From NCBI GenBank assembly GCA_963575745.1, contig CAUYUJ010000001.1:124001-188000 (forward strand): DNA of 64,000 bases. The letters are read 5' to 3'. Below, in pieces: positions 1-64,000 of the stretch (positions are counted from its first letter, which is position 1; each line of letters opens with the position of its first letter). A program made the translations under genes and the position numbers. The notes under the pieces are model-generated. The model did not search any database and was not told where the DNA came from. It saw only the letters and a list, made by a program, of their open reading frames with translations. This stretch comes from Prorocentrum cordatum. Its lineage: Eukaryota.

Positions 1-37
<37 letters not shown>

Positions 38-499
38 GACGGCGAGGACGGCGAGGACGACGAGGACGGCGAGGAGACCGACGGGGCAGAGCAGGATGAG
101 GACGACTGCGGCGACGACGGCCACGGCGAGGAGAACAAGAGGGCCGAGGAGGAGGAGGAGGAGGAGGAGGACGACGACGACAACGACGACGACGACGACG
201 ATGACAACGATGACGAGGCCGAGGACGGCGAGGAGAACGAAGGGGCCGAGCAGGTGGAGGAGGAGGAGGACGACGACGACGACGACGAGGCGAACGAGGG
301 GGGCGAACAGGATAACGACGCCGACGGCGAAGACTGCAAAGGAAACAAGGGGACCGAGGAGGAGTAGGAGGAGGAGGACGACGACGACGACGGCGAGGAT
401 AACGAAGGGGCCCCAAAGGAGAAGGAGAGGGAGGCAGAGGAGGACGACGACGAGGATGTGGACGGCGAGGAGTTCAGGAGGAAGAGGAGGAGGCGGAGG

Positions 500-530
<31 letters not shown>

Positions 531-1189
531 CCACGACGAGGAGGAGGAGGTCGGCGACGATTTCGACGACGACTACGACGACGACTACGACGACTACGAC
601 GACGACGAGGACGACGACGACGACGACGAGGACGTCGAAGAGATCGGGGGGGGCGAGCAGGGGGAGGACGACGACGACGACGACGAAGACGGCGAGGAGA
701 CCGAGGGGGCCGAGGAGAAGGAAGACGACGACGACGAGGACGGCGACGACGCCGACGACATTGACGGCGACGAGAACGAGGTGGGGGGAGCCAGCAGGAG
801 GAGGAGGAGGATGAGGACGTCGACGACAACGAAAACCAAGACGACGACGACGACGAGGACGCGGGCGAGGGCGAGGACGAGGACGACGAGGACGATGACG
901 ACGACGACGAGGACGACGCCGAGGACGACGCCGAGGCCGACGGGGCCGATCAGGAGGACGACGACGACGACGAGGAAGACGAGGACGGCGAGGAGAACGA
1001 GGGGGCCGAGCAGGAGGAGGAGGAGGAGGAGGAGGAGGAGGAGGAGGAGGAGGAGGAGGAGGAGGAGAGGGAGGAGAGGGAGGACGACGACGACGAGGAC
1101 TGCGAAGCGAACGAGGGGGGCCGAAGAGGAGGAGGAGGAGGCGGAGGAGGACAACGACGACGATAACGAGGACGACGACGAGGATGACT

Positions 1190-1278
<89 letters not shown>

Positions 1279-2094
1279 TGGGGCGGCGAAGAGACCGATG
1301 ATGCCTTGCAGGTGGGGGACGACGACGACGACGACGTGGACGACGACGACGACGAGGACGACGACGACGACGACGACGACGAGGAGAGCGAGGGGTCCGT
1401 GCAGGACGAGGACGACGACGCCGACGACGCGGACGTCGCGGACGAGGCCGAGGAGGAGGAGGAGGAGGAGGAGGACGACGACGACGACGACGAGGTCGAC
1501 GACGTCGACGACGTCGACGACGTCGACGACGACGACGACGAGAACGAGAACGAGGTTGCTGAGCAGGAGTAGGAGGACGACGACGAGGACGGCGAGGAGA
1601 ACGAGGGGGCCGAGCAGGAGGAGGAGGACGACGACGACGATGCGGACAGCGAAGAGAACGAGGGGGCCGACGAGGAGGAGGAGGAGGCCCAGGCGGAGGC
1701 GGAGGAGTAGGAGGATGACGACGTCGACGACGATGACGACGACGACGACGTGGGCGTCGAAGAGAAAGAGGGTGCCGAGCAGTAGGAGGAGGACGACGAC
1801 GACGACGACGACGAGGACGGCGAGGAGAACGAGGGGGCCGAAAAGGAGGAGGAGGAGGAGGAGGAGGAGGAGGAGGAGAACGACGAGGATGACTACGACG
1901 ACGACGACGATGACAACGACGACGACGAGGAGGACAGCGAGGAGAACGATGCTGCAGAGCAGGAGGAGGAGGAGGAGGAGGACGACGATGACAACGAGGA
2001 GGACGACGATGACGACAACGAGGACGGAGAGGAGAACGAGGGGGCGAAGGAGGAAGAGGAAGAGGGGAAGCAGGAAGACGACGACGACGACGAG

Positions 2095-2127
<33 letters not shown>

Positions 2128-2245
2128 GGCGGCGAAGCGAACGAGGGGGCCGAGCTTGAGGAGGGGGAGGAGGAGGAGGAGGAGGAGGAGGAGGAGGAGG
2201 AGGAGGAGGAGGAGAGGAGGAGGAGGATGAGGAGAGGGGAGGAGG

Positions 2246-2296
<51 letters not shown>

Positions 2297-2614
2297 GACG
2301 ACGACGACGAGGAGAACGAGGGGCCGAGCAGGAGGAGGAGGACCTGAGGAGGAGGAGGAGGACGACGACGACGAGGACGGCGAGGAGAACGAGGGGCCGA
2401 GCAGGGGGAGGACAACGACGACGACGTGGATGGCGAGGAGAACGTTCGGGCCGAGTAGGAGGCCGACGTCGGGGACGACGGGGACGGCGAGGAGAACGAG
2501 GGGACCGAGCAGGAGGAGGACGAGGACGTCGACGAGGACGGCCGACGAGGACGGCCAGGACGACGACGACTACGAGGACGACGACGACTACGGCGACGAC
2601 GATGGCCACGATGA

Positions 2615-2690
<76 letters not shown>

Positions 2691-2880
2691 TTCGACGACG
2701 ACGACGCCGACGCCGCCGCCGACGACGACGACGCCGCCACCGACAAGAACGACGACGAGGACGAGGACGAGGACGACGACGGCGACGACGACGGTGAGGG
2801 CGAGGACGGTGAGGAGGACGGCGAGGAGGATGACGCCGGCGACGACGGCGAGGAGAGCACGAGGACGAGGACGGCCCGGT
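1..2880. repeat. (GAC)n/(GAG)n trinucleotide low-complexity tract with a recurring embedded unit
   Basis: Near-continuous GAC/GAG runs with a recurring unit similar to GAGGACGGCGAGGAGAACGAGGGGGCCGAGCAG. The poly-D/E/R/T ORFs are frame artefacts, with stops and frameshifts. Confidence 0.9.
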
Positions 2881-4784
2881 CGCTCCGAGGAGATCTTGCT
2901 GGACCTCGCGGCGCGGCAGGCGATAGCGAGCGCCGTCAAGGCGCCGCTTCAGGTTGACGGACGTGTCCGTCGGCTCCCGCAGGTTTTCGGACGTTTCCCG
3001 GCGGTCTGCTGACGTTTTCGTCGGTTCCCAAAGGTGGTTCTTTCCCTTGGCGTGTTCGGACGTTTCCGAACGTCTTCGCTTCGCGTGCTTCGTTCCGTCG
3101 GGTCCCGCGGGTTTTCGGACCTTCCAGGAAGTGTTCCAGCCTCGGGGCGCTGCTCGGCAGCTTCGCCTCGCCGAGGGCTTCCTGGGGGGCGCAGGGATCG
3201 CCCCGAACGGCCGCCAGACACCCGAGGCCATCGCCCGAAAACCAGGGGGCTACGGCCCAGATCTCCGACGAGCTGACCTGTTCAATCTCGATGGTGTCAA
3301 GGAGTTCGGCATCCGGAGCACGGGCCCCTGGGGCCATGGACAAAGGAGCACGGGCCCTGGGGCCAGGAACAGAGATGCACGGGCCCTGGGGCCATTAACA
3401 ACGCATCCGGTGTGCAAAACTTGCCCTGGGGAAGGGGTCTTGCGCTCTGGGGCTGCGGATTGAACAAATCAGATCGGAGGATGTCTGAGGAAGGGGCGAG
3501 GAGGCGGAGGAGGGGGAGGACGCGGGGGAGGATCGGTTGATAAAAAACAAACGCGCCGGTTGTTCTTCCCTGCAGCCCGTTCCGGCCTCTGGGGCCGTCA
3601 GAAACCGATCCGGGGTGAAGAACTTACAAGGGTGGGTGTGGGAATGGTCTCGGGACGGATTTGGAGCGGGTGTTGATGTCTTCGAGGTTCGACGATCATG
3701 GTGTTCGGACGTTTTTCGCAGTTGTTGGCCCTCTGGGAGGCTGCTTCTCCACGACACGATTTGGATCCCCCTCAAAATCCCGGCCAAAGTACACCCCAAG
3801 GAAGATCACAGGAGCTGATGGACCAAGACTCCCTCGCGTCGTGAACAAATCATGCGATTCTGTAGGTAACCAAAAATCCCTGGGCAAGGGGTCGAGAGAT
3901 CCGATGGCCAATCATCCTGCAGGAACGAAAACCAACTACGCTGGGGACCTGGGAGGAGGGAGCGGGGGCAGGAAAAATCAAGAGGCAGGAGGCAGGAGAA
4001 GGACGCAATTTGGGATGTCACTGGAAGCGGATTTTGCCACGATATATTATCTCAGTAGCCGGAGCAGCGGTTAGTCAGCCTTGCTTTTCTTTTGGCTACG
4101 GGCAACGGCTTGTAATCACCGTCCCGCCCAAACCACCGCGGCTATATCTTGCAGGAGATCCGTTTAAACCCCCGGCCTGTCCCGTCCCCCTCTCACTTCC
4201 ATTCCCCGCCCCACATCGTCTCCCCCTCCCCTTTCCATCTCCCCCATTCGCCCTCCCCCTCCCTCTCCTATCCCACCCCTTCCCCAATCCTCCCCGCCTC
4301 CGGCCTCCCTTTGTTTTCTCCCTTCCGCCCTCACGTATTCCCCACTCCCCCCTCCCCCCTCCCGTATTCCCCATTCCCCCCTCCCCTATTCCTCACGTAT
4401 CCCCGTGCCTCCCCCCCTCCCGTATTTCCCCACCCCTCCCCCGTCCGCTTGCTGTTGATCCTCCCCCGTCCAGACTATCCTCCCTGCCTCCCCCCCCCCT
4501 TCTCCCCCTTTCCTCCTCGTCGTGGCTCCCCGCGCCGTCCGTCCGCCGCATCCTCCCCCCCCTCTCCCCGAGATTTGGTATCTTTACGGCCCGCACGACA
4601 CTTTGGAACTGAGACGGGTCACTTTACAACCAGCACGCGATCGAATTCCTTGGTTTTCCTTCGAGGGCGACCACCTTTACAACCAGAACAGCCATTTTTC
4701 CAACCAGAGCGACAACCTTACGACCCAGACGGGGCTCTTTGCAACCAGAATGGCCATTTTGCAGCCAGCCTTCAGAAGCAAGCA

Positions 4785-4980
4785 AGCGCTCTGCAGGGGC
4801 TTCTGAAGCTTTGAGCGCCTGCGCGCTTTGAAGAGGCATATGAGAGCCTGAGCGCTCTGCAGGGGCATCTGAGCGCCTGAGCGCTTTGCAGGGGCTTTTC
4901 AGCGCCTGAGCGCTTTGCAGAGGCATCTGAGTGCTTGAGCGCTCTGCAGAGTCGTCTGAGCCCTTGAGCGGTCTGCAGAG
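4785..4980. repeat. Short minisatellite (GAGCGCCTGAGCGCTYTGCAGGGGCATCT-like)
   Basis: About 7 degenerate tandem copies containing GAGCGCT(C/T)TGCAG. Confidence 0.75.
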
Positions 4981-6169
4981 GCTGACGACGAGTACGACGA
5001 GGGCGAGGACGAGGAGGAGGAGGAGGAGGAGGCGGAGGAGGAGGAGGAGGAAAAGAAGGAGAAGGAGGCGGAGGAGGAGGAGGAGAGGAAGGAGGAGGAG
5101 GAGGAGGAGGAGGAGGAGGAGGAGGAGGAGCAGGGCGGAGGAGGGCGGAGGAGGGAGAGGATGAGGTTGAGAGGGAGGTGGTAGGAGGAGGAGGAGGATG
5201 AGGAGGAGGAGGAGGGAGGAGGAGGAGGAGGAGGCCGGAGGAGGAGGATGGAGGAGGACGGAGGGTGGAGGAGGTGGGAGGAGGGAGGAGAGAGGAGAGA
5301 GGAGGGGGAGAGGAGGAGGAGGATGGGGAGGAGTAGGAGGGACGAGGAGGAGGAGGATGGAGGAGGAGGAAGGGAGGAGTGAGGAGAGGGAAAGAGGAGG
5401 AAGAGGAGGAGGAGGGCGAGCAGGAGGGGAGGAGGAGGAGGGAGGAGGAGGAGGAGGAGGAGGAGGAGGAGGAGGAGGAGGACCAAGCCTAAGGAGGAGT
5501 CGGTGCCCACTCTCCCGCCGCGGGGGGCCTGGTCTCCACCTGAGGAGCCAGACCCCCCCGACCGTGAACTGGATGCAGTCGCCAGCTTTCCGGAACGGGG
5601 GCCCTGCGCTTTGCAGCTGCCTAGGGCCCCCGGCCGCGAGGCCGAGCGCGACGGACTTACCGATGCCGACGCCCAGCTCGCCTGTCACGTGCCCGGTTCG
5701 CGACCCGCGCGGGAGCCGCCGGCCACGGTCTGCATCTCCTCGAAATTGCTGGCCAGAGCGGCGCCATGTCCGCAGCTGCTCCGCGGCCTCGTCCGCGTGG
5801 GCGGCGCCGCCGCCGCGGGGCGGCGGGTGGCGCGGCCGCCTTTGCAGGCGGGGCAGGAGCAGGCGGCGGCGCCGCCAGCACGGCCACGGCCGTGCGGAGG
5901 AGGCTCTTAGCCGCGCGCAGCAGGCGCACCGCGTCGCGGCCGCCTGCGGGGGCGCGGGCCGCCAGCCCCGCGGCGGCGTGGACCGCGGGAGCGCGCCGCG
6001 CGCGCCCTCGAGCGGTGCCGCGCGGGCAGTCATCGCCGTACCAGGCGTCGGCGCGTCGGCGGCGGGGCCAGAAGCGAGCGCGCGTGAGCCAAGATGGCAC
6101 TGGAGGAGGAGGAGGAGGAGGAGGAGGAGGAGGAGGAGGAAAAGGAGGGGGAGGACAAGGAAAAGGAGG

Positions 6170-6191
6170 TCCGTAGCCATTTTGGCTCAAG
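6170..6191 (+). other. Perfect genomic copy of the dinoflagellate spliced leader at the 5' end of a LINE
   Basis: TCCGTAGCCATTTTGGCTCAAG matches DCCGTAGCCATTTTGGCTCAAG at 22/22. It is followed by TT rather than an SL-RNA intron donor, so it is a retro-copied leader, not an SL RNA gene. Confidence 0.93.
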
Positions 6192-6313
6192 TTCCCAACG
6201 TCGCTCCCGCGCTAGGAGCTTGATTGCAGCCGAGGGAGGCAACCGACTTTCAGGCAGGGAGCTGCGCGCTGCCGCCTTTCTCGAGCCACGGCAGCAGCGT
6301 GCCGTCAGTGCAG

Positions 6314-7467
6314 ATGGGCAAGGATGGATACATTGTGCCGAAGACGCCCAAGGCCGACTGCTGGAAGTGCCAGGCCTGCGGGTGCCATCGCAACGAGGCG
6401 TGGTGGGCGTGGTGCAGGCATTGCGGCCCCAGGCGCGGCATCCCTTCCTTCGCGGCGCCGCGGCGGGACTACAGGCCGCCTGGCGCTTGGAGTCATGGCC
6501 CTCCTCAGCGCGCTCATCGTGGGAAGGGTTCCGATCAGGGAGGCGAGCCCGCTGGTCCGCCGCGTCAACCTGGCCCCCAGTTGGAAGCTTCAGGGTGGGC
6601 CGGTGAGGGGCCCAAGCCAGCGGCGCCAGGCCAGTTATCTGCCGCAGACCTTCCTCGGCTTAAGGAGCTGGTGTCCACGTTCACGGCCCTGGGCGACGCG
6701 CAGCAGCCCAAGTTCCACAAGGGCGTTGTGGAGCGGCTGGAGGCCGGCAGCAAGCCTGCAAGACCGCCTTCGCATGGCGCTGCCAAGCATGCTGCCGAGC
6801 AGGCGCGCCACCACCTCGACAAGGCGGCGCAGTACGCCGAGAAGGTGGGGGCCCAGCTGCGCGAGGCCAAGCAGAAGGCGGTCACAGCTCACAGGGAGCA
6901 CACGCACTGCCAGGAGATCTTCCCCCGCACGGCGCGCAAGCTGCCCAGCAAGGTCATGCCCTGGACCTGGACCTGGGCCTGCTTCTCGAGGGCGGCGACG
7001 TGGAGCTGGGCGGCAGGGGCGTCTTCGGCCTGCCCGATGAAGACGCCGAGCTGCCCGCGACTGAGAGGGAAGAGCTTTCGGCGCGCAAGCAGCAGGCCCT
7101 CGGCGTCTTCAGGGAGGCGGCGAAGGAGGCCTTCGGCGAGGCCAAGGAGAAGGCAGCGACTCTGACTGAGGACCAGCGTGCCTTCAACAAGCGGATGGTT
7201 GAGTCCAAGCGGCGCAGGGTGGACACCCAGCAGCCTGCTTCGGCGTCCGAGGCAGCTGCCGATGGCGCTGGGGGCTCCGCCGCAGCAGCATCGTGCGCAG
7301 CGAGCACTCCACTGGCATCAGGACCGTGGGCTGCTTCACCTGCCAAGATCGACCTCACCAAGGTGGATAGCGCAGCTGAGGCCCAGGCTGTTCCCGACTC
7401 TCCTAAAGAGGCAGATGAGCTTCTTGAGAAGGCTCGTACTGAGGCCCGCCAGTCGTCGTCTGTCTAG
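6314..7467 (+). pseudogene. LINE ORF1 with an N-terminal RanBP2-like zinc finger, frameshifted near 6930
   Basis: WKCQACGCHRNEAWWAWCRHCG (W-x-C-x2-C...N...C-x2-C), then a helical region. It continues in another frame (7000..7467). Confidence 0.7.
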
Positions 7468-7699
7468 CATTACGGTGCAGCCGTTTGTTTTGGTTGGTAA
7501 TGGCAGTATTTCGAGTGATGACTCCTCGGTATGCGGTCCTGCTCTACGAAGATTAAGTACAGGGGAAAGCGGGGGAAGCGATGGCCCCCCCCCGCCTGCT
7601 CGTCCTTCCACTGCGTCTGACGAGGAAAAGATGATCGGCGTGAATTGTTCCAGTTCAGTTTTTTTGTTTGCGGAGATGCTGCGGGGAGCCACGTGCAAT

Positions 7700-10600
7700 C
7701 CCCCCTTCGCGCGGGGGCGCCCACCTTTATTCCACGGCAGGGTATCGAGCGCAGCAAAGGCACGGATGTTGCAGGTTTGGCCAGCAAGGCAGGGGCCGCC
7801 CATGCCCCTCCTCCTGTCCGCCCACGCGAGTACAAGGCAGAGCGCAGCGCCCTCGCCACCTGGAGCGCGAACACCACGGCGCGGGGGCCCGCCCTTGGCC
7901 CATGCCCAGTCGAGGGGGCAGGTCGAGAAAGCAGGCAACCAGATTCTTCTTCTGCAGGAGGTCGTTGTCCGGTCTGAGGATGCGCAGCAAAAGGAAAAGC
8001 AGTTGAGGGGTCAGAAATTCCTTGTGTCACTACATCCTGGCGGGGCACCGACAAAGGAGGCCTGTCTGGAGGAGTTGGCATCGGGGCACCCTCCACATCG
8101 GCATGGGGCCACCTACGGCCCCCTTGCAAACGTTTCCGCGCCAGCACAGGGCCATTGCTAGATGGGGGAACGCTCTGGTGAAAGGGGGCTTTGTTCTGGT
8201 TTAGATTTACTTGCCGACGGAGGCACCCTTTGGGCCCGATGGGGCCCATCTTCTGGCCAGGCTGGGGGAATCTCTACACTCCTTGGGACGGCCCTTCATC
8301 ATCGGCGGCGAAGGCGATCCCGACCAGCATGGTTGCGTTCAAAGGGCCTGCGAGGTGTTCAAATGAGGCGCGTGTTGGACAGCTTCCTGCGCCTGTTCTT
8401 GGACGGGGTCAGCTCGCTGGTGCTCTGGAGGCCCAGGGCGCCCAGGAGGGCCTCGACATGGCCTACAGGGACTTCATGGGCCCGTTGGAAGAGGAGCTCA
8501 TCGGGGCCCACGGGATCGAGGATAGCGAGGCTCCAAGATACCACGGTCGGGGGCTAGGCTGGGCTTTCAAGAGGCTGCCAGGCCTGCCTAAGGGCAAAGG
8601 GCCGTACCCTGTTGCGAGCGAGGAGGCCCCGGCGTGGAGAAGAGTGGCCAACTGGCTGCGCGAGCTCGGGCACGTTGTGGTTAAGCCGAGTGTCAGCCGC
8701 GTTCAGCCTGTCGATTCTTGCCTCCTGACCAAGATAACCATAGGCCCTGTGCAGCTTCGTTCGACGCCCGCCTGGACCCTTTTTGCCGCCCGTCAGCCAC
8801 TCGGTCGGCTATGCCGGCAACAGGCTTGCACGAATGGTCGAAGCTCGCTGCTGAGCAGGCAGCGCGGCTGGAATCTGCATTTTCCAGGGCGCCAGGTACG
8901 GAATGGAGGAGGTTCGTCAAAGAAGCGGTGGCTAACGGAGGAGGAAGAGCGCACAGATGCACCAAGTTGCCCATAGGCTGCGGGCCGATATCACGTTCGC
9001 CGAGGCTCGGGAACTCCCCCTGGCCCCGAGGAAGAGCTTGAAGGGTATCTCCAGGACTGGGAGGTGGCATGGGGTTCTTCTAATTCCAGGGATGATGATG
9101 AAGTCCTGCCCGCCCTTTCGAGACATCTTGATACCCAGGACTGCCCCAGCGTGTGTTTCGAGCCGTCTGAGATCCGTCTGGGCGCCAGAATTCTCTAGGC
9201 CTGGACTGCAGTGGGCGTCGATCGACTGGGGCCCCGCGGATTTTGCTTGGTCTCCGATGCGTGTCTGGGGGCGGTATGTCAGCTGTGGGGCTGGCTGTTG
9301 ATGGCTGGTCAGCTACCGTCTCAGTTGTCTTTGGTTGTTATGCCGTCGATTCCTAAACCTGAAGGTGATGCGCTGCTGATTGGGCCCATCGGCATGACCC
9401 TTAGGCTTCGGGGCGAGCGCTCGAGGCATGCTGCTATGAGCTGGGAGTCGTCTAATGATCGCAGTTACTTGCACGGGACCCGCGGCAGGTCCTGCGAAAG
9501 GGCGGTCTGGGAACACGCGTTCTCCACGGAATATTATGTGTCCAGGGGGTTTGACACGGCCAATGCGTTCATCGATCTGAACAAGGTGTACGAGAAAATT
9601 CAGCACGGACCGTGAATAGCAGCAGCCAGGAGGTTGAGCTTCCCACTGCACCATCTTCGCTTGCGCCTGCAGGTGCACAGGGCGCTGAGATGTCTTCTCT
9701 TGGGCCGACGGGCATCCAGGTGTGTGAAGTTGGGATTCACGATTATTGCTGGGTGCTGGGTGGGGTGTTACTTCTCACCTTCGGCTCCTGATTCTGGAGT
9801 TGCTGCGCGACTGCAGCAGGCGGTTTCCAGGATTGCGTTTATTTTTGTTCTTCAACGTGGCGGGCGACATCGCCACACATGTTGTCGGTACTGCTAGATT
9901 TGCATGTGCCACTGCTACGCGAGTTCGTTGCAAAGGGCTTGAAAAGCTCCCATTGGTGGTCTCCCGTTCGGAGGGTAAGGTTACTAGTGCTGAGTCGGGC
10001 ATTGCAGCTAAGCACGGCCTTCGCGGGTGGGAGTTCCAGCCAGTTGCGCACGTCGAGAACTCGGGGGTCGATTTCACCCAGAAGAAGGTCGGGGGTCGTA
10101 GGTCGGCAGCGCGCGCACGCAGGATACACGGAGTTCGAGCACGCGCAGGACGTTTTCGGTCTTTGAAATCACAGCTCCGCAAGCTTACCATGATCGCTAA
10201 ATCGGGGGCCCTTTCCGTCAGGCTCTTACGGGGTGAGCATTATTGGGGCTGCTACGAAACATATTGATCTCCTGAGGGCTGCCGTAGGCATGGGCCTGTT
10301 TGGGCCAGCTAGAGGCCGATCTAGGACAAATATGTTCTGCCCCCCCCCCCCGGCCCCGAGGCAGATCCAGCGTTTGTTGTCAATGCCCTGTCCCCCGCAA
10401 CTTGGGGCCAGGCTCTCTGGCAGGAGTGGGCCCCGAGGGGCCAGATGGAGCTCGCTTTTTTTATAAAAAAAAAATGTCGCCCCGGCGAGGGGAAGAATTT
10501 TCTTGGAGTGGGGACAAAGGGCCCACGGGAGCGGTGCTGCTTACGCTTCGTAGGCTTGGATGGTGTCCCCAGAGCTTTTGCGAGTGCCCCCCCCGTCGGG

Positions 10601-12090
10601 CCTGGCGTTGAATTTGGATTTGGTTCGTGAGCACACGCTCACCCAGGTTGTAAAGCTAGGCACCAAAGATCAGTTGTTGTCTAGGATAGGCTGCGAGTAC
10701 GATAGTCGGAGCTTCTCTAGGCCAGCTTTAGATGCAGTGGCAGCGGTATGTTCTAGCCTGAGGTCGTCGGGACAGGCGCTGCAGGCGGGATTGCGCTCGA
10801 CTGGCCCCGCAAGCGGAGCTTTTCCACGACAGACAGGTGCTGGACGAGCGTTGCCAGCTCTGCTACGCTCGAGGCCCCCGCCACCATCGCTTGGTTTGTT
10901 GCGGCGCGCGCGCGTCCTGCAGGCGGAGCCTGGGCTGCGCTAGCATTTTGAGGTCTTGGGCTAGAGGCAGCCCTGGTGACCCCCTGTTGTCTAGATGCCT
11001 GGCCCCGTCTGCGGTTGTGTACACGCCCAGGCTCCGCGGTGTCAGCCCTTGGCGCTGGGCGATCCCCCCTCGTCACGGCTGGATCCCTGGCAAGGTTTGC
11101 GTGGGCGGGTCGGCTCTTGACCCTGAGGTGCCCCTCTTCACGAGGGCGGCGTGGGCGCTCGCGGTTGTCGACGATGCTGGCGCAGTTGTAGCGTCGGCGA
11201 GCGGCCCGCTCGAGCACGGCATCCACACGATTCATGGTGCTGAAGTCTTTGTAGTTTAATGTATATCCGCATCTTGGGTCCAGACGAGTGCGAGGTTGCT
11301 TCGGATTGCGAGTCTGCGTTGAAGGTCTGAAACCAAGGAGTGGACGTCGACACAGTTGCCATTCCGCATGGAGGATTCTGGGTTGAACTTTGCAGTCGGC
11401 GTCGCGATCAAGGCACGGACCTGGTACGAGTCAGGAAGGTGCCTGCGCGCAAGAGCTGGCCAGCTCTGGCGGGCACGGAGGTTCCCTACTGGGCTCGGAG
11501 GGGGAACAGAGTCGCGGATCTGGCGGCCTAGAGAGCTGCTGCCGGGATTTCGCACCCCCAAAGCCTGCTAGAGCGGTACAGTCAGCAGAGACAGAATATA
11601 GGCGCCCTCGGTAGGTTCACAGCGAGTATGTTGGAACACGTGTGTGGGCCGTCCATACGGGATACTACTAATGTGGTCGCTCGTAAGTGCAGGCCGAGCA
11701 GCGGCCTAGTTTTGGTTCCTGGGCCGAACGGTCACATTATCCTAAGATGGGGTAAAGGCTATTTGTGCGCCAGATGCATGGATGCAGGACGGAGGTACTC
11801 ATCCCTGGCTAGCTACAGGTGTCCGGGATGGCCTCGAGTGGCGCGTAGCGCCCACCCGTCTCATAGACTGCGGGCGGGGGATCCTGGAGCTCCCCTCCCC
11901 ATCGTCTGGTGCTCGAGTTGCGGTGCGTTTGCGAGGCAGCGCATGCACTTGTTATTGGCCCCCTGCCTGGGGCGGCCACGCAACGATGCTGCTGCGCAGT
12001 CTCTGGCTTTTTCTCAAGGAAGCCGCGACCCGAGTGCCAGACGACACTTGTTTGGGCGCAGCACACGGCTGTATGGACGACAAGCCGTGT
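7700..12090 (+). pseudogene. LINE ORF2 remnant (APE endonuclease, reverse transcriptase, RNase H, C-terminal zinc motifs)
   Basis: ILLLQE (~7945); IPKPEG, GRSCERAVW, FIDLNKVYEKI (RT, 9350-9600); GKVCVGGSALDP..AWALAVVD..GAEV..VRKVPA..GNRVADLAA (RNase H, ~11090-11530); YLCARC/HPSH/WCSSCG (~11760-11930). Many stops and frameshifts; the start is approximate. Confidence 0.8.
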
Positions 12091-12894
12091 AGCTCGTGCC
12101 CTCCCCTGGCTTGGCCAGGGTCCCTCCCTCCTCTCTTCCTCTTTTATGTTGCAGAAGATTCTGCCTTCTGTGGACTGCGGATCCTTCGGTGCAGACTGGA
12201 AACTGGAAACAGGAAAGGGGAAAGGAGGAGGAGGAGGAGGACAAGGAGGAGGATGAGGAGGAGAAGGAGGAGGGGGAGGAGGGAGGAGGAGAAGGAGGAG
12301 AAGGAGGAGGAGGAAGAGGAGGAGGAGGAGGAGGATCAGGAGGAGGACCAGGAGGAGGATCAGGAGGAGGAGGAGGAGGATCAAGAGGAGGATCAGGCGG
12401 GGGATCAGGAGGAGGAGGAGGAGGAGGAGGGAGGGAAGAGGGAACGAGGGAGGAGGAGGCGGAGGAGGAGCAGTTAGAGGAGGGGGGGGAAGAGGAGGGG
12501 GAGGAGGATGAGGAAGAAGGGGAGGGAGGTGGGAGAAACTTGGAGGGAGGAAGAGGAGGAAGAGGAGGAGGAGGAGGATGACCAGTGTAAATCCAAGAGT
12601 CATCCACGATGTTGGAATCAACCCTCCCTCCAAGCTCCCTCTTCAAGGGCCCATACAAGGCTTCATCTCCACCGAGGGGACTGCCCCGCTGGAAGACAAC
12701 AATTCCAACGCCACGGATCGGCCTGATGGTTGCGTCTTGACGATCCTGAACCGCGCCGGAACGCCATCCCTGGCATTTCAACACCGCGAATCAACGTAAT
12801 TGTTGTGCTTTCATAATTCCGGGTCTTTCCAAAACGCCTCTTTTTTGTACGCTGATCATGGGAATCCGTGGATCTCTTGCACATACTTAATCGA

Positions 12895-13280
12895 ATGTGC
12901 ACAGCGATGAGGCGAGAACCACATTTTGAAACGGAGCCGCCCTCAATCCGTGAAGCTCCTGCAAAGCTTTAAAAAGAATGCGCGCGGCGCTAAGGCGAGG
13001 AACCGCCCTCGATCCGTGAAGCCCTTGCAACGGTTTAAAACGAATCTGCGTTGCGCTATGGCGAGGGCCACAGATTGAAAACCACCCGTCGTCAAATCGT
13101 GCAGTTCTTACCACATGTCTAAAACGAATGTGCGCGTCGTTGAGGCGAGAAGCACATTGTGAAAACCACCCGCATTCAATCAGCGAATCTGTTGCAACAC
13201 TTTACAACGAAAGCACGATGCGCTAATGCGAGAGCCACATTTTGAAAACCACCCGCCCTCCATCTGCGAAACTGTTGACA
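12895..13280. repeat. Tandem minisatellite of ~65-70 bp
   Basis: 5-6 degenerate copies of GCGAGAACCACATTTTGAAAACCACCCG...TTGCAA...TTTAAAACGAAT. Confidence 0.7.
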
Positions 13281-14974
13281 ATGTTTACGCTTCTGCGTCA
13301 TAGATGGCGAAGAAGTATCAGGCGAAACGCGCAGACCACCCTAAAAACTGATCTCGGGGTGCGACAGGGAAAAGCTATTCATACGGAAAAAGAATGGAGG
13401 AGGACGAGCAAGTCAAGGAGGAGGAGAACGAGGAGGAGGAGGAGGAGGACGACGACGAAAGCGAGGACGAAGACGAAGACAAGGACGAGGGCGATGACGA
13501 GGACGACGACGACGACTAGGAGGCGGAGCAGGAGGAGAAGGAGGAGGAGGAGGAGGAGGAGGAGGGGGAGGAGGGGGAGAGGGAGGAGGAGGGAAGGAGG
13601 AGGAGGCAGACGAAAAACGAGGAGGAGGACGACGAGGAGGAGCACGGGGAGGAAGGAGGGAGGACGAGGAGGACGAGGAAGACGAGGATCGGAGAGTCGC
13701 AGAATTACACTTTGGGCGAGTAGATTAGTTTTTTTGAGCGGATCCCTGAATTCCAAAATTACTTTTTGCGACATCGTCTTACGTATTGGTTCGCCCGCCA
13801 TTCGAGGGGGCCGATCGCGCCGTCAGATTTGCCATGGCTTCGACGTCGCTTGCCAGTGACAGTGTGGAACCAAGACTTGCGCCTCACGAGTGGATCGGAG
13901 GTGAGCGCAAGGTGAGTATTTCAGCTGCGAGGGGCGCGGGCGTTTGCCGCCACGCAGGGGCCTGGGGCAATTGGGAAACGCTCAGGGCAATGGAGGGCGG
14001 GAGGTAGAGGAAGAAGGGGGGAGGAGGAGGAGGAGGAGGGCAAAGCAGCGGGCGGGAATGGGGAACATAGTGACCAGGCGAGATGCTCTGATAGGGGGAG
14101 CGATATGGGCGGAGGCCGCAGTTGGAATTCCTTCGGATAGCCCTGGGACGTTCAGACACCCCCGCCCGGAGGCCGGCAGGGGGTTCTGTGGCCCTTGCCT
14201 TCCTGACTCTGCGGGCGGGGCGCGACGACGCACCCGACCTGGGCCCCGCCCCTTTCGCTAGGTGCCGGTCTGTACGTGATCGCCCCGCGCGAGACATATC
14301 ATCCAGCACGTTCAGAATTACTTTTAGCCAGGCACTAGGTGTAGTTCTGCACGCGCTGGCTTCGCCGGAGACATCCCCGTAGAACGGAGCACCGATAGAA
14401 CTACACCTAGCCAGCGGGGCGGGGCGCATGTCGGGCGCCGCTTCTCGCGCCCCCAACGTGTACCGCGCCCCGGCCGTGAAGTGCCGTTATGTACGTGTCC
14501 CTTTTGCGCGAAGCATCCGCTGCCCGCGCTGCCCATCGCCGAGGCCCCGCCCCCTGGGCCGCTTCCCGCCGACATCCCACACCCCCTGGCTCAGCGAAAC
14601 CAGCCGCATGCCTGGGGGCCGCGACCTCGCGCAGCCCGCTGCCCCCCCCCCGCCTGTGCCCCAGCAGCAAATCCGCGATCCGACCCCCCGCGCTCTCGAG
14701 TCCTTCTTCGCGCCGGATCCCCCGTCCGAGGGTGAAGCGCTTGTTCGCGTTATGAGTGTTCTTACGGTTGCCGCCACGCCTCGCCGTGAAACGTGGTGAT
14801 CGCTTCCACGCTTGGCACGCAACGTCGTCGGCACGACCATCGCCTGCCATCGTAGGTCGCGAGGCGGCATCCGTCCACCCAGACCGACCGACGCGCCAAA
14901 TTTCATTATGATTGCCACCCCTGGTCCCCGCAACAACGTGCAGTTTTGTTGTGCGTAGTTGTAAATACGTTCGG

Positions 14975-16295
14975 GAGGAGGACGAGGAAGACGAGCTGGA
15001 GGAGGACGCGGACTAGGAGGAGCAGGAGCAGGAGGAGGAGGAGGAGGAGGAGGAGGAAGAGGAGGAGGAGGAGGAGGACGAGGACGAGCAGGAGGAGGAG
15101 GAGACTGAACAGGAGGAGGAGGGGCGCTCGCGAGAGGGGAGGAGGAGGAGGGGAGGAGAGGAGGAAGGGGAGGAGGAGAGGAGGAGAGGAGGAGGTGATG
15201 AGAGTAGGAGGAGGAAGAGGAGGAGGGGAAGGAGGAACGAGAGAGGAGGAGGAGGAGAAGGGGAGGGGGGGAAAGGAGGAGGGGAGACGGATGAGATGGA
15301 AGGCGGAGGAGGAGCGGAGAGGAAGAGGAGAGTACGGAGGGGTAGGAAAGAGAAGGCATAGGAAGAGGAGGGAGGGGGAGGAAGGGAAGGAGAGACGTTG
15401 AGGAAATGAGGAGGATGAAGATGATGGGAGGGAGTAAGGACAAGGAGGATGGGAGGAGGTCGGAGGAGAGGAGGAGGAGGCGAAAGGAGGAGGGGGGAGA
15501 GGAGGAGCGAAGGAGGAGAGAGGAGGAGGAGGAGGAAGATGGAGGGGGAGGAGGAAGGAGGTAGAATGGAGGAGGAGGAGAGGAGGGAGGAAGGGGAGGA
15601 GGAGGGGAGGAGGAGGGAAGGAGGGAGGTCAGGAGGCAGGGAGGCAATGGTGCAGGGAGGGATGCGGGAGGGAGGCAGGGAGCGAGGGCCCCCCCGCAGG
15701 CGCCAGCCGCAGCTGGCAAGAGCAGGCTGTGAGAGGCCCCGCGCACCGTGTGGTGCCCTGGCTCGCGCTTTGGCGGGCGGGCGGCCGTCCGAGCTCCGTC
15801 GCCGCTTTATCCCTGCGCTCTGCGCTCCAGGGGATCTTCTCTTCCTCGTCCTCCTCCCTTTCCTCCTCCTCCCTTTCCTCCTCCTCCTCCTCCTCTCCTC
15901 CCCATTCCTCCTCCTCCTCCTCCTCCCCTCCTCCTCCCTCCTCCTCTCCTTTCTCCTCCTCCTCCTCCTCCCCCCTCCTTCTCCTCCTCCGACTCTCCTC
16001 CTTCCTCCTTATTGCCTCCTCCTCCTCTTCCTCCTCCTCGTCCTCCTTCCTCCTCCAACGTCCTCCTCCGTCCCTCCTCCCCCCCTCCTCCGTCCTATGC
16101 CTTCTCTTCCTCCCCTCCTACTCCTCCTCTTCCTCCTCTTCCTCCTCCTGCTCCTCCTCCTCTCCCCCTCCTCCTCCTCCTCCACCCTCCTCCTCCTCCA
16201 CCTCCTCCTCCTCCTCCTCCCTCCTCCTCGCTCCTCCTCCTGATCATCATCATCACCATCATCAGCATCCTCATCCATCATCATCATCATCATCA

Positions 16296-16333
<38 letters not shown>

Positions 16334-16380
16334 GTCTCCTCCTCCGCCCCCTCCTCCTCCGCCTCCTCCACTTCCTCATT
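14975..16380. repeat. (GAG)n tract followed by (CCT)n and (CAT)n tracts
   Basis: Purine-rich 14975-15680, pyrimidine-rich 15835-16240, and a CAT run at 16243-16330. Confidence 0.85.
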
Positions 16381-16844
16381 GTCCTCCGACACCAGCCATG
16401 CGCCATACCGTTGTTCGACGATGACTGACTCGCCCCTCGGCTAGAGCAATGTGTGTATACGTATGTACACCACATAGTATATATAGATAATATATATATA
16501 TATATATATATTATATGTATGTATGAATACAGATGGAGAGAGAGTGAGAGAGAGAGAGAGAGACATGAAGAGCAACTAATTACACACATTAAACAGAACG
16601 ATCGCCATCCCCACCAGCTTGATTTCCTTCGTAAGCCCGCCTGGGAGAGGGTGTACCAGACGCCGCTCGCTGGCCAGCGCGGGGGGAATCCGATGTTGAC
16701 TGTCTTCGTTTCCCATTATTCCCCCTCCCCTTTTCCCCAATCATCCTGTGGCGTTGGGCCCTCTTTTTGTAGAGACAGCGCCCCGCGTCACTCGATATTC
16801 CTCCTCCTCCTCCTCCTCCTCCTCCTCCTCCTCGCCCTCCTCCT

Positions 16845-17855
16845 CACATTCCTTGCCTCCGCCTTCCGCATGCCCATTTCGGCACACCATTCACACGCTT
16901 CGCGGCCCCACAGGGAGCTCCACCGAGGGCCCCAGAGGTAACGTTCGCTTGCGTCCGCGCCACTCAGTACAGCGCTTTGTGGCCCCATGGGGGGTTCCAC
17001 CGAAGGCACCAGAAATCCGTTCGCAGGCGTCCGCGCCACCGGTTACAAAGTTCTGTGGCCCCATTGGGGGCTCCACCGAAGGCCCCGGAGGGAGCGTTCG
17101 CATGCGTCCGCGCCACCCACGACAGCGACCGGGGGCTCCATCGAAGGCTCCAGAGGGAGCGTTCGCATGCGTCCGCGCCACCCAGTGTTGCGCTTCGTGG
17201 TCCCATACGGAGCTGCAACGAGCATGCGTCCGCGCCACCCAGTACAGCGCTTTGTGGCCCCATAGGGAGCTCCGCCGAAAGCCCCAGAAGGAGCGTTCGC
17301 ATGCGTCCGCGCAACCCAGTTTAGCGCTTCGTGGCCCCATAGGGATCTCCGCCGAAGGCCGAAGAGGTGGCATTCGCATGCGCCTCCGCCGCCCACCACA
17401 GCGCTTCGTGGCCCCACAGGGAGCTCCACCGAAGGTTCCAGTGGCCGCGGCCGCATGCGTCAGCGCCACCCAGTTTTGAGCATCGTGGTCCCGTAGGGGG
17501 CTCCACCGAAGGCCCAAGTGGCCGGCCGATGCCGCATCCGCCTCTCGACACATTACAGCGTTTCGTGTCCCCAGATGGAGCCCCACCGAGAACGCTCCAG
17601 TGGCCGCGGCCGCATGCGTCTCCCCCACCCACTGCAGCGCTTCGTGGCCGCATAGGGAGCTCCGCCGAAGACTCCAGTGGCCGCGGCCGCATGTGTCTCC
17701 CCCGCCCACTACAGCGCTGCGTGTCTCCATAGGGAGCTTCACCGAACGCTCGGCCGAAGACCCCAGTGGCCGCGGCCGCATGCGCCTCGCCCTCCCCCAC
17801 CCATTGCAGGACATCCCTCGCGCGCTTCGTGGCCCCACAGAGAGCTCCACCTAAA
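16845..17855. repeat. GC-rich minisatellite of ~60-70 bp (family A)
   Basis: Repeated GCGCTTCGTGGCCCCATAGGGAGCTCCACCGAAGGCCCCAG...GCATGCGTC. Confidence 0.9.
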
Positions 17856-19279
17856 GCGGTACCTACAACGCGGCATTCACAACTACACATGGCCGGATTC
17901 TTCGCTTGTTTTTATTGTTCCGAGGCTGAGTATTTTACAGGGAGTTCTAGGAGCTTCGCCGTCGGCCAAAGCAAAACGGTCGGCCAGCAGAAGGGGAGCG
18001 GAAGGCGGCGGAAGCATCGGTGAGACGCCAGCAGTATAGGGTCCATGGGAACCCAGTGTAGATGTACACTCAAGACGTCGATGTGTGGTCCATTTCGGGC
18101 TCAGGAGGATATCTGGTTTCCGGGCCGCTCTTCAGATCCAGGTCTAGGGCCTATGTTCGTGGCCGAGGCTCGCCGTGGCCAGGGAAGACCCCCTCGTTCC
18201 TGATTCGGCGTGCCCTACAGTAGGGGCCCGACCACAAGAAACCTTCCACAAGAAACCCAACCCTGAGACCCCATGGCATCCATTGTTTTTTGGTGTGGGA
18301 ACGTCGCGCTTCCCATCGCGAAACCATCCAAACCCAAGGAACCGGCACCCTGGAGGCAAGTTGGGTGTTTCTTGGCATGGGCCCCCATTGTATCGGCGGG
18401 AATTGTTCAAGCTTCCCCTGGTTCCTGCCCGCCGGTGGCTTTCCAACCTTGAGCGCCAACGCTGGCGCGGCCGCCACCGTCCTCAGACAATGGCTGTACG
18501 TGTATGGTAGCACGATGACTATATGGTTTAGTGAGAGGGCCGTCTACACAGGAAAGGGGGGCACCCCAAAACGCTAACAGCCAGGCTGGGGGGCACAACT
18601 AAAATGTAATATTCAAAATTACGTTTTTGTCCGAAGGCATGGTTTGGAAATCCAGAATTATGGTTTGTTGTTGTTTTTGCCCTGAAGGGCTGTGTGTGCT
18701 TGAATTCAGAAGTCGTGATTTTATTGTGGGAAGGCTTCGCCTCTTTTGCCGTTGTGGAAGTGTTGTTGCACGATGAACGCCACGTGCGAAACATGTTTGT
18801 GGGGAGTTGCGTGTGTAGTTTCATTCGCGGTTGATCGCGTAGTTGGTTTCGTTACTGTTCGTATCCATCACGGCCCACCCAGCAATAGGACCCAGGCGAA
18901 ATGTCTTGATCAGGGAAGTGCGGGAACATTCCGTGTAACGAAGAGAAATTGATGGGGGAGCCGTCAAACTGAATTTCGTGGGTCAGCCTGGGCACGCCCT
19001 GGAGTGAATGCACATTCGCGGCCCTTGCCGAAACAGGCAGGGCGCAGAAGAATGATGAGGGGGCGGGGGAGGAGGAGGTGGGGGAGGAACACGAGGAGGA
19101 CGAGGACTAAAAGGAAGAAGGGAGGAGCGACGGGAGTAGCAGGAGGGGGGCGAGCAGAAGTATGATGACATTGACTGCGCAAGCTTTTGGGGGGAGGAGG
19201 AGGAAGAAGAGGAGGAGGAGGAGGAGAAGGAGGAGGGAGGATGAGGAGGAGGAGAAGGAGGAAAGGAGGAGGAGGAGGA

Positions 19280-22200
19280 CGAGCGTACAACGCGCCCACG
19301 CGCGTGCGCGCGAGGTGTGAATTCTGCATTGTTCTCAGCGGTCTGGCAACGAAGGGGCCTGGAAACGAAGGGGTTGTTGGGCGGTGACCGAATGGGTGTT
19401 CCAGGTAGCGCGGGGCTGCAGCGCGCCAGCCAAGTGGCTCAGCGCGCAACGCGCCCGCGCGCGCGCGCCGGCGCGAGCTGTGAATTCTGTATCATTTATA
19501 ATAGAAGGGCCGCAATGTTGGCATGGGAGCTCAAGTGGTCCCCTAGCGGAGACCGATTGGATTTCCGATTGGCCATGGGTTTGTAGCGCGTCGGCGAAGT
19601 GGCTCAGCGCGCAACGCGCCCACGCGCGCGCGCGCGGGCGCGAGCTGTGAATTCTGCGTCATCCACAAAAGAAGGGCAGTCGTGCTGTCCTGGAAACTAA
19701 AGTGGCCCCCCAGCGGTGACCGACTGGATTGTCAAATTGACATGGGGATGTAGCATGTCGGCCAAGTGGCTCAGCGCACAAGTCGCCCGCGCGCGCGGGA
19801 GCGAGCCGCCACTCTGCGTTATCCAGAACAGAAGGGCCGCCATGGTGGCTTGGGAGTTCAAGCAGCCCCTTAGTGGTGGCCGATTTCTTTTTCCAATTTA
19901 ACATGGGCTTCTAGCACGTCGGCCAAGTGTCTCAGCGCACAGCGCGCCCGCGCGCGCGCGCGAGCTGTGAGTTCTACCCGCAATAGCAGGGCCGCCATGC
20001 TGGCCTGGGAAATCAAGCGGCCCATTAGCGGTGACCGATTGAATGTCCGAGTTAGCTCGAGTTTGTAGCATTTTGGTTAAGTGGTTACGCGTACAACGGG
20101 CCCACGCGCGCGCCCGCTTGCGATCGCGCGCGAGCTGTGAATTCTGCATCACCAGCAATGGGATGGCCGCCATGTTTGCATAGAAACTTCAGTGACCCCT
20201 TAGCAGTAACCGACGGATTTCCAAGCTAGCAAAAGGTCGTAGCATGCCGATTAAGTTGTGCGGCGTGCAGAGCGCCCACGCTTGCGCGCGCAGGCGCGAG
20301 CTGTGAACCCTGTGTTCCCCGCAATATGCATGCCGCCACGTTGGCCTGAGGACTCAAGTGGCCCCTTAGCGGTGGCCGATGGTATGTTTCCATATTTAAC
20401 ACGGGTTTGTAGCATGTCGGCCAAGTTGCCCAGCGTACAAGGCGCCTCGCGCGCGCGCCCGCGCGCGCGCGCGAGTTGTGATTTGTTTGCGCTACCCGCA
20501 GTAGAAGGGCCGCCATGTTGGCTTGCAAATTCAAGTAGCCCTTTTGCGGTGGCTTCCAGCATGTCAGCCAAGTGGCCCAGCGCACAACGCGCCCACGCGC
20601 GCGCGGGCGCGAGTCGTGAACCCCGGTCCAAAGTAGAAGGGCCGCCGTGTTGGCTTGGAAACCCGGACTGATTTCCAGGTTAGCACTGGTTTGTGACATG
20701 TTGGCCAAGTGGTTCAGCGCTCAACGCGCCCACCCGCGCGCGCGAGTTGTGACTTCTGGATCATTTGATTACCCATAATAGAAGGGCCGCCACGATTGCC
20801 TGGAAACACAAGTGCAACCCTATCGTTGGCCGATTCGATTTCCGAGTAACCATGAGCTTGCAGCGCGCCGATTAAGCTGTAAATTCTTTATTGCACGCAA
20901 TAGAGTGGCCGTCATGTTGGCCTGGAAGCCAGAGAGGCCCCATAGCGGTGGCCGATTGGTTTTCCCAGTTTACTTAGGGTTGCCGCATGTCGGCCAAGTT
21001 GCTCAGCGTACAACGCACCCGCGCGCACGCGCGGGCGCGAGTTGTGACCTCGGTATCGCTCACAACAGAAGGGCCGCCGTATTGGCTTGGAAAACTCAAG
21101 TGGCCTTCTAGCGATGGCCGACTGGATTTTCAATTTAACATGGGTTTGTTGCATGTCGCACAAGTGGCTCAGCGTAAAGGGCGCCCACGCGCGCCCGCGC
21201 GCGCGAGCAGTGACTTGCGAACTATCCACGCCAGAAGGGCCGCTATGTTTGCTGGGAAACTAAAGTTGTCCGTTGCGATGGAAGATTGGATCTCCTAGTT
21301 AACATGTGGTTGTGCCATGTTGGCCAAGTAGCTCAGCGCACAACGCGCCCGCGCGCGCGGGCGCGAGCTGTGAACTCTGCATCATCCACGACAGAGGACC
21401 CCCGTGCTGGCTTGGCAATTCAAGCGGCCCCGTGGCGGTGGCCGAATGGATTTCCAAGTTAACATGGGCATGCAGCGCGTCGGCCAAGTGGCTCAGCGCG
21501 CACGCGCGCGCGGGCTGTGCATCCTGCACTACCCACAATAGAAGGGCCGCTGTCTCGTGGAAACTCATGTGGCCCCTGAGCGGTGACCGATTGGAATTCC
21601 GAGTTCACATGGGCTTGTAGCATGTGGTTGAACGTACAACGCGCCCACGCGCGCGCCCCCCCCCCCCCGGCGCGTGCGAGCTTTGAAATCCGTACTACCC
21701 GCAATATCGGGTCCGCTGTGTTGGCATGGAAACTCAGTGGCCCCCCTGCAGTAACCGATTGAATTTCCGAGTTAACATGGGGGTTGTCGCGCATCGGCCA
21801 GGTGGCTCAGCGCACACGTCGCCCACGCGCGCGCTGGCTGTGAACTTTGTATTATCCACCGTACAACGGCCACCATGTTGGCATGGAAAATCTAATTGGC
21901 CAGTTAACGGTGATTGATTGTATTCTGAGTTAACATGGGCTTGTAGCATGTCGGTCGCGTGGCTTAACGTACAACGCGCCCGCGCGCGAGATGTGACTTC
22001 TGGACTACCCACATTAGAAAGGGCCGCCATGTTGTGGCCTGGAAACTCAAATGGCCCCTTAGCGGTGACCGATTGGATTTCGAAGTTAGCATGAGTTTGT
22101 AGCGCGTGGGTTACGTGGCTCGATTTACAAAGCGCCACCGCGCGCGCGCGCCCGCGACCGCGCGAGCGCGAGTCGTGAATCTTGGGTTACCCACAAAAGA

Positions 22201-22500
22201 AGGGCGCCCGTGTTGGCCTGTGAACGAGGGTGGCCTTGAGAGGCGACCGACTGCATCTCCAAGTTAACGCGTGGTTGGAGCATGTCGACCACGTGGCTGA
22301 GCGCACAACGCGCCCACGCGCGCGCGGGCGCGAGCTGTGAATTCTGTTGTGCCCACAATAGAAGGGCCGCTATGCTTGCCTGGAAACTCAAGCGGCCCCT
22401 CAGCGGTGGCCGAATGGATTTCCAAGTCAACATGGGGTTGTAGCACGTCGGCCAAGTGGCTCAGCGTACTAGGCGCGCGCGCGGGCGCGAGCTGTGCATT
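19280..22500. repeat. Tandem satellite of ~130 bp with (CG)n cores (family B)
   Basis: More than 20 degenerate copies of GTCGGCCAAGTGGCTCAGCGCACAACGCGCCCACGCGCGCGCGGGCGCGAGCTGTGAATTCTG...AATAGAAGGGCCGCCATGTTGGCCTGGAAACTCAAGTGGCCCC. Confidence 0.92.
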
Positions 22501-22799
22501 CGGCGCGCGGCGGCCGCGGGCCTTTCTGCGTGGGAAATACACGCAATATGCGAGCGCGGAAATGCAGCCGCACGCACTGTGGCCATGGGCCACTACGTAG
22601 GTAGGCGAACATACGGCTGCAAGGGGCAATGCCGCCGCGCGTTTGGGCGGGACACCATATTATGCGCGAGGGGAGAGCGCCGAGGCCATGCGCGGCCCGT
22701 GTTCAGCGCAGCCCGGTCGCCCCCGGCCTGGGGCCTGGCCCGGCAAGCAGCCCTGCCCATCCTGACCGGTGCCCAGCGGGCTGGCCCCTCGCCCACCCA

Positions 22800-22980
22800 C
22801 CTGAAGGAATTGACATGTTATAAGAGTTATCAATAGTTATAAGTAGGTTATAAGTATGTTGTAAGTAGGTTATAACAGGTTATAACATGTTATAATGTGT
22901 TGGCGCACTTATAAGTTTGCTAAGTCGGAGCCCTGAGTTAGCCCGAGTTATAAAAGTTAGTAACTCCGCTAACTTTTCAA
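22800..22980 (+). repeat. Left terminal inverted repeat and subterminal GTTATAA array
   Basis: GTTATAA or a one-mismatch variant at 22817, 22826, 22836, 22847, 22858, 22869, 22879, 22889 and 22947. Confidence 0.85.
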
Positions 22981-23194
22981 CATGGTTCTCACCATATCGA
23001 CATAATCATATGTCTTGCAGGGTGTACTCTTCAAAAAAAGAAGAATTTGATAATATTTTTGCAAGTGTTGCACTCATCATTGCGACTTCTCGCATATCAT
23101 ATCTACGCTGACCACAATTGCAATCGATGCAAATCCGCAGGTAGTGTTGCAACAATTGAGTTGCATGTTGTTTTTTTGGGCATGCCATGTTGAG

Positions 23195-23216
23195 TCCGTT
23201 GTCATTTGGGCTCCAG
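23195..23216 (+). other. Relic spliced leader upstream of ORF A
   Basis: TCCGTTGTCATTTGGGCTCCAG, 18/22 to DinoSL, ~65 nt before the ATG at 23281. Confidence 0.7.
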
Positions 23217-23280
23217 GGCATTTCGCGCGCATCATTTTGTGCTCACGAGTTGCAAGTTGCGTCTTGCATCCATCTGAGAC

Positions 23281-25665
23281 ATGCAGCCGCATGGAGCGGA
23301 TGCTAAGATTCTCAAATGCAAGGACGCAATGGACATTATTGAGAGGAAGTTCGACTCGCCTAAAGCAGAGGTGGTGGATTTGTACGAACAGGTCAAGGCG
23401 ATAGCTCGCCAACATGGTATGCTACTGACAGAGAAAATCAACAGTAAGTAAATGTACGTGAGCCCATGCAACAGATATGGCGACGGCGTCGTGCCGTGTG
23501 ACGTCACTGACTTGATCATTAAAATATTGGGAAATGGGTTCAGGCACGAGCATCGGTTGATGCCTACGTGTGCCGAGGTGCCCCCAGTGGGCACTGCTGA
23601 GTACCTCAAGATCAAAGGGTTTAACGACAAGATAATGGCCGATAGCGCAGGACAGCTGCCGTTCTACGATGATGGTGATGGTAAATATCAGAGTTACACA
23701 TGCGGTCATACATCGCAAGGTTTGCGATGCATCATACATGGCACGAACGTGCCCGAGACCAACCCAGAGCGGTTCAGCGACATAAGCCAGGACGGGAAGA
23801 TATCGTTGCAACGCCTCCAGCAATTCCAACCAATTTATGCTGATGCGGCTGTAAACGGTATCACATGGGACATCTTCAAATGGCAGTTTATCGAGGCGTT
23901 TCCTTTCGTTCCAGACCTTGTGCAAGAAGCGGGCAACGCAGGGCAGGCCGCTGCCAAGTGCGAGAGCAGGCTGGAAATCATGCTCAAGATTGCGCAGTAC
24001 GCGAAGAGCCTGAAGCAGAAATTAGAGCTGAATCCGGATGAGACGTTCCCATGGGATAAGGCCAGGCGCCAGGCGGGCAGGGGCGCAGTCTTCAAGCATG
24101 AGAAAGACCACATGGTGGACTATGTGAAGGAGATGTCAGGCGGACTGGGCAACCCAGCGTTTCTTCACGAGCTAAAGGACTTCAACAGGCACCTGGCCAG
24201 AGCGGCGATAGTAAAGTCAGATGTCGCGGCAGCCGTCGCGACTTGCAAGATCGCGAAGGAGGGGTCGGGGGTGCTATTCAAGCTCGCGTGCATCAAGGCT
24301 ATGCATGGCCCGAGCGACAAGTATAGGAAGGGCGACGAACAGACGCTACTGAAGCTCTCGGACGTCAATGTGTTGCAGAACGAACGCAAGGCGCAGATCG
24401 CGTTACAGGGCGATGAGTTGCTGCAGAAGATTCGCAAGCTTGCGATTGACTTCGAAATCGATCCATCGAGCGCTCGCTGGTCCAACATAGTCGGGCTCGC
24501 CGATGTTCGAGTTGCCCACTTCGTCTTCAACAAGCCCGACGAGAGCCGCGGGGTATACAAACAGATCACCGACATCGCAGTTGACGCTTGGAAAGCTATG
24601 GCTGCCAGCACTGGCAATAACAACGTTCGCTGCCCATGGAAGGCCAAGGCCGTCGCGCATGCACCACAGTGTGCTAGCAGCGTCTCCTCGACAGGTGTCA
24701 AGACCTTTGGCCAGCGTGGCGAGTGGGTGAACGTGTCCGAAACTTTGGATGTCAAAGGTTTCAAGGTGGGCGTGACGGTGTACAACCGCCAGGAGGGCGA
24801 TGAGTCTGTGTATGAGGTCAAGTCGATTGATGGGCAGAATGTGAAGATGCAGACGGGAGACGTAGAGCGCACCATAGATGCCGAGGACTTCATGCGAACC
24901 AAGTTCGCAATATACGACATCAAGAAAGAGGTAATCGACCAGTTCGACCAGTTCAGCCCATTGAATTGCATGGACTACCACTGGGGGGTCGAGGAAGCTC
25001 GGATCAAGATTGCACTCGACGAAGTCTATTCACAACATAGTGCTTGCCTCAAGCATATCACGGCGATTCATTCGCCAATCAAATATAAAGCGGCGTCAGT
25101 GAAGAAGGAGTTCAAGAAGGACGCCATCGGACTTGTTCCGTTGACGACAACCATATCGCTCAAGAAGGCGACGGATGAGATCAATATTGGCAACGTTTGC
25201 CTTAGGAAGTATACCGACCCTGCCAAGCATACCGATTACAACGTCGCGTTGATGGCCGCTGGCGGGTTCAGGCTCAAGCGTGAAGAGGGTGGGACTGGCA
25301 TTGGTGGTCTGAAGCGCGTGCCAGATCAGTACGGGGTGCCTTTCTGGTTGGTCGGCGTGTGCACCGCGAAGGAGAAGCCAAACTTGGCTGTGACATTTGT
25401 GACCGCCACGAACGGCATTAAGGTTCCCATCCTCAAAAACGCGGTCGAGCTCAAGAGCGGCGACAGGTTGCGCATGTCCGAGGACACAGCAAAGGCGCTT
25501 GCAAGGAAAGTTGCGTTGTCCGACGCCACGCCCGCCAAGCCCGCCAAGAAAAAAAGCAAAGACGCAGTGAGCCGCCCATTCGCCGCATTGCCGCGGCATT
25601 ACGCAGGGCGTTGGCGTCTCCCTCCGTATATGAACGCACCTTGTTGGATGGCGAAGACATACTGA
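23281..25665 (+). pseudogene. Transposon cargo ORF A, ~790 codons: putative ParB/Srx-like N-terminal domain and SET-like C-terminal motif, one in-frame TAA
   Basis: ATG at 23281 (MQPHGADAK...) is in frame with the 737-aa ORF across a TAA at 23449-23451. Motifs VSPCNRYGDGV..DV..LI..I...GF and SYTCGHTSQGLR; C-terminal PFWLV..PNL..VPILKNAVELKSGDRL. Intronless, complex globular sequence. Confidence 0.75.
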
Positions 25666-25755
25666 AATGCTTCACCCTGCGATGCGTCATCACACCATCG
25701 CATCGCATCATTCTGCGATGCAGCATCGCGCCAGTCTGCGACATCGTCGCAACGC

Positions 25756-25777
25756 ACCATAGCCGTTCTGGCTCAAT
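25756..25777 (+). other. Relic spliced leader upstream of ORF B
   Basis: ACCATAGCCGTTCTGGCTCAAT, 18/22 to DinoSL, ~42 nt before the ATG at 25819. Confidence 0.7.
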
Positions 25778-25818
25778 CGCTGGGGTATCACGCGGCCCAC
25801 GCTGCCCCGCACGTCTGC

Positions 25819-26667
25819 ATGTCAGCGTCTGTTTCCATGCGCACGGTGATCGAGGGCGGCGGGCTCAAGGAGCCGTGGATACCGCGGACTATTGTCCATA
25901 GCGGAGGTATTGCGTTCATCGAGGTATCCCTGATGGACAGGAGGCTCTTCCAGTTCGTCGACATCCAGAACCCAACAAACAGGAACGCCCCATTTGCCCA
26001 AAATCATTTCTTCAAAGAGTTGAAGGCCCTCCGAAACGCTGCATCGGACATTGCGATATGGGAGTACATGAAATCGCGAGACCCATTGCTGTCGGACCAG
26101 TCTGACCAAGACAAACTGATCAAGGCCTACAAGAAGAACATCGACGAGAGTGCTATGCCAGCATACGTTACGGTTCAGTTGCCAGAGGTTGAATTTAATG
26201 GTGGCGGCGTGGCCTTGAAGTGCGAGCCGATCGCAGTAAGATGCATATTTTCTGCATCAGCGATTAGCAAGGTACATGTGGAATGTACAGAGAGCGTACT
26301 GACTTACATCAGATGTGCTGCGCTGAAAGCAGCAGAGGACGATGGCACCGAGAAACAAAAGAGAGGACTGAGCGGAGTGCCAGGGGTCCGATGCGACAAG
26401 CGTCGCAGGGTAGTGTATGTCGTTGTGGAATCCCACAACTCGTCAAGGCGCATCTATCAAAAACCAGTGGAATGGAATGACACGTGTATTTTGCACTGCG
26501 CCCGCGAGCTACGCGACAAAGTGGTCGCGAAGGGCGAGGAGATAGGGGGTCACGAGCCCGATGCCGATCTTCTCCATGGGCTGAATTGTGCCGAGCATGC
26601 CGGGGGGGGGTGGACCCGAAGATCAACAGGGCGATGGCGAAGACGACAATGTCGATGCTGCGGGTGA
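25819..26667 (+). CDS. Transposon cargo ORF B (282 aa), unknown function, possible AP2-like motif near the C-terminus
   Basis: Complex ORF behind a relic SL. SGVPGVRCDKRRRVVYV resembles the start of AP2/integrase-type DNA-binding domains. The extreme C-terminus may be frameshifted at the G run near 26601-26610. Confidence 0.7.
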   Translation: MSASVSMRTVIEGGGLKEPWIPRTIVHSGGIAFIEVSLMDRRLFQFVDIQNPTNRNAPFAQNHFFKELKALRNAASDIAIWEYMKSRDPLLSDQSDQDKLIKAYKKNIDESAMPAYVTVQLPEVEFNGGGVALKCEPIAVRCIFSASAISKVHVECTESVLTYIRCAALKAAEDDGTEKQKRGLSGVPGVRCDKRRRVVYVVVESHNSSRRIYQKPVEWNDTCILHCARELRDKVVAKGEEIGGHEPDADLLHGLNCAEHAGGGWTRRSTGRWRRRQCRCCG

Positions 26668-27337
26668 TAGCGACGCCCAGGGCTGAGACGCCAGGCGCTG
26701 CGTCGGGCACGCACAGCGCGCCCACCCTTTCGACCTCCTATCTAGTCTCCCACCGTCGGCCCCGTCGTCCTTCCCACCCGCGGGGGGGGGGGAGGAGGGG
26801 GAGGGGGGGGGGCTCGTCGCCGTCGTTTTACACGCCCCCTCGTGCCACTCCTCGCCCGTTCGCATCCTAGATGCGCTCTTCAGGCAGACGTGCCGCCGCC
26901 ACCCCTCACCCCTGAATGTCCAACAAGGAGCCATCTGGGAACGACCTCTTATAGAGCGCCAACTCGTCCTGAGGGCCTGCACCTCCTGCTCCAGCCCCTC
27001 GACCTTCTGCGCTGCCTCCGTCTGCTGCTGTTGCTGTAGCGCTGCCTCCGTCTGCTGCCGCTGGTGCCGCTGCTCTGCGATCGTGCGCTGCTGCTCCCCC
27101 AACTCCGCGAGCAAGTGATCGTGCTGCTGACCGCGCAGCAAGAGATCGTCCTCCACATCGTCCACTCGTGCTAGCAACACTTGTGCAGCATTTACGTGCG
27201 TAAGCAAAGCCTTCTATCGGCAGGTGGAGGGGCGACGGCGGCGGCGACGACATCGACGACGACGAACTTAAGACGACGACGCCCGCCTCGCGAAGCTGCC
27301 GCATCGCGGCGAGTATGCCAGGGGCCTCTGGCGCCAT
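26623..27337 (-). CDS. Two-exon Gln-rich coiled-coil protein (cargo); 3' end uncertain
   Basis: Exon 1 at 27337-27211 (MAPEAPG...PIE) joins in frame across a 40-nt GC..AG intron (27210-27171) to ARVDDVEDDLLLRGQQHDHLLAELGEQQRTIAEQR...LEQEVQAL. Confidence 0.55.
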
Positions 27338-28359
27338 CGCAGCGCGGCTCTCGGACGACACCACGGGGGGATGTGCGGGGCCCGATCCGTCCTCGGGGGG
27401 GCTACGCGGGGCTCGCGTGTGAGCGCCAGCCGCTACGTACGAGCGCCCCGACCCCATCCCCATGAACCCTACACCCAACACGGCGATGCGGATGCTCCGC
27501 AGAGGCGACGTCGCGGGGTGGCAACGTCGCGGGGTGGGGGACTTGGGGGTGGCCGACTTGGGGGGGCCAGGAGCAAATGATTGGCATGGGGTTCGAATGG
27601 GAATGGGGTCGGGGGCACATTGTGCGTGATCTATGGGGGGCATGCAGTTTACTTCGCATACCATATATGCGAGCTCGTAGTTGGGCGTGCTGCTTATGGG
27701 GATACAGCCATCGCCATGGGTGTGAAAACCATCATCGTTGCACATGCGTTCAGCAACATTTGCTTGTGACGCAACTGTGCATGATTCTCATTATGGTGAC
27801 AATCGCATCTGCCACATCGTCGGCCGCACAATTGCCACTGTCATTACCACCGATACACACCGACTCGAACGTACATGTCATGTAAGAGACGTTAGCGTCA
27901 GCATCACAAATCACATTATGCGTATGCAAACTATTTCGCCACAGCCGTTGTGTTGTTATGTGCGCGCGACGCCGTGAGTTATTGATGTGGGTGTTGGACT
28001 AGCTTCGGTTAGGGCGAGATAATGTTTGGTATTTGTAATATCGTAGTTTGATGTCGAACGGCACAGTAGTGTAGAGCTTCGTAGGTTAAGGATTTCGGCT
28101 TTCGGGTGAGCACAGTACTGCAAGCTTTGTGTGGTCTGTATATGTGTAGAGTGCATCTAAGATGCACGAGGAACTATAAAGATCCGCGTCTCTCTCTCTC
28201 TCTCTCTCTCTCTTTCCGACGCCGTTGTGGCCCATGTGTTCAGCCACGCCCGCGGCGCGCGGGCCGTGGGTTCACGGCGCGGGGCCCGCGCCTCCACAGG
28301 GTGCTCGCCCCCCCCCGCCGCGCGGGGCCCCCGACGCCCGCCGCGGCCTCGCCCTGCAG

Positions 28360-29796
28360 ATGAGCGGCGGTGGCGACGACGCCACCGAGGTGGCAATGTT
28401 GCTCGCAGCGGCGAGCGAGATCCAGCAGCGACGGGAGAAGGTGGCGGAGGAGAAGCCGTCGCGGCTGCAGCCGACGTCCAAGAAGCGGCCGACCGCGCCG
28501 CGGACGGCTCCGCCAGAGCACGTCTTGGCGGCCGCCATGGCCTCCGCCGAGAAGAAGCGCAAGGCGATGTGCTGGTCGGCACAGGCTCGCGCGCAGACGT
28601 GGCGCGGCTCGGTGGCGGACTCGCTGCTCGAGAAGCTCAACCTCGCGCCGCCCATGCACCCGACGATGAACTCGATGAAGGACCTTCTCGAGTTCGAGGT
28701 CGACGAGCCCGAGGGCGGTGGCGACGACGCCGCGGGCGGCAGCGACGCGGTCGACGAGGGCGACGGCGACTACGAGGGCGCCATGGCGGATGAGTACGAA
28801 TGTGGCGACGCTGAGGGCGGTGGCTACGACGACAGCGCTGGCGAGAGCTACACCGCCGATGGCGACGCCGAGGGCTACGGCTACTACAGCAGTTGCCGTA
28901 AAAGCCGCCACTACTACGACTACGACGACAGCAGCGAGGGCGTTGGCGGCAAAGACAGCTACTACACCAAGGACGGCAACGACGGCCACACCAAGGACGG
29001 CTACTACGGCGGCCAAAACAAGGACGGCTACTACTACGGCCACAACAAGGACGGCTACTACGGCGGCCACACCAAGGGCGGCTACTACGGCAAGGACGGC
29101 TGGTGGGCCAAGGACGGCTACTACGGCCGTGAGAAGGGCGACGGCTACTATGGCCGCAAGGGCGACGGCTACTATGGCCACGAGAAGGGTGACGGCTACT
29201 ATGGCCACAAGGGCGACGGCTACTATGGCCACGAGAAGGGCGACGGCTACTATGGCCACGAGACGGGCGACGGCTACTACAGCCACGTGAAGGGCGACGA
29301 CTACTACGGCCACAAAGGCGACGGCTACAACGGCCAGGAGTGGCGTGGCCGCGACAAGGGCGACGGCTACTACGGCCACAAAGGCGACGGCTACAGCGGC
29401 CACGTGAAGGGCGACGGCTACAGCGGCCACGTGAAGGGCGACGGCTACTACAGCCACGAGAAGGGCGACGGCTACGACAGCCACGACAAGGGCGACGGCT
29501 ACTACGGCGGCCACAAGAAGGACGGCTACGGCGGCCACAAGAAGGACGGCTACGGCGGCCACGTGAAGGGCGACGGCAAGGACGGGGGCGGGGGCGACGG
29601 CCCCCGCCCCCGCGGGGGCAAGCACATCCGCCTCGCCAAAGCACTGGCCGTGCGGGAGCACCTGCAGGGCTTGCACGACCTGTCCGAGCAGGACCAGAAG
29701 TACGCGGCCTGGAGCCGCCGCACGCAGCCGCAGGTGTGGCTGAAGGCGGTCGCCGACTACGCTGCGGCGACCGCAGCGGGCTCAAGCTCCGTGTGA
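28360..29796 (+). CDS. Cargo ORF C (478 aa): acidic and Gly/Tyr/His/Asp tandem-repeat protein
   Basis: The frame stays open through ~20 variable-length KGDGYYGH(E/V) or KDGYYG units, with non-repetitive N- and C-termini. A weak relic SL (16/22) lies at 28215-28236. Confidence 0.7.
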   Translation: MSGGGDDATEVAMLLAAASEIQQRREKVAEEKPSRLQPTSKKRPTAPRTAPPEHVLAAAMASAEKKRKAMCWSAQARAQTWRGSVADSLLEKLNLAPPMHPTMNSMKDLLEFEVDEPEGGGDDAAGGSDAVDEGDGDYEGAMADEYECGDAEGGGYDDSAGESYTADGDAEGYGYYSSCRKSRHYYDYDDSSEGVGGKDSYYTKDGNDGHTKDGYYGGQNKDGYYYGHNKDGYYGGHTKGGYYGKDGWWAKDGYYGREKGDGYYGRKGDGYYGHEKGDGYYGHKGDGYYGHEKGDGYYGHETGDGYYSHVKGDDYYGHKGDGYNGQEWRGRDKGDGYYGHKGDGYSGHVKGDGYSGHVKGDGYYSHEKGDGYDSHDKGDGYYGGHKKDGYGGHKKDGYGGHVKGDGKDGGGGDGPRPRGGKHIRLAKALAVREHLQGLHDLSEQDQKYAAWSRRTQPQVWLKAVADYAAATAAGSSSV

Positions 29797-29820
29797 TCAC
29801 GGGGCACACGTCGGCGACCA

Positions 29821-29867
<47 letters not shown>

Positions 29868-30015
29868 GCGTTGTCGTCGTCGTCGTCGTCGCGTGGTCGG
29901 CGAGGTGTGCCCCGTCGGAAGGGGTTGAGGCTCCCACGGCGGCGACTCAGCACAGGAGTTGCCGCCGAAGCTGCGGGGGTGCACAGCAGCTGAGGGCTGC
30001 CACGAATACGGATTA

Positions 30016-30308
30016 AGAATCGTCGCAGAGGGTACCGCTGTCAAACGACACGGGTGTCGTCTTTGAGAATCTCAAAGACGACGTGCCGTCTTTGAGAATC
30101 TCAAAGACGACACGCGTGTCGTCTTTGAGAATCTCAAAGACGACAACATCTCTATTAGATTTAATATTACCAACGTGTCGTCTTTGAGAATCTCAAAGAC
30201 GACACGCGCGTCGTCTTTGAGAATCTCAAAGACGACAACGTGTCGTCTTTGAGAATCTCAAAGACGACGCGCGTGTCGTCTGACAGTGGTACCCTCTGCG
30301 ACGCTTCT
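30016..30308. promoter_or_regulatory. Central dyad array: six 27-bp palindromes around an AT-rich core, framed by 37-bp inverted arms
   Basis: GTCGTCTTTGAGA-A-TCTCAAAGACGAC at 30056, 30085 (1 mismatch), 30118, 30177, 30210 and 30242. AT-rich core at 30145-30176. Outer arms 30016-30052 and 30272-30308 match at 34/37. The structure is certain; the function is inferred. Confidence 0.85.
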
Positions 30309-30600
30309 CGGTCCACCTTCAGAGGTGTTCATCGCATCGGTCGTGAGGCCTTTGGACGATCGCTGAGCGACGCGTCGCTCCCGCTCAGCGTGATCGCTCC
30401 GCTTCTCTGAGCACTTTTCGGAGGCTCACGATCGACGGCGAAACGATCGACCTCCCCCCTCCTCCCTCTCATCCCTTCCTCCTCCTATTCCTCCTCCTCC
30501 TCCTCATCCTTTGCCTCCCCCTCCCCCTCCTCCTCCTCCTGCTTCCTCCTCATCCGCCTCCGCCTCCTCCAGTTCCATCCTCCTCCTCGTCCCCCTCAGC

Positions 30601-30760
30601 ATCCTGAGGTGTCCTGAGGTGTCCTGAGGTGTCCCGAGGTGTCCTGAGGTCTCCTGGGGTTGTCAGCTCAGAGATGCCCTGAGGTGTCCTGAGGCGCCCT
30701 GGTGTTGTCATCTCAGAGGTGTCCTGAGGTGTCCTGAGGTATCCTGAGGTGTCCTGAGGC
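30601..30760. repeat. 10-bp tandem repeat GTCCTGAGGT
   Basis: About 11 copies in two or three blocks. Confidence 0.9.
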
Positions 30761-30805
30761 GTTGCATTCGCCGTCGTCGTCGTCGGCGTCCGCCGTCGTC
30801 GTCGC

Positions 30806-30837
<32 letters not shown>

Positions 30838-30924
30838 TCCCGCATCGTCGTCGTCGCCGCCGCAGTCGTCGTCGTCGTCCGCCGCCTTCGTCGCCGCCGA
30901 CGTCGTCGCCGTCGCCGTTGTCGC

Positions 30925-30955
<31 letters not shown>

Positions 30956-31158
30956 GTCCTGCATCGTGGTCGTCGCCGCCGCAGTCGTCGTCGTCGTCCG
31001 CCGCCTTCGTCGCCGCCGACGTCGTCGCCGTCGCCGCCGTCGCCGCCGCCGCCGTCGCCGCCGTCGTCGTCGCCGTCGCCGCCGCCGCCGCCGCCGTCGC
31101 CGTCGCCGCCGTCGCCGTCGCCGCCGTTGCCCTTATCATCCGCATCGGCTGCGCCGTC

Positions 31159-31449
31159 TCACCGCCGCCCATCATCCCCGCAATCGCGACCCTCATGGTC
31201 CTCGCGAAGGTTCGCGACGCGGCCCTGGCCCTCGCGAATGTTCGCGATCGTGGCGACCTGGCTCGCGATAGTGGCGGCCTGGCTCTCGATCGTGGCCTTC
31301 TGAGCTTCGATCGTGGCGCCGATGCTCTGAATCTGCTCATGCCATTTGATGTAGTCATCGCGCTGCTTCAGGGCGCGATCAACCACGGAGACGATCACAC
31401 GGCGATGATCATCAGCCGACTCGAGCTGCTGGTTCATATCAGCAACCAT
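31159..31449 (-). CDS. Small heptad-repeat coiled-coil protein (cargo), possibly one exon of a longer gene
   Basis: MVADMNQQLES...IGATIEAQKATIESQAATIASQVATIANIRE shows clear 7-residue periodicity. Confidence 0.5.
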   Translation of the reverse strand: MVADMNQQLESADDHRRVIVSVVDRALKQRDDYIKWHEQIQSIGATIEAQKATIESQAATIASQVATIANIREGQGRVANLREDHEGRDCGDDGRR

Positions 31450-31760
31450 GCGGTCCGCCGTATCCTCGACGCGGCCGCTCCGCCACGATCCACCACCAGC
31501 ATAAGCCGATGACGAGCCGTCACCAATTGACGCCAATTCGGGCGGGGAGGTCGACGGTGGGTGGGCTGGGCTGATAACCGTTCTGCGCCAACATATACGG
31601 AGGATGGCGGGGAGGATGAGGACGAGGATACCAATGATGACGAGGACGGGGGCGGTGGAGATCACGCTGCTCAGACAGCGATCGCACACCGTCGACGGAT
31701 GCGATCATCGTCGCAGCGTTCTGGCACAGATCGCGCCCGTCTCTCTTCTCTATAGCCACA

Positions 31761-32358
31761 ATGCCGCGCATGCATGAAGATATCAAAGCACTCCGGGCCC
31801 TGCATCGCAATGAGGATATACTGTTCAGGAACCAGCAGCTTGACACCGCCATCAAGCACAAGGCCAACAGCCTCAAGCAGGCGAAGCAGATGGACCGCAA
31901 GGCGACCTTGTCGCCGTGCCGCGCGCTGTCGGGACACGCTTGCATATGCATGCAGATATGATATTGTTGTTTGGTGCGGTGTATGTACACTAGAAGAGCG
32001 GCGTGATATGATAGTTCTGGGCTAGGTTGTGGGGTGTGTCTGATGTTGTCGGCGTGATCCCGCCTGGTTGTGCGTCTCACGGCGGGCGCGGTGACGCCTA
32101 TCGCCACACCTATTCCCCCCCCCCCCCCTCCCCCCCACCATCCGACATGCCCCGCCCGTTCGGTGTGAGGTGATGCAGTGCTTCAAGGCGTACGAGAAGG
32201 CCAAGAAAAAGGCCGAGGACGCCGAGTACGCTTGGCTGCAAGCGTGTGAGCACGCCGTGGACTTGCATGGGCAGCACGATCGGGCAAGGAAGCTGGTAAT
32301 CGACACAGGGGGCTTGTACAGAGCACGGGGGCGCAAGGCCTTAGGCTTCGGCGCGTGA
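31761..32358 (+). CDS. Small helical protein, paralog 1 (2 exons: 31761-31901, 32170-32358; ~109 aa)
   Basis: Pyrimidine tract plus TAG before the ATG. Phase-0 AAG|GC...GAG|GTG intron. Exon 2 aligns with the neighbouring paralog. Confidence 0.6.
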
Positions 32359-32604
32359 GTGCGTGGATACGCAATTAGGTCCGAGTGTGTAAACACCGTT
32401 TCCCAAGAGTTGTGCCTGTCGCGGGGAGGGCGGGCGCTTCGCGCCATGCGCTAAGAAAACAATGCCTGGATCGAGCTCGTCGGGGCAGCGTTGCAACCAT
32501 TGCAAATCTGGGGTCAATTGTTAGGGGGGAGTGGGGGATGTGTGGCTTATCGGCTCAGTTGCAATAGGTTTTGCACAAGTTATCGTTTCAGTTGTGGAGG
32601 GGCA

Positions 32605-33046
32605 ATGGGCAAGTCCCGCAAGACGATCGCGATGGATGCCCAGGCTCGCCAGGACTGGAAGGAGGACAAACATGTCAGGCTGACCAACGCTAACATCACC
32701 AAGGTAGCATGCAAGGCCGAGTTCTTGTGTGCATCGAAGAAGGTGGCCTCGTGTGTGAAAACACGTAACACTCATTGCAATGACATTAGCCGCCGCACTA
32801 GAAATTGCAATTGCATTTGAATTTGGTGGCATTGAATGCCTGTGCCCTGTATATGTGTGTTTTGTTTTAGCGCACGATTCCCAGGTTCTCGAGAAGTTCA
32901 AGAAGTTCGAGGCCGCCAAGAAGAAGATGGAGGAGGCCAAGAGCGAGTGGATGGAGTCGATCGGTGATCGCATCGATGCCCACGCTGAGTGGGAGAACGC
33001 GTGCGAGCAGCACGCGAGCATCAAATCAGAGCGCATGCCGCGCTGA
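32605..33046 (+). CDS. Small helical protein, paralog 2 (2 exons: 32605-32742, 32885-33046; ~99 aa)
   Basis: Phase-0 AAG|GT...CAG|GTT intron at the same position as in paralog 1. Confidence 0.62.
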
Positions 33047-33362
33047 TGGGGCCGTGCCGGGCGAGGCTTCGCAAGTGCGATGATGTGTTCAGATTCGCAA
33101 TGGTCCACGTCAAATGATCAGTGGTCACGCCAATCATGCCTTACATCTGATTAGCATGCCGAGCAAGGGGGTGGACCCATCCAAGTCAGTGTTTGTCAAG
33201 CTGCGCCCAGCCGCGGCGACGACGATGGCTGACCCCCCCCCCGCCCCCCGAGAGGACTACCACCCCCCCGAGAGGACTACCAACCCTCGCGCTGTTGGTT
33301 TGTTCGACACCCCTGTTGACCTTTGCCTCATCGCCAAGCGTGCACGCGTCATCGTCGTGGGC

Positions 33363-33384
33363 TCCGTAACCAGTTTGGCTCAAA
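33363..33384 (+). other. Relic spliced leader upstream of ORF D
   Basis: TCCGTAACCAGTTTGGCTCAAA, 19/22 to DinoSL, ~44 nt before the ATG at 33428. Confidence 0.8.
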
Positions 33385-33427
33385 CAGTTTTGCGAACTTA
33401 CATATCGCTTTCTGCTGCGTAGCAGCA

Positions 33428-34891
33428 ATGACGTCGATGCGTGATGTGCTGGCCGAACTCAATCATATGATTGATTGGCATCATACCCAAGTCGGCTGCG
33501 GACTCGGCGCAAAGACATGCGCCGACAACCAGATGCAGTCGCTGTTGTCGAGAGTGCGATCCTTCGGAACGATCAGCACTGACGACGCCACGCTCTTGGT
33601 GGGCACAATTCGGGACAATGCGCTCCCAGACTGGTCCCCTGATCAGATTGCAGAAATCTGCACGGCGGTAGGGCAGAAGACGGGTGTGCTGACCAGCACC
33701 GCAGATAAGAAGTGGCAGAAGGTAACTGCATTCTCGCGCTTCCTTTCGGCGTCTGAGGCGACCAAGTTAAAGAGCGGCGACATGTCGCAGAAGGCGATGA
33801 TCGCCATGGTGTGCAAGAGGGCCCATGCGATCGGCATGTACACTCTGTCCGAGGGGAGCAAGGGTCAACTCGCAGCGGTGGTATCGTCCCAACTCACTGG
33901 CGTTACCAACGACATGTGGTACGACATCCTGGTGCAGGTCAAGCTGAAGCTGGCTACCATGAAGGCACGAGACTGGAAACACAGAACTATATGGGAATAC
34001 GATTCTCCAGACTCCCTCGAGAGCGAATCGTGGTACTATACCGCGTACCCCGAGGGGGGCCCGCCACGCGGGCAGGACTGGTACATCGACGAGCCCGACT
34101 TCGTGCGACTGAGCAGTCGCTTGATGAAGGGCGGCAAGCAAGCGGCCAAGCAAGTGCGGGACGACCGCCCCGCCCCGCCGCCGCCGACCGCCCCGCCTCC
34201 CGCCATTTGCGACTTCGGCGCCTACCAATCCATGTACGGGACGATGAACGCGTACCATATGTACGCTCATCCAGGAATGGTGCCTCCGCCAGGGATGGTG
34301 CCTGGCCAATCGTCACACTCTTGGTCGCCTCCGCCAGGGATGATGCCGAAGCCCAAAGCGCCACCGCAAGATGCGCCCTCACCACAGGAGGCGCCCCCGC
34401 CTGCGGCCCCACCAGCCGCGGGAGGAATGCCCGCCCCGCTCGGCGACTTATCTGATGAGGAGGCAGCGCTTCGCAAGACAATGCGCAAGCGTAAGGAGGC
34501 CGTGGCCCTGAGTAAACGTCCAGCAGCTGCTGGGGGCGATGCCGATGGCGTCGAGGGCGCCGACGACGATGGCGACGAACTCGCCGACGAGGAGGGGGGC
34601 CCGCCGAAGAAGGTCATGAAGGGCGCCCCGCCGAAGAAGGCCATGAAGGTGGTCATGCGGAGGCCCTCGGCGAAGCCGAGGCCCACGGCGAAGCCGAAGC
34701 CGCTGCCCAAGGCCCCGCTGACGGGGGCCCCGAAGATCGAGTACCGCGCGGGGTATATACTCACGCAGCCAGACAAGTCCCAGTACAGGGCTGTCCTGGG
34801 GCGGTCCGACAGGCGCATCCGCTGGGACACGGGCAGCACGCGCCAGGAGGCTTTCACCAAGGCGATGAAGTTCATAGACGAGCGCTCGTAG
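33428..34891 (+). CDS. Cargo/accessory ORF D (487 aa): globular N-terminus, Pro-rich linker, Lys/Pro-rich tract, possible AP2-like C-terminal DNA-binding domain
   Basis: Intact ORF directly upstream of the transposase. KRPAA and KKVMK/KKAMK motifs; C-terminal YRAGYILTQPDKSQYRAVLGRSDRRIRW..TRQEAFTKAMKFID (three strands plus a helix). Confidence 0.78.
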   Translation: MTSMRDVLAELNHMIDWHHTQVGCGLGAKTCADNQMQSLLSRVRSFGTISTDDATLLVGTIRDNALPDWSPDQIAEICTAVGQKTGVLTSTADKKWQKVTAFSRFLSASEATKLKSGDMSQKAMIAMVCKRAHAIGMYTLSEGSKGQLAAVVSSQLTGVTNDMWYDILVQVKLKLATMKARDWKHRTIWEYDSPDSLESESWYYTAYPEGGPPRGQDWYIDEPDFVRLSSRLMKGGKQAAKQVRDDRPAPPPPTAPPPAICDFGAYQSMYGTMNAYHMYAHPGMVPPPGMVPGQSSHSWSPPPGMMPKPKAPPQDAPSPQEAPPPAAPPAAGGMPAPLGDLSDEEAALRKTMRKRKEAVALSKRPAAAGGDADGVEGADDDGDELADEEGGPPKKVMKGAPPKKAMKVVMRRPSAKPRPTAKPKPLPKAPLTGAPKIEYRAGYILTQPDKSQYRAVLGRSDRRIRWDTGSTRQEAFTKAMKFIDERS

Positions 34892-35089
34892 CCGCTTGTC
34901 TGCTCTGCTCATCGCCGATCGCGACTTCTCGCGATTTGTTTCGCTGTGCTATAACGCTTGTGTGCATTGTTCATGCATGCCTGCATGGTGCAATGTAAAA
35001 TGCAAGTCGTTGTTCCATCGTATGCGAGGGGCACCCGTCGCACAATCCTCTGTTGCGATTGCAGATATCGCATTCATGCTACCATCACT

Positions 35090-35110
35090 CAGTAGCAGTT
35101 TTGGCTCAAG
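35090..35110 (+). other. Relic spliced leader upstream of the transposase
   Basis: CAGTAGCAGTTTTGGCTCAAG, 18/21 to DinoSL, ending 2 nt before the ATG at 35113. Confidence 0.82.
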
Positions 35111-35112
35111 CC

Positions 35113-37206
35113 ATGTCGGCGGGGCCACCGAAGCGTCGCAAGACAGACGCCGAAGCACTGATTGAGTTACACAGAGGCCCATATGTATCTGAGCGGAGTC
35201 TTACATACATTCTCAAGTACGTACGAGATAATGGTATACCAGGTAACATTTCGCGTTATGCGCAGTGCAGCGCAAGGCAGAAATTAATCGGTGCCGAATC
35301 GAACCAGTACGGTGACGTGCTTGTCGGCATTGATATGCCATTGAACAGCGGTAAGAGCTTCAAGAACTGGGCGTGCGCCCCTGGCCCGTACTTGTACTCG
35401 ACGGCGAAACGGAGTAAGGGGTTCAGAGATCTGTTGCGCCGCCAGCTCGCCAAGCACCCGTGCTCCCTAGCATCCCCATGGCGCATCTGCTTATATTTCG
35501 ACGGTATCTCACCGCGTGACCCGTTGGCCAAGGGCAAAGACCACCGAGGGGTGGATGTTGTATACTGGTCGTTTCTAGAGTTCGATGAGTTTTTGCTGGA
35601 CGAAGACGCATGGCTCGTGCTCAGCACCGCTCGGGTTTCCAAAGTGAGGGACATGCCTGGAGGGATCGGGCAGTCGGTTGCAATGACGTGCAACGAGCTC
35701 ATGTTCAATACGTCTGGCGGGGTGAACTTTCGTACGACTGGAGTTATCTTGGACGTGTCAGAAGCAGGGGATGCCACAAGGCACGCGACTATAATCGCGA
35801 GGTTGGGCTGCACTGTGGGCGACGAAGAAGCCCTCCGTGAATTCCACATGAACAAAGGGCACGCGGGCACCAAACCGTGTGCCATCTGCAGGAACGTGCT
35901 CAACCAGAAGTTCGACTATGCGTCGCACGACACGTCTGGTACATTTATATCGGACGCATGCCTCGACAGAAGCAAACGCGTCGTCAACACAGACGCGCAG
36001 ATCGTTGCCATCTTGGAAAGGCTACGCCCCGACTGGGAGAGGCACGACCGCGGTGAGATTAGCGACAACAAGTGGAAGGAGATCACGTAGCTAAAGGGTT
36101 GGAGCTTTCATCCGACGCACGTTGCCTTGGACGCCAACCTCGCCTACGGTGTCATGTCGCTCCTTTGCTTCGATTGGATGCACATCTATAGCGTCAATGG
36201 CATCGTAGCTAAAGAAGTGAAAGCTTTCACTGAGAACAAGGCGGTTTGCAAACTCTGCAGCGCCGAAGATCTCAACGACTATCTTTCAAACTGGACATGG
36301 CCCCACAAGCTTCATGCCGCCAATGCCGTGTTCGCACAGGGCGAACTACAAGCAAACGCATCGCAGGAGCTGTCTATGATTCCCGTGCTGGCGCACTTCA
36401 TCAGGCAAGTCATTGCCAAGCTGCCTGATGCAGGCGCCATCTCGGGTCATATTGCAAGTTTACTTGCACTGTGCGATGCCATTGATATGGTTATTCTCTC
36501 GTCCAGGGGCCTCGCGACTGCACGTGAGCTGGATATCGCCGTGATGAAGCATTTGGAGCTACACACGCGCACATACGGGACTAACTATTGGGTTTACAAA
36601 CACCATATGGCAACTCATCTTGCCGACATGTACTTCAAATTCGGACCCTTGAACTGCTTCGTCCACGAGCGGAAGCACAAAGTTTGCAAGAAGTTTGCAA
36701 AGGACCATCTGTGCATGAGGACCCCCGAGAAGTCATTGATAATGCAGCTCACGGCGCAGCACAGTTACGACATGGAGCACTTCGGCATCTCAACGACGCT
36801 GGTCGACCCCGTAGCCGCCACCAAGAAGCTCATGGGCGTCTTGAAGGAGTTGCGTCCGCAAACGCAAACGGCATCATCGAGCCTCACGGCGTGGACCAAG
36901 TACGGGCCGATCCATAGAGGAGACATATGCTTGGAGGGACGTGCTGCAGGACATGCAGCCGTGCAGGTCTGGTTCCATGTAGATTGTGACACAGAGACTG
37001 CGCCCTCAGGGCCTCTATGCTTAGTCTTGGAATTGCAGACTCGGCGCGTGCACAGCGCAGATTACTATTCTAGGTACTCCATAGACGAAGATAATAATCC
37101 CGTGCTCATTCCTTTGGACTCGCTGAGGCACCCTGTGATTAACAGGCGTCTCGGCGATGCAACCACTTGCATTTGGCCAGTTGAGTATCGCAAATTGGAA
37201 TGCTGA
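35113..37206 (+). pseudogene. CMC-type (EnSpm/CACTA/Plavaka-like) DDE transposase, 697 codons, one in-frame TAG at 36088-36090
   Basis: ORFs 35053..36090 and 36127..37206 share a frame. Motifs LYFDGISPRDPL, VYWSF, VGDEEAL, KGHAGTKPCAIC, DWMH....G, KHHMATHL and GPLNCFVHERKHK occur in the order typical of this superfamily. Confidence 0.87.
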
Positions 37207-37359
37207 CGCGTTTGCGATGTAGAAGTATACATCTTCACACCAATGAATACATCTTCAAAACATCCCGCAATAAACACAACATCGAAATTGAAACAACATT
37301 GAACGCCCCCAAATCAAGTATATGTTAGCCGAACAACTATCATGATATCCGAAATAAAT

Positions 37360-37438
37360 CAACATGCTAACTTTTATAAATGAGTTATAACTAAGTTATA
37401 ACTCCGCCTAACAGTTACTAGCTTCAAACGCCTTCAGG
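37360..37438 (-). repeat. Right subterminal repeats and terminal inverted repeat
   Basis: CTAACTTTTATAA, GTTATAAC at 37384 and 37395, TAACTCCGC as at the left end, and terminal CCTTCAGG. Confidence 0.85.
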
Positions 37439-37444
37439 CAATAG

Positions 37445-37985
37445 CTCGGCTGGTGACCAGCCGGTAGCCCGGCCAGTAAGTCCGCGAACGCGGCGGGCAA
37501 CCCTGCCGGCAACTCCACGAACCCGGCCGATAACTACGAACCCGGCCGGTGACCCGGCCCGGCCGGTAGCCCGGCCGGCAGCCCGGCTGTTAATTGCGCG
37601 CCCGGCCGGTAACCCAGCTGTCAGCCCGGCTGTTAATTCCCAGCCCGGCCGGCATCCCGGCCGGTAGCCCGGCTGGTGGCCCGGCCCTTAGCTTGGCCTT
37701 GCAGCGCATTCTGTAGCGGAGCTACAGCGCCGCTACAGAACGCCGCAGACGGCCGGCCCGGCAGCCCGGCTGTAGCTCCGCGCACCCGGCCGGTAGTTTG
37801 GCTGTCAATTCCCGCGCGCCCGGCCAGTAACTCCGCGCACCCTGCCGGTAATTCGGCGATTTGGGTTGGTAACCTGGCTGGGAATTCGGCGAACCCGGCC
37901 GGTAATTGCGCGAAATCGGCCGGTGGCCCGGCTGGAAATTTTGCGCACGCGGCGGGCCCCGCAGCCGGGAATGTCGCGGGTTAAC
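37445..37985. repeat. CCGGCCGG-rich degenerate tandem repeat
   Basis: Dozens of CCCGGCCGGTA/CCCGGCTG units. Confidence 0.85.
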
Positions 37986-38109
37986 CGCAGGAGGTCCCCC
38001 CCCCCCGCCCCCCCGATTTCCTTGGGACGAAAACAAGGCCCCGATGCCCCTGGCCCGCCCCCCGTGGATTCTTTTCCCGTGATTAGCCGTTTGGGCGAAA
38101 TCCTCTTCG

Positions 38110-39390
38110 CATTTGCACCCATGGCCCACTATTGGTCGTCCGTTGGTCACAGCAAACCGCGGCAGCCGGCGCAGGAAAGCCATGGTGCGCTGATGGCCAT
38201 GCACTTAACAGTTCGTGGAAAACCATTGGGCGCCGCGCATTTGTTAAGTGTCTGGCCATCCATTGGGGCCAGAGAACTACATTTCAAATCGGGTTTTCCC
38301 TTAGGGTTTTCGCGTTCACACCGACGACAAACGCGCGGAAACCAAAGTGCGCAGCGCGCGCGCGATTTTGCGCTGCGCACTATGGTTTCCACTTGTATGG
38401 TCATCTGTTGGGACGAGAATTAAATTGCGCATCGTTTGGTTTTCGCGTTCACATCGTTCACAAATTTATGGGAAGAAACCGTTGTGCGCACCGAAACGTC
38501 GCGCGCGCGACCTTGCGCTGCGCCGCGCAATTATCAACTGCATGGCCATCTGTTGGGGCCAGAGAAATATTGTTTACATGATGCATTCCCGATTTGGACT
38601 TCGAGTTCGCATGCGTGGGAAGCCATAGTGCGCAGCGCAAGGTCGCGCGCGCGCGACTTTGCGCTGCGCACTGTGGTTTTCCACGCATTTGCTAATCGTG
38701 TGGCCATCTCCTGGATTCAGAGAACTAAATTTTGCTTAGGGTTTCCCCTATTGATTTTCATGCTGACATCGTTGACACATGCGTAGAAAACCACAGTGCG
38801 CAGCGCAAGGGCGCGCGCGCGCGACCTTGAGCTGCGCAATATGGTTCCCCGCTCATTGTCCAACGCGCGCGCGCGACTTTGCGGTGCGCGCTGCAGTTTC
38901 CAACGCATTGTACGGCGAGTCCTTGGTACCAGAGAATTCAGTTTTACATTTGGTTTCCCCGCGCGCGCGCGCGTGGTGAGTTCTGGATTGCCCACCACAA
39001 GCAGATCGCTTGATAAAGCCAAAGACTGAATTGATTTTTGCCTGTGAAGTTGTACGGAGGCCGACGGAGGCGCGTAGTTTTGCATAGCATTGTGGACAAT
39101 ACAGAACTCCCTACGCGCGCGCGTGGTGAGTTCTGTATCGTCCACATACAGAACTACGCGCTCCCCTCGGCCTCCTTACAATTTCGCAGAAAAGTCCAAT
39201 TCAGTTTTTGTGGAATTACAGGGAGATCTTCTTATTGTGGACAATACAGACCTCACCACGCGCGCGCGCCGCGGCGCGAGCGCCCGTAGGAAGTTCTCGA
39301 TTGCCCACAAGAAGATCGCCTTGTAAGTCCAAAAACTGAATTGAACTTTTCTGTGAAATTTTCAGGAGGCCGACGGAGGCGCGCACAGTG
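38110..39390. repeat. (CG)n-core satellite related to family B, with units in mixed orientation
   Basis: GCGCAGCGCAAGGTCGCGCGCGCGCGACTTTGCGCTGCGC palindromes; CGCGCGTGGTGAGTTCTG..CCCAC units resemble the 19280-22500 unit. Confidence 0.75.
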
Positions 39391-40011
39391 AACGCTTTGA
39401 GTAAGGGGCACTTACTTTTCAAAAGGGGCTCGGACGTTCCTTAGGTTTGCATGCGTTCCGCTGCCTTTTTGGCGGCGAGCCCCCCCGGTGTTCCTTGCGA
39501 TTTTGGACGCGCGGGTTCGTTTTGTCGCCGAGCGAGGCGGCACCAGCCGCATTTGGGGGAGTTCGCCTCCCGCGATCCATGGATTTGGCGACCGCGCGCC
39601 AAACCTATGGATCGCTAACCTATTTTTGCGCGCCCCCGAGAAGTGAGGTGGCCAGGCCACCTCACTCCGCGCCGCGGCGGAAACGGCAAAACAGCGGCTC
39701 TGGTTCCAATTCCGGCGCCGTTGTTTTTTGATGTTTTTGGTTGTTTGTTTTATATTTGCCGCGTCCATGTTCGAGAGGTTTTTTTTTCGGAGACTGTTAA
39801 AAAACGGCCCTACCGTTTCCAGGGCCCGTTAAGGGTGGCCCAGCTCATATCGTCGGACGGGGCTAGGACCAGGATAAGTCCGTTCCAGAGCGTTCTGGGA
39901 CGCTCTCAGAGCGTTCCGGCACGCTTGAGAAGGCCGTGGCGCCCGATACATCCTCCACAGCGGCCGGACTTCAGAGATTTTGATGTGCCTTCACCCGATT
40001 TTCTCTTCGTC

Positions 40012-41535
40012 CTGGCTTCGTCTTATACCGAAGAAAAATCTTGGCGGGATGGGCATTTTTTCGGAGCTCCGTACGGATTTCATGGAACGGCGCCTGGGCC
40101 CCCCTGGCAGCGCCTCTGGCGCTGCCCCTGCCGCGCCCCGGGGGTCCGCGGCAGATCGACGAAATCTGCGCAGCCCGTCGAAAGTTTACGTTCATGCCGC
40201 GTTTTATTTTCGATGATCCCCAGGACGTGTGTTAGCCCAATGTGTGTTTACCCTTTTCAGCTCTACCAGTGGATCATTTGATCACCTGCGTCGTATTGAA
40301 CGGTCTCGATGGACAAACACACCTTGGCGCTAGCACACGCTCTGAGGATCATCGATCCTCCTTCTTCCTACATCACAGCTTAGAGCGCGCACTGCGATTG
40401 GCGCTGGAAAGAGAACGGGCCATGTGGCGCCGCTGGCCAGCTGGTTGCAAGCTATATGTCCACCCTTGGGGATGGCGTGTGCCGAAGAGGCCCTGGCAGG
40501 GCGATGGCGCGCACAGGAGGGGCATGCGCGGGGGGATCGCCCCACAGGGGCACGGTACGCACCGTGCTTCTCTCGGGGGCGCGCAAACATGGGTTAGCGA
40601 TCCATGGATTTGACGGCAGGTGCCGCCTCGCTCGGCGGCCGAAACCCGCGATTCCCCATGGAGACGGGACCCGTCGCCAATCCACGCCCCCATTGATCCA
40701 TGCTTGCGATCGCCTGATTTTCGGAGATCGATGTTGCACGTTGTCTTTCCAACGTCAACCGTGTGTGATCGTTGCTCCCTCGTCGCGGCAATCCGGGGCT
40801 CGCCTCGAGTTGCCTGAGCTCAGCCCCTGTTCCCCATCCCCCCCCGTTTCCCGAACCTCCGAGAGCACCAGGGCAGCCTCGGACGACTCCCAAGCAGCTT
40901 CAAACAGAGTTGTCCCCCTCGCTCTCTCTCCCACGCCTCGTCCTCCTCGTCCTGAAGGTTGCCACGTCTCTAGGGCCCGACAGCACGCAGAGCCCACTCT
41001 CATCCTCCTCTCGGCGGCGCGTCGAGGGGGAAACTGAGGGGGGAGGGGGCGGACCTTCTCGGGAGGCGGCGAGGCTTCTCGGAAGCCCCCCAGCCCTCCG
41101 AGGAGGGCCCCCCCCCGGTGGCTTCCGAGCAGGCGCGGACGGCTTCCGAGAAAGGCGCGGGCCTTTTCATCCCTCTGACGGGATGCGCAGATTCTGAGCA
41201 CGACATCGCCCTGCCAGGGCCTCTTCGGAGCTCGCCATCCCCAAGGTAGGGCATAGCTTGTAACCAGCGGGCTGGCGGCGCCACATAGCCCGTTCTCTTT
41301 CCAACGCCAGTCGCAGTGCGTGCTCGAGGCTATGATGTAGGAGGAAAGAACAAACAGCGGCGACGGGCTGCGCAAATTTCGTCGATCTGCCTCGGACCCC
41401 CGGGGCGCGGCAGGGGCAGCGTCAGAGGCGCCGCCAGGGAGTGGGCAGGCGCCAATTCAAGAAATCCGTGCGGAACTCCGAACAAATAGGCTTATGTCGC
41501 CGTAGTGTTTCTTCGGTGTAAGACGAACGCCTGCC
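40012..41535. repeat. Long imperfect inverted repeat pair
   Basis: About 40012-40180 and 40360-40510 are reverse complements of about 41360-41535 and 41200-41347. Confidence 0.8.
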
Positions 41536-42061
41536 CCCGCTGCCTTTCCCCTGGACGCACCGCCGAAGCCCCATCTTCCGCGGACGATCTGAGTGCACAG
41601 CACCGCGCGGGCGTCTCCCAAGACGTCGTCGACCTTCGGCCCAGGAACGGCACGGTGCATGGTCCCTTCGGCCCTCGGCCTGAAACATATGCCGTGCTGG
41701 AGCGGGGAGTGAAGGGAGTCCAAACATAGTACGGTGCTGCTGCATGGGCTCCGCTCTCACATCTCCGCACATGTTCCTTCTCGCCGTCTCTCGATCGTCC
41801 CTCCAAACCCCTTTCCTCCCCTCGTCATTGGGCGGCGCGCAGAGAAGGTTAGGGGGAGTGGGGGAAGATGTCTTAGAAGCACCCGTGCTTGTACAATGCC
41901 TTCCCCCTCCCCCTACCCCCCCATGCGCGCCGCCAAGAGGAGGGCGAGGAGGGAAAACAGGAGGAGGAGGAGGAGGGCGAAGAGGACGAGAAACTTGCGG
42001 AGGAGGAGGAGGAGGACGAGGAGGAGGAGGAGGGAGAGGAGGGGTGGGTGGAGGAAGAGGA

Positions 42062-45000
42062 TGTTGAAATGCACTACGATCGTCTCCTCTCTCCCATGTT
42101 GGCCCTGGCGGGCCCCTAATGTAGTTAGGGCACGAGGGCCTAGTGATGTGAGTCGGGCCTAAGGAAGCCCCGATAGTCAGCTGCCGCCACTGACGCGCCT
42201 CGTTCCATAACCGTCCTGGTCCCGATGAGCTCTTGAGCGCACGGGCTCACACGTGAAAATTATTCGACGGCGGCGGCCGTCACTTGATGGTCGCTGAGCT
42301 TGCCGATTCGCCTTCGGTCAGTTCCCGCCTCAGCCGCGGCAGCGCGGAGGTGAACACGATCACGCCCCTGGCGAAGGCGGTGGCCGTCCAGCGGGGAACT
42401 GGAGGGCACCCACAGCAAGGAGGTCGGCAGTTGTTCATCATGCTGGGCGTGGGCGGCTTGGCACACCACGCCAGCAGCGGCGAGCCTGACACGCTCAACG
42501 TGTGCAACACTGACAGTGGCGAGCCTGATAAGCTCGACGTGTGCATCAGTGCGACTGGGGCTATCGACGCGCTCAACGCCCAGATGGCGAAGGTCAGCAA
42601 ACTGGAGTTCGAGAAGGACACATCCCGCTCTACGACGGTGACCCGACACTTTTCGAGGAGTACCAAGAGAGAGCTCGTGACGCCTACGTCGGTCGCATGG
42701 TCGACGAGAAGCAGATCGCGAAGCCCATCAACCTACGCAACGGTCTCAGTTGGACGGCCTACAACGCGGCGCGAAGCTAGACCCACACGCAGCTGTTGAC
42801 CTTCGACGTCGAAGTGGCCGACGGCGGCAAGGGCGGTGCGAGCTACGAGAAGAAGCGAGCCACACGATTGGACTGGAGCTGCTACTGACGGCGCTGGGAG
42901 AGTCTGCGGTGAAGGAGGGACCTTTCAGGGCGGCGGAGCATTGCGATGGCACGCTGTACGAGGGTCTGGAAGGCCGCAGGCGAGAGCATGCAAGAGTGTA
43001 TCACGAGGCGCTCGAGGGCGGTCGAGGACCTCAAGAAGGTATGCGAGAATACGACGATCAGCGACGACCTTCAGGCGCACCTGCTGCTGAAGTCCTCGGG
43101 AATCAAGAAGAGCGATCGCGCCAGCATCATCAGCTCGGCGGGAAACCAGCACAGCAAGGAGGCGTTCGCCAAGACCCTGAGGACGCAGCACCCGGACATC
43201 CAGGAGCGCGAGCATAGGAAGAATAGCGAACAACGCGGAGATGCTCGGCCAGAACGGTTCGGGGGGCGTCGGCATCATTTTCGGGCTCAGGCCCGGCAGG
43301 CTGGCATCGAAAAGGCGACGATGAGGGCGATGGGGAGGACGCGGCCTCACACGTCGCATCGGAGCCCGAGGTCCACTTAGGCGGGGACGAGGCCAGCCTG
43401 GAGGAGCTCGACCAGATAGACGACGAGGCGCTGGAGAGCTTCGCGGCGATCGCGCAGCACAAGCAGAAGTTTCATTCGAAGGGCCGCGGCAAGGGCCGCG
43501 CCAGGAGTAATTCACGCTCGGCGGGCACGTCGGGGAGCTCACGGGACCGACCTCGCAGCCGCAGCGACAAGGGTGGCGACGACCCGGAGAGGAGGTCCAG
43601 GATTGAGAAGCTGAAGCGGGCTACGCGGCGTGCGAGCCGTGGCCAGATCGGGCTGTGGCACGGCGACCCCGCTTGCCCGAAGTCTACCAAGGCGGCGCCG
43701 CCGCCATCGGACTGCCCCAAGTCGAGCAACTTTAGCTTCAACGACTTGGGGGGCGAGAAGGTCAGCGGCGGCGACGCCGGGATCGCCGAGGCGTTCGTGG
43801 CAGGGGCGTCCTCGAGCTCGGCGGAGGTCAGCCCCGGGCTCGGAGCCCGAGCGAAGGCCATGCCCAAGAAGGCGAGTGGACAGTGCACGCAAGGCGGCGA
43901 CGAGACGCTCAAGGCCAGCGCTGATGATGGCGACGGGGCTGCTGGACTACCACGACGGCGCGGACGTTCCCCGCCCGTCATTGGCCACCCTTGCGAGCAC
44001 GCGCTGAGTGAGGGCGGGCGCCAGGCAGTTCAAGGGCGCGAACGGGCCCCACCACCGATGCTTGACGTGCTCTCCGCGTCTGCCGTGCCAGATCGGCACT
44101 CACGTGATCAGGGCGCACGCGTCGCTGCCGTTCGCCCCGAAGGGCAGGGCTATCTCCCCGACGGATGCCCTGGCGCATGGCAAGGTGAGATCGCCCGACT
44201 GGGTCTGCAGGGCCGCGAAGAACACGCCGAAGGCGAGGCGCGCGGCGGCGGAGATGACGACCAAGAAGGCACGCGAGGCGAGGGCGTTATCCGACGACGA
44301 GGGGCTGGGCGAGATGCCGACTGCCGGGGAGCACCCGCGTGAGAAGGACAATCTCGAGGAGCACGCGTTCGTCGCGTACCCGTCGGACTTCGACCAGGAC
44401 GCCGAGGGCCTGGACACGGAGCGCGCCCCCCACGGCGGCGAGAAGATCAAGGTCGGCAAGTGCAGAAGGTGCACTTGTTGCGGAGTTCGTGGACAGCGGG
44501 CCAGGCGATGGCCACTCTCTCATCAAGGCGGCGATGGCCAGCGGCGCGCCCAAGCTCAGCGTCGACCAGTACCGCGCGGCGCGGTTTCTGATCTACCTCA
44601 CGGCGATGGGCGGGTGGGGCCCCCCGTCCCAGAAGGAGGGCGGGAGCTTCCAGGCCCCCATGGTCGGGGCCGCGGAGGAGGTCAACGAGGCGTTGAGCTC
44701 GGCTCTCTGGGACACACCCGGGATAGCGGTGCTCGACGCGGCCTGCCAGATTCTGGACGCCCGAAGTGGGCACCGAAAGAATGGGTGCAATGCCCAACAG
44801 CAGTTCCTGTTCATTTTCAGCAGGACCCGCCGTCGGCGCCGCCGCGGCCTGTGTACATTTGAGACAGAAGGCCGCCTGCCCAACAGCGGCCGCTGTTGGT
44901 TTGGGACAACATTTGTTGTTGGGCATGGTACCATTTTTTTCGGTACCCATGTCGGGCGTCCAAACAGATGACCACGCATGGCGCGCTTTGGAGGATCAAG

Positions 45001-47154
45001 CACGAGGAGGCGTTGCGGGCCAGGGGCCTCAAGCCGCCCCGATTGACCCGCTCGAGCCTGAAGGCCAAGGCGATTTGCCTGCCTGGGCCGGGCCCTATCG
45101 CTGGCGGCACCGCCCATGCCGAGAACGCTACGGACGACTTCTACCGCAAGTGGATCAGCTACGAATGGCTGACGGGGATGTCCCGGAGCAAGGAGTTGAT
45201 CCTCGCGAGGCTCCGCGGGGCGGACAGTGCCTTGTTCGACGCGTGCATGGCCAAGGAGTGGGATAACTGGAAGAATTTCAGGGCGGCCACTGCGGTCTTG
45301 GACGACGACGCGAAGGAGCTTCTCATGAAGGTCAATCCCACCCCATCGAGGTTGGTACATACCAGCAAGAGCGAGTGCGACCCTAAGCTTGGGATGAAGG
45401 CGAAGTTGAGTCGAGACTGGTGGCGGCCGGTTGCTGCGAGTCGGTGCACGTGCGAACGGACTCCCCGACTTTTTCGCCCCTGGTCTTCCACTTGACCTGC
45501 AGCACGGCGGCATGGGAGCATCGGCCACTGCCCAAGTTTGATGCGACGAGCGCCTATCTTCACGGTGGCGACGTCGACCGGATGCCGGCGCTACGCCCAC
45601 CTTCCCCCTCGTTTCTTGGCACGCTGGAAGGATCGTTGCGCGTCTGCCACGGCGCGATCTACGACGCCAAGGACGCTGGAAGGAAGCGGCGGGGCATGCC
45701 GCGCAGGACTCTACGCGGTAAGCTCGTGGCAGGAGAGCCGCTTGGAGCGCGCCTTCTTTCTACTCTTCGAGAACGGCAAGCTGGCCGGCCGTGTCGGCAC
45801 TCATGTAGACGACCTCTTCGCGACTGGAGACCCGAAGAGCAGGCTGTCCAAGGACGCGACCGACGAGCTGGCGAAAGGTGTTCTTGTTAACGGAGGAGAA
45901 GCCACCATTTAGATACTGCGGGAAGGACGTGGACCAGGCTTCCGACTTCTCTATCAAGATCGGCATGGCCAATTTCTTGGACGCCACGGAGGCATCGAGC
46001 TACTGCCAGCCCGCGCGAAGCAGGTCAAGGCTTTGGCTACGGACGAGGAGAAGTGCTACGCCGAGTCGGTGATTGGTTCGCTTGGCTGGCTGTCTCGGCA
46101 GCTTCGGATGGGCATCTCCTTCGGCTACCGCTGGCTGGCTCAGTGCAAGAACCAGTTCACGGTGCAGCACCTGGCGGAGACGAACAAGCTCGTGCAGCAC
46201 TGCAAGGCGACGCGCGAAACATACATACTTTTCCGGAGTGACATGCAACATGGCGGCGGAGATATCCGCGGAGTCGTGTTCGCGGACAGCAGTTTCAACA
46301 ACGTGGACGACATTACCTTCGGCGAGCTCGGCGAGAAGCTGAGATCACAGCTTGGATGCGTGCGCTTGCTGACGGACGACGGCCTGTACGGTAACAAGAA
46401 GGGATTGGTGCACATCCTTGACTGGTGCAGTTCGCGGAGCGCCCCTGGGAGCTGAGGCCCGCGGACTCGCGGAAGGGACAGAGGCGCTGGAGTGGATCAG
46501 AGCATTGCACTACGAGGTGAGCAATCCAAACCAGCCGCTGGGCGACCTCGTGGAGGACGTGGCGAGCTTGATGCCGGTGAAGTAGTACGACGATGCCGTC
46601 TGGTTTCTTTCATCTCCTCGCAGATGCAGGGCAACTTGCAGATCGCCGAGTTCGGGTGGTCATCGCGGCGCTTCGCGGGCTACTTTCCCAAGATGGAGTT
46701 GACTTGGCGTGGCGCGACACATCGGTGCAGCTGGCCGACGCGCTGACTAAGCTGGACGCCGAGAGCGACTATTTGACGGACGTGATGCAGAATGGGTTCG
46801 CGAGCGTGGAGGTCAGTGCCCAGGCCGCGTTGACAAAGAAGGCGATCAGAGACGCGAAGCACAGGCGCGCCGACGAGAAAGCGCCGGAAAAAAGTGAAGG
46901 GCAACCTGGAGGACGACGACGCGGCGATCAAGGTGGATCCCAGGAACGACGGTTTCTTTTCTATGTTGGCCCTGGCGGGCCCCTCGTGTAGTTAGGCCCC
47001 GAGGGCCTAGTGATGTATGTCGGGCCTGAAGAGGCCCCGATAGCCAGCTGCCGCCGCTGACGCGCCTCGTTCCATAACCGTTATGGTTCCGAAGAGCTCT
47101 GGAGCGCACGGGCTCACACCTGAAGTGTCTTCGACGGCGGCGGCCGTCACTTGA
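42062..47154 (+). mobile_element. Decayed Ty1/copia LTR retrotransposon
   Basis: 191-bp direct repeats at 42097-42287 and 46964-47154 (~21 mismatches); PBS-like TGGTCGCTGAGC at 42288; GAGGA on both flanks. Gag IPLYDGDPTLFEEY; RT FDATSAYLHG, HVDDLFATG, FRYCGKD, SVIGSLGWL; RNase H FADSSF..RSQLG..QLADALTK. Many frameshifts. Confidence 0.9.
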
Positions 47155-49634
47155 GAGGATGAGGAGAAACAGGAGGAGGAGGAGGAGGAGGAGGAGGAGA
47201 AGGAGGAGGAGGAGGAGGACGAGGAGGAGATGAGCGCAGGACCCGTTCTCTCTCTGATTGCTCGTGCTTCGCGCCGCCAAGGCATTCTCGTCCTCCCTTC
47301 CCTTCGGGAGGAGCCAGGAGCGGGCAGGGAGGAGCGGGCAGGAACCAGCAGGAGAGGGGGTGGGCACCGCTCGCAGGTGTGCGCTGTTTTTTTCCGCGAG
47401 GGCCACGGAGGAGCATCCGGGATCACCGCGCAAGAAATAACAGTACACCAGAAACGATTCGAAATGGGATCGATAAGGAGATCGACCGGGAACCCGGGAA
47501 CCCGGAACCCACCGGAATCGGCCCGGGAGCCCGGGAACCTGGACCCTGGAACCCGGGAATCAAGCCCACTACAAAAAAAATCGGCGGGAATTTCCGCCAA
47601 GTCTTCCAATATCTCAGGAGGGAAACACACAGACACAATTAATCGTCGATTCCCAGGAAAATATAGGAAAATATGGGAAGTGAGGGGGAAGACAACCCAG
47701 AAAATATATGAAAATACGGGGCGTATGTTTATTCGTGTGTATTTATTTATGTGTCCCAGGGCCCCTTCAATATCCGCCATAGGACCCCTTTTCGATGCAA
47801 GCACTGATTGAGAAATCACGCACGCAGCAAGTCCGAGGCGGGAATTCATACATGACCACCGCCTGGAGGGTAAGTTTTCGGAGTTTCGGCAGGCGGTGGA
47901 CATGGACACACAATCGGGCCCACGGGGCCCGAAGCATGCCCATAGCCACCGCCCGCAGGGGCACCAGGACGTCGGTCCCCAGGCGGCGGATCTGGAGAAG
48001 TCCCCGCCTCGCAGCAGGGCACGGGGACTTCCGCCAAGTCTTCCCATATCCGCCATGGGACCCCTTCGATGCAAGCACTGATCGAGGAATCACGCGCGCA
48101 GCGAGGCACGGGGACCTCCCACCGATGGCGAGGCGAGCCTCCCCGGGGCGCAGCGCGCGGGCCGGACCGCTCGCCGCCGCCGCCGCCTCGCCGGAAGAGC
48201 GGGGCGGCAGCGCTGGCGCGGGGCCGCCGCCGGCCTGGCGCCGCGGGGCCGCGGCCTCGCGACGGTTCCGCGCCCGGCCAGAGAAATCCCGGAGCTCGCC
48301 TTCAGTCGCCGAGCGTCGGGGGCGGAAAAGAGGGGGGTGGTGACTAGGGGGGGGTGGATATCATGGCGGGGGGCATGATATTTCCCCAGATTTCATGGCG
48401 CCTCTTCTTGTTTCATTACGCCCCTGGCCCCCCCGCTGGGCCGCGCACATGCCGCCGGTCATGATTTGCACCCCCCCCTCTTGGACACCCCCCTCTTGGC
48501 CGCTCCCGAGAGCGCGTTCCACCGATCGGGGAAACGTAAGATTCGAGTGCGCCGGAGCTCGGGTTGACCGAAGCTTTTCGACGAGCGCGTCTTGGATTCA
48601 GGCAGTCCAGTGTTCGTTGGATGTCTGCAGCGGGGGCCCGCGTCAAATTTCAGATTGGTTCTCGTCATTTTTATGATGGCCACCGTCCCCCGTACCCGAG
48701 TCTTACGTCCCTTACGGCTCCCCGAACCTACTCGCAGAGAGCCTAGTCGCGAACGTCCGAACAAGACATGTCCGTTTTCGATGTAATCTGTCGTAGGTCC
48801 CCCGCGGCGGATTCAGGCCATTTGTGAGTCGTTATTTTGCGAGTATTGGAACGCGCTCGTCTACTGATTCAGGGGAGGAGTCGGCGGTGGGCGAGGGAGG
48901 GAGCGAGGGAGGGGGGAAGTTTCGGGAGCTACGGGTTCGAGGTTCTCGGGCGGTTTCGTCGGTTCTCGGCGGCCTTCGGCCTCGGGATGTGTTCCAGCAG
49001 CTGCGCCTCGCCGAGGGCGTTCCGGGGGTGCCTGGATCGCCCCGAACGGCCACCGGAGAGCCGAGTTATGACCGAGAAAACACGAGGCGTCCGAGAGGCG
49101 CGGGCCTTTTTTTTGAGAAGTGTGCCAAGCCTTCCCCGAAGGCAGGAAGAATTTCTCGGAAGGCCGGAGGCCTTTTGAGAAGCCCCGCCGCCTTCTGAGA
49201 AGGCCTTTTCCTTCCCCGTCACTTCCCCCCCTCGCTCGCCGCCAAAGGAGAGAGGTCGAGTAGACGCAATGGTGACTTTTCGCGGGCCTCCCTCCTCCCT
49301 CTTCCTCCCTCCTCCTCCGCCTCCTCCTCCTCCTCCCGCGTCACCCGTGAAGCTACGCACCAAGTTTCACTCTTGCGTGTAGCCTAAGTCGGGCTTGTCC
49401 TTCTACAGGGGGGATATTCCATAATCCCACCAGCCCTCTGGGCGTCGGTGGTTTAGGGAGTTCCCCCATACCCCCTCCCCATGGACCTGGACAGGACGGT
49501 TAGCGAGGTGTCGGAGCGTCCAAAACGGCCTCGGCGAGGAAGCCAAACTCATTGGTTTTACCGGGTTTGGGCCCCATTTTGGCCTCCTGAGGGGGGAGCC
49601 CTAATTAGTCTCCCCCCCTCCTGTGATCGATCTT

Positions 49635-50405
49635 ACCCAAGATGGCCCCCAGGCTCCCAAGGGTGCCCCAAGAGGGCCCCAAGAGGTGGCCAGGAAGCCC
49701 CAAGAGACCCCAAGAGGCCCCAATAGACCCCCCAGGGGCACCCAAGATGCTCCAAGAGGCATCGGCGAGAATGTCAAGTCTTTGATTCCACCAAGGTTTT
49801 AACCAAGGGGGTACTGATTGAGATGACTCCAAGAGCGCCTGGGCGAGCCCAAGGAGACCTCCAAGATGGCTCAAGATATCCCAAGATGTTTCAGAATGGC
49901 TCCCACGCTGCTCCAAGATGCCCCAAGACCGCTCCAAGACGGCTCCTAGTGGCCAAAGAGCTCCCCCAGGAGGCCCCGAAGAGGCCAAAACCTGCAGAAA
50001 TTCTATGTGTTTGGTTTTCTCGCCTTTTCGCTTCCGATGGCCATCCGAGGCCTCAAGATGGCTCCAAGATGGCCCCAGAAGGCTCCAAGAATGGCTCCAG
50101 AGAGCCCCAAGACGGCCCCAAGAGCGCCTAAGAGCGCTCCAAGAGCGCCCCAAGAGCGCCCCAAGAGGCGATTGCTTGGGTTCCCGAGGGGCAACGCTAA
50201 CTAATGTTCGTTTCTTGTTTGATCGATGTCCCCCAAGATGGTCTCAAGATCGCTCCCAAGGCTCCGACGAGCGCTTCAAGAGGGCCCCAAGAGGCGCCCA
50301 GGAGGCCCCAACAGGCGCCCAAGAGGCCTCCAAGATGCTCCCAAGAGACCCCCAAGAGGCCCCAAGAAACTCTCCGAGGCATCCAAGACGCTCCAAGAGG
50401 CCTCC
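49635..50405. repeat. CCAAGA-based degenerate minisatellite (10-11 bp period)
   Basis: Numerous GCCCCAAGA/CTCCAAGA units. Confidence 0.85.
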
Positions 50406-53400
50406 ACTGGGGGACCCATCCTTTGTGTGCTGCCCACTTCCCTGATCGAGGCAATCCCCCTGGGCATCTTCTCTGGATGGGCTGCTGGGGTTACGCGAAG
50501 CGTTTAGAATTGTCAAAAATTTGTCTGGGGACGATTTCTGGGCTAGGTTTGAGATGTTTTGATTTTTGTTTGGGTATTTTTTTATTGTTGTTGTCCAAAA
50601 TCCCCCAGCAGGGGGACATGCCCGACGTAAGCTTGGCCATCCCGTGTCCCCCGTGAAGCTGCGCATCAAGGTTCAATCTTGCGTGTAGCCGAAGGGGGCA
50701 CGGTAGGTTCGCGTCGTGTCGACCGGTGGCGACCCCGCCGCGGGCGTTCAAGGTTGAACGCCGCCCGTGGCCCAGAATCGGCCCGTCGTTGAACGATCCG
50801 GCGTTCACGGAACAGCCGATCGTTCAAGTTTGAACGATCTCCGCGGTGTCAGGAGCCAACGCCGGGGTCGACACGACGCGAACGTGCCGTATCGGATGGG
50901 GTTGGGGCGAAGATGAGTCCGTCCCAGAGCGTCCTGGAACGTTCTCAGAGCGCTCCGGCACGGCGCTTGAGACATTTTCTAGAGCCGCCGGATTTCAGAG
51001 ATTCTCGATTTATCTTCGCCCGATGTTGTCCTCGTCCTGGCTGTGCCTCAGGCCGGCTTCCCATGAGAGCACCCCCTGGCCAGGGTGACCTGTGGTTCGG
51101 GCTCACGGGGCCCCTCGATCGCTGATAGCGACGCGATAGCAGTGGATTGCGTGTTCGGGTTAAGTCGGGGATGTCTACAGGAGGAATATTCAAAAGTAGT
51201 TGAAACATAGTCTGGCGACGACATTTTGACTATTGTCTGGTTGTTTTTTGTTTTTCCTCCTGGATCCGCCTTTAGGGGGTCGTGCCCGACCTAACGCTCG
51301 GGCTTGGACCCACCCGAGTCCCCTAAAACCACGCACAAGAGGTCACTCTTGCCCAGGGTCACTCTTGCGTGTAGCCGACTTGGGCGTCCCCAGCTGCGGA
51401 CCCAAGGGCTCCCTTCGGGAGCTCCTGGGGCTGCGTGGTAGGGCGCCCTTTGTCGGGCGGTGGCCGTGTTCGGGGCCGCTTCGGGGTCCTCGTCACCGCT
51501 TCTCTCCTCCCCGCTCTTCAGTTCCCGGTTCGCTCGGGGCCTGGAGCTCCCATGGCGGACCGCGTGGGCTCCCGGCACGGCTGCTTGTCCTGGAGGGTCC
51601 TCGTCGCCAGGGCCGGATCCTCCGACGGCGGCGGCAGGCTCGGAGGCCGCGGAGCCTCTCGGGGCGCACAGCCTGCCTCGGCGGGTGCCGGCCAGAGACC
51701 TCGGAGCTCGCCCCCCGGTGGGGGGCGCACCATCGGGGGGGGGGGGGCACGGGCGCCGGGAGGGGCCGCGGCGCGCCGGGGCTCTGGGAGGGCGTGAGGC
51801 AGTGTGGGGCTCTCGGGCCCTGCGCCAGTTCCTGGCGGCTCTCCCGCCTCGGGATGCCGTCCAGCGGCTGCGCCTCGTCGAGGGCGTGCCAAAGTTGCTG
51901 GCGTCGTCCCGAACGGCCGCCGGAGAGCTGAGTCTTGACCTGAAGACCAGAAAGGCGACGATACAGTCGACCCGCATAGGAAGGATGGGCAACTTTCCCA
52001 AGGGTGCCCCCCATGCATCCTTGCCTCCTCGGCCCATCCTTGGCCACTTTCGCTGGCCGCGCCCCGCCCGAAAAGCTTCGAAATGGCACCTTGCATCCTG
52101 ACCGCGCATCCTTAAGATACGGGCCGACTGTCGGGAGATGGGCATAGGGGGGGATGCATCGATCCCCAATCGCCCATTGATCGCCGATAGGGGCCCGATA
52201 GCCCCAACCTACCCAGCAGCGTGCGGATTCACTATCGGAGGCCTATCGCCGATCTATCGGCGATGTATCGCCGATTTCAGGTCGATGCGACCCCCCTTAT
52301 ACCAGTTCCCCCTGTCGTGGCCCCTCATTCAGTCGGGGGTTGCTAAAGTTGCCCATAGCCAAGGGTGCCCCCAGCTTTTCGCTGAATTTTGGAGGCCCTG
52401 GGGCCGTCTTGGCCTCGTGAGGGCTGGTCTGGAGGCCGTGGAGGCCTCCTTGGAAATCCTGAGGGCACCTTGGCCCAAGGGCACTTCTAGCAGCACCCGC
52501 TTCAGAGGAGGAGAGGGTACCGTTTCCGTAGAGTATATGGCACGCTCCGTCGCCAAGTCGGGCGCAATTGGCCTCACGCTTCCAGGGAACCTTTCCCAAT
52601 CTTTGGATCCCTGATCCATGTTGGCGTACGCCAGACTCGAGAGATCTTCGATACGATGGGTTCCCCCAGGGACCAGTAGGTTCGTGTCGTGTCAATTGGC
52701 GGCGACCCCGCCGCCAGCGTTTAACGTTGAACGCCGCCAGCGACTCAGAATCGGTTGATATTGAATGAAATGACGTTTCGGAAACGGCCGATCGTTCAAG
52801 GTTGAACGATCCCCACGGTGTCCCGAACCAACGGCGAAGTCGGCACGACACGAACTTGCCGTACCGGTATTGCTGCACGTCCTAACGGGTCCCACGGCTG
52901 GATTGGAATTCTGGTCCGAACGCACCCCAGAGTTTTCCGGGGAATAGGCGGTATCGGTATCTCGTGGTTCCCCCATTCGTGTGCCACACGGCTCGGTACG
53001 ATCGAAATGGGTACGGGACGGATAGGGGCGAGGATGTACCGCAGTTCTTGCCCACTTTGAACCGGACTCGTCGTTGGCGTCGCCAAGGACGTTGCCCGTT
53101 TGAGACAAAAAGTCGTCCCGACAGCGGCCTTTGTTGGTGTTGGACAACACGTGCTGTGCAGCATCGTAGCAGTTTTTCGCACCAAATTCGTGCGTGACGA
53201 AACACGGCTGCTCCGAGCATATTCTTTTTGAACGTTCTTCCGCATCATCATGATCATCAGCCACCATTCCCCTTCATCCTCTCCCCCCCTCCCTCTCCAC
53301 GAGCCCCTCATCGTTGTTGCCCTCCCTGCTCCCCCGCATCCCGCGCCACACGGACTCTGTTCTCGATCCTATTCCTCTTCCTCGTCCCCATGTTTCCCCG

Positions 53401-54358
53401 ACCCTCTCGGGCCAAGCGCCGCCAGGAGCGCGTGTGCGAAGCGGTCAGCTTGCAGGCCGCGTCCCAACCCGCACGGCTGGGGAGGAGGCGGAGGGGCAGG
53501 AGAACGTGTCGCAGCAGCGCAGGAGAGAGAGGGCAATCAACATGAGCGAGGGTGTGGGATTCCAAGAGAGTGCTACCGAGGCGCCCACAAGCCTTACGTT
53601 CTCCAGCCACCGGGTCCCACAGGGACGGGGGCGGCAACAATGAGGAAGGACACGGATCCAGGAGAGTGGCCCGCGTTGGGGCGAGAGCGCCATTCTGAGC
53701 GAAGGGGGCGAAGCCCCGATCCTGACATGGGGCCGACGGTGCAGCGGGAGCACCAGTTTGGAAGGACCGGAGCGTTCGGATTGGACGTGCACAGAAGTAG
53801 AACTGTTTGGAATGCAGCGCTTGTGAGAAGAACGCACGGGGAGGGCGGGAGATTCTCAACATGGCTTCGTTGGAGAGACGAGCATTAGATCTCAGATGTG
53901 GAGTTATCAGGAGAGGAAAGAGAGAGAGAGAGAGAAAGAAAGAAACGAAAAGATAGGAGAGAGAGCGAGAGAGAAGAGAGAGAGAGAGAGAGAGGGATTG
54001 AGCCGTGCGCGCCAAAGGTGCATGGGCCAGGTGGTGAAACAATACGCTCAAGTGTGTCTGTAAATATTTGTATGTATGCCTACCTAAATCGGAGGTGAGG
54101 GGGTGAGATCGAAGTGGAACGGAGAGCCCCCGTACCGGGAAATCGGTTTCGGTTTCGTGTTCGTGCGTGCCGTGCGCGCGGGCGAGGCGAAGTTGCGTGG
54201 GCGGGCGAGAGGAAAGTCTCCTGTGGCTGAGGCGCGGCCGGACCAAGTGTGTCTCTTTCGGGCGGCCGGTGGCGCGCGGTGTCCCGCCGGTGTCCCGCTC
54301 GGGGGCTGGTGGCGCGTTGTGTCCCGCCGGTGTCCCGTCGGTGTCCCGTCGGTGTCCC

Positions 54359-54407
<49 letters not shown>

Positions 54408-54492
54408 TTGATGATGATGTTGATGTTGATGATGATGATGATGATGTTGATGATGTTGATGATGTTGATGATGTTGACGATGATGGTGATGG

Positions 54493-54524
<32 letters not shown>

Positions 54525-54578
54525 GTGATGATGGTGATGATGGTGATGATGGTGGTGCCCAGTTGATGAGGATAATGT

Positions 54579-54610
<32 letters not shown>

Positions 54611-55560
54611 GTGTCCCGATGATGCTGATGATGATGATCCTGATGATGATGATGATCGGATTATTATTTGATGGTGATGATGATGATCAAGATGATGATG
54701 CTTATGGTGTCCCGATGATCAGGATGATGATGTTCATGAGGTTGATGATGATGCTGTTGATGATAATGGTGATTATGGTGATGATGTCCCGATGATGATG
54801 ATGACGATGATGGTAATGGTGATGATGACGATGATGGTGTCCCCATGGTGATGTTGATGATCAGGACGATGATGAGGTGACGACGATGATTTTGATGATG
54901 GTGGCCCAATGATGGTGATGATGTTGGTGTTGATGATGATGGTGTCCCGATGATGTTGATGATGATGATAATGATGATGGTGATGATGGTGTTCCGATGA
55001 TGATGATGATGTTGATGATGATGATGATGTTGCTAATGATGATGATAATGGTGTCCCGATGCTGATGATGGTGATGATGATGTTGATGATGGTGTTCATG
55101 ACCATGGGGACAAGGTGATGATGATGATGATGGTGTCCCGATGATGATGATGCTGATGATGATGATCATGGTGACGATGATGGTGTGATGGTGATGATGA
55201 TGAAGGTGATGATGATGTTGATGATGATGGTGATGAGGTGATGATGATAGTGATGTCCCAATGATGCTGCTGATGATGATGATGTTGATGACGTTGATGA
55301 CGATGATGTTGATGATGATTGTGATGACGTTGATTGTGATATCGATTGTGGTATCGATAGTGAGATCAATAGTAAGACCGAATGTGAGATCGATCGTGAG
55401 ATCGATAGTGTGATCGATTGTGAGATCGATAGTCAGTTCGATTGTGAGATCGATCGAGTGAAATAGATCGAGTGATATCGATTGTGAGATCGATCGAGTG
55501 AGATCGACCGAGCGAGACCGATAGTGAGATCGATAGTGAGACCGATCGAGTGAGACGTTA
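54359..55560. repeat. (GAT)n tract punctuated by GGTGTCCC, grading into a 12-bp GATCGATWGTGA repeat
   Basis: Direct inspection. Confidence 0.9.
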
Positions 55561-58489
55561 GTTCCTCCCCCCCGAACCTCCTTATCACCCGAAGGGTGGT
55601 CGTATAGGTATACATATACATATCACTTCTGGCGGCTCTGCTGTCCGCCTGGCGGCGCATTGGCCACTCATGGTCAGTGGACGTCCTCGAACGCACAAGG
55701 GTGCAACTACGAACAAAGTTTATTCTCATTTCAGGGTGCACCGAAATGGGCGGTGCCGCCAAGCTGGCCCCCTCACTGAAACCATATGTGTAGGGGCCCC
55801 CATGGGGCCACGGTCCTTATCAGCAGTGCGCCGAAACATGCGGCGTCGCCACGCGTATCCTCCCAATGGAGCCGTTTGCGCAGCTCCTGGTAGAGCCACG
55901 TTCCTCGTGAGGGGTGCACTTATCTGGGCGGCGCCGCCATGTGGACCCTGCGACTGGGGCCGTAAGTGTAGCTCCGCATGGCAACACGATGCTAGTGATG
56001 AGTGCGGCGGAATCGGCGGCGCCGAAATGTGGACCTTGCCACTGAGGCCGTAAGTGTAGCTCCCCATGGGGCCGCGATCCTCGGAGAGGGTGTGCTGAAA
56101 TAGAGACAGCGGCGCCACGCGTGGTTCCCTCCGGGACCACGGTCCTCGTGAGGGGGGTGCCCGAATGGGGACGGTGGCGCGATGCCTTTGTGCCTCAGAG
56201 ACCGTGGGGGTGCTCCTTGTCACGGCGCCAACATCGCAGAGCGGATTTCGTTCAGAAAACGACCGGGTGGGCCCGGGGTGTCCTGGAGAATTCCGTTCTG
56301 GATTTCCAGGTGAATTTCGTGCGGATGTTTTTTGGGCCAGGCATGAAGACCAAAAAGAGTCCACGCGAAAGTCACTTCGTCTTTCGCTCGCCGCTTCGGG
56401 CAACAATCTATGCAGAAATCCGCTGCAGCACGTCTGCAAGGCTGGTGCAACGATACTTGCGGGGCGCGGGACGCGTGAGGGACGTGCCGAAACAGTGGGT
56501 GGCGGTGTCATGCGTCAGCGCCTGCCGGGGCCGTGCGTGGAGTTCCCTGGGGGCACGAAGCGTGTGGCAGAGAGGGGGCCGTGCCGAAATGCAGGCCGTG
56601 ATGCCGCAAGTAGGCGCCCATTGAGACTATGCGTGGAGCCCCCTGTTCGGGTACGGCCAGGACCCCAGGAAAGGGGACCCGGTTAGTAGTAGGGCCCCGG
56701 AGCCTCTAAATTGGCCAGAATCACTCAACCAAATCTGGCGTAGCTGCTGTTTTTTCGGGTGACGGCAGTTCCGGTGAGTGGAACGGGGCGGGGGGGGCGT
56801 CCCCCAGTACGCATCGCTAAACCAGGTCCCACTAAACCCAGTTTTGCCAACGCCCGAATTGAAACTAAGCGTGGGGCCCCCTGAGGGGCACACAACGGGC
56901 GCAGCGCGCGTCGGAATGGGGGGCGGCAGCGCCACGCGTCGGTTCCGAGGAGTGCGCGCGCTGCGGGCTCAAATTGAGGACCAAGCTGACACACAAAGTT
57001 TGGAGCACAGAGCCATTCTTTTCTCAATACGTTGCCGAGCAATGTGCTCAAGCCTCAGCAGCGTCACGCATTGTTTGCGATGACGCGATCCGCGCGAGGG
57101 ATGCGCCGAAGCAAGTGGGCGGGGAGGGGGCTGTAACTTTCCCCGCTAGGGCCGAACGCGGAGCTGCCCATGGGGCGCGATCCGCGATTGGGTTACGCAG
57201 AGAATTGCGGGGGGAGGGCTCGTGCGAGCCCTGCCTCTGGGGGTCAGAGGCGGAGCTCCCAAGGGGGCGCGAAACGTGCGCCGAAGTGGGCATGGCCGCC
57301 GCGCATGCGAGGGCTGTGGGTGGAGTGTCCTGAAGGGCATGAAGCGTTCGAGGATTTGCCGAAATGGGCAGCGGGACGCCACGCGAACTCTCCAATTGGG
57401 ACCGTGCGCTGAGCTCGCCAAGGAGTACGAGACGCGCGACGGGGTGCGCAGAAATCCGGCTGGTGTACGCCACGCAAGTTTTGCTCATGGGGCCGCAGAG
57501 AGAGTCCCCTAAGAGTTTTCCTCTTGCTCCCGCGATCTGGCAACGACGCACGTCTGATCGCGGTCACTTTTGCCACGGCTGCGTGTCAGGCAGCCGTAGG
57601 ATCGATCGCGTCTCCTTGCACGCTCTCTTATGACATTGTTGGCTTACGTGTAAGCACCGCCCGATTCAGATCGGATGCGGTGCCACGGCGCTTGCTCTGG
57701 AGGTGTTCATCCTGCAAGGGGCGCCATACGTGCGACGAGTGTGACGAAATATGCGGGGGGGGGCACTCGGGGGGCGCCCCGCCTTGTGTCCTCGATGTGC
57801 GGCGTCCAGCCAGACAGACCGAGCGGCCCACAGAGAGCTGCACCCTACGGACCCGCCGGCGAAGGCTCCAGCGGGGGCGGGGTCGACGATGCGTGACGGT
57901 GGGCTTGCTTTCGGCTGCATGAGTTGCGGATGTTACGGGTCGTCCTCAAAGTGTGTCCTCACGTTCCAATGCCAGCCCGAGGACAGCACCAAAGGATGCA
58001 ACAGGCAAAGGAGGATCACTCGTTTCTTGAAGGTTACCCACACGACGACGGAGGTCAGGTCCCCGCCGCCGAAGCAGGTCGTTGTCGGAGAACCTCAGGC
58101 CTGCTGGCTCGGGCTAGCTAGAATACTGATATGAGTCTCGGTTGCTGTCGCGCTGTGCGTAGGTATGCGTTTGCACCGTTCGTGGCCAGTCACTCACTCG
58201 CCCTGGCACCAAATAAGTTGATGCGGTCGCCCTCCTCAGTCCCGTTCCTTTGAGAACGGATGGGTTGCATTGCGTATTCGTGCCGTGGCGTGCTAAGGTG
58301 CGTGTTGTGCATGCCAGCGCAAGTTTACGGCCTTGCCGCGTCAAACCAATGTGTTGGACAGGAGGGAGGGGTCAGGTATGGGTCGGTCTTGCGTTTTTCC
58401 ACCTCGCCTCGCCTCGGCAACGTTGTTGTTAGACGTGTCATTGATCACGGTCCCGATCCTCATCCGGTTTTTCTTGATCATCTTTATCT

Positions 58490-58748
58490 TCACCGTCAGC
58501 AGCACCAGCATCAGCATAACGATCATCAGCATCTACATTACCAATGACCATCGAGCATCGGCCACTTCGCGGGGAAATTACAGATTCAGCTTCATATGCC
58601 ACAATTAACATCATCCTCATCGATCACCACCATCATCAGCATCAGCAGCATCATCATCACCACCATCATCAGCGTAGTCCGCCTCGTCAACACCATCCTC
58701 ATCATCAGCAGCATCATCTGCATCATCATCATCATCATCATCAGCATC

Positions 58749-58780
<32 letters not shown>

Positions 58781-59397
58781 CAAAAACAAAACGAAAACAG
58801 CACCATCCTCACCATCATCACCATCATGATCATCAACATCATCACCACCATCGTCATCATCATCATCAGCATCATCATCTCCATCATCCTTATCACCATC
58901 GTCCTCGTCATCTTCGTCATCGTAATCATCCTCATCATCATAAGCATAAACATCATCATCAGTATCCTCATCGCCATCACCAGCATCATCACCAGAATCA
59001 TCACCAGAATCATCATCATCACCACCAGCACCATCATCATCATCATCATCACCATCACCATCATCAGCATACTCAGCCTCATCATCACCATCCTCATCAT
59101 CAGTAGCAGCATCATTAGCATCACCATCATCAACGAACACAAAACACAAATCATCATCCTCACCATGATCACCGTCCTCATCTTCAGCATCATCACCACC
59201 ATCGTCATCATCATCAGCATCATCACCATCATCCTCATCACCACCGTTCTCATCATCATCGTCGTCGTCATCATCCTCATCATCATCATCATGATCATCA
59301 CCATCAGCACCATCATCATCATCATCATCATCATCAGGATCATCACCATCATCAGCATTATCGTCATCACCACCATCACCATCACCATCACCATCAC

Positions 59398-59428
<31 letters not shown>

Positions 59429-59460
59429 GTCATCATCATCATCATCACCATCATCATCCC
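58490..59460. repeat. (CAT)n microsatellite tract with an internal duplication
   Basis: CAT/CAC runs; the AAAACA-marked segment near 58780-58950 recurs near 59135-59290. Confidence 0.9.
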
Positions 59461-59887
59461 TCCGTGGGCGAGGCCGCGGCGGAGTCCCGGCTCGGCGCCG
59501 CGGAACGCGCCGAGCGCGCGGCCGCGGACCGCGGAGCGGCGGAGGCGCGGGCCGCGTCCGAGGCAGCGGTTTCCGAGGCCCCGAGCCGTTCTGGGCTTGG
59601 CGGCCGGGAAGGAGCGGGGGGGTGGAGCAAGGGCCGCCACGGAGACGCGAAGTTATTCGCGACTCGGCGCGACGGCGCGAAGTCATCTGCGCTTCGCGAG
59701 GCGCGCAGCGCGAGCAAGCTGCCCTCGGGTCGGCCATGTCTACATGTCCGCAGCCTCTGCCCAGTGCGGTCGACGCGGTGGTCGAAGGCTCCCAACCTTC
59801 CTGTGGTGTTGGGTCCTCGATTTGGATCAGCACCGCGCCCCCCCTTCTGTTCTCCTCATCCTCTTCCCCCTCCTCCCCACCCCTCCT

Positions 59888-60670
59888 CTCATCCTTGCCT
59901 CAGCCGTGCGCATGTCCATTTCGGCACATGCCTCACACGCCTCGTGGATCCATTGGAAGCTCCACCGAAGGCCCGAGTGGCAGCGCCCACATGGCGTCAC
60001 CCCGCCCATCTCAACACACCCCTCCTGTTCTTAATGACCCCACAAGGGAGCTCTGCCGCAGGTCCTAGTGGCAGCGCCCGCATGGCGTCACCACGCTCAT
60101 TTCGACACACCCCTCACACGAAACACACGCTCACACGGCTCGTGACCCACAGGGAGTTCCACCGAAGTCCCCAATGGCAGCGCACGCATGGCGTCACCCT
60201 ACACATTTCGATACATCCCTCACAAGCTTCGGGGCCCATAGGGAGCTCCACCGAAGGCCCCAGTAGCAGCGCACTCATGGCGTCACCCCGTCCATTTCGG
60301 CACACCCCTCACACGTTCGTGACCTCACAGGGAGCCCCACCGAAGGCCCCAGCAGCAGCGCCCGCACCACCCCGCCCGTTTCGGCACACCTCTCACATGT
60401 TTCGTGACCTCACAGGGAGCCCCAGTGGCAGCGCCCGCATGGCGTCACCCCGCCCGTTTCGGCACACCCCTCACACGTTTCGTGACCTGCCAGGGTGCCC
60501 CACCGAAGGCCCTAAGACTTCAGTGACATTGCCCTCATGGCATCTCCCCGCCCGTGTCGACACACTCCTCACACGTTTCGTGACCTCACAGGGAGCCCCA
60601 CCGAAGGCCCCACTGACGGCACCCCCCTTGCGCTGCCCCGCACATTTCGTCACACCCCTCGCACGTTTCG
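59888..60670. repeat. Second array of minisatellite family A
   Basis: CACAGGGAGCCCCACCGAAGGCCCCAGTGGCAGCGCCCGCATGGCGTCACCCCG units, with the same leader sequence as the 16845 array. Confidence 0.85.
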
Positions 60671-63600
60671 CCACCCCACTTTCGTTCCACCTGCGTCGCG
60701 GTGCCCACGCTTACATATGTTTTACAGTCAACCCGCATAATAATGATGGGCATCCTTCCCAAGGCTCTGTTAGACAATTTTGGTTGACAGTTCCGTTTCG
60801 TGTGTACGTACACGTGGCGAGCCGACAGTCTGTTAGACAATTCTGTTTGACAGATCCGCGTCGTGTGAACGTTTGTTTCAGGCGTGTGCGCTGAACCCAG
60901 CATGCAGGTAAAGCCAGCACACTCAGTGCACGCCCGTGCGCGGTGTTGGCGACAGTGCCCCTTCGGTCCTGCCCACTGGCTCGCGGAGGAAAAAAAATCC
61001 TTCCCAAGGGCACCCTTGCAGCCTTGCCTCCTCGGCCTATCCTTCGCCACTTTTGCTGTCCGCGCTCCGCTCGAAAGGTTTCGAAGCGGCCTTCCGAGGC
61101 CCTTGCATCCGTGTCTCCCGTCCTTATGATGCGGGCCGACTGCAGTCCCTCGCCGAGGATAGGTTTCCACTGTCCTTGACTGGACTCCGAAGCGCGTGGT
61201 GGTTTCCAGCAGCTGCGCCTCGTCGAGTCGTCACCGGGGTACCGGGATCGTCCCGCCCGGCCGCCGGAGGCCCGAGCTGTGGTCCGAAGGCCAGGGAGCG
61301 GAAGGCCAAGGGCAATGCCAGGATCAAGTCGGGCACGTCCCTCTCCAAGAGGACAATTCAGAGATGGTCACAGAGTGGTCAGGGGACGATGTTTCGGCCC
61401 TTCTTGACTATGTTTGAATGTGGTTTGGCTACTTATCACTTCTTCCAAAACCCGCCTGCAGGAGGACATGCCCGACCTAGCGTGAAGAGGGGGTGTGCTC
61501 CGGGGGTGATACATCGGCCCTGAGTCGTCCATGCATCGCCGATGGTGGCTTGCCAGCCCACCGCGCCCAGGACCGTGCAGATTTGCCATGGGGCGCCATC
61601 ACCGATTTGTCGGCGGTGCATCGCCGACTCCGGGTCGATGCTTCCCCCCTCAGCCAGTCCCCCCCTGATGTTCCCCGAAGACAGACAGAAGTTCTTATCC
61701 ATTTCGAAGGCTCCTTGTCGGTGTCGCCGCGGGCGTTGCCCATTTGAGACGAGGAGCCGCCTGCCCTTTAGCAGCCGCTGTTGATTTGTGACAACATTTG
61801 CTTTTGGGCGTCGTGCCCGTCTTGTCCGAGCCCGTGTCGGGCATGCAAATCTGATGGAGCCGACGTCACAGGACCTGGGGCGGCGGCGGATGTGGACAGT
61901 ATCGGGCCCCGGTGGGGGCCGAAAATGTCCAGATCCGCTAGCTCTTGGGACGTTATTTGGACATCCGTTCCAGCGGCGGTGGATAGACGAGAAGAAGGAG
62001 GAGGAGGAGGAGAAGGGGGAGGGGGAGCAGGAGGAGGAGGAGGAGGAGAAGGAGGAGGAGGAGGAGGGGGGTGTAAATCCCCGCCTCGCAGGAACCGGGG
62101 AATGGGGGGCCCCAGACTCTCTCGCCGCGGCCTTCCGGAGCCCCTCCGACGCCGCGGCTGGAGCCGCGCAGGTGTGCTGGCCAGAGCGCACTCCACGACA
62201 GGTCGGAGTGTTGTCGAGGATGCTGGCAGTCGAACCCAGGCCTTCGCGCCGTGAATCAGAGCGTGAATTACCTACCTCGCTTTCGCTTCCAGGCAAAACC
62301 AAGCCATACCACGCGCCTCCTCGTCAAGCGGCCTGACCAGTACAGGCTGCAATTTGGCATCGTTTGGTATCTCTTGGAAGCGAGGGTGGTCAAAAGCGAG
62401 GTAGGTTTGTTTTCCCCCTAGTGAAACAAGCACAGGGAGTGTTGACGGTGGTCCACCTCCAAGGGCGGTCGCCAAGCCCTGGCACCATCAGAAACGATTC
62501 GGGGTGAAGAGCAGGTTACGGGGAGGGGCGTCGAGAGTTCGAGGGGCCCACGCTGTGAAATAAACAAACGATGGCGGGGGATGGAGAAACCAGGAGGAGG
62601 AGGAGGTTCGAGGATGAATATGTTTGGATTTTGTTGTAAATCTGGCCGAAACGTGTCTTTGAAGGGGTCTGGGAGTCGAGCAGGAGGAGGGTAGAGGAGG
62701 ATGTGGAAGATGGTGACACGGAAGAGGAGGAGGAGGTTGAGGAGGAGGAGGAGGAGGAGGAGGAGGATGCACGAGGAGGACGAGGAGGAGAATGGACGAG
62801 GATTGGCAGGGGGTTGCGATGCCCCACGCAGTCGGGTTGAAGCAGCTTCGTTCAGCACGTCATGCGAGGAAGACAGCAAGAACAGTAATGTTCACCACAG
62901 TTGGGAGAGCTCCGAATCAGAGACATGCTTACCACATTGGCATACGGACAGCTTACGTCACTCAATCAAGTGTTCCACCCCGTTCTGCCAATCACGTATC
63001 CCACATGCTTCCACATCGATGAAGAAGATCGCACCCATGAACCACGCTGCACCCCCATGATTCACTAGTTTCCACCATGCTTCCAACAACATGTCAGCAG
63101 GCATCGTGTTCCCTGGCAGCATGTACAACACATCGGTATCCCCGGCAGGCGTGCCAAGCGAACACATGTCCGAAAAATCGTCGCGACAGGAAGCCTTCAC
63201 CATGCACACCTCTTGCTGCCATAGCAAAAGCAATCAGGCCTTCCATCCGTAAGTCTGATGATGTACAGCTCCAGCCAGGCCAGCCTGGTGCCTTCAGAAC
63301 AGGCCAACCAGACCGATCTGGTCAGGCTAGCCAATATGATGTGTTAGTTCTGCGTTTTGCGGTCGGGAAGCAAACCATGACATAAACATAAACACTCGGA
63401 AATCCGCGCGGATTCCTCGACGACGATCCGCGGCCCCGGCGGCGGCCGCCGACGATCCGCAGACGACGACGGCCCCCCTTCGCGCTCGCCGCGCGCCGCC
63501 CCCCCCCCTTCCGCCACAGCCGGAGAGGCGGCCGCCGCAGAGCGCGCGCTCGCCGCCTGCCGCTGCCTCGAGGCACCGCCGGACGGGGCAGAGTGGCGGG

Positions 63601-64000
63601 CACCCTCGGGGGCCTCGGGATGGTGGAGGAACAAAACGACGCGAAGATCGGGACAAAATCGGATCGGGATAACTCGGAAGCTCTGAGGATCGGCGGGTTT
63701 GGAGGATGTATTGAGCGCCGCGGCCGCTCCAGAGCGTTCCGGAACGCTCTGAGAGCGCTCCGGAACGCTCTGGAGCGATTTATCCCGATCCTAGCCTTGT
63801 TTTAAGGAACAAAAAACGGCATGCAGTGGAGACCCACGCCAAGAAACACTTTGCTTGCCTCTTGCCTCCAGGGTGCCCCACAGGGGGGGTATACCCAAGG
63901 CCCCAGTGGCAGTGCCCGCATGGTGGTCCCGCCCAGCACACCCTTTCCGCGCTTGGTGGCCCCATAATGAGATCCACCGAAGGCGATACAGTGGGGGCGC

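What the first reader, a model, noticed from the sequence alone, without database searches (positions are those of the whole stretch)
22800..37438. Large multi-gene dinoflagellate CMC transposon with a ParB-like protein, putative DNA-binding accessory genes and a central palindrome hub
Seen: a 14,639-bp unit with 8-bp TIRs, a CA duplication, subterminal repeats, a transposase at the right end and about 8 tightly packed, mostly intronless genes, in a window that otherwise has no intact gene. Known: EnSpm/CACTA elements usually encode a transposase plus one or a few accessory DNA-binding proteins, and some CMC groups make 2-bp TSDs. Inference: this is a complex transposon whose cargo (ParB-like protein, AP2-like proteins, coiled coils, low-complexity protein) may form a dedicated machine acting on its own ends and central array. 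I know of no described eukaryotic transposon with this organisation.
Basis: partly seen in the sequence, partly recalled or inferred. Interest (0 to 1): 0.9.

Follow-up and report, generated by a model that had tools for sequence, protein, structure and literature searches.

The report
Mobile multi-gene RAG1-like dinoflagellate transposon
A 14.6-kb piece of DNA in a dinoflagellate genome is a genuine jumping gene whose cutting enzyme folds like the RAG1 and Transib enzymes and which carries several unexplained passenger genes, each marked by an old spliced-leader sequence.

Summary
Window 22800-37438 is a discrete 14,639-bp insertion. It has 8-bp inverted ends (CCTGAAGG/CCTTCAGG), a 2-bp CA duplication and GTTATAA subterminal repeats. 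Contigs from 4 of 4 public runs join 22797 directly to 37439, leaving one CA: an exact empty site.

The right-end gene (35113-37206) is a transposase. An AlphaFold model (pLDDT 95) matches RAG1, the amphioxus RAG1-like protein BbRAGL and the moth Transib transposase HzTransib (Z 14-17). Its conserved residues follow the order D..D-x18-CxxC..HxxxH..E, the hallmark of the CACTA/Mirage/Chapaev/Transib (CMCT) clade. No Pfam family matches, and the termini are CC..GG rather than CA..TG. I read it as a new lineage within a known kind.

The window copy is decayed: there are nonsense codons in gene A and in the transposase, and a frameshift. Near-identical copies in public data are intact.

Genes A, G and the transposase have 33-60%-identical relatives elsewhere. 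The ParB-like call for gene A has weak fold support (Z 5.3-6.3). The AP2-like calls have none. The central palindrome is real, but its role is untested.

New here: four plus-strand genes each follow a relict dinoflagellate spliced leader. Conserved linkage of the cargo to the transposase in diverged copies could not be tested.

The parts
22798..22799 (.). left copy of the 2-bp target-site duplication (CA)
   Evidence: the empty-site joint leaves one CA ('both=2')
22800..22807 (+). left 8-bp terminal inverted repeat CCTGAAGG
   Evidence: the boundary coincides with the joint
22817..22953 (.). left subterminal GTTATAA repeat array (9 matches)
23196..23216 (+). relict DinoSL (4 mismatches of 21), 85 nt before the gene A start
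23281..25570 (+). gene A (762 aa in the intact relative P0014). Weak ParB/Srx-like N-terminal domain and a small beta-barrel at residues 482-548. The window copy has a TAA at 23449-51 and a 1-nt frameshift near 25549.
25757..25777 (+). relict DinoSL (4 mismatches), 62 nt before the gene B ATG
25819..26667 (+). gene B (ORF of about 282 aa). Coding-type GC3 runs only to about 26300. There is a 1-nt difference from the runs at 26604. No homologue search was possible.
26623..27787 (-). candidate gene C: two overlapping minus-strand ORFs (a coiled-coil-like 196 aa and a 293 aa). Weak coding signal. Contains low-complexity tracts with very high depth in the runs.
28180..29796 (+). gene D: 538-codon ORF with GDGYYGH-type 27-nt repeats and GC3 of 0.86-0.98. 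Low-complexity protein.
30016..30308 (.). central palindrome with six 27-nt palindromic units (starting at 30056, 30085, 30118, 30177, 30210, 30242), lying between the convergent genes D and E
30603..30762 (+). array of 10-nt CCTGAGGTGT units (10 of the 13 window matches at <=1 mismatch); the unit resembles the terminus
30838..32182 (-). gene E region. Minus-strand ORFs 31523-32182 and 31162-31704 (coiled-coil-like), and a D/G-rich tail ORF 30838-31158 that lies after an in-frame stop.
32025..33117 (-). candidate gene F: minus-strand ORF pieces in different frames. The runs carry 2 extra nt at 32766. Weak.
33364..33384 (+). relict DinoSL (3 mismatches), 64 nt before the gene G ATG
33428..34891 (+). 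gene G (487 aa): conserved N-terminal domain, Pro/Ala-rich linker, and a conserved C-terminal module of about 50 aa. Intact in the window.
35090..35110 (+). relict DinoSL (3 mismatches), ending 2 nt before the transposase ATG. The same relic is read through in relatives P0003, P0004 and P0005.
35113..37206 (+). transposase gene H (697 codons). RAG1/Transib-like DDE core with D130, D237, C256, C259, H498, H502, E519 and a BAH-like C-terminal domain. The window copy has a TAG at 36088-90 where P0002 has Gln.
37384..37402 (.). right subterminal GTTATAA repeats (4 matches)
37431..37438 (-). right 8-bp terminal inverted repeat (CCTTCAGG on the + strand)
37439..37440 (.). right copy of the 2-bp target-site duplication (CA)

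Best explanation
Window 22800-37438 is one decayed copy of a cut-and-paste DNA transposon of a Prorocentrum-like dinoflagellate.

Shown:
- The whole 14,639 bp is present here and absent, to the base, from the same site in four public data sets. The filled site has CA on both sides and the empty site has one CA.
- The right-end gene encodes a DDE enzyme with a RAG1/Transib-type core.

Inferred mechanism:
- The transposase recognises the 8-bp ends and probably the GTTATAA subterminal repeats.
- It pairs the two ends and cuts with the triad D130/D237/E519, supported by a Cys2-His2 metal site (C256, C259, H498, H502).
- It inserts with a 2-bp stagger.
- By analogy with RAG1/Transib, which is an analogy and not a test, it may leave hairpins on the flanking DNA.

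The enzyme belongs to the CACTA/Mirage/Chapaev/Transib (CMCT) clade but to none of its described families.

The element also carries five to seven other ORFs. Genes A, B, G and the transposase each sit behind a relict DinoSL. I infer two things from this. These genes passed through trans-spliced mRNA, which would explain why they lack introns. The relics may also now supply the trans-splice acceptors that let tightly packed genes be expressed in a dinoflagellate.

Whether genes A and G help transposition (binding ends, repeats or the palindrome) or are passengers is open.
For: Mobility and boundaries:
- The joint 22797->37439 is seen in 4 of 4 runs.
- The TIRs and the CA are read. GTTATAA is 13 of 13 at the ends.

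Transposase:
- 12 relatives, one of them 98% identical and intact.
- 6,848 representative clusters at E<=1e-3.
- Model pLDDT 95, pTM 0.92.
- Foldseek gives 47 hits at E<=1e-3. All listed rows through rank 47 are RAG1, BbRAGL or HzTransib; the next, the P element transposase, is at 3.4e-2.
- VIA-align: RAG1 Z 16.8 (450 aligned, rmsd 5.3), BbRAGL 14.4, HzTransib 14.3, P element 10.5, Hermes 9.1.
- Across 91 sequences D130, D237, C256, H498, H502 and E519 are invariant and C259 is >=90%.
- D130 ends strand 123-132, D237 follows strand 229-236, and E519 lies in helix 517-530.
- Nearest named Atlas clusters carry Plavaka (9 hits, 0.93) and Transposase_21 (6 hits, 0.91).

Decay of this copy.

Relict DinoSL: 4 hits at <=4 mismatches in the element, each 23-85 nt upstream of an ATG on the same strand. 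Only the exact copy at 6171 lies elsewhere. Shuffles give 0-2 hits even at <=6 mismatches. The DinoSL sequence is as printed in PMC9651163 (passage).
Against: - No sequence-level match to any Pfam transposase family, or to RAG1/Transib in the PDB, even with a 91-sequence profile at E<=10.
- Termini are CC..GG, not the CA..TG 'in most cases' of the clade.
- Only one insertion was seen, so TSD length and target preference rest on n=1.
- The empty-site contigs differ from the window flanks by about 2-3% (for example 10 of 395 nt). They may therefore come from another strain or from a paralogous copy of this repeat-rich flank, rather than from a recent pre-insertion allele.
- The inserted copy differs by about 1% from the copy in the runs and carries disabling changes, so the insertion is not very recent. 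Alternatively, some 1-nt indels may be assembly errors.
- Residue-level equivalence with the RAG1 catalytic and zinc residues was not computed. It rests on motif order and on my recall of RAG1 numbering.
- A distant relative (L001, 27% identity) has no detectable cargo homologue within 10 kb upstream.
Confidence: 0.8

Rival explanations
1. Integral accessory set. Genes A, B, G and others are conserved parts of this transposon lineage. They act with the transposase on the subterminal repeats and the central palindrome, as TnpA does in En/Spm or RAG2 does with RAG1.
For: - Genes A, G and the transposase all have relatives at similar intermediate distances in the same kinds of source. A: 97, 60, 60, 52, 46, 40, 33%. 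Transposase: 98, 59, 58, 57, 52, 47, 38%. G: 81, 42, 39%.
- The near-identical copy in the runs keeps A and the transposase intact.
- Gene A has weak ParB/Srx-fold matches.
- Gene G has a conserved C-terminal module rich in Arg, Tyr and Trp.
- The relict DinoSL position is conserved in relatives of the transposase and of G.
Against: - No direct linkage was seen in any diverged copy. The listed contig lengths of A, G and transposase cluster members never coincide, although the lists are incomplete: for example, 15 of 73 members are shown.
- L001 has the transposase relative but no cargo homologue by tblastn.
- No DNA-binding family was detected by Pfam.
Confidence: 0.35
2. Passenger capture. 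A simple transposon (the transposase, perhaps with G) picked up unrelated retrogenes and low-complexity fragments. Most of its length is then cargo without a role in transposition.
For: - Each plus-strand gene has a relict DinoSL, the mark of retroposed mRNA (background passages in PMC3229502).
- Gene D has a very different third-position GC (0.86-0.98, against about 0.7 for A and the transposase) and is made of 27-nt repeats.
- Genes C, E and F are fragmentary and low-complexity.
- Some internal tracts are hugely repeated in the runs (bins 26328-27409 and 31738-32278).
Against: - The transposase itself has the same relic, conserved in 57-59%-identical relatives. The relic is therefore old and not specific to captured genes.
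- Genes A and G match no known host family.
Confidence: 0.4
3. Not a transposition. The 'empty site' is a 14.6-kb deletion or a paralogous repeat copy, and the TIR is chance.
For: - The flanks are satellite-like.
- The empty-site contigs differ from the window flanks by 2-3%.
- The 8-mer occurs 8 times in the window.
Against: - The joint coincides exactly with an 8-bp inverted pair, a 2-bp direct repeat and end-specific subterminal repeats (13 of 13).
- The segment encodes a RAG1/Transib-fold DDE enzyme.
Confidence: 0.03
4. An integrated virus-like or other large mobile element that merely uses a DDE enzyme as its integrase.
For: The size (14.6 kb), many ORFs without known families, and a central palindrome.
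Against: - No capsid, polymerase or packaging family among the 11 ORFs.
- No relative of the transposase, A or G in IMG/VR contigs: 0 of 21, 0 of 8 and 0 of 21 candidate stretches.
- The TIR and 2-bp TSD are typical of cut-and-paste elements.
Confidence: 0.04

Closest known systems
Transib transposase / RAG1 / ProtoRAG (BbRAGL)
   Same: - The closest solved folds: Z 14.3-16.8 over about 400-460 residues.
- The same order of two Asp, CxxC, HxxxH and Glu (PMC12730594 passages).
   Different: - No detectable sequence similarity.
- The TSD is 2 bp, not 5 bp (the Transib value is recalled), and the termini are not heptamer-like.
- There is an extra BAH-like C-terminal domain (Z 8.6-10.1 to ZMET2, DNMT1 and ORC1 BAH domains).
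- No RAG2-like partner was identified.
CMC superfamily: EnSpm/CACTA, Mirage, Chapaev; also Plavaka, ESTA, Lanisha (the CMCT clade of PMC12730594)
   Same: [quoted passage not shown]
- A TSD within 2-5 bp.
- Subterminal short repeats, as in En/Spm (recalled).
- More than one gene.
- Nearest named Atlas clusters carry Plavaka or Transposase_21.
- PlavakaA makes 2-bp TSDs.
   Different: - No Pfam Transposase_21 or Plavaka hit in 0 of 11 ORFs, in the 65 relatives or in the 10 members of A1 scanned.
- Termini are CC..GG rather than CA..TG, TGT..ACA or CATCA..TGATG.
- 14.6 kb with six to eight ORFs.
Fungal TET/JBP-carrying DNA transposons (PMC12730594)
   Same: Cut-and-paste elements, some of them from the CMCT clade, that carry one or two extra protein genes which move with the transposase (passages).
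   Different: The cargo here is unrelated. No TET/JBP or any other Pfam family was found. The cargo is more numerous and is organised around a central palindrome.
Dinoflagellate retrogenes with relict spliced leaders (Slamovits and Keeling model, as described in PMC3229502)
   Same: Genes preceded by a degenerate DinoSL and lacking introns.
   Different: Here four such genes, including the transposase, lie inside one DNA transposon. The relic position is conserved among diverged family members.

Membership tests
TIR cut-and-paste DNA transposon | terminal inverted repeats flanked by a target-site duplication, with an empty site lacking the element and one TSD copy | tested here: met
   8-bp TIR, CA/CA, and the joint 22797->37439 in 4 of 4 runs
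DDE transposase (RNase H-like fold) | catalytic Asp, Asp, Glu on an RNase H-like core | tested here: met
   D130, D237 and E519 are invariant in 91 sequences and sit at the strand and helix positions expected. Fold matches to RAG1, Transib, P element, Hermes and ISCth4. Catalysis itself was not tested.
[quoted passage not shown] | [quoted passage not shown] | tested here: met
   D237-x18-C256-x2-C259 ... H498-x3-H502 ... E519; definition from PMC12730594 passages
CMCT clade | TSD of 2 to 5 bp | tested here: met
   2 bp, from one insertion only
CMCT clade | 5'-CA..TG-3' termini ('in most cases') | tested here: not met
   termini are CC..GG
EnSpm/CACTA (Pfam Transposase_21) and Plavaka (PF18759) | significant match to the family profile | tested here: not met
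   no hit even at E<=10 for the 10 members of A1, and none in 65 further relatives. Only language-model neighbours at 0.91-0.93, which are a lead.
Transib superfamily | 5-bp TSD and RSS-like CAC termini (recalled), and sequence similarity to Transib/RAG1 | tested here: not met
   2-bp TSD and CC termini. No sequence hit to PDB RAG1/Transib chains. The fold is similar.
Placement among CMCT lineages by phylogeny | clustering with reference transposases of one lineage | not testable with these tools
ParB/Srx fold (gene A, residues about 27-222) | fold match and ParBc-type profile match | tested here: inconclusive
   PadC Z 6.3 (97 aligned), ParB-CDP Z 6.3 (96), SerK Z 5.7 (96), pNOB8 ParB-N Z 5.3 (101). 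All are below the tool's noise mark of about 8. Model pLDDT is 62. No Pfam hit in 16 members.
AP2/ERF-like DNA-binding domain (genes B and G) | match to the AP2 profile, or a three-strand-plus-helix fold | tested here: inconclusive
   no Pfam family at E<=10 for the two short segments or for the G relatives.
BAH domain (transposase residues 559-686) | BAH-type beta-barrel fold | tested here: met
   ZMET2 Z 10.1 (115 aligned, rmsd 3.6), DNMT1 BAH1 9.1, ORC1 BAH 8.6. No Pfam BAH hit. Function not tested.
Conserved multi-gene transposon family | the same cargo genes linked to the transposase inside TIRs in diverged copies | not testable with these tools

The most novel reading that the evidence does not exclude
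Dinoflagellates harbour a large, so far undescribed lineage of RAG1/Transib-like (CMCT) transposons. It counts thousands of 50%-identity clusters. At least one branch of it travels as a polycistron-style package: the transposase (with a chromatin-reader-like BAH domain), a ParB/Srx-like protein and other accessory genes. Each gene is expressed through spliced-leader trans-splicing at a conserved relict-SL acceptor, and the package is organised around a palindromic protein-binding array. The family is still mobile, because intact copies and an empty site coexist in public data.
Probability: 0.3. Interest if true: 0.78.

Novelty: new variant of a known kind. Interest (0 to 1): 0.62.

Why it matters
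- Dinoflagellate genomes are huge and repeat-rich, yet their DNA transposons are barely described. Seven of my eight full-text searches covered dinoflagellates or relatives with CACTA, EnSpm, Transib, Plavaka, DinoSL plus transposase, and TIR/TSD; one search covered the transposon families alone. None listed a paper describing such an element.
- The enzyme has a RAG1/Transib-type core and forms a very large family in an alveolate. This widens the known range of the clade that gave rise to V(D)J recombination.
- Relict spliced leaders sit before every well-supported plus-strand gene, the transposase included. This links DNA transposition with the mRNA-recycling habit of these genomes and suggests how a multi-gene element can be expressed there.
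- Public data hold intact near-identical copies and an empty site. The family may therefore be active, and it could be tried as an insertion tool in organisms that resist transformation (title and abstract of PMC6380556, search listing only).

Tried and rejected
- Own-genome searches with both ends were impossible because no genome is held.
- Self-BLAST found no second copy in the window.
- Pfam gave nothing for 11 ORFs, for transposase relatives, for gene A relatives, or for G relatives and the two 'AP2-like' segments.
- PDB sequence searches gave only chance-level rows for gene A, the A2, A3 and A4 profiles, and gene B.
- The Atlas gave no usable hit for gene A.
- Foldseek gave no significant match for the gene A model.
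- IMG/VR scans found no relative of the transposase, A or G.
- The metagenome scan gave three distant transposase loci (25-28% identity) without cargo homologues.
- Matching contig lengths between A, G and transposase cluster members, to infer shared contigs, found no coincidence. The lists were incomplete.
- Complex prediction for the transposase with the gene G N-terminal domain returned 'no answer' (score 0.00). It says nothing either way.
- No RNA holder was listed among the sequencing runs.
- Rfam found nothing in the window.
- I first took D354 (FDWMH) for the second catalytic Asp. I rejected this because the CxxC would then lie before it, and because D237 is invariant and sits after strand 229-236.
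- Element contig depths (for example 127.9 in X1) are within 2-fold of the empty-site contig (72.5). That hints at low copy number, but the tool warns that depth is not copy number, so I make no claim.
- Weak joints (22871->24520, 32136->33229, 36079->36236) have sides of 20-30 nt or touch poly-C tracts. I did not interpret them.

Full report
1. What is in the sequence

CCTGAAGG lies at 22800-22807 and its reverse complement at 37431-37438. CA precedes the first and follows the second. The unit is 14,639 bp. The inverted match stops after 8 bp.

All 13 GTTATAA matches in the 64-kb window lie within about 155 nt of the two ends, against 0.8 expected. The 8-mer itself occurs 8 times in the window against 3.3 expected, so it would not be convincing alone. 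No second copy lies in the window.

The element sits between a 166-nt satellite and short GC-rich repeats.

2. Proof of mobility

No genome is held for this window. I therefore searched public runs with the right 10 kb and laid the Logan contigs of four holders, from four studies, on 22000-38200.

In 4 of 4 runs a contig joins 22797 directly to 37439. The tool reports it as 'skips 14641, ends CA..GG, both=2', with 106, 56, 162 and 255 nt matching on the shorter side. That is an empty site with one CA. It fixes the boundaries and the 2-bp duplication to the base.

At 22760 and 37533 the empty-site contig is the only contig covering the flank in these runs, so the filled junction was not seen there. 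The same runs do hold the element's interior at about 99% identity; for example, one contig has 16 differences in 2,255 nt.

Caveats:
- The empty-site contigs differ from the window flanks by 2-3%.
- The flank is repetitive.
- Contigs drop rare variants.
- Only one insertion was examined.

3. The host

An exact 21-of-21 DinoSL lies at 6171-6191 (sequence as printed in PMC9651163). Two relatives of the element's proteins are NCBI 'unnamed protein product, partial [Prorocentrum cordatum]'. [quoted passage not shown]

4. The transposase

The ORF 35113-37206 has an in-frame TAG at codon 326. I read it through with X.

Relatives:
- The read-through protein finds 12 relatives among 8,000 scored candidates.
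- The best relative (P0002, from a Logan contig, 98% identical, 697 aa) has Gln at that codon.
- A profile search over 1.84 billion representatives gives 6,848 clusters at E<=1e-3 and 1,393 at E<=1e-30.
- No Pfam family matches: not the ORFs, not 65 of the 150 listed relatives (I took the lower-scoring part of the list and left out short ones; one unrelated sub-threshold row), and not the 10 members of A1 even at E<=10.

Structure:
- I aligned 91 sequences: 9 and 82 of the 150, chosen by eye for near-full length.
- The model of P0002 built on that alignment has pLDDT 95 and pTM 0.92.
- Foldseek against the PDB returns 47 hits at E<=1e-3. Every listed row through rank 47 is RAG1, amphioxus BbRAGL or HzTransib; the P element transposase follows at 3.4e-2.
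- VIA-align gives RAG1 Z 16.8 (450 residues, rmsd 5.3, model 29-564 against RAG1 478-1007), BbRAGL 14.4, HzTransib 14.3, P element 10.5 and Hermes 9.1.

Catalytic and metal-binding residues:
- Invariant in the 91 sequences are D130, D237, C256, H498, H502 and E519. C259 and D354 are >=90% conserved.
- D130 ends strand 123-132, D237 follows strand 229-236, and E519 lies in helix 517-530.
- The order is D..D-x18-CxxC..HxxxH..E. [quoted passage not shown] That paper calls the group the CMCT clade and adds that it makes 2-5 bp TSDs and mostly has CA..TG termini.
- From memory, the spacing also resembles RAG1 (D600, D708, C727, C730, H937, H942, E962). I could not compute the residue equivalence.

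Other evidence:
- The Atlas's nearest named clusters carry Plavaka (9 hits, 0.93) and Transposase_21 (6 hits, 0.91). This is a lead and not a test.
- Residues 559-686 match BAH domains: ZMET2 Z 10.1, DNMT1 9.1, ORC1 8.6.

Conclusion for the enzyme: it works like, and belongs with, the CMCT clade. It fails the profile tests for EnSpm and Plavaka and the TSD and termini features of Transib, and its CC..GG termini are atypical.

5. The other genes

Third-position GC supports coding in:
- A (23281-25570, +)
- B (25819 to about 26300 and beyond, +)
- D (28180-29796, +, GC3 up to 0.98)
- E (31162-32182, -)
- G (33428-34891, +)
- the transposase

Genes C and F are weak.

Gene A:
- It has 13 relatives. 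The 97%-identical P0014 (762 aa) shows that the true start is the ATG at 23281.
- The window has TAA where P0014 has Tyr; all four runs read T at 23451.
- The window also carries one extra base near 25549 that shifts the C-terminus.
- Its model is poor: pLDDT 62, built from 16 sequences. Foldseek finds nothing significant.
- VIA-align places four ParB/Srx-fold chains on residues about 27-222: PadC Z 6.3, ParB-CDP 6.3, SerK 5.7 and pNOB8 ParB-N 5.3, with 96-101 residues aligned. It places SH3/KOW-like barrels on 482-548. All of these are under the tool's noise mark.

Gene G:
- It has three relatives.
- It has a conserved N-terminal domain, a Pro/Ala linker and a conserved C-terminal module of about 50 residues.
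- No AP2 or other Pfam family appears.

6. Spliced-leader relics

At <=4 mismatches of 21, the plus strand of the window has five DinoSL-like sites. One is the exact copy at 6171. The other four are in the element, at 23196, 25757, 33364 and 35090. Each lies 23-85 nt upstream of the start of A, B, G or the transposase. Twenty shuffles give 0-2 hits even at <=6 mismatches.

Upstream read-through in relatives shows the same relic just before the start codon in P0003, P0004 and P0005 (57-59% identical transposases) and at the start of P0244 (a G relative). The relic is therefore old.

Relict leaders mark mRNA that was reverse-transcribed and re-integrated (PMC3229502, passages). That would explain why these genes lack introns. 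I infer, without a test, that the AG inside each relic now serves as a trans-splice acceptor. This would allow packed genes to be expressed.

7. The centre

Between the convergent genes D and E lies a 293-bp palindrome with six 27-nt palindromic units. As single-stranded DNA it folds at -143.9 kcal/mol, z = -23.8. A 10-nt CCTGAGGTGT array resembling the terminus follows it. Their roles are unknown. They could be a protein-binding array, a bidirectional terminator or a foldback insertion.

8. Linkage of the cargo

This remains open:
- A distant transposase locus (L001, 27% identity) shows no cargo homologue within 10 kb upstream.
- L001 does have an end-like cluster of GTTTAGC-type repeats 3.5 kb downstream of the gene, with no partner cluster upstream.
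- Contig lengths of cluster members gave no shared contig.
- The complex prediction gave no answer.

9. Literature

Eight full-text searches listed no paper describing such an element in dinoflagellates. I read passages only, in PMC11453091, PMC10666404, PMC12130899, PMC12730594, 10.1101/2021.09.26.461848, PMC3229502 and PMC9651163. I did not open supplements. Repbase reports such as the one on Lanisha are not in the library.

10. Verdict

This is a real, polymorphic but decayed copy of a large DNA transposon from a new lineage of the CMCT clade. Its accessory genes have unproven roles.

Noticed in passing
window 6171-7162: An exact 21-of-21 DinoSL follows a (GGA)n tract and is not followed by GT. 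An ORF lies downstream (6224-7162, GC3 0.80, no Pfam family). It looks like a recent retrogene, so the window outside the element is not entirely gene-free.
   Followed up: partly
window 35113-37206, protein residues 559-686: The transposase ends in a BAH-like beta-barrel (Z 8.6-10.1 to ZMET2, DNMT1 and ORC1 BAH domains). This is a chromatin-reader fold, in an organism with unusual chromatin.
   Followed up: partly
L001 15116-15280: A distant transposase relative (27% identity, GC 43%) has a cluster of GTTTAGC/GTTTAAC/GTTGTAAC repeats 3.5 kb downstream of the gene. Eleven of 20 motif hits fall in one 250-nt bin, much like a subterminal array. No partner cluster lies within 10 kb upstream, so that element may also be large.
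   Followed up: partly
protein P0022 (NCBI, Prorocentrum cordatum, 1080 aa): A gene model that joins a gene A-like stretch (92% identical over 39% of A) to sub-threshold Helitron_like_N and REP matches. It is probably a chimeric model over a decayed copy lying beside a Helitron fragment.
   Followed up: no
window 22840 (run X4): One contig matches from 22840 inward but carries 40 unrelated letters before it. This is possibly a copy with a different or rearranged left end.
   Followed up: no
window 26328-27409 and 31738-32278: Summed contig depth is hundreds to thousands of times higher than in neighbouring bins (up to 513,530 in X2), with poly-G/C and (CGA)n loose ends. These are simple tracts that are very abundant in the genome.
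   Followed up: no
window 31159-31161: The coiled-coil ORF 31162-31704 (-) is separated by a single in-frame stop from a D/G-rich ORF (30838-31158). This is either the natural end or another nonsense change.
   Followed up: no
window 564-2873, 5005-5482, 12223-12578, 14974-16241, 54359-55327, 58609-59458: Long degenerate trinucleotide arrays (CGA, GAG, AGG, GGA, CTC, GAT, CAT) fill much of the window. Satellites of 77, 154 and 166-167 nt lie at 16904-17751 and 19429-22496.
   Followed up: no
window 22000-38200 against runs X1-X4: Differences between the window and the runs are mostly transitions. In more cases the window has C/G where the runs have T/A (for example 48+39 in X1) than the reverse (24+13). 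The direction of change is unexplained.
   Followed up: no
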